A DNA stretch of 63,880 bases, counting the filler, from Kipferlia bialata (Eukaryota): assembly GCA_003568945.1 (NCBI GenBank). It is 5 parts of 4 records of this genome, joined end to end, with 100 filler letters (N's around TTAATTAATTAA, not from the genome) between each part and the next. Parts side by side here need not be neighbours in the genome. Positions count along the whole stretch, not along the records: positions 1 to 23,311 come from BDIP01000262.1; 4 more parts are not named here. One strand, written 5' to 3'. The position numbers and the translations under genes are program-made. Position 1 is the stretch's first letter; every line of letters begins with the position of its first letter. Below, piece after piece: positions 1-63,880 of this stretch. The notes beneath the pieces were generated by a model. That model was not told where the DNA came from. It did no database searches and worked only from the letters and a program-made list of their open reading frames with translations.

Positions 1-53
1 TCTAATCTGGTTCTCCCCCTTTCTCCCCCCCCCCCCCCTCCCCTCATGTCCAG

Positions 54-3000
54 GCCAGTGAGAGCCCCGCCCTCTCTGACCCTGTCCCCTTCACATACGA
101 TGCGGTGCACGACAGCTTCCACGGCTCCCTCCCCACCGGCCTAGTCCAGTACAACATGACCACCGTCGTCACCATCAAGGTGGGTGTGTCTCCACTGGGG
201 GTACTGTATATATATGTATCCCCCCCCCCCCACAAACACACACACACATACGCACATTCTCTCTCTCTATCTCTCTCTCTCTCTCTCCCCCCCCCACCCC
301 CAGGACTGTGCAGTGAGTGTGGTGGATGAGTCCACTGGCACCTCCACCGACTCCACTGGGGACATCTCCAAGGACGTGGTCACATACGTGTACACCTCTG
401 AGCTCCCAATGAGCCATGCCTCCTTCACAGGTACTCTCTCTCTCTCTCTTTCCCCCGCTCTCTCCTTATGAGCCATGCCTCCTTCACAGGTGCTAGCAGT
501 CACCTTGTCTCTCTCTCTCTCTCCCTCCCCCCTCCTCTGCCACCGGCCTCACCCCAGACGGGCTTGACTCCTGCTTCGACTACTCCATGGCCGTCCTCGG
601 CAACGTCATGGCCGTGGGATGCCCCTACCACCTGCAGGACCCTGACTCCACGGACGTCACAGGCACCCTCGACGCCACATACTCTGGCATGGTGTACCTG
701 TACTCCAGGTATCTAATGCTCTTAGTCTATGCAGTGACACCTCCTCTCTCTATATATGTATGCATCCCGTCCAGGCAGTCCTCCATGGCCCAGTGGATGG
801 ATTGTTTATGATGATACCCCCTCCCACACCCTCTCTCTCTATATATATATGTACATATATATATATATATACATATATATATTGCCCCACCCACCCCAGG
901 GAGTCCTCCATGGCGACATGGATGGAGGTGGACACCGCCGACATCACCGTCACAGGCTCCGACGCTGCCCTCTTCGGTACCACCCTCGGCCTCACCAGGA
1001 CAGCCACCGGGGTCTCCCTCGCAGTCTCTGCCCCTGGGGTCAGCCAGGCAGACGGGGGGGATGCCACCGGTGGTGCTGTGTACGTGTACGACGTCGAGGA
1101 CCTTGACACCACCAGCCTCCCCTCCCTCTCCCTCTCCGCCACCATCCCCTGCCCCCTCACACCCGCTGTGCGCATGGCCACTGCTGAGAGAGAGGCGGGA
1201 CGCGACTACATGATGCCCCTTCCCATGGTATGTTCTCTCCCTTAGTTAGAGTAACTATATATTGATATGACTCTATCATGTTGTGTATCACCTTCTCATG
1301 CCCCCGCCCCTACCCCTCCCACCCCAGGCCGTGTCTGCTTCCCTCATCGCCATTGCCGACCACCAGTACGTCAGCTCCGTCGGTCTAGGAGGTGTGCACG
1401 TGATGCACCTCGACGGGGGTGCCTGGACAACGACCACCATCCATCCCTCCACGCAGAGTGCGGACCTGGTGTATGGAGCCGATGTCGCTGTCGACTACTC
1501 TGCCACGCACCTTGCCGTCAGCACCCGCCTCATCAACAAGAACTTCTACAGGGACCCCACCATGACCACAGCCGCCTATGTGTACACCGTCTCTGCCAGT
1601 GGAGAGTGTGTCGAGGAGAGCACCCACTCCTTTGCCGAGCAGGAGGACTCGCCCCTCGACGCCTTCACCCAGTACTGGTTCTCCGTGGCCCTCTCCGACA
1701 CCATGCTCATCATCGGAGGCCCCGACTGCGTTATCGACGGCGCCGATGACGATTCCATAGGAGGTATGACTGTGTACGGGAGAGAGGACCCGGCAGATGA
1801 GTGGCTGCTCCTCGGGTGCCCTGAGACGCAGCAGACGTCCACGGCGTTCGGGTTCTCTGTCAGCGTTGTGCGTGTCGACACACCCCTCAGCCAGTGGGAC
1901 GGGACAGAGATTGTCGTTGCCACCTCTCCCGACTACAACGATACCGATGAGATCAATACCAAGGCCTTCATCGCCGTTTACAACCACGTTGACTACTGGT
2001 GGATGGATGAGTATATGAACCAACAGCAATGGTTCAGGCACACCAGTCCTGCCATTGCATTTGATGGAGCTACCCTAGTCACAGACGGGGGGGCAGTCAG
2101 TGTCGAGGGCTCCCTCATCCACACCTCTGTCCAGTCAGGTATAGTATCTGTGCTATATATATATATCTATATGTATATTGGTAACCCTATATGTACACGT
2201 TGTTGAGTGTCCGAGACTCACCCGAGGTCCAAGCTACATGCGCGTCACTAGCCTGAACGATAGCGTCACCAACAACTCCAGCAACTCGGTGGCATGCACA
2301 GTAGTGATGGACCCCTGCCTCGGGGGTGTAATTACCCAGTACACCAGCATCTACATCTACTACGTGATGTCTACCGAGACACTCAGTCTCAATGGAGACA
2401 TGAGCCAGGTGGACTATGAGTCCCAGCACGCGAACGGCATCTACGATTTAACATACGAGATCAGTACCCTTCTCTCACTCCGTGACGGCGAGGACTTTGG
2501 TGTGTATGTGAGAGGCAAACAGGACCCCCTCTCCCAGTACCTCGGAGCCCAGTCCTACTACACCTACATCCGGGACTCCATAGTGCAGTCCATCCCTATC
2601 ATCGCAGCCAGTGAGGTATGGCAGTGTGATTGTATGACTCTACTATATACTCCAGCTCCTGCTGTATGGTGTCTAACTCCCAGGATCCCACCTCTGTTAC
2701 CCTCACCCCCCTCAACGTTGCGGATGGCACCGAGTCTGTCTCTGTCTCTGTGCTCGATGGGTCTGGTCTCGATATGGCACCCTCCACTGAGTCACCCCTC
2801 TCCGTGGCTATCACAGAGGTTGACGGCACAGCTGTCTCTCTTTCTCTCACCTGGGACAGCGACTCCGCCGCCTTCACCCTCCCTGCCTCCTCCCTCCCGT
2901 CCGCAGCCCTCTCCATTGGGGACCACACCATGTCTGTCACTGCCACCACCGACTCCGCCTTTGTACTTAACGCCTCCCTCACAGTCTTTGCAGACACAGC

Positions 3001-6000
3001 CGCCGCCGGCCTCGTCTTCTCCACTACGGCCGCAACCTCCTTCAGTGAGATCGCATTCGACTTCCAGGCCTCTGGCAACTGGGGAGTCGACATCTACGCC
3101 GATGCAGTACGCGGGGAGAGCGCCGTTCATGTGTACTACAGACGTTCCCAATACGAGACCTTCGAGTTCCACAGCCTCCTCGTTGAGGCAGACGCTGATG
3201 TACAGCAATCTATCTACTTCCCCCCCAGCGTCGCTATTGACGGGGAGTGGATAGTGCGCTCTTCCTATGCTGACCTTGTGGACACTGGATATGACCTCAC
3301 CTACACCACGTTCCTGACCTTCTACCACCTCGAGGACGGGGTCTGGACCGAGGCACAGCAGATCGCAGTGCCAAAGGCCGGAACCATGGACTTTTCGATG
3401 GATGAGATCAATGACGCTGAGGTAAGTCGTTGTTTCTCTTCCTGATACACCAGAGGGGTGGCTCTTCTCTTGTTTATCTTTTGGCACATGTCTAACATAC
3501 AGTCTATGTTCCTCATGTTCAACCCTGGGCAGCTCCATGTGTACATCTCGGGTGGTATCGCTGTCCTCACCACCCCCCTTGCCCACGATGCCACCGGCTC
3601 TGCCCATGTACTCACCCTTGATGCCTCTGGATCATGGGCCTACAGCCAGGAGCTGGAGCCCGAGACTAGGGTCGATGGAGAGGTGTTTGGCACTGTCTGC
3701 AGCATCGACGAGGCCAACGACCGCATCGCCATATCCACCTTCATCCCTATGGCGGATGAGGCCCCAGCCTCTATCAATGCTGCCTATGAGTACGAGAGGG
3801 ACCCCGTTAGTGGAGAGTGGTTCCAGGAGAGCATTGTGCCCGGTGTAACTGACGGCTGGTGGCCATCCAAGCCCCACACCCACTTTGTTGGCATCAGCGG
3901 CGATGTCGTTATTGCCCATGTCATGGACGAGGTTGTCACAGCGACGCAGGACGAATGGGGCGACGAACACCTGCAGATGGGACGTACTCGCTTCTACACA
4001 CGCGCCCTCGGCGGCAGTGGTGGCTCCAAGTACTCTTACACACTTGACAAGACAATCGAGGGTATTCCTTGGAGCTATCTACATATAGCGTCTGTCACGC
4101 TAGGCCTTCAACACAACCAGTATTTGCTACTTACTTACCTTCAGGAAACAATGAGGGAGAGAACTTTAGTTCCTGTGTGCCGCTTGTCACCGAGGACATG
4201 GTTATGCTCACTGAGCCCAACTACTACAGAGAGCTCTCAGGTGAAGACGAGAGCAACAATGGTCTGACCGAGGTGTACACAAGAGACGCCGAGGGCTCTG
4301 ACTGGACCCCCATGTACTCCCTTACACCCACTACCTATGACGTCCTTATGGGTTTCTCCCAGACCATGAGCACCGACCCTGTCTCAGGCGATGTCTCCAT
4401 CACTGTCACAGACCTGGCCACCAGAGAGACAGAGATGTTCGGCCTCATCTCCTTCAACCCCATGCCCTCCTCTGTGCAGCTCTCCTCATGCCCCACCTCT
4501 CTGACCGAGGGCTCCAACGACGTGTCTGTATCTGTAGTCGACAAGGCCGGTGCCCCCCGCAGCGACGTGACTGTGTCCCTTATCATCACAGAGACAGAGG
4601 CCGGGGTATCCAACTCAGAGACACACTCCCTCACTGCCACAGGCACCGCAGGAACCTACGCGGTGTCTGGCATCACCGTTAGAGACGTCGAGACCACTGC
4701 CTCCATCGTTGCCTCTCTTGGCGGCACCACTGAGGTGACCGAGGAGCGCTACATGGTTGTGAGTGACTCTCCAGTCAGCGTCACCAGAGACCTCGATGTT
4801 CTCTTTGCCTCCACCACCATTGCCAGTGCCACTATCGACCCTATCCTCCTGGCTGCGGGTGTCGTCCACCTCACCGTGCGTGACGGCAGGGGCTCTGCCA
4901 TCAGCGGGCTGACCAATGTGTCTGTGGCCATCGGTGGGGGCTCGTCTGCTGAGGCCGTGTGGGACGGGGAGGCCTCCTACTACACAGCCACCCTCGGCGG
5001 CTCTGTCGCCCTCGGTGCCACCACTGCTGCAGTCACTGTGGCCGACCCCACCTATGCCTCAGCCTCCCTCTCTGCCTCCTGCCATGTCTACGGCACCCTC
5101 GCCTCAGTCACAGTGTCTCCCACCTCAGGGGGCACCGTTGCAGCAGGGGCCGGCCTCGACATCACAGTCTCTCTCTTCGACGCCAGCGGGGCCTCCCTCC
5201 CACCCATGGATGAGTACGACTGCTACGTCTCTGCCATCAGTGACGCCGGTGTGGACTCCATCAACGGCGGCGAGGGGACCACTGTGCTTGCTGTCTGGGA
5301 CGAGGAGGACGGTGTCTACGCGGTCACCTCCACCCCTGTGTCTCTGATTGGAGATGCAGTAGATGTCGTGGCACAGTGTGTTGTGGACGGCAGCGAGACT
5401 GTCGACTCTGCCTCTGCCTCTGTACCCGTCACTGTCACCCCCGGTGCCCTCAGCGCAGAGCACTGTGTGGTGTCTCTGTCTACCAACGACAGTGCCGCAG
5501 AGTGGTCCGAGGAGTCTGTGGCCGCAGGTGATGGGTTTGTAGTGTCCGTTGCTACCGTGGACGCCTACTTGAACCCCCTCTCCGACGAGACTGTCACAGT
5601 CTCCATCACCCTCGAGGACACCACCTCCACCACTCTGACCAGCACCTTCAACGCTGATCTCGACCTCTTTGAGGCACCCTCTCTCTCCTCCTTCGACACC
5701 CTTGCCCAGAACATCACAGTTGCAGTGTCCGTGGCACCCAGCACCGACCTCGGCACCACTTGGTTCGTCATCACCCCCAACCCCACCCCCTCTGCCACAG
5801 AGTCCACCCTCTCCCTGCCCACCGAGGCTGCAGCGGGTGCCGACATCGAGGTCACCTATGTCCCTGCCGACGAGTACGGCAACCTCATCACCCAGTATGA
5901 CAGCGTCACCGTGGCCTTTGTCCGTGAGTCTGCCACCCGCGGCACCCTCGCCCTCAGCACCACGCCTGACCCAGAATAGTACACAAGCAGCGCCGTCCCA

Positions 6001-9000
6001 GCCACCACCGTTGCAGGCAGTGCCATCCCCGTGTACTTAGTTGGATACATCGGTTCTGACATGCACTCCCTGGAGCAGTCCATCACCATCACTGCCGGGG
6101 CAGCCTCCACTGTCACCGTCCCAGACACCACCGCCCTCAAGGTCGGCGAGACCAGCACCATCGCTGCCACAGTGTATGACATGTACGGAAACCTGGTAGC
6201 AGACGACACCACGCCCCTGAAGGTCGGCTTCACTGACGATATCGGCACTGCCACAGACTGTACCCTGTCCACTGACGTCTGGATGTGTGACGTGACATAC
6301 ACGGCCGACAACCCCTTGTCTGTCGTTACCCTCTACACCTACCAGGACGGCTCTGCCATTGCCATGTACACTATCCGTGTTGTCGGGGGCACCCCCTCTG
6401 ACGCTGAGTCCTCTGTGACCCCTGACGCAGCTGTCATGGGCGCCACTGTGCTGGCCTCGGTGGAGCTCAAGGCATCCTCTGGTATGCTAGTCATGTACGA
6501 GCCCGACCACCCCACCGTCACACTCTCCTGGGAGGGCGAGACCGGCTCTGAGGAGGCTGTGTACTCTGCCACCTCCAAGAAGTGGCTGGCCAGCGTTACT
6601 GTCCCTGCCGCTACCGTGACAGGCAACGAGAGGAACCTCATTGTCAGCTTCAATGGCACCCCCCTCATGACCCACACCGTTACTATGGAGGATCAGACCC
6701 CTTCTGCTACTGAGTCTGTCGTGACCCCCGACATCTGCGCTGTCTCTGAGAGCCAGGGCTTCAGCATCGGCCTAGCCAACTCAGACGGTGTCACCATTGT
6801 CGACAGCGCCCTTGTTGTCACCCTCAAGTGGAGTGACGAGGACACAGTCTACTCTACCAGCCTCAGCACTGACTCCGGCGCATATGCCTCCCTGGTCCCT
6901 TCCTCTGAGGTCGAGGGCTCCCGCTCTCTGGAGGTGTACATCGACGGCACCCTCTTCCTCAGCCACTCTGTCACCCAGTACACTCCCCCCGAGGCCGCTG
7001 TCGGTACTGCTATCGAGGTGTCCGGCAAGGACGCAGACGGAGGGTACGGCGACACTGTCGTGATGGGAGAGGGTTGGACCATCATCTCTGCCCCCCTCAA
7101 CGGCGATGACGACGAGGGCAAGGTGTTTGTGATGAAGCAGACCGAGACCACATGGTCCCAGTACCAGGTCCTCGAGGCCGACACCTCTGCAGTCGACGGA
7201 CACTACGGTGACGCCATGTGCCTCACCTTCGAGGGTACCACCCCCACCCTCTACATCGGCCAGCCAGGCCGCGAGGCAGTGGATGTGGTGCAGTATAGCT
7301 CCAGCACATACCAGTGGGAGCACAGTCAGAGCATCCAGGCCCCTAACCCCATGCTTGGCGATGGCTTCGGCTCCACCCTTGCCTGCGAGGGGGACCTTGT
7401 GCTGGTCGGTGCCCCATACTCCTACACCCAGCTGGTACCCAACACTGGATCTGCCTATCTCTTTGACATGGGTGGTCAGTCCCTCTTCCAGACCCGCATT
7501 GTGTCCAGCTCCCCTGAGGAGAACGCCATGTTCGGGTCCGGCCTAGGCCTGGCAGGAGACATGGCCGCAGTGACCACCGGCCCAGACGCCTCCATCGCCG
7601 ACGAGACTGTGGTGCTGCAGTACGACTCCGACCTCGACAGGTGGGAGACGGCTTCCAACATCCCCTACGGAGGGTCCGACATCGTGCTGTCCACAGAGAT
7701 CCTGGGAGTCGCTGACCCCGCTCTGGACGGCGGCTTTGCCATCTACACCGCTGCCACGGGCTGGGGCGCTCTCTCCTCCGGCCCCACAGACACCGCCTCC
7801 AAGATGATCGCCAACACCAAGGACACCACCACCGACGAGGTGTCTCTGGCACTGGGCGGCGGCACACTCGTTGTCGTCAAGTCCAACACTGCCGAGGGCA
7901 CCGGCACCCTCACCGTCTTCACCAAGAGCGAGGGCACCGGAGCCTTTGTAGGCAGTGCCCCTATCGAGGTATCCGGCACCCCAGAGTCCGTGGCTGTCGA
8001 CGAGTCCGGCAACCTCTTTGTCGGCAAGAGCGGTGACGCTGGCACCGAGGTGACTGCCTTCGACCTGGCCTCCCCCACGGCCCTTGTGCTGATTGACGCC
8101 CCCGACTCCTTCGAGCAGGGCACCACCGGTGTCTCTGTGCAGTACTACTTCCTCGACTCCCTCAGTGCCGCTATCGCCATCACCGATGCTGACAACGTCA
8201 CCATGGGCGTTGGTGATGCCGCTGCCGTTGAGGGAGTGGCTAGTGCCGAGGAGTACTACACCTCCATCATCGACATCCCCGAGGAGGTCGGCAGGGTCGA
8301 GCTATCTGTCGACACCGGTAACGGCACCCTCCCAGGGGCCATTCTGGTTGTGGCTGGAGCCCCTGACGCCACAGAGTCTGAGATGTCTGCCGCCACTGAC
8401 ATTGTCGTCAACACCAACGTCGACTTCTCTGTCGTGCTCAAGTCATCATATGGCGATGTTGTGTTTGCCGACCATGATGTCGAGGTCAAGTGGACCTACA
8501 TGACCCCAGCTGGCACCAACACTGAGGTCACCGAGGTCGCCTCCATGGAGTCTGCCTCTGGCACCTACTCTGCAACCGTGCTGGCCGGTAAGGTTGTGGG
8601 TTCCTACACGGCCCAGACCGTGCTGGACACCGATGTGTTCCTATCTGAGTCGTTCACTCTTGTTGCCGGTGCACCCACCGCCTCTGAGTCCAGCATCTAC
8701 ATCACAAACAGCACCAGTCTCGAGGTCGGTGACACTGTTAACGTCAGCGCCACTCTCCTGGATGAGTGGACAAACGTGTGTGACAACGCCGCAGACGTCT
8801 CCATCTCCTTCGGGGGTGTCGACTGCACCACAACCTGGAACGGCGGCCCCGAGGTCTGGTTCGCCCAGTGCCCTGCCCCCACAGCTGGGGAGCAGCCAGT
8901 GGTGGTCTCCGCAGGGGGCTCCGTTGTTCTCTCCACCACTGTCACCATCGCTGCCGCCCCTGTTGACCCTGTTGACCCCGAGGAGCCCAGCGGAGGCTTC

Positions 9001-9327
9001 CCCTGGGTCGTTGTCATCATCATTGTGGTGGTGGTCGGAGGCGGTGTCGGAGGTGCGTTGTGGTACTTCAACAACAAGAAGAAGGATGAGGGCATCGATG
9101 AGTCAGCAGATGGCCTAGAGGTGTCTGCCAGCCCTGTGGATCAGGTCCCTGACGCTGAGGCTGATGTCAACGCCGAGGAGGGTGACGCCACCGATAACTC
9201 CTCTGGCTCTGAGGGCGAGGTCGTCGCAGTCTCCGGTCACGCTCTGGTCCCTGAGGCCGCTGGGGTGGTGGTGGTCCCCGTGATTGCAGTGGTTGAGCCA
9301 GTACCCGTGGCCGAGGACCAGGTCTAG
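54..9327 (+). CDS. Giant type-I membrane protein (5'-partial): FG-GAP-like beta-propeller repeats alternating with invasin/filamin-type Ig-like repeats, C-terminal TM helix; one in-frame TAG at 5977-5979
   Basis: Phase-compatible exons 54-179, 304-430, 558-708, 900-1227, 1328-2138, 2227-2615, 2684-3421, 3503-4061, 4145-9327. FG-GAP-like motifs: FDYSMAVLGNVMAVGCP, FGSTLACEGDLVLVGAP, GSAYLF. Ig-like repeats open with GxPxAxES and contain DxYGN. TM segment FPWVVVIIIVVVVGGGVGGALWYF is followed by NNKKK and an acidic tail. Confidence 0.8.
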
Positions 9328-9775
9328 ACTCAGATGAGTGACCCGACCTATTGTGTATTAATATCTATCTAGCTGCAAAGGATGTGATGGTCTCTTTACC
9401 AAGGACCACTACCAATGTACTTTCGGCCCCAGTTGTATATTGTATTCTTCTGAGGAATAGAACAAATTGTGTGAATGAGTGGTCTGTTCTTCTCTTAACG
9501 GGAGACTCCAGTCTGGTGTTGCTCTGACATCTTGGTAGTGCTTCGGCGAGTTGGAAGTTCTTCTCGCCTTCGGTGGATACTATGGGTCGATCTGACAGTG
9601 ATGGCTCAACATGATGCCAAGCAACCATACTACTACTTTGGTTCTATAGTATTCATGGCACCATGACTAGTCATGATACTGGTATATTTCACATGTACTT
9701 GTGGGGCTATGAGCACCTATTGTGACTCACAAGCATTCAAGTGTACTAAACTCCCCACTCTGTGTACTACGTCTC

Positions 9776-10951
9776 TCACATGCTGTGTGGTGTCCCCCAC
9801 CCACCCACCCTAGCCCTCGGCACCCCATTGCCATCCACTGACATCCTCCCCTCATACAGAGGCACAGGCCTTCTCTCCCTCATGGTTCCATCTGCTGCTC
9901 CCCTCCTTCTTGACGCATACCTCATCCTCCGCTGCCTCTCCCTTGGCGTCTCCTGGAACCGGCCTCTCCCTGGTGTGCCCCCTAGTGTCCTGGGGGTACC
10001 CTGTCCCATAGGCATAGGACGAGTCACAACTGCACTTCGGGGCCTTGGTCTAACCACTGCCCTGTTAGCAGGTCTCTGCTGCGCTCCAACACTGTCGACC
10101 CCAGGGTTGGACCTGTATTGCGTGGGTGTACCTGTCACTGGTACACCATGTAGATAGCCTGTCCCGACTACCCCCTCCATTCCAGACCCCTCTCTCTCTC
10201 CTGCCCCACTAGAGGTGTCCCCACCTTGAGGCAGAGTAGAGAGTGACCCCACCCCTCCTGCACCAAGAGGGCGCCTCTCAGCTCTCTCCTCCAGCCTCGC
10301 ACTCCTCACCATCTCCCTATCTCTCCATGTCTCCCGGGCCACACGCCTTCCCTCTCTCTCCTTGTCTTCAAGTCTGGAGAACCGATACCGCATCCTCTCT
10401 CCACCATATCCTCCACTGTTCTGTATCACACCAGTGGTGTGTACGCTTGTGGCTGCAGATCTGTGGTTGATTTGCTCTCTGTGCTGCCGTCTAGGATGCT
10501 CTGTCTGTCTGTTTACGCGTTGACGCTCCCTGTCTCTCTGTCTCTCCCAGGTGGCCTGCCCCTGATGCATCTCTCTTCTCTGCTCCCTCCCTCTCCTGTC
10601 TAGTCCCTCAGTTATCTGACGCTGCTGAGCCACTTGTTGGCTCGTCTCTCTAGTGGCCTGTGTGTCAGTGGTAACAAGAGAACAACTATAGTGATACCCG
10701 TACACTTCTGATGTCTGGGAAGAGAGGGTCGCACTCATCCATAGTGACAGTGGCCTGACAGGTGGGACACGTGTCATTGTATCTGTGGTGAGGGAATGGA
10801 TAACACTTTTCATATCTACTAGAACTGTACCACGGTTCCTATCTACAGGGGTATGTCTCAAAGACCTCACAGACACAATCACCTCATGTAGTTGGGTACT
10901 TGGGTGTGCAGCCATGTCCCGATGCATGGTCTGTGGAACACATGGCCACAC
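9776..10951 (-). CDS. Hypothetical Arg/Gln-rich low-complexity protein; exon structure uncertain
   Basis: 391-codon ORF with a charged coiled-coil-like middle (RERQR...) and no recognisable motif. Possible acceptor near 10715. Confidence 0.4.
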   Translation of the reverse strand: MWPCVPQTMHRDMAAHPSTQLHEVIVSVRSLRHTPVDRNRGTVLVDMKSVIHSLTTDTMTRVPPVRPLSLWMSATLSSQTSEVYGYHYSCSLVTTDTQATRETSQQVAQQRQITEGLDRRGREQRREMHQGQATWERQRDRERQRVNRQTEHPRRQHREQINHRSAATSVHTTGVIQNSGGYGGERMRYRFSRLEDKEREGRRVARETWRDREMVRSARLEERAERRPLGAGGVGSLSTLPQGGDTSSGAGEREGSGMEGVVGTGYLHGVPVTGTPTQYRSNPGVDSVGAQQRPANRAVVRPRPRSAVVTRPMPMGQGTPRTLGGTPGRGRFQETPRERQRRMRYASRRRGAADGTMRERRPVPLYEGRMSVDGNGVPRARVGGWGTPHSM

Positions 10952-11489
10952 GGGGCCCTAACCTTATGGTAGCTCACATGGTATAGAGGGAATTGGCTGA
11001 GCAATAGTCATGGCAGGAAACCAGTAACAGAATAGTATACGTATATCGTGTACCCACGGTATGTCATCTGAAGTGCCGCATATGGCACATTCAAGTCGGC
11101 TCATTGTCGTTGCCAGGACTTGATTCAATATAGAAAGTATAGAGATCGTGTGAAGAGAGTGACTCTCGGTACAGCCATATTGAGAGCCTCAGAACCATTG
11201 ATGCTCTACAGTTGCAGTAGACCAGAGACAACTGTAGACCAAGGAGGGATACTGCAAAGGTTTCCTGGCACCTATCACTTCAGGGTGATCACTTCCAGTT
11301 CCCACAGCATGAAAAGACATTACTTGTATAGATTTTTCTTGGTAAGTTGACCTTAATCAGCACTGACATTCAGCTATCGTTTATATGGTAGCAAATATTT
11401 CAACTACCCAATATGATATTGGGCCAATATCTTCCAACTCAACACTAAAACAAAACCATTATTCTATAATTTACCGGTTGGGTTAGTCA

Positions 11490-14400
11490 CTATAATCCCC
11501 CGTGCTTTTCCACCATGTGTGCATACACAGGCCCTTCCCTGGTACTCACAAACCCACAGGCCCAGCACCAGTGCTTGCCACAGTGACATGTTATGTGGTT
11601 GCACCCCTCACTCTTCTCCACCGCCACCCCACAGCTAGGGCATGTATGCACACTGGCAGAGAGCTCTCGGAACCGGTTCAGCTCGTTGTTGAGATCGGCC
11701 TCTACCTTTTGTCTTGTCTTTGTACCATCACCGATGCTGATACCAGCCGAGTCACAGCTGTCCTGGAAGGCAACGTCCAGGTGGCCAAGGCAGGTGTCGG
11801 GGACAGTGATGGTGGCTGTACACTGCTGCGCAGAAGGCAGAGCCAGACGGGCAGTGTCAGTGGCTAGCACTAGAGTGATCCTACTCTGTGGCAGCATAGC
11901 GGACCCAGTGGCAAACACTAGGAGCAGCCGCAGAAGGGTGTCGTTCTGAAGGGCAGACTGCTCCTGAACGAACTGACTAAAAGCCTCTTTGAGCCTCTCA
12001 CTCTTGATGTCAAATGCTAGCATATACCGGTCGGCTGTAATGGCTGGCAGAGAGGCTGCCACTGTGAGGAACTGGTCGAGGGTGAGTGCCGCGACAGTCT
12101 CTCCGTACTCCTGATGCAGAGAGCAGTAGCCCCTGTGGATCTCCACCCCAGCCTCCATGGTGAGTCTGACGTAGGATGACTCAAACACCCTGGCAAAGGC
12201 ACTTGTGTTGTGTTCGTCCAGTACCAGGTCTGACTCTAGCGCACCTGGAACGGAGTCGAAGGGGACAGGGACAGGGTTCTCCAGCAGACGCAACAGACTA
12301 CGCCGCTGGGCAGGGAATGTTGCTGCAAAGAGGCGGGACACAGCTGCCTCGTCCTGCAGCTGTGCGTTGATGCCTCCCCTCATAGCGGCATACACTGCCA
12401 TGCCAAACAGGCCGTGGGGGAAGGGACCCTCTAGAAGCTGGAAGGCAAGGAAACGACCCAGGGCGGCATATGCATCTCGTATTGCGTCTAAGGTTGAGGT
12501 GTCCCCTGACTCTCTGCGCTCAATCATGATGCAGCACGCCTCGATGGATGGTATTAGCTGGTATGTGCCGTCGCCCCCAGCCTCCAGCAGAGTCACTTGC
12601 ATACCATTGATGCTCATGGGTTTCTGGAGGGCAGAGAGAAGCACATCGAGAGGTTTCACTTCCTCTCCGTCCACGACAGTTCCCTCCAAGCGACAGTGTC
12701 CGGTGATACCAGGAGTAGCAGGTGCTCTGTAATGCTGCAGTAGCGACTCAGGTGTGCATGGCACAGTAGGAGAGTCCTGCTTGACTGCCTGCACCTGCTG
12801 CCACAGCAGGGCCTGCAGTCTCTGCAGCCTGCCCAGTGCGGCATCTGATGAGTCAGGAGAGGCAGTAGAGGGTACGGCAAAGAGACCTGCTGCTGCCATG
12901 TGGTAGGCCGAGAACCGCTGTGCCTTGGGACCCAGGCACCTGTTGATGAGAGCAACATCTAGGGTACTCAGCGCAGGGCAGGTGAACGTGGTGACTCCGA
13001 ATAGCGGGATGCCCCGCCCCTCACCACCAGCAAACACCACCTGCATAGTACGTCCGAAGGAGTATACGTCGGAGAGGGCATCAAACTGCTTTGTGGCAAA
13101 GCTCTCTTGGTCCAGGAAGAGTACTGTTCCAAAGGCGGTGCGCTCCAAGGTGGTGACGAAGTCCTGGCTGTTTCGAGATATGTCAAAGTCTCCTAAGGCC
13201 ACGCCCGTCACTCTGCCCTTTGTGTGGTTGATGAAGATGTTCTGGGGCTTGATGTCCCTATGGACCACCCTGTGGCCCTCTAGGGTGGCCATTGCCTCTA
13301 GCACTTGCCTGCCTATGTACCGAAGGGTCTCTGTACAGGGCTGTGTCCCAAGGAAGTCCATCAGGTTACAGTCGTACATCTCTGTCACAATGTAGCAGGT
13401 GGGTCCCTCGACCACTAGCCCAAGGAACTGAACTATGTGTACGTCTCTGACCGTAGTGTACACAGACACCTCCCGTCTGGCATGCTCCATCTGTATCTTG
13501 TCGTTCAGGTCGTACCCCTTCAGCACCACTGGCAGGTGGGACTCAGGGTGTGTGCCCTGTAGCAGAGGGGCACGCCCGCACGTTTCAAACGGCTCCGGCC
13601 TGAAGGTGTGGAGGGGTAGGTGGAGGCACGACTTGGCGAAGGGGGAGAGAGAGGTCCCGTCTAGAGGGTGGTCGAGAGGGTTAGATGCAAGAACCTGGGT
13701 GAGCAACGAGTGTAAAGTATAAGTGCATTATAGACAAACTATAAATGCACAAGTTTCGTCAACGTCAGAGAATAGTTCATTACTATATGAGGATGGATAC
13801 CCACTAACCTCTGCAGCCTCGGGATGGAGCAAGTGGCGGTTGAGCCTTACAACCAAGCTCCGTCCCTTGGCGGTTACGGCATAGATGGCGTTCTGCTCCT
13901 CTTGAAGAGACGCCTTCTCCTTTTGGAACCGTTCACTATTCTTCCCACTCCTCATACACCTGGCAATACGCACATCACAGATGGCAATGTCCTCCTCGAG
14001 CTCATCGTGTCTGGTATTAGTTCTATAGTATGTATGGTGTATACGTGTCTGGTGATTGCACTCATTGAGCTGCCGAACAAGTCCATACCTATCCTGGGCC
14101 ACCACGGGTAGAGCCTTCAGCTCTGCTATGATCTCCCGCATGTCGGCCTCCTCAGCCTGTCTACACTGCAGCTCTCGGTACATCTCCTCAACCCTACTCC
14201 TGATGCTCCTTGCCTGCTTTACGGCATCTGGGTCTACCCCCTCTAGAGACTTGGTACATGCAGAGAGAGAGTCGTCAAGGTCCAGAAGGTTAGTTAATGC
14301 CTCCGCCACCTCTGCCACCACAGCGTTGAACTCTGCCACGTATACTGGGTCGATGGGTCCGGGGAGTCCCATACACACTGTAGCAGAGGTAGTGCTGCTG

Positions 14401-17400
14401 TCAGGGACAGGAACCAGTAGCTGTGCGTGGTCTAGCGTCGATTTATCACTCCTTGCTAGCTCAATTGCTCCCTCCACATCAAATTCCGTCTCCTGGAGAC
14501 TTGTTATTGCCCTTCGGTACTCTGTGAGAAGTGGCACAAACTCCGACAAAAGTGGGCTCACATTAGTACCACACAGCGAGTGTAGTGGGTGCTGACGTAG
14601 GAAGGACTGAAGAGAGTCGTTCATCTGCGATAAGAGTGTAGCTGCAACAGTGTATGGGTCCAGTGCCTGGACGGCATCGGAAAGTGCCCTGATGTCTACT
14701 GCTCGGACTTCATCGAGAATCCCTCGGACCACCTGTGATCAGAATATTGAGTGTAACTGTATATGGGTTTCATCCTTGGGCCAATGCTGGAAGGAGAAGT
14801 GTATCTACAGAGGAAAGAGAGACGGCATCACAAGACGGTAACGATACCTCAATCCTGTTGGGTGGATCCAACCACAGACACCAGTGGTTACCGTCTACTG
14901 GTTGGGGATCAAAGGACCTAGGCTCCTTAGGTAATGAAGGTGGTGTGTCTCTCTCAATCGCTACACTGCACGCAGCGACAAAGGGTGGGCGGCCAGGGAT
15001 CATTGTGTCACAAGGATCAATGTCTCTGTATACCTCTCCAGCTTCCACTGACTCTGGATCCCCAAGTAGAGCTCGTACTGCAAGTGTCCTGCCAAAGACA
15101 CTTCTGATACCACCCTCCCGCAGCCTATCTAGAGTGGCCTCTGCACCCCCCGTTGTGGTGGTCTCATTGTGTGCCTCTTCCTGTATGGCTTGGAGAGTGA
15201 ACGCCTCAATTTCGTCCTTGCTCCTGCCCATGGCAATCCACACACTGAGGAACAGTGGGCTGTCTAAAAGAGTGTAGACACTGCAGTATGACGGACGAGT
15301 CAAGAGAAGTCTCCCCTCTGACTCCTCTAGAACTCCGAGAGAGTACAGGATATCACCAGTTGGACTGGACTGTCCAGCCCACATTAAGTGTCGGAGCAGC
15401 TTCACCAAGGTCTCTCTCGGGCACTGTATGAAGTATAGGTACTCGGCCTCTAGTGTGTACCCACCCAAAGACACGCTCAAATCACTGAAGAGATCACACA
15501 GGTCTCTTTGGGCCCTGTCCGCGTCAGAGGGTGCACTGTCATCTGCAAAGCATGTGTCAGATACGGCACCAGAGAGCAGCCCCGTTGCGAAGAACTCCCC
15601 TTTGGAGGGCAGTCTGTATCCACTCGTATATAGGCTAGCGAGGTACTCCACCTCCTCCTGGTGCGTCGATGTCGAAAATGCTCTGAATACACGTGTTACT
15701 ACAGCATGTTGTCCGGTATGTGCAATCAGAAGGCTAAACAGCCATCTGCGGAGACAGGGCTCCACTGCTCTGACAAGGTCAGGCAGGATCCGCCAAAGGG
15801 GGGAGCGTGGTTCGTCACGCAAGTGGAATGAGAAGCACTTCAACACCTGTACCTGCCGACTAGTGTCCCCCTTGCATCCCTCCAGTCTCTTCTGAAAGAC
15901 AGATGTGACCTTAGTCGTGACACGTGGGGCTGCTGATACTAGTGAGGCAGCCAATGTGAGTGACGGTAGTGTCACTCTTGCCTCTGACAGCAGCGACAGC
16001 ACAGACTGTGTGTCCAGTGTCTCCAGGGTACTACCGCCAAGTCTTGAGAGTACCGGTACCCCCATGTTGGGAGCAAGGACCTTCAGTAGCTGCGATGATC
16101 CCATGCGTTGCCTATTTACCGCGGCATGCCTGCGTACCCAGGACAGATACACGGATACAACACTTGGATGGACAACCCTGGGCCCTGACAGGAGGGTGGC
16201 GAGTTCGGATAGGGACACTCCAATCGGTACGCTAGCCAGTGGGGTCAGGCATTGCCCGTGCTCCTCATCAATGCTAGTGGCCAGAACAGGGGCAGACTGG
16301 CAGTTGAGACCCAGCTCTGTCAGTGACACCATAGGAGTGGGAGGCCGCTTGCGGTAGAGAGCAAATGCTAGCATTGGCAATCGCACCGCCCATGTGTGGT
16401 CACGAGTCTCACTGATCAGAGAGATGGCCTGTCTAAGTGGCGTAGGGGGCAGGGTGGCAATGCACTGAGCGGCGAAAGCAACAGCACGAGCCTGCTCAGC
16501 TGGGCACAAGAGCCACAGGACGACACTCCTTGTGAACACCTCGAGGCTGCGAGGGAGCTCGCCCCACTCTGAAGACAGTGCATCTCCCAAGGGGATGACG
16601 GCTCTCCAGCCAAGGCTTCTGCTACGTGAGTACATCCACTTTAGCCTTACCAGAAGCTCTGGGTGTCTCCCGCTGTATATCCTTGTGACGGACTCGGCAA
16701 GGTGCAGAGCACTGTCGTAGTCTGACCTGTATAGCATGGCCCCTCTCTGATCGTAACGCCAGCGCCAATCAATGTTCTCGCAGATCAGCAACCGCAGGAA
16801 GAACTCATGCATGTCAAGCACAAGAGGAACCTCATCATGGGAGTCGTCTTCTGAGGCATATGTCGTAAGGACCAGATGAGCGGGAGCAGGTCGTTGGTAT
16901 TCAACCAGCGCAGACTGCACATACCCTATCTTCCTGATCATGACTCCCTGGTGTACAGATGATCCAAGGCCGCTCAGAACCTGTGACAGGGTGGTGTGAC
17001 CATGGCGCTCTAGTAACAAGGTGACGATTGGGACCTCATACCACTCTGGGGCTGAGGAATCAGCTGGAACCTCCCAAGACGAGATCCAGTCGCAGAGGGC
17101 GTTGAGTACAGACTCTGGTAGCTCGTACTGTCCCCTTGCTAGCCAGTCGCACAGCTCCCAATGTGGTTCTGGTGCTTTATCTTGACGAAACTCACACTCT
17201 CTGACAATCTCAATTGCCCGGCACACATCTCTTTCATACTCTGCGGGTGACATGCTGAATGGCAGGAGTCGAGCACTGGCTTCAAAGATGACTGCATGTT
17301 TGTTTCTACCGGTGTACTCAGGACATGGTACGTGACCAAACACACGATAACCGTATTCCACGAGACAAGCAAGGGCAAACGGCGCCATCTCATTCACAAT

Positions 17401-20400
17401 AATCCTGTGACGTCGAAACCGACTGAGGGCCACAACTGTCCTCCACATTGTATGGGCGTATGGAATACCCGTACCGCTAGTGACAAAAATCATAGCCGAC
17501 TCTACCCATGCAGCACCGTTCTCGAAAAGGGATAGAAGGGTCAGAGCGTATGTCTGTCGCTCGTCTTGCGACGACGCACCACACCACTGAGACATGTAGG
17601 GCCGCAGCTCCTGCCGCACCTGTGCCTCCAGTAACATGTGTGTTGCAGCATACAGCACACACACTTTGACCGGGTGACACTTAGAGTCCCGAAGCCACTC
17701 ACAGAGTGCTTTGGCGGGCAAGAGCTGCCTGTGCAGTAGTTCTCCGACGAATGACGTTGGAGAGTCCCAGTGGCGGAAGTGGCAACATCCCCACTCATCT
17801 GTATCTGAGTCTGCTCCTGTCACACAGTCTGTGTCCTCACCTTCCTCCTTGTCACACTCAACAAGTGACTTGGTGTATACAAAGCGGTCAGGATCGTGTC
17901 GATGCGGTACGACCATTGTATCGACTGAGAGACGTGGCAGAAGCCACTCCAACAGTGGAGGGGGCAGTTCTAGCAGATCCATCGTAGGAACAAATGTCCC
18001 CATAACGTCAGCTACATCACTAGTCTGAGGCTTTCTCATCACAATATCCCAGATGGCAGCACAATCCAGGCGATGGAAGTCTCTGTTGTGCTTGCCTTGC
18101 TGCCGTAGCCCATCCACAGTAATGGTACAGAGTGTGAGAAGGTTGTCTGGCAGCAGCAGGTGGGACCTCAGGCTAACGATCTGTGGCTGACATAACACCT
18201 CCTCTGCTACCCCCCACTGCTCAGTAGACAGGCAGCAGAGAGGTAAGTTGGTGCTATCGTCCTGTCTCAGTGGCCCAGGTTTGGCGTGGCTAAACATGGC
18301 TCTGACATCGGCCTCTAGATGGGTGAAACAGAGCATATGGTCTCTCTGTGCTACCCAGCGCTTCTCTGGGGCCCTCATGTACATGCAGTACTCATGGGTG
18401 GCAGCATCTGCCATAGCCTTGGTGCAAGTGATGTTGAGCTCGGTGTGACGGGCTAGACGAGCAGCATAGCGCCAGTGCCTGGTGGAAAACTCAAGGCTGC
18501 AGCGCCCCCACACACTCTTGTCACCAAAGAGACTGAGCAGGCTCGAGGTGTGTGTGTGTATGCTATCACTGGTAGTGCTTCCCCACTCTGACAGATACTG
18601 CCGGTGGTGAGGGGCAAGAGTGGCAGCTAGCAGCATGTGAGCAGTCACTTGCAGAACACTGCCCCCGGTCTGTCTGTCAACAGACTGGCTTAGCCAAGAA
18701 GAGAGGATCTCCGGCGAGACAAGACGTCTGTGGACAAGCCGAGCCGTGAAGGTGGTGGGAACATATCTCGCGGTGAAGGGCACAGCTAACGTGTCAGAGG
18801 GTGGAACACTATCACCAGTTGCTTCTGCTTCTGCAGGGCCAGGAGCATCCACCTTCAGCCTGGGTAGAATCCACTCAAGAAGAGCAGGTGGAAGCTCTAA
18901 CATTGCCATGCTAGGTTCGACCATCCCCATACGTATATCTTGGGGCACCTGCATCACAATGTCCCAAACAGGAGCACAGTCAAGGTAGTGATAGTCCCTG
19001 TTACGCCTGTCCTGCTGTCTCAGACCCCTATGTGTGCGATGACAGAGAGAGAGAAGGTTCCGTGGTTCAAGCAGGCAGGTAGTCAGATCAATGTTGGTAA
19101 TTGCAAGCACCTCTGCCATCTCAAGCCACTGAGGGGGTGTCAGGGTGGCAAGAGGCAGCTGCACGCTATCACCTGGCTGAAGGGCAGTTGTCTGAACGGT
19201 ACCCAGCAACGCCCTTACGTCAGGTAACAACTGCGTGTGGCAAAGCATCAGCTGCCGCTGCGCACACCACCGTCTTTCAGGTGCTCGCATATAGAGGCAC
19301 AGCTCGTGGACGGCGGCGTCTGCCATTGCCTGAGAGCAAGTCACGTTGAACTCAGGATAGACGGCAAGCCTAGTGGCATAGCGCCAGTCGATAGGTTTGA
19401 ACACCAGCCGACAGCAGCTCCAGACTGGGTTATCCCCAAAGAGAGGGAGGACACTTGAGATGTAGTCCCGGCTACTGATAGCATCGACACTACCCCACTC
19501 TCTGATGTACCGACGGTGTTGAGGGGCTAGGGTGCTTGTCACGAGCATGTGTGAGAGGGTATGTAGCACACATCCGCCAGTGTGTCTACTGACCGACAGG
19601 GATAACCAAGAGCAGAGACTCTCTGGCGACACAAGGCGTCTGTACAACAGCTGAGACGCAAAGCCCCAGGGCACAAACCTCGGAGAGTAGGGTATGCAAA
19701 GCGTACCATCTTCAGACAGCCTCGCATCTCTGGATGGACGAGAATCCACCTCTAGCCCAGGTAGCAGCCACTCTAGTACATTGGGAGGCAGTTCTAGTAG
19801 CCACAGAGGAGGGGACTTGATGACCTCATCCATCTGCAGGGGCTGTGCGAGTAGTCTCTCCCACAACGGGTAGACTGAGGTGTGACTAAAGTCTACTGGC
19901 GAGGGGTCTTGGGCAAGATACTGGACTGTCTTGGAGCACAGGGCCAGTAGAGGGCTGGGAGACTGGAGGATAGCTCGTAGGCTTGACCCCCCAGGGAGAC
20001 TCTCTAGCACCTGTTGCACACCCTCCCACTGGCCAGCAGTGATGTCCAGCAGGGCAAGTGCCTCTCTCTCTCTGTCCAAGAGCACACAGGCACTGGGTGT
20101 GCTGTTCACCAGAGACAAACAGAGCTGTGTACTACAGCCCCTACTCAAGAGTGGTAGTAACGCAGAGGGGAGGCATGAAGGATACTCCACTATGCATCCA
20201 TCAGAAACAAGTGCGTCTAGTAGTGGTGTCAGGCAAGGGGAGGAAAGTGCTCTAGCAGCTGCCAGGAGCACATTCCCTTCCTCGTCCTTGTCAGAACACC
20301 ACTGAGACAGCTCCTTACTTGTGAATGCCTGGATCAGAGAGTGCATGTCACACCATATGACCTCGAGACAGACGGAGTGGCGCAGAGTGGCAACCGTGTC

Positions 20401-21724
20401 CCCAAGAGAGGGGGGACACAGGGTGGCTAGGAGATGGGTTGCCATGGCCACGTTGCCATGTCTGATTGCAGTGATGATGGGACTCTTGACCCCACCCCCT
20501 CTGCCAAGAGGCCACAGACTACGCACTGCCTCTACCCCGATATGCTCAAGGAGAGCATCTGCGAGGGGAGTGGCATGCTTGTCACCTAGCCTGGCCACAA
20601 CGTGTAGGGGGGACTCTCCGTTGCACAGGGCGACGGAGGGGTCTGCCATGGCGTGTGGTATCTCTTTCCGACCCGACCTCTGAAGAGAGGCCGGAAGGGG
20701 CTGACCCAACACACCCCTCAGTAGGTGGAGCAGTAAAGCTTGAGAGATGCGTGGAATATTCTCCAGCAGTGCATGCAGCACCGTTGTACCAACGGTATCG
20801 GCAGAGAGGGAGGGGGGTGCAGCAAAGATACTCTTGCCAGTCAACACCTCCAGAGGGTCTATGCCACGCCGCTCTGTCTCTCTCCACACGTCAGCTGCCT
20901 CCAGTGGCCGTGAGTGTATAGAGAGTGGGCTGTACTCCTGGGGAGAGGCTGCCTCTGGGTCAGGATGGCAGGTGTCAACAGCGCCGAGGGCACACACCAA
21001 CTCAACGGCGGTGAAGGGACAGCGCGGCGGAGGCAGAAGATAGGGGCCACCCAACAGGTTGAGTCTACTGGGGTCTAATGCAACTTGAGAGGGTGTGCGG
21101 CCATACACATCCCTACAGTCCCTCAGTGTCTCCAGCACCCCTAGTCTCTGGCACTCACCCAGCAGTACAGTGTCATTCCTATACACTGCAAGATGGGCTA
21201 GGGTGGCACCCTGCCCGTCCCTCCCCTTCCAGTGCAGGGAAACTGCCAGAGCGTCCTCCAGACACCCCCTCTCTGCTGCTTGCACTAAGGCTATGGGGGA
21301 TAGGCCGGCTGTGACGTCACATGAGTAGAGCACGGCCTGTATATGGGGAGGGGTGTCAGAGAACGGGGGACCCACAGTCAGAAGCCTCTGGTACGAGGGA
21401 GGGAGGGAGTTGGCATTGAACCTCAGGGATGGGACTGGGACGAGGGGCAAGGGGTTGGCCCACACCCACTTGGGTGGAGAAGGTGGTACAGGGAGAGGCT
21501 CAAGATCCACTGGGTTGAGTATGATGCTGAGAAGTGGTAGAGCCAGATACGTATTTGCCCACTGACAGATGTAGTGACTGAGCTTGAATTCACACCAATG
21601 GCATTGCTGTACCTTGGGTTGGAGTGCGGTCTCTCCATGCATCTGTGTTCTTTGGCGCAGGCACACCTCCAGCGCTAGCCTCGTCCCTCTTTTCATGCTT
21701 GGATGCATCCTCTGAGGAGGATCC
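11490..21724 (-). CDS. Giant (>=3300 aa) protein: ankyrin repeats - three ~300-aa internal repeats - coiled coil - protein kinase - HECT - RBR RING2/Rcat
   Basis: Three ORFs join in phase through GT-AG introns. Exons 21724-21613, 21509-14848, 14732-13809, 13694-11490; junctions NRIE|VVRG and EAAE|VLAS. Ankyrin motifs GATLAHLA, GRTPSQVA, GTTVLHAL, GESPLHVVA. Kinase VVLK / HRDIKPQN / DFD. HECT LLVFATGSAMLP...LPSAQQC. Rcat CPSC...EKSEGCNHITCHCGKHWCWAC. Further small 5' exons are likely (e.g. 22142-22104); the start is unresolved. Confidence 0.8.
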
Positions 21725-23263
21725 CTACAATGTGAGAAGAGGAGGGAAGAGGAATGATGAGGGAATACGGGTGTGATTGCGGAGAGTTGGGGAGGGGGGA
21801 ACGACGATAGAAAGGGAGAGCGAGCGATAGTGCTGAAGATTGACTACTAGACATGGAGTACCTGAGTGAGATGGATACTAATATACTATGATATATGTAT
21901 ACAAAGAGAGAGGCGGAAAGAAATTACTGGGAGCCAGCATATAGAGGCACGTATAGCGTACCATACAACGCCACTGTACCATCTGGTTCATATATGGACA
22001 TATACCATGCTATTACTGCGTCTGAGCCCATGTATGTGAAGCGTGTAGACCCCCTTACCCTATATAGACAGTATATTAAGAGACGTACCGAGTCGTGGCT
22101 AACCTGACAGTGCTTCGTAGCAGAAGGGGCCTCCACGGTGCCCTGGGGTCAGCAGATGGAGGGGTAGGGGTAGTATGATCTCACTTGTCAGGAAGGAGAG
22201 GAGTATGTCACCTCACTAGTACACGTCTGGCCTGGGTCCTGGGGACTGGGGGCAGTACACACGAGTTCGGGTGTTATGTCGGGGGCACAGGGCTCACCCA
22301 GATCGGGCATGTAGGAGACAACGCTGGTATGGGCAACAGTGACCTATGCTGTAAAAGTGCTGCCTTGATAAGCTGGACCATCTCAAAAACGAAAAGGGTG
22401 TAGGCGACCATCATACACTACAGTCTAAACTGTGACAGTTCAACTGTCAATATGTATAGTGCAGAAATACAGTCTATTATGAGTCTTCCATAAACAACCA
22501 GAATAGTCTCAGGCTCGACTAGATCCATTCATATGGTACTGTCGTCCGAAATAGGAACAAACTCTCTACAGCGCAGTGACTGTCCTTAGGACAATAGGCT
22601 GACTATGTATCGCGAGTCACAAGTGACACGAGTGGATCAAGTCAAGGCCAGGGCTCCACTCTGTCCACATGGTCACTGTGATGTCAGCTATAAAGGAAGG
22701 CCTTCTCAGACTTAGTAACTCAGAAGGGACCCAGTCGAGAATCTAAGGGGCTAGGCTTGAGGGCCGACAAAAACATATCTTCAGGAGATGCTCCTCCTAC
22801 TCTCAAAGCTCCTTGGCATGGAGTCCCGAAGCAGAGGGACTAAGCGCCTGCCGAAGGTTGGAATGGTGATGGGTTTAGTCAGTTCTTTTCCAAGAGTCTT
22901 AGTTGGTTGTTTCTGAGTTTTGCTCACTTCAGCCCGCCTCCCCAGATGTACTCTCTGTATCGACTCTCAGTGAGTACAAGGCCCTAACAGGGGAGGTACA
23001 CACTCGTCAGATACATCATTATCAACAGTAAGTTTCTTAGTATTCTCCTTTAAGCGTCCTCACCCCTTAGGATCAGGTTACTGTCTCAGCACAATGCGCA
23101 AAGTTTTGGGCCACTTTGCCTGAGAGACGTAAGTCCAGGTACTTTCGAAGTACTTTACTGCTGACAGATGAGATCCATGCCCACAATTTGGCGGTTATCA
23201 AGGAGGAGATGAAGGATAGATATTGAAGTACCTCTCTATCACTGAACTTGAACTCTAAGGGGA

Positions 23264-23306
<43 letters not shown>

Positions 23307-23311
23307 CCTCT

Positions 23312-23411
23312 NNNNNNNNNNNNNNNNNNNNNNNNNNNNNNNNNNNNNNNNNNNNTTAATTAATTAANNNNNNNNNNNNNNNNNNNNNNNNNNNNNNNNN
23401 NNNNNNNNNNN
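23312..23411. other. Artificial assembly spacer
   Basis: N44-TTAATTAATTAA-N44, with stops in all six frames; preceded by poly-C. Confidence 0.97.
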
Positions 23412-23518
23412 GTGAGTTCGCCTCCCTCCTTGAGGTCATCGAGGCCAACGTGGACTACACCACCACCACCCGTAACTGGGGAGGACTCGAGAAGGGCTCC
23501 AAGGCTGTCAAGGCTTAA
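23412..23518 (+). CDS. RPL7A: 60S ribosomal protein eL8/L7a, C-terminal fragment
   Basis: Reads EFASLLEVIEANVDYTTTTRNWGGLEKGSKAVKA*, resembling the eL8 C-terminal L.E.i..N......R.WGG...G.K motif. Truncated by the spacer. Confidence 0.7.
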
Positions 23519-23776
23519 GTTTACTCTTGAGCTTCGACGAATTGGCCCTTCCATTGGGTAGCATTGAATAGATGTTTGTCCCGATTTGTTAGTGTTGGCA
23601 ATTCAGATATCACTATCCTCTCTCAAGCTCTTCTTAGTGTGAGTCTGGGGGATAGAACACTGTTGCAACCAGTCCACGTGAATTGGAGTCTGTACAGCTA
23701 CACCCTCGAGTGTTTTTACCGTATTGTGTCCTATCGTGTCTGTCGCGACTCAGTCCTCTCTTCGTCCCACTGGAAG

Positions 23777-24210
23777 ATGAATAACACAACCCAGCCCAAG
23801 GCCGAGAATGGGTTTCAGGAGCCTGATGAGGAGGACGGCAAGGTGTTCAAGAATGTGGCTCTGCGAGAGACGATGGATCTCCTGGCACACAGACACGACC
23901 GCAGTCTGAGGTGGGATGACCAGGCAGGAGCCGCCTTGAATGAGGTGATGGAGGACTTCATCTCCTCGTCCCTCACGTTTGTGGAGCAGATGTACGACGC
24001 CCAGGATCAGGAGAGAACAGGAAAGGAACAGGGGACCAGAACATCTACACAGCATCCCTCAGTCACCGACATGAAGGAGTTCTTTGGTGAGACACACCGT
24101 ATATATATGTATGTATGCGTGGGTTTCCACTCATTGTTATGACAGTGTGTATCCTCTGACTTCTGACATCAGAGGAGTTCTACAACATACGCCTTCCTGA
24201 CCAGACTTAG
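23777..24210 (+). CDS. TAF12-like histone-fold protein
   Basis: Exons 23777-24086 and 24173-24210. DRSLRWDDQAGAALNEVMEDFISSSL...SVTDMKEFFEEFYNIRLP parallels TAF12 DP...LD.dve..L...adDFI.sv...ev.Dv...lE..wn..iP. Confidence 0.55.
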
Positions 24211-24643
24211 AGTAGTAGTGTAGTAGCCACAATCTCTGGCCACACATAGCCCACCTGATATTGGTGGCTGATAGTGATACCGCGGACACAGTGTTGCGAT
24301 TGTCAGAGGGCTCCCGGGAATACCCGCGAATATGCCCCATCTTGCCGCATATGCGTCCAAGATGATTACCACTTGGACATGTCTCATCTACTATTTCATC
24401 CCTTCTGGAGGGCACTTCATACAAGACACAGTCTACACATCGGCTATGCGCTGGTTGTCTGTGGATACAATAGATACCAACATATCTATAGGTACTATGG
24501 GAATCCAATGTCTATAAGAACCTCTCTGAAATGTCCAACACATTTACCCAATAACGGACACGCACTCTATTAATGAACACGGAGACACATACACAGCTAT
24601 AGGAAAACGGGTCATACAACACATTGTCGAGAGTCAGTCCCTC

Positions 24644-25874
24644 TCAGCCTGGAGAGTCGTAGGCCCTGAGTACCCCTGACGAATCTGTGACAAAGAGGAA
24701 GAAGGGACCCAGCACCCCCGATGTCTGGGGTGCCACCTGGGGCTGCACTGCGGCTAGGCCGGTGACAGGCATGGACCCCACCTTGAGCACATAGGCCTTC
24801 CTCATGTCGAAGGTGGCGCCTGGGGGTGAGAGTATGTATATACAATGTCAGTGTGCAAACTATATAAGTGCAGAAGAGGTAGGGGTTGTACCTACACCAG
24901 GCCGCAGCCACCCCTTGACCCCCTGCCCTGCCATGCTGTTCCTGGCATCTGTCTCCAGAATGGCAGCACAGTCGTAGAGGTACACACTCCCGTCGTCCCC
25001 CGGTGCAGCTATGAGTGAGGCAGCAGCGGTGTTTGCGGCACATGACCTTGGCGGCACAAAGGCACTCCCTGTCTGGCTGACATCACCCCCATAGGTGTGC
25101 CCCCTGAACTTGGCTATGCGTGCATATGACACCAGGCTGAACAGCCTCAGCCTCGAGTCTGACGTGGTCACAAGCACAGTCCGCTCCCTAGGCCCAGCGC
25201 AGAGACCAGTCACCTTGTGCGGCTTGTGTCGCCGGCCCCTCTGACTGCGGCTGCTAAAGGCAGTGATGAGACACAGATCTGAGGGCTGCCGAACAGCAAC
25301 TGTGCCTCGGTAACTGCCGGTTAGCAGAATACCGTCCCTTCCCCCACCCTCTCTTTCCCTTCCGACGAAGCCCAGTGTTGTGAGTTGCTCACCGGGGTCT
25401 AGCGCCACCACCTGCCGGCGGGATATGTCCCACCGCCTCAGCTTGCGGTCGAGACATGTTGTGAAGAAGATCCGGTCATCGTCTGAGTTGAAACACACAG
25501 CTGACACGGGAGAGGGGTGGGTGAAGACACCCAGGCACTCACTCCGCAGAGGGTTCCAGAGCCTGTGGTGAGACATATACATACAGAGACTCAAGGTATA
25601 CCAAGGGAGTGCCTCACCTGACGTCTCCGTCCAGGGATGCAGACAACAGGAAGTTGGAGGGTGCCCATGTCAGTGAGAGCACCTCAGCTCTGTGGAGTGT
25701 CCACCTCCTTAGGGGCTCAGTGTCAACCAAGGGGAGAGCCCCTGCTGCCTGGCCCACGTGCCACACACACACCACCCCATCGGCAGAGGCAGTAGCCAGG
25801 AACTGCCCATCCGCACTGGCGGCACAGCTCCACACGGGGCAGGAGTGGGCGGGGATCTCAAGGCGGAGGCGCAT
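24644..25874 (-). CDS. WDR44-like WD40 repeat protein
   Basis: Multi-exon. EIPAHSCPVW..SADGQFLATASADG, HRAEVLSLTW..NFLLSASLDGDVRLW, CLGVFTH..VSAVCFN..DDRIFFT..LDRKLRRW, KVTGL, VLVTTSDSRLR..KFRG occur in the order typical of the WDR44 family. The 5' end may extend to ~26040. Confidence 0.8.
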
Positions 25875-25957
25875 CCTGTGTCAGGTCAATAGAAGAGAGG
25901 GACTAGAGAGAAGAGTGGGGGGGGGGGGGGGGGGGGGGGGGAGGGGGGGGGGGAGGA

Positions 25958-25990
<33 letters not shown>

Positions 25991-26468
25991 ACTTGGTACC
26001 TGGTATATCCGTTGGACACTCAGTCGTGGAGGAGGTCATAGGAGTCTCCCATACAGCCTAAGATTACGGGCGTAAAAGACGATGCCTTAACTATTGAACA
26101 GATTTCCTATTGTGAAAAGCACACTCACCCAAGTACCATACACATCCTGGACTGTGCACGATGCGGGTGTATCAGCTAAAGTACCGACCACGGCGGCAAG
26201 GAAAACCAATACTCCTATCAATGGTAGTCGCATCCCACTTCAGTGTAGAAGTGTCAAGAGTCAGCATGCAGTCACTTTACTTAGCTTAAATCTGTCTCTT
26301 ACTACTAATGAATTTAACTTAAAATCGAGTCCGATTTAGTGGTTTGGTCTTTAGACATCTGGTCTTCATCTCAGCCAGAGTCTCTCTTTCGTCTTCCTTT
26401 CTATCCTTTTCATAATCAAGTCCCTTTGAACCAAGTCGAGAAGGGGTAGCCCATTGTGCGTGGGACCC

Positions 26469-27828
26469 ATGTCTCTGGAGCGAGACCTGTACGAGCCCCC
26501 CACTGCGACTGATGACTGGACCAACACCCCCCAGACAGATGACAGACATAGGGGGAGGGGGAGGGGGAGGGGGAGACACCGTGCCCCTGTGAGAGAGACA
26601 GAGCCCACTGCAGAGTCCAAGGCGATTGAGGCCCCTGCTGAGGCAGAGTACCAGATCCTGGACCCCAAACGGTTCATCGAAGACTCTGTGTTTGAGAGAA
26701 TGGCCTCAGAGAAGCAGGAGAGGTCCGAGGCAGAGGATGCAGTGGGTGGGTGGCATCCTAATTTCCGACACATTCTATATATCTTACTTACTTAGAGGGA
26801 CTTATAATATGGCATGAAGGACTCATTTCTGTTCACGTGTATACATACTAATATGTGTGCCACTATAATCCTAACATCAGCCTGGTTCTGTGAGACAGAG
26901 ATGAAGTTCTCTTCCGCCAGAGCCCTTCTGGTGCTGAGGGCGATGTATCCCACCGTGGTACGTACACTGTATGCGAGAGATGGGCTGTATGTCCTCACCC
27001 TCCTTGTTCTTACCCCAGCTGACGTCGGTTCAGCCGACCATGTGTCTTGCCGAGTACTTCTGTATACTGCAGGTGCTGGATGGAGTGCCTGTGACCGACC
27101 TGCGCCCCCCGTCGTATGAGGGTCTGATTGTGGCATATCGCCAGACTGTGACAGGGGCCATGGAGGCCGGGTACACCGAACAGGACGTGCCGCCCCTCAC
27201 CCTCCTGGTGGATATGATGGACACCATGCCCCCCCTGCCCCCTCCTGGTATGCCCTGCGACCTCGACCTGTGGCCCCTGGCTGCCAAGGCCGCCATCGAG
27301 CCCCACTGGCAGGGCATTGTGGACGGGGTGGCCCAGCGGGTGGGGGAGAGCATAGGGCAGGTGCAGCTGAAGAGAGAGGCGTCCTTTGGCGGGGACAGAG
27401 AGTATGTGCTGAGGATTGGGGGGGCTGCAGTGCTGTATGGGGAGCGGCAGCTTGGGTACGACTCCTCTGAGTTCTGTCGGTCAGTCAGGCACCACATCTC
27501 GGGGTCTGCCCTTCAGAGCATGGCCCACTTCAAGGGGGCCACCCTGGCCAGCGTAGACAGAGACGAGGAGGAGAGCGAGGCAGAGGCACAGGCCCAGGCA
27601 GAGGCCCAGGCCCAGCTAGAGAAAGATGCGGGGGATGTGGAGATGGCTGATGGCCTGGGAGCAGAGGCTTCCGAGGAAGCGTCCAGCGATGACTCAGAGT
27701 ACGACATTCTTCTTAGTTATACGACTACTCTATCTCATAATTCACAGTTGGTCTTTGGTCTCACCTCAGTATGTTCAGTTAGGTTTGCACCATTCACTGA
27801 GATCCCTTCTTTTGGCCGTTGGTGGTGA
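26469..27828 (+). CDS. Hypothetical protein with N-terminal RG repeat and acidic C-terminal region
   Basis: ORF segments linked by probable introns at ~26742-26880 and ~26958-27018. No family recognised; the 3' end is uncertain. Confidence 0.55.
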
Positions 27829-28141
27829 GGGGTACACGCAGTAATTGTCAATGGGAGACTATCATCGGGAATACTCCTGATCAAGTGACTCCCGCATCGC
27901 CAGAACCCATATGGACATTAATATTATGGGAGTGCACAAATGTTATGAGTACATCCATTTGCTACGCGTAGGATTTTGGACATAAACTCCATCCCCAGAT
28001 TCTTCTTTCAATTTACGACTTAGTGTTAGAAACAAATACTATTAATAACTTGACATTTTTAGTATATCGGACAACCTGACCTGGTATCAGCAGAACGTAA
28101 CCTATAACTCTCTTTAGCCCAGAGAAAACTAGTAGGATCCA

Positions 28142-31009
28142 ATGGGTGGACCTGTTGGAGGTGGAGTAGACTCCAAGTTAGTGGATCGGTCCATTATGGA
28201 TGAGGGCTCTGACAATAGCAGTGGAGGCTCCGCAAGGTAAGATGACTGCTTTCATAATTGGTATATACCTTCCCCATGCAGAGATTTGCCTCCCTGCTTG
28301 TGTATACCTTTACTACGTGGCCGTAACTGAGTATTGTATGCATGAGGTTCAGATATATAGGCATTTCTAGTAACACTTCTTCATTCTCACACCGAGGTGC
28401 CTTATCATCTGCGGACTCTTCGTCCTGTTGGCCGCAATCCTCGTTGTTCTGTTCTTCGTTGTGATTCCTGCCGCCAAGATGCCCCAGGGATTCAATGTTC
28501 TCGCCAACTTTGCCGAGACTGATCAGAACACCACCTTCTCTCTGTACCCTGCCCTTGGCCGCATTGTGACCTTTGACTTCGAGTACAAGAAGGACCCCAC
28601 CCCAGACTCCGAGTACCGTCTGTACAAGGCCGATGGCGAGTTCAAGGGAGTCACCCAGAGCATATTCCCCTGGAGCCCCACCGACTCCTTTGACTGGGTG
28701 CCCCTGTACTCAGGCGACTGGGACCTGACCTTCTCCACCATGAGCGTGCCCGTCGGCACCTACCCCACCGCAGCCACAGACTCCGACCACTCCCTGGAGG
28801 TGGTTGAGAAGAAGTTCACTGTGCTGGCCCTGAGTGATATGGTTGCCTTTGACGAGCAGTTCAAGGAGTCCTACTCCTACAAGCTGACAGACTCCACAAT
28901 CACATTCCCAGAGACCCTGACCTCCCAGACAGTCAGGTACTCCCTGCCCGGCTTCAAGACGTCCACCCTGGACGATGAGTACCTGGCCCAGCACGATGAG
29001 ACAGTCCAGGCATGGGGCGTGAGGGTCGGCCACAAGCCCTTCCCCGACTCCCCCCTGCCCTTTGAGTTCACCCCTCTGGTAAGGGTCCAGGACATGGTGG
29101 CCACAGACGTGCTCATCTCCGGCCTGGCCTTCGACACATACGAGGTCAAGCACGAGTTCTACCCCGTCAGTGCCGTGGACGGACCCTTCTCCTGGACGTC
29201 TGGGGGAGACGGGCCCCTGGCTGCTGCCCCTGGGGCCAAGCCTGTGTTCCCCGACTTCAACATGCAGAGTGGCGCTGTGACGATGGAGGTGGACAAGCCC
29301 TTTGTCGGCTTCACAGCCCCCGCCTTCACCAACTCCATGGACCAGGACCACGTCCAGACATACGCAGAGCCCGCGTCCCCAGAGCCCTACTTCGCCATCA
29401 TGCCTGCTGGAGGTGAGGGGTGGCTGTCTGGTCTCTATGGCATCTGTGTATGTGTATGGGCTATGGCATCTGTGTATATGTATGGGCTTGTGTCTCTGCC
29501 CTCTCCCATATCTAACGACCAGGTGTTGCCTCTGTCCTCGACTCCATCGGAGGCTCCGTCGAGCACAGGCCTGTGTACCAGAAGGACAGGGAGGGGGACA
29601 ACGTGCTGCAGATCGGCATTGGAGGTACCGGCCACGCCCTGCTGTCTCTGCCCGGCCCCAACATGGACAGTGCCAACGCTGACGGCACCACAGGCCAGTA
29701 TGTGGTGGAGGTCGACAACGCCGGAGACATCCTGCGTCTGACCTCTGTGCTGCGTGTGAATGAGCAGCTCGACGCCATGGAGGGAGACTTTGACACCGTG
29801 ACTGCCATTGGTACCTGCGACGCGGCTGTCCTCCCCATTGACTATGCCTCCCGGTCACTGAGGGGCCAGGTGGTGGTGAACGCAGTGGCCATGTCACAGA
29901 TAGAGGGGTGCAGCCCCAAGAGCTACAAGGTGGGGGGGAGTGTATACAGAGGCATAGTGACTGTCCGCTCTCAATACCTGCTCTCTCAATATGTACTGTC
30001 AGCATGTATATAACCTATATTCATTATAAGACATATATACACAATCATATGTGTATACTAACTTATCTATCAATACTGACTGCAGGACAAGGAGCTGAAG
30101 GAGCAGGGCCTGTACCATGCCGGGGACGCCCTGTCTGCCTCTGACCTCGAGGGTGTGTGCCAGGTGGCCAAGGACTATCTGCTGGTGCTGGACAGTGCCA
30201 CCTTCGCAGTCACCAGCGTCATTGACGTGGCCGCAGCATACCTCCCAGCCACCTCTGTCACCCCCATCGTCCCAGGCATCTTTGACACCGAGCTAGGCCT
30301 CAGGGGCCCAGTCTACGGCACCGTGGGCGGCACTGACTACGGCAGAGTGGCCCAGGACACCCTGCGTATCAACTCTGTCTTCTACGACCCCTCCGACGAC
30401 TGTCTCTTTGTGTCCCTCCCAGACTATGGTGATGTCGTCAAGGTGACCCAGGACGGAGACCTCGTGTACGCCATGTCCGACTTTGCTGTCCACGATGACA
30501 GGCCCCTGCCCTCCACAGACAGCATTACCAACCCAGTCAAGAGCGCATTCACCTTCCAGCGCCAGGGAGCTCCCTTCTTCGCCGCCGTCTCCGACACCCG
30601 TGGCACCAGCCTCACCCTCTGGATGGCTCTCTTTGAGTCAGACGGCGAGACCTCCTACGTGTCCCTCTATGCCATCGACGAGACCCACCGGTCCCTCGTC
30701 TGGATGCAGGGCGCCGTGGACTCTCGGTCCCCTCTGCCCGAGTGCTCCACATTCACCAGGGCCCAGATCCTGGCCTCCGGCAACCTCCTCGCCGTGTGTG
30801 GCTGTGCCGGTGCCAAGAAGGGGCCAGGCAACTACCCCAAGGCCTCGACAGCCGCATACGAGGTCAACGACACCAACCTGGTGGTTGGGTACTACCTTGC
30901 TGATGATGCTGCATCCTTCTTCGCCAAGGTGCCCTCCACCTACGTGGGTGACCGTTACCACGCCACAGAGCGGACCCTCACCCACACTGCCGCCCAGTAC
31001 AACATCTAG
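28142..31009 (+). CDS. Type-II membrane protein with C-terminal aryl-sulfate sulfotransferase (ASST)-like beta-propeller
   Basis: Exons 28142-28236, 28397-29412, 29523-29929, 30086-31009, all in phase. N-terminal anchor CLIICGLFVLLAAILVVLFFVVIP. LRINSVFYDPSDDCLFVS..DVVKV..DG resembles ASST HVNSIAYD..DDSIILSSRHQGVVKI; also YAIDE and AQILASGNLL motifs. Confidence 0.7.
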
Positions 31010-31364
31010 GTCCATACGACACAGTCTCTAGTGGCTTATTTTGTTTGCGTGGGGTGTTTGGTCCTCCACGCCAGAATCTTAATTGCTATAAATTTGTTAT
31101 AACCTGACACCCTAACACTTGTAATTACAGAGTATGGTTGTCACTCCAGCAAAGGAATGTTCTTCTAGACTGACTATAATGTGACTCTCACAGTGGTGAC
31201 ATTACATCACGTATATATTACGACTCCACTCCAGGGGACTATAATTGATAGTTCTCTGGCCAATGTGCTGGCATATATCAGACAAGGGGTGTAGAATTTT
31301 TGGTTCCGGAAGAGCTGTCATGTACTTTGCTATGAATTGTTGCTTTTAAGTCAGTCGTCAACTG

Positions 31365-32984
31365 ATGGACTCGGTTAGAACGGTGCGAGGACAAGATGAA
31401 GAGAGGAAAGGTCGGACAACCTTCAGTGTGAGCATTAGAAAGAAGGATAGAGAGTCTCGGCTTACAAAGCGGCGATTCCGTGCCATTGGGCGTTCTGATG
31501 AGGCTATTGCGGCTGGAGGGGAGAAAATGGTGGTTCCCACCACTCTTGCTGGTATTGAGGCCGCCGTGGAGCTTGTTCGGTCCCGCGTAGTGGAAGAGGT
31601 TTCCAAGGGGTTCGCCCAGTTGAGGTCTGCCCTGGCTTTGCCCGAACCCCCCCTGTTCATCGCTACTACGTATCCGGATATCCTCAGAAAAGCCGTACAG
31701 TTCCTAGATCCTTCCTATGCTGAGGACACGAGGCATGAGGCCGTGTGGTTTCTGACCAATGTGACCTCAGGCCAGAGTGAGCATGTGCAGGCTGTGTGCC
31801 AGGCAGGGGCCATCCCCAGTCTGCTGGACCTCATCAGGGATGCCTCCATCTCCCTGGGCGACCATGCCGTGTGGTGTCTGGCCAATGTGGCCGGGGACAC
31901 GGTGGAGTACAGAGACATGCTCCTGACTGCAGGCGTCATTCCCCTGCTGGTTGCCTTCATTGCCCGTGAAGGCCAGATAGACTCCACAATCCGGACAGCA
32001 GTGTGGTGTCTGTCCAACATCACCAGAGGTAGGCCGCCAGTGCCCTACGAGCTGGTCCGGTCTCTGATTGTGCCCGTGTGCGACCTGCTCAAGAACACCC
32101 AGTCGGAGGATATCATGTTGGAGTGTGTGTGGACCCTGCAGCACGTGACCGCCTTGGACAGGAAGGACAACCAGCAGCTGATCGACATCATGGCCACGGG
32201 GGTGGTCCCACGGCTCAAGGAGGTGGGTCAGGCTGGCGTTGTTATATATATTAATACTGTTGTTATATATACTAATGACTCTCCAGTTGATACTGTATCC
32301 TCAGGAAGCATTCCCCCCACTTCCCCCTCCCTCCCGTACTCACTGCAGGTCTGTGTGTGTTCTGACGCCGTTGCAGCCCGTGCCGCCCTTCGCACCATTG
32401 GTACCCTGACCCTAGGGGACGAGTCGCTGGTGGACGCCCTGGTTGAGTTGCACACCTTTGATATGCTGGGCCACGTCATCACCACAGCCCACTCTGTCCT
32501 GGTGAGGAAGGAGGCCCTGTGGGCGCTGTCCAACCTGGTTGTGGGTAAGCTGTCCCACAAGAAGGCCTTCTTCGAGGCCGGGCTGGGCCCCGTGGCCATC
32601 AAGATGCTGGAGTGCACCCACCGGGATACGGTGCAGGAGGCTGTGTTTGTGGTGTCCAACTGCCTGTTGGCAGGGCCCTCCTTTGTGGCCGATGAGTTCC
32701 TGAGTATCCAGGCCATCCCTGCCCTGGTCACCTCCCTGCGCACCCTGACCGTTGGCAACCAGCAGTCCGTCGAGGACGCCATCGTCATGGCCCTCGATGC
32801 AGTCATCGCGCTGCTGGAGAGGGGGGAGGGCATGGGGCAGGACGACAACCCCGTGGCCCTGGAGGTGGAGAGGTGCGGGGGCCTGGATCTGATCGAGGCC
32901 ATGCAGGAGAGCCCCCTCCACGACATCTACCTCAAGACAAACCTCATCATCGACTCTTTCTTCATGGACGACCTCCTGAGCTAG
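31365..32984 (+). CDS. Importin subunit alpha
   Basis: IBB domain (EERKGR...SIRKKDRESRLTKRR) and ARM repeats with conserved W/N (EAVWFLTN, AVWCLANVAGD, VWCLSN, EALWALSN); C-terminal GGLDLIEAMQ. One intron at 32223-32348. Confidence 0.93.
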   Translation: MDSVRTVRGQDEERKGRTTFSVSIRKKDRESRLTKRRFRAIGRSDEAIAAGGEKMVVPTTLAGIEAAVELVRSRVVEEVSKGFAQLRSALALPEPPLFIATTYPDILRKAVQFLDPSYAEDTRHEAVWFLTNVTSGQSEHVQAVCQAGAIPSLLDLIRDASISLGDHAVWCLANVAGDTVEYRDMLLTAGVIPLLVAFIAREGQIDSTIRTAVWCLSNITRGRPPVPYELVRSLIVPVCDLLKNTQSEDIMLECVWTLQHVTALDRKDNQQLIDIMATGVVPRLKEVGQAGVVIYINTVVIYTNDSPVDTVSSGSIPPTSPSLPYSLQVCVCSDAVAARAALRTIGTLTLGDESLVDALVELHTFDMLGHVITTAHSVLVRKEALWALSNLVVGKLSHKKAFFEAGLGPVAIKMLECTHRDTVQEAVFVVSNCLLAGPSFVADEFLSIQAIPALVTSLRTLTVGNQQSVEDAIVMALDAVIALLERGEGMGQDDNPVALEVERCGGLDLIEAMQESPLHDIYLKTNLIIDSFFMDDLLS

Positions 32985-33443
32985 GCCCTCGGCTCCAGGC
33001 AGCATCGTGTAACCAGTATCAGTATCAGTTTGCGTTCCAGGCGGATATGAGTGTATGTCCGTACATACATACCTAGGTCCAGAGCACGGGTTGGAAAGAC
33101 ATCTCCTCTGGAAAGACTCTTCCCCGTGTTCAAATGGTGCTATTCGTGTTTCCTTTATATGTATTTTGTGTATTTTTCGTTCGTTTTTTGTGTGTTTCTT
33201 CAACTCTCATGCCACATATACATGTGCGTGTAGATTGGTGGGAATCATCATCCATGATAGATTTTCCATCAGGGTCACTTCCCTGTTACTCCTTCCTCCT
33301 GAGCATCTCTACAATACCATACGCTTTACAGAACAAATGAGTCAATCAACATATCTATCTCTTCTATTCTTGACACAATTCAAAACACATTCAAAACACG
33401 ACGTGAGACACGTACAATACTACAGTACATACTATCAATACCC

Positions 33444-36400
33444 TCAATATGACTGGAGGGAGCTGGCAAACCTTATGACGTCCACAACATCACTCGCTGC
33501 ATCCAATAGAGGCACCACGGCGCTGATGTCATGCGCCACCATATCAGCCTCCCCCCCCTCCCCCTGTGTCAATGATGATACTAGTGGGGTCAGAGCCTCT
33601 ACTAGGGGACCTAGGTGGACTGGGGTACCCAGCACGGAGTACAGGAGCTGGGACACGGCATCGACAGAGCTCACATCGCCTGGGGCCACGGACTTGACCA
33701 ATTGCACCAGGGAGGGGAAGGAGAGACACCCTTCCGACGCATAGGAAGCAAAGAGATGGACGGCCGAGGGTGGCAGACGCAGGGTACGGACCACCCCTTC
33801 GAAGGCAGCAGCAGACATAGGGGTGTCGCCGTGTACATGCCTCAGGACCATCAGCTGACTCGGGCATAACCCGTAAAGCTGCATCCCTGCCTCCAGTGAG
33901 GACTGGGTGTCTCTGACCCTCTGACATCCAGTGCGTAGTGCACCTGCGGCCTCTGCGGCCATGCCCTCCAGGGCAGAGGGCGACACTCCCTGAGGTACAC
34001 TGGAGGGGTAGGGGGAGCGCCCTATACCTGCATACACTGCACTCAACTCAGCCAGAATCTCTTGCACCGCGTGGCCAGAGGTCTCTGCCTCCCGCACTAT
34101 CTCCCCTGCCAGGACACTGCCCCGGTGGGAGTGGATGGCAATAGAGGCCAGGGCCTGGAGGGGCTGCACCGCGGCCAGCCCCATCTGCATGGCCAGGTGG
34201 CAGTACGACACGGCCCGGGCCTCGGCATGCACAGTAGACTCAAGGGCCTGGGCACAGGACACCACAGTGGCACTGGCACCAGACACCGCGTCAGAAAGGG
34301 TGCCGCGTAGGGTGTCAGTTCCAGACAGATTCAACATACACCCTCTGTCGACGCCTTCTCTCTTGCGCATGGTCATGTACCCTCCCAGCAGCTGACCCTG
34401 CAGCACAGAGAGCGGGGAAGGGCGGGTGGGATCCGAGGGGGGAACGGCGGAGCGGACAGGCCTGCGGGGTCTGATTCCCTGTGACTGGGGGAGACTAAGC
34501 ACATCTGCAGCGGAGAGGGCGGGGGGCACCTCGAGGGGCTGGAGCTGTGCCTGGGAGAGAGAGGGCAGGGCACCCACCAGCGACACAGGCAGAGGGGGCA
34601 GTCCGACCAGAAGGGCGCCCAGCTGCACTGCGGCCTGGCCCTCCTGCTCTTCCATAGAGGCTAGCAGGGAGTGGGTGGTCTGGGCGCAGGCGAGGGTCAG
34701 GGAGTGGTTGATGCCACTCAGCAGCAGGGGGGAGGAGGGGGAGGGGTGCAGGGGAGAGCACTCACCCAGGACGCCCTGGATAACTGGCACGATGTGGCCA
34801 GCCCCCTCCCCAGCATCCAATCCAATAGAGGGAATGTACCCAGGGGGGTACTGATAGGGAACGCCGTACCGGTCAGAGTACTCGTCCAGTGCCATGCAAT
34901 GCCTCAGGGGTTGCACTGGTGACTGGGAATGGTCCTGCTCCGCTACACTCTGCTGCGAGAGAGAGGTCGGGGGGGCAGTCTCGAGTGAGAGGTTCTCGGT
35001 GACATCCTTATACAGCGCACACAGATCTCTGGCACACCGGCTGGCCCCCACCCACCCACACCACCTGTCTGCCGTCTCCACCCAGGCCTCTATCAGTTGG
35101 GTGGCGTCAGAGAGAGAGGGCAGGCGGAGCAGAAGGGCCCGACACCGCTGCAGAGTCGGCAGTACATCATAGAGAGACGCCGCCACCGCCTCTACAGCCT
35201 CCGGGGATAGACACCCTCTGAGGGACAGAGCCCTGTCGAGACAGAAGGGGGGGGGAGGCCTCAGAAGACCCCTTCCCGACTGAAGAGGCTTGGCATACTC
35301 CGACCCAACAAAGTCCAGGACCCACTGCATACTGTCTGCATGACTCTGGGGGTGGGATACGGGGGGTGCCTGGCCCTGTGACTCTGACACCCCGTACACG
35401 GCACAGTGCATGGGTGTGTCCAGCAGGGTGGAACAGACCCCAACGGCCCATGCCAGGAGAGCGTTGTACCTAGCTGTGGCCGAGACCATGTCTGAGGCGT
35501 AGCACACCAGGCAGTCCAAGGCGTCAGCGCTGGAGACAGGGACCACGCCCTCCAGGCACTGCAGAAGCTCCTGGGCCCCCTCCACTGTGAGGCACCCCCT
35601 CACCATGCCCTCATCCACCCTGTCCCTGTGTGCATACCCTGCCCTCACCCTGGCTACATCACACCTGGTCTGGAGGGAGAGGGCAGTGCCCACCAGCCAT
35701 GCGGCATGGCGAGTGAAGGACGCGGGGTCTGAGTAGGCCACCTTGGCAGCGAGAGCATCCTCCATCCTAACCCCCAGGGGAGACACACACACACCCTGGG
35801 GCATATCCTTAGGGAAGAGGAGCAAAGAGAAGGGGTCAGAGGGGGGGGCCTCATCAACGGCCCCTGCCTCTGCCCCCACCCCTATTCTGAGCAGGGTGTG
35901 TAGCATGGCCATGACCTCATCGACAGCAGAGGCGATCCCGTCACACCCTCCCACACAATCGACAGTGGGGGACGTGCCCCTATCCTCTGCAGGGGTCTGT
36001 CCAGCAGGGTGAGTGCCCTGGGAGAGAGAGTACTCCACTGCCTGTAGGGAGGCCAGAGCCTCATCAAGCACGGACACACACTGGTGGGACAGAGAGAGGG
36101 GGGCCTGTGCGGAACGGTCCAATCCCTCGGACCCAGTCCCTGACACTCCTCTAGATACTGATACTGATGCGGCGTCTGCATACCCAGTGTCCCTATGGTC
36201 CTCAGGGACAGTAGCCCCACATGCATCCAGTCCCTCCAGGAACACACAGGGCAGACAAGTGGCCAGGGCAGGGTCGGTGGCTACTGCTGTGGCCAGGGCC
36301 TGTCCTGCGGCTAGTACCTCAGTCCAAGGCCTGCAGGAGCCCGGGTCTGCTGTACCTGTACCAGTAATGTGGGACACTACTGCTACCACATGGTCAGCAA

Positions 36401-60508: not shown

Positions 60509-62053
60509 TCACTCTATGTGGGTGACTCTCTCTGGACTGCACTTGTCCTTGACACGGCTTTTATCACTGACAGGGTGAGAAGGGATGGTTATGACTCGTT
60601 ACTTATGAGTCCAAGAGTGAGTGATCGAATGTCACATTCATCAACGAGTAATACATGCACTCACCCCTCTGAGGCATACCCTATGGGTACCACACACATG
60701 GGCACAAGGGTGGCAGGCAGAGACAGGAGGTTTCTGGGAGGTAAGGTGTGGATACGCAGCGTAGGGTATCTGCCATAGTCTATAGCAGTCTACTATTAGC
60801 AGACATCGGATGAGAATGTCTCTAATATGTATGTATATATACAAGTAACACTTTCTCACCCACCTCACTCTGTCCGACCTGTCCCCTGGGTATGTGGTGG
60901 TCCATACGGCACCTGGAGGTGAGAGGCAGGATCTGAAACATAGTAGTTGTACTATAATAGCACTGCTAACTACCGCTAACCTAGCCCGTGTGCGTGTGCT
61001 GCCAACAGGATGTTCTGGGTGGCACACGCACAGTCCTACGTGGTAAGAAGTTATAGTGCTATTGGGAAGACATACAGTACAAGTACCACTCTGGCTGGTC
61101 CCCTACCCACCTGCAGCCACAGGTCTCTGAACTCTGGGTGTGCAGGTATCTGTGCCACTCTGTCCATGTCACCACATATCACTATGGCAGAGGGGGCATG
61201 GGGGTAAGGGGGATGGGAGTCACTGATACAAGACACAATCAATAACACTTTATACTCTATAAATATGATATGGCATATCATATGCTACAGATGATTCTCG
61301 GTGGATGGCAATGAAACAGTGGGCATGGGGGTCAGAGTCTGACACAGAGGATAAGTCGTGGAGAAGTATATGTTCATACTTAGAGAGTTCATATTCAGTG
61401 GTGTGAAGAGACACATGGGGGATGAGGGTAGTGGTGTTATGGCGTATGCGGAGAGACATATTGGTTCCCAACCATGGTAGGTGCCTGCATCAACCAAATG
61501 CGATACGATGTCTTAGCTGTTCTCCGTACCTCTCTCACAAACTTGACCAAGGGTCTCTGTATCGACTCCAGGGTGTCTGCCACCTTGTCCAGCACTACTC
61601 GGTTGGTAACAATCACAAAGTGCCAGGGCCTGGGTGAGAGTGGATAATAGTATTTGGTATAGAGGTGTGTCCGTCATAAGTATGGACGTACTGTGCATTG
61701 CACCCTGTTGGTGCCGCACACCCTGCCTGGACAAGGTACAGGAGGGTGGACTGGGGTAAGAGTGGGTGTGTCTGTTATACAGACTCTGTATATATAGAAA
61801 GGTAAGGTAAATACTGTAGTGTGTAGAACTTACCTTTGGCACAGGCCTTGTGATGTCAAAGTGTCTTACACTCTTCCTGAGGGGTTAAAATGCGGGAGAG
61901 GTAGGTCGTCGAGTGTTTTCAGAGGGAACAGCGCATTGCCGGCGTAAAGTGTACGGTTGACACACATTCTAAGTGTGTCCGAAACTGCCTACTCAGCAGA
62001 GACACCGTACTCCTTGCCCCCCACCTTGTGAGAATGCACTCCATCAAATCCAT
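60509..62053 (-). CDS. Bacterial-type FMN-dependent nitroreductase, 9 exons
   Basis: Spliced product MDLMECILTRKSVRHFD..AGCAAPTGCNAQPWHFVIV..APSAIVICGD..WLQDCACATQNILLAAHAHGLGAVW..YP..LLSLP..VPMCVVPIGY..KDK..ERVTHIE* carries all the nitroreductase signature blocks. The first five exons are 62053-62025, 61876-61834, 61750-61692, 61629-61530, 61197-61111. Invisible in the ORF track because the exons are tiny. Confidence 0.92.
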
Positions 62054-62435
62054 CTTGGGGGGACTCATGAGGGTCAATCTCCGGGGGATTCTCAGTCGGG
62101 TATGAGGATGAGAGGAGGTCCACTGCAGCTGTTTCTAAGTGTTTGTTTCACTCCTTCTTCGGACCATGTTGACTACAGTCTCGAGTCGACTCTCAACAGC
62201 CCAACTCACTGTGGAGTCTACACTGTAGAGTGACTGGTAGAGCCACAGTTGAATGAAGCGTTTCTACCTATTTACAGCTCCGTTGGAACCTCGCTCCAGC
62301 TCTACTCCACCCATCAGTGCTTTGATCGAAATGTGAGGCACACTATACTGCTGCATAAAAAATTATTACATTTAACTATTGTTACAAGGAGTATTGGCAC
62401 ACGACTCGAGGGTTTCGTGCCCCATGTGACTCCAG

Positions 62436-63516
62436 TCACTCATACCCCTCACTCTGTGTTGGTCTTGCCATTCTTCCCCTGTAGGTCATTGGAACATGGC
62501 ATGGAATCACTCTCAAAGACTGGGGGTGGGGAAAAGTGGCAATGAGATGTATGAATATGCTATATATACACGTATACGGCACAAGTGAAACCTCCTTCTC
62601 TGTCGCAGTGCGATGTGTCAGGTCTGAGAAGGGGTAGGCACACATGTGCCAGAGTATGTCCACCCATCCCCTCATATATACATACTCCTTATACCTGTGA
62701 GCTCCAGTGCCTGGCACTGTCTGAGGAATGCACTTGCATTGACCACATTAAAGCCGGGGAAGTAGCCCTGGGGGTGAGAACTATGCAAAAGTATTCTGTG
62801 TATTCACATGTGAAGAGTAATATATATAATTTATCGGACCCACGGAAGTAGCCCTGATAGGGTGAGTGGAAGGTGTATATACCACTCATACATATACTCT
62901 GGAAGTAGCTCTGGGGGCAAGAACTCTACAAGGATATATACAATTATATGTAAGTAATGATTATTAAACCAGGGAAGTTGCCGTGACGGGGAGAGTTTAT
63001 CTGAATACACTACCCAGAAGAAGCGAAGTGGGGCGTGGGGTCTTCCATCATGGTGTACCAATTGGCATGTGGCGAGAGTGGTACCTTCGATGTCCATGCT
63101 ATGACCTTGCCCACCCCGTTCCTGCCGGCCTTGGACCTGTGGGGTGAGGGGACATATACATATACATATATATATATATAGGGTAGAGGGGGGGAGAGAG
63201 TATGAGGAGATATATAGATATATATCCCTATATATGGTAGAGAGAATTCTCAACTCATTTCAAACAGTGTATGCAGACTCAAATACATATATATATGCAT
63301 AATGTCCCCACCTCATGCCGCATGCCCAGTACACTGTCCAGTCCACCATCATGCCCCAGCTCTGGGGGAGAGAAGAGGGGAGGAGAGTGAGGGAGGGAGG
63401 GGGAGAGAGGGGCGGATATGGGAGAAATTGAGTTCACATACTGAGACACATTCTGAATAGGGAGATGGGGGGGGGGATTAGAGAGAGAAGCGATGATGCC
63501 TACCTTTGTCAGGAAC

Positions 63517-63553
<37 letters not shown>

Positions 63554-63800
63554 GGGAGAGAGCAGGCATGAGAGGGTGATACATACCTTTGTCAGGAACA
63601 CTGATACTCTTGTGGCATCCTGGATACGCCTGATCTGATGTGAGAGAGGGAAGGGGGAGAGATATATACTAGTACAATAGGAGACACACTATATGTCACC
63701 ACACATACCTCACTGAGTGGTATCACCCTCTTGGTGAACAGGGGGAAGTAGTACTTGTGGACCTCAAGCCTATCACGGAAGAGAGTCACATACTTGTCCT
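62436..63800 (-). CDS. Small uncharacterised protein (possibly PH-like fold), 5'-partial, about 7 exons
   Basis: In-phase exons DKYVTLFRDRLEVHKYYFPLFTKRVIPLSE | IRRIQ..FLTK | SWGMMVDWTVYWACGMR | ..VIAWTSK | GYFPGFNVVNASAFL.. | .. | ..EGYE*. Confidence 0.6.
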
Positions 63801-63880
63801 GGCAGGAGAGAGGGAGAGAAACAGGGGTGGGTGGGGGGGGGGGGGGGGGGGGGGGGGGTTTGAAAAAAAAAAACCACCAC

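What the first reader, a model, noticed from the sequence alone, without database searches (positions are those of the whole stretch)
11490..13694. Kinase + HECT + RBR-Rcat in tandem: two catalytic-cysteine E3 modules in one exon
Seen: a kinase with VVLK, alphaC Glu, HRDIKPQN and a DFD variant. It is followed by a HECT domain whose catalytic Cys is retained (LPSAQQC, 11820-11822), then an isolated RING2/Rcat with its catalytic GCNH Cys (11601-11603). Established: HECT domains normally sit at the extreme C-terminus, and Rcat is normally loaded by an E2 bound to RING1-IBR, which I do not see in this protein. Inference: HECT could replace RING1-IBR as the loader, giving an E2->HECT-Cys->Rcat-Cys->substrate relay, or the two modules build different chains under control of the fused kinase. 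I do not know a described ligase with this architecture, but I could not search.
Basis: partly seen in the sequence, partly recalled or inferred. Interest (0 to 1): 0.88.

Follow-up and report, generated by a model that had tools for sequence, protein, structure and literature searches.

The report
HECT ligase capped by RBR catalytic finger
A gene family of the free-living protist Kipferlia bialata joins a kinase, a predicted HECT ubiquitin-ligase domain and the lone catalytic finger of parkin-type ligases in one chain, an order said in print not to occur, and it likely passes ubiquitin from the first active-site cysteine to the second before tagging a target.

Summary
The exon (13691-11490, minus strand) ends a 3325-aa Kipferlia bialata gene model: kinase, divergent HECT domain, then helix plus Rcat. 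The HECT is below Pfam's cut-off here (13.6 bits), but one paralog passes it, and the predicted fold matches solved HECT domains over both lobes (Z up to 15.5). The protein has no RING1-IBR. Ten full-length paralogs with varied N-termini (ankyrin-like, LRR, Kelch) keep both cysteines (10 of 10). None has the '-4 Phe' or free C-terminus that HECTs need to ligate lysine but not to accept ubiquitin. All keep the helix before Rcat, which in RBRs binds donor ubiquitin. That pattern favours an E2 -> HECT-Cys -> Rcat-Cys -> substrate relay (about 45%); no activity was tested. Against: the E2-binding subdomain looks shortened, and one fragment lost only the HECT Cys. Kinase+HECT is already known in other protists, and the kinase is dispensable in some paralogs. 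HECT+Rcat was found only in Kipferlia and in none of eight literature searches. Earlier scan notes report other RING1- or IBR-less Rcat fusions on other DNA, none with HECT.

The parts
11490..13691 (-). Last exon (733 codons + stop) of the 3325-aa gene model P0006 (KIPB_001761)
   Evidence: exon mapping and GT..AG introns; record name
12880..13607 (-). Protein kinase domain (approximate limits): Lys, alphaC Glu, HRD and DFD kept; no Gly-rich loop consensus
   Evidence: Pkinase 79.7 bits; fold matches to kinases; motif table
11733..12830 (-). Divergent HECT domain, N-lobe and C-lobe (366 aa)
   Evidence: Foldseek and VIA-align to solved HECTs, model residues 1-363; paralog P0010 passes PF00632
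11820..11822 (-). HECT active-site Cys position (model C337), invariant in 10 of 10 full-length paralogs
11733..11741 (-). Place of the HECT '-4 Phe' (Cys+27 to Cys+29): Ile-Ser-Ile here; Ile/Val, Ser/Thr, Ile/Leu/Val in all 10 paralogs, never aromatic; the chain continues
   Evidence: Rsp5 Cys777/Phe806 spacing; structural end-points, model 362 = Rsp5 803; columns
11658..11714 (-). Helix before Rcat (predicted at model residues 373-384, low confidence; L384 and F387 invariant, L/I390); counterpart of the RBR donor-ubiquitin helix
   Evidence: role in RBRs from PMC9834252 and PMC11317638
11493..11654 (-). Rcat/RING2 domain: eight Zn-ligand positions (six Cys, two His) invariant in 10 of 10; catalytic Cys 11601-11603, His 11595-11597
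   Evidence: PDB hits to RING2 of parkin, ARIH1 and RNF216
13806..14732 (-). Two exons (14732-14088, 14009-13806; limits within 3 nt) coding a helical region shared by the family (P0006 aa about 2305-2600)
   Evidence: blastp to 7 full-length paralogs, E 1e-12 to 1e-38
14845..21510 (-). Large exon: weak ankyrin-like repeats (about 20428-20646) and three to four degenerate repeats of about 300 aa (about 17227-20136)
   Evidence: Ank_2 17.1 bits, below cut-off; self-comparison up to 55% identity
21614..22310 (-). Three short 5' exons of the gene model (22310-22212, 22142-22089, 21724-21614)
   Evidence: predicted model only, no spliced read seen

Best explanation
This is likely a two-cysteine relay ubiquitin ligase, in which the predicted HECT domain would take ubiquitin from an E2 onto its cysteine and hand it to the Rcat cysteine 73 residues further on, which would ligate the substrate. 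Shown by sequence and model: HECT fold, both cysteines, intact Rcat, no RING1-IBR, and loss of the HECT ligation tail. Inferred: E2 binding by the N-lobe, thioester formation on C337, transfer to C410 guided by the helix before Rcat, and substrate choice by the variable N-termini. The kinase is probably an optional regulator or built-in trigger, not part of the catalytic path.
For: (1) Both Cys are invariant in 10 of 10 full-length paralogs at 37-67% pairwise identity. Only one other HECT column is all-Cys, and 18 of 108 C-lobe columns are invariant. (2) The -4 Phe position is aliphatic in 10 of 10, and 80 residues follow it. In Rsp5, Phe806Leu blocks ligation but not thioester formation, and C-terminal tags hinder activity (PMC3738095 passages). 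So this HECT looks able to accept ubiquitin but unable to ligate it. (3) The fusion keeps the helix-Rcat unit and drops RING1-IBR. In RBRs RING1 is the main E2 recruiter, while helix-RING2 binds mostly ubiquitin's I44 patch (PMC9834252 section 10). HECT C-lobes hold the I36 patch and leave I44 free, so both modules could touch one ubiquitin at once (inference). (4) Isolated parkin Rcat is loaded by a chemical ubiquitin thioester without E2 (PMC11317638). (5) Kinase, HECT and Rcat trees share the deepest split (support 0.996, 1.000, 0.983), so the modules were inherited together. (6) In P0012 both Cys are lost together (one case). (7) An intramolecular Cys-to-Cys relay over about 24 A has a precedent in MYCBP2 (PMC9527308).
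Against: No biochemical data. The E2-binding part of the N-lobe looks shortened: P0010 covers 272 Pfam positions with 253 residues, and the model shows no hairpin between residues 184 and 209. That canonical HECTs have a hairpin there is recalled, not checked. The His two residues before the HECT Cys, part of the NEDD4 catalytic site, is Gln in this copy and His in 7 of 10. Fragment P0014 has lost the HECT Cys but keeps the Rcat Cys, which an obligatory relay does not predict, unless that record is a decaying copy. Divergent HECTs can be non-functional, as reported for G2E3 (PMC3673628 section 16). Invariance of one Cys has a background of about 1 in 6 C-lobe columns. The active-site loop and linker are the lowest-confidence parts of the 446-aa model (pLDDT < 50 at 328-338 and 366-381). 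Rcat His is Arg in 3 of 10 paralogs, though RNF216 also has Arg there.
Confidence: 0.45

Rival explanations
1. The HECT domain works only as an E2 dock in place of RING1. Ubiquitin goes straight from E2 to the Rcat cysteine, and the HECT cysteine is vestigial or a side branch.
For: An E2~ubiquitin on a HECT N-lobe leaves I44 free for the helix-Rcat unit. P0014 keeps the Rcat Cys without the HECT Cys. The His at Cys-2 is lost in 3 of 10, this copy included.
Against: The HECT Cys and the surrounding L331, P332 and P344 are invariant in 10 of 10. The apparently shortened E2-binding subdomain weighs on this reading as much as on the relay.
Confidence: 0.22
2. Both cysteines are loaded from E2 and ligate in parallel, building different or branched chains, as in two-route ligases such as ZNFX1.
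For: Both active sites are conserved. ZNFX1 has a two-route circuit wired in parallel (abstract only). A free carboxyl can be supplied by an acidic side chain rather than the C-terminus (PMC13196369), and Asp368 follows in 6 of 10.
Against: No -4 Phe in 10 of 10 and a long C-terminal extension, both ligation-specific defects in Rsp5. The Rcat would still need a loader.
Confidence: 0.18
3. The HECT is a catalytically dead scaffold (G2E3-like), and the Rcat is loaded in trans by a separate RING protein or is itself only a ubiquitin-binding finger; the kinase is the main output.
For: The HECT is 11-16% identical to solved HECTs. ESM Atlas look-alikes include G2E3-type and giant-virus HECTs (scores 0.76-0.79, leads only). 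G2E3's HECT is reported non-functional. Kinase Lys/Asp/Asp are kept in 9 of 10.
Against: Both non-Zn cysteines are invariant. HECT+Rcat persists where the kinase is dead (P0010) or absent (P0024 with P0016, consecutive gene numbers on one contig).
Confidence: 0.15

Closest known systems
HECT E3 ligases (Rsp5/NEDD4, HUWE1, AREL1, UBR5, E6AP); in particular the divergent class IV 'GL-Bikonta' proteins of Naegleria and Ectocarpus that carry kinase domains (PMC3673628)
   Same: Bilobed HECT fold over about 360 residues; Cys at the active-site position; kinase fused to a divergent HECT has precedent
   Different: Not C-terminal; no -4 Phe; followed by helix+Rcat. [quoted passage not shown] Placement in class IV was not tested.
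RBR E3 ligases (parkin, ARIH1/HHARI, RNF216, HOIL-1)
   Same: Rcat with catalytic Cys, His/Arg two residues on, eight Zn-ligand positions, and a preceding helix with a conserved hydrophobic face
   Different: No RING1 and no IBR. The second Zn site ends in two His, as in fungal and VWA-type RBR-like proteins found. PMC3940038 (2014) knew no protein with an isolated Rcat.
MYCBP2, RING-Cys-Relay ligase
   Same: Two catalytic cysteines in one chain with intramolecular transfer (PMC9527308): the proposed way of working
   Different: MYCBP2 uses a RING and its own Zn domain; no HECT and no Rcat. No homology was found or claimed.
CUL9 and ARIH-cullin E3-E3 assemblies; LUBAC
   Same: Two kinds of E3 module in one chain or complex (search listing); a relay has been proposed for LUBAC
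   Different: They keep a whole RBR and have no HECT.

Membership tests
HECT E3 ligase | Bilobed HECT fold of about 350 aa | tested here: met
   Foldseek E 1e-6, all top hits HECT; VIA Z 15.5, 315 aligned, rmsd 6.0; P0010 above the Pfam cut-off; this copy is below it
HECT E3 ligase | [quoted passage not shown] | tested here: met
   C337 lies within the PF00632 227-282 match and is invariant in 10 of 10; position only, not activity
HECT E3 ligase | Domain at the C-terminus of the chain | tested here: not met
   80 residues follow in the same exon, with no intron or stop; same in 10 of 10 paralogs
HECT E3 ligase | -4 phenylalanine needed for ligation | tested here: not met
   No aromatic at Cys+26 to Cys+30 in 10 of 10; position set from Rsp5 numbering and structural end-points, not from a residue-by-residue alignment
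HECT E3 ligase | E2-binding subdomain of the N-lobe | tested here: inconclusive
   Region present but apparently about 15-20 residues shorter; no canonical HECT sequence could be aligned
HECT E3 ligase | Forms a ubiquitin thioester from E2 | not testable with these tools
   needs an in vitro assay
RBR E3 ligase | RING1 domain | tested here: not met
   No CxxC outside Rcat in 3325 aa; no RING in Pfam scans of the 10 paralogs
RBR E3 ligase | IBR/BRcat domain between the RINGs | tested here: not met
   A single IBR-fold match per protein, at the C-terminus
RBR E3 ligase | Rcat with two Zn sites and a non-ligand catalytic Cys | tested here: met
   Eight ligand positions plus C410 invariant in 10 of 10; aligns to RNF216 668-733 and the ARIH1 and parkin RING2
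RBR E3 ligase | Donor-ubiquitin helix before RING2 | tested here: inconclusive
   Helix predicted at low confidence; L384 and F387 invariant, L/I at Cys397-7, the place of parkin I411; binding not tested
RING-Cys-Relay (MYCBP2) | RING plus tandem-cysteine Zn domain | tested here: not met
   No RING; the resemblance is in the proposed mechanism only
Active Ser/Thr/Tyr protein kinase | Beta3 Lys, alphaC Glu, HRD, DFG, Gly-rich loop | tested here: inconclusive
   Lys, Glu and both Asp kept in 9 of 10; DFD in 6 and DFG in 3; no GxGxxG in any

The most novel reading that the evidence does not exclude
A new class of E3, a HECT-Rcat relay, in which a HECT domain has given up ligation and serves as an in-chain second E2 for an RBR catalytic finger. 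Kipferlia has amplified it as a cassette behind swappable LRR, Kelch and ankyrin-like sensor domains and a kinase, much like an immune-receptor family.
Probability: 0.42. Interest if true: 0.88.

Novelty: new variant of a known kind. Interest (0 to 1): 0.72.

Why it matters
It breaks two stated rules of the ubiquitin field: HECT domains are always C-terminal (PMC4327156), and Rcat comes only with RING1 and IBR (PMC3940038). If the relay is real, it is the first ligase passing ubiquitin between the catalytic cysteines of the two main thioester E3 families. It would show that acceptance and ligation by a HECT can be separated in nature. The 446-aa unit is small, comes in ten natural variants and can be tested with two point mutants. 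Its reach is limited so far by being seen in one species.

Tried and rejected
No whole genome is held for this window, so family size comes from protein searches and is a lower bound, and dN/dS could not be computed. Sequence searches of PDB gave no HECT hit, so no residue-by-residue alignment to a canonical HECT was obtained. A search with the HECT part of P0010 among shorter proteins found nothing at E <= 10. The co-folding of HECT (1-366) with helix-Rcat (370-446) gave no verdict (score 0.11, mark 0.34); it is no evidence either way. The structure tool returns no coordinates, so the Cys-Cys distance could not be measured; pTM was 0.45 for the exon and 0.61 for HECT-Rcat. The scan of viral contigs gave one locus, a VWA-like protein with RING-like and Rcat motifs, matching only the Rcat. 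The metagenome scan gave none. Both scans rely on exact short patterns and are weak for distant relatives. Expression: run X1 is spliced RNA on other genes of the window (11 GT..AG or CT..AC joints). On this gene it gives only short identical contigs of 222-336 nt at depth 3-4 and no joint, so the exon junctions of P0006 are unconfirmed and low DNA carry-over is not excluded. Rejected: a frameshift or assembly artefact joining HECT and Rcat (same order in one reading frame in 10 paralogs on different contigs); the finger being an IBR rather than an Rcat (best hits are RING2 domains and the last finger of RBR proteins); a hidden RING1-IBR upstream. ESM Atlas hits scored under 0.8 and are leads only. 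Supplements of PMC3673628 and PMC4327156 (architecture tables) were not opened and could list a HECT+IBR protein.

Full report
Gene and organism. The region is the last exon of a seven-exon minus-strand gene. A database protein identical over the last 446 residues, P0006 (3325 aa), maps to 22310-11493. Its six introns are GT..AG, with a branch-point-like CTRAC, CTCAC or CTGAT close to most acceptors. The record is Kipferlia bialata KIPB_001761 on a 23,311-nt contig; the window has an N-linker after 23311. The exon begins at 13691. An RNA run shows splicing on other genes of the window, but on this gene only short identical contigs at depth 3-4 and no joint. Transcription is therefore weakly indicated and the junctions are unconfirmed.

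Observation. The kinase is clear (79.7 bits; kinase folds). The terminal finger matches RING2/Rcat of parkin, ARIH1 and RNF216 (RNF216 668-733 aligned at Z 4.8, rmsd 2.4). It has eight Zn-ligand positions plus a non-ligand Cys and a His. The middle 366 residues score only 13.6 bits on PF00632. However, paralog P0010 scores 37.5 bits over model positions 28-299. An AlphaFold2 model from a 10-sequence alignment (mean pLDDT 78.7) matches HECT E3s across both lobes: all listed Foldseek hits are HECTs, best E 1.1e-6, and the 18 of 48,161 chains at Z >= 8 are all HECT, best 15.5. The only two CxxC pairs in 3325 residues are in the Rcat, so there is no RING1-IBR.

Family. Searches returned 19 related records, all named K. 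bialata. Ten are full-length for kinase region + HECT + Rcat, at 37-67% pairwise identity in the last 446 residues. One is degenerate (P0012) and eight are fragments. The N-termini differ: ankyrin-like plus long repeats here, LRR in P0007, Kelch in P0008, P0010 and P0024. P0010's kinase has lost its catalytic motifs. P0024 goes from Kelch straight to the HECT N-lobe, and the next gene number on the same contig (P0016) holds the C-lobe and Rcat. HECT+Rcat is thus the constant unit. Trees of kinase, HECT and Rcat from the 10 full-length members share the deepest split (0.996, 1.000, 0.983); shallower nodes differ and are weakly supported (fragments and P0012 left out).

Outside Kipferlia. The search of 1.84 billion representatives gave 1710 hits at E <= 0.001, of which I saw the best 150. 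A family HECT profile matched 0 of the 134 non-family proteins held. Pfam showed no HECT in 73 of 73 of those at least 400 aa long (in one search only the best five families per protein are shown); those with a Pfam call are mostly RBR or VWA-plus-Rcat-like proteins. A profile search of longer proteins added only three fungal RBR-type proteins. These searches would miss a HECT+Rcat fusion of independent origin with a dissimilar HECT, so 'unique to Kipferlia' is not proven.

Mechanism. Three features of the family point the same way. First, the HECT Cys (C337) and the Rcat Cys (C410) are invariant in 10 of 10; C-lobe columns are invariant in 18 of 108 cases, so this is suggestive, not decisive. 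Second, the HECT has lost what is specific to ligation. In Rsp5 the -4 Phe lies 29 residues after the Cys; changing it to Leu blocks ligation but not thioester formation, and C-terminal tags hinder activity (PMC3738095, passages; PMC13196369, passages). Here Cys+27 to +29 is I/V, S/T, I/L/V in 10 of 10, with Leu at +29 in 7, and 80 residues follow. Structural end-points put Rsp5 803 at model residue 362. Third, the part of the RBR that was kept is the helix-Rcat unit. In HOIL-1 and RNF216, RING1 recruits E2 and helix-RING2 binds mainly ubiquitin through I44 (PMC9834252, section 10). Parkin has the same guide helix, and its isolated Rcat is loaded by a chemical ubiquitin thioester with no E2 (PMC11317638, passages). 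HECT C-lobes use the I36 patch and leave I44 free. L384 and F387 are invariant and position 390 is L/I in 10 of 10. I infer that E2 loads C337, the helix catches the I44 face, and C410 takes over and ligates. MYCBP2 shows that such an in-chain relay is chemically feasible (PMC9527308, passages).

Against. The E2-binding subdomain seems short (the canonical layout is recalled). The His at Cys-2 is missing in this copy and two others. P0014 keeps the Rcat Cys without the HECT Cys, while P0012 lost both. G2E3-type divergent HECTs are reported inactive (PMC3673628, section 16). The model is poor at the active-site loop and linker. Odds: relay 0.45, HECT as E2 dock 0.22, parallel ligation 0.18, dead HECT 0.15.

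Comparison with the known. It works, by inference, like a relay ligase built from a HECT and an RBR finger. It fails membership of canonical HECTs (not C-terminal, no -4 Phe), of RBRs (no RING1, no IBR) and of RCR (no RING). Kinase+divergent HECT is already noted for Naegleria and Ectocarpus. A survey states that HECTs take no C-terminal domains in any eukaryote (PMC4327156, passages), and a 2014 review knew no isolated Rcat (PMC3940038, passages). Eight library searches listed no paper on a HECT-Rcat fusion or on this family; I judged most from listings, and the library lacks most subscription papers. Also seen: PMC9547173 and PMC3772753 (passages) and the ZNFX1 preprint (abstract and outline). 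Salvat 2004 was seen only as cited. Earlier scan notes describe IBR-less RING-Rcat and orphan Rcat-like modules on other DNA, so a detached Rcat is recurrent in protists. None pairs it with HECT.

Verdict. A real, conserved and apparently undescribed E3 architecture, with a coherent but untested relay mechanism, so far in one species. Interest 0.72; new variant of a known kind, and a new E3 class if the relay is shown.

Noticed in passing
window 23312-23410: A run of N with a TTAATTAATTAA core joins two contigs; the gene's contig is 23,311 nt, so genes beyond it need not be true neighbours.
   Followed up: partly
window 33444-45140 (-): A 3898-codon open frame with no Pfam match, no internal repeats and no transmembrane-like segment.
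   Followed up: partly
window 17227-20136 (-): Three to four degenerate repeats of about 300 aa in the N-terminal part of P0006 (24-55% identity), with no Pfam match and no match in the paralogs held.
   Followed up: partly
window 26744-34000 (+): One 7261-nt RNA contig joins seven GT..AG introns and runs through an importin-alpha-like ORF (31350-32984) and several upstream ORFs without a Pfam name; it may be several genes in one contig.
   Followed up: no
window 4048-9327 (+): A large FG-GAP-containing, probably membrane-anchored protein ends just downstream of the ligase gene on the other strand.
   Followed up: no
L001:1307-4261: A giant-virus contig encodes a 984-aa protein ending in RING-like and Rcat motifs; many VWA-plus-Rcat proteins with a single IBR-family match were among the Rcat hits.
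   Followed up: no
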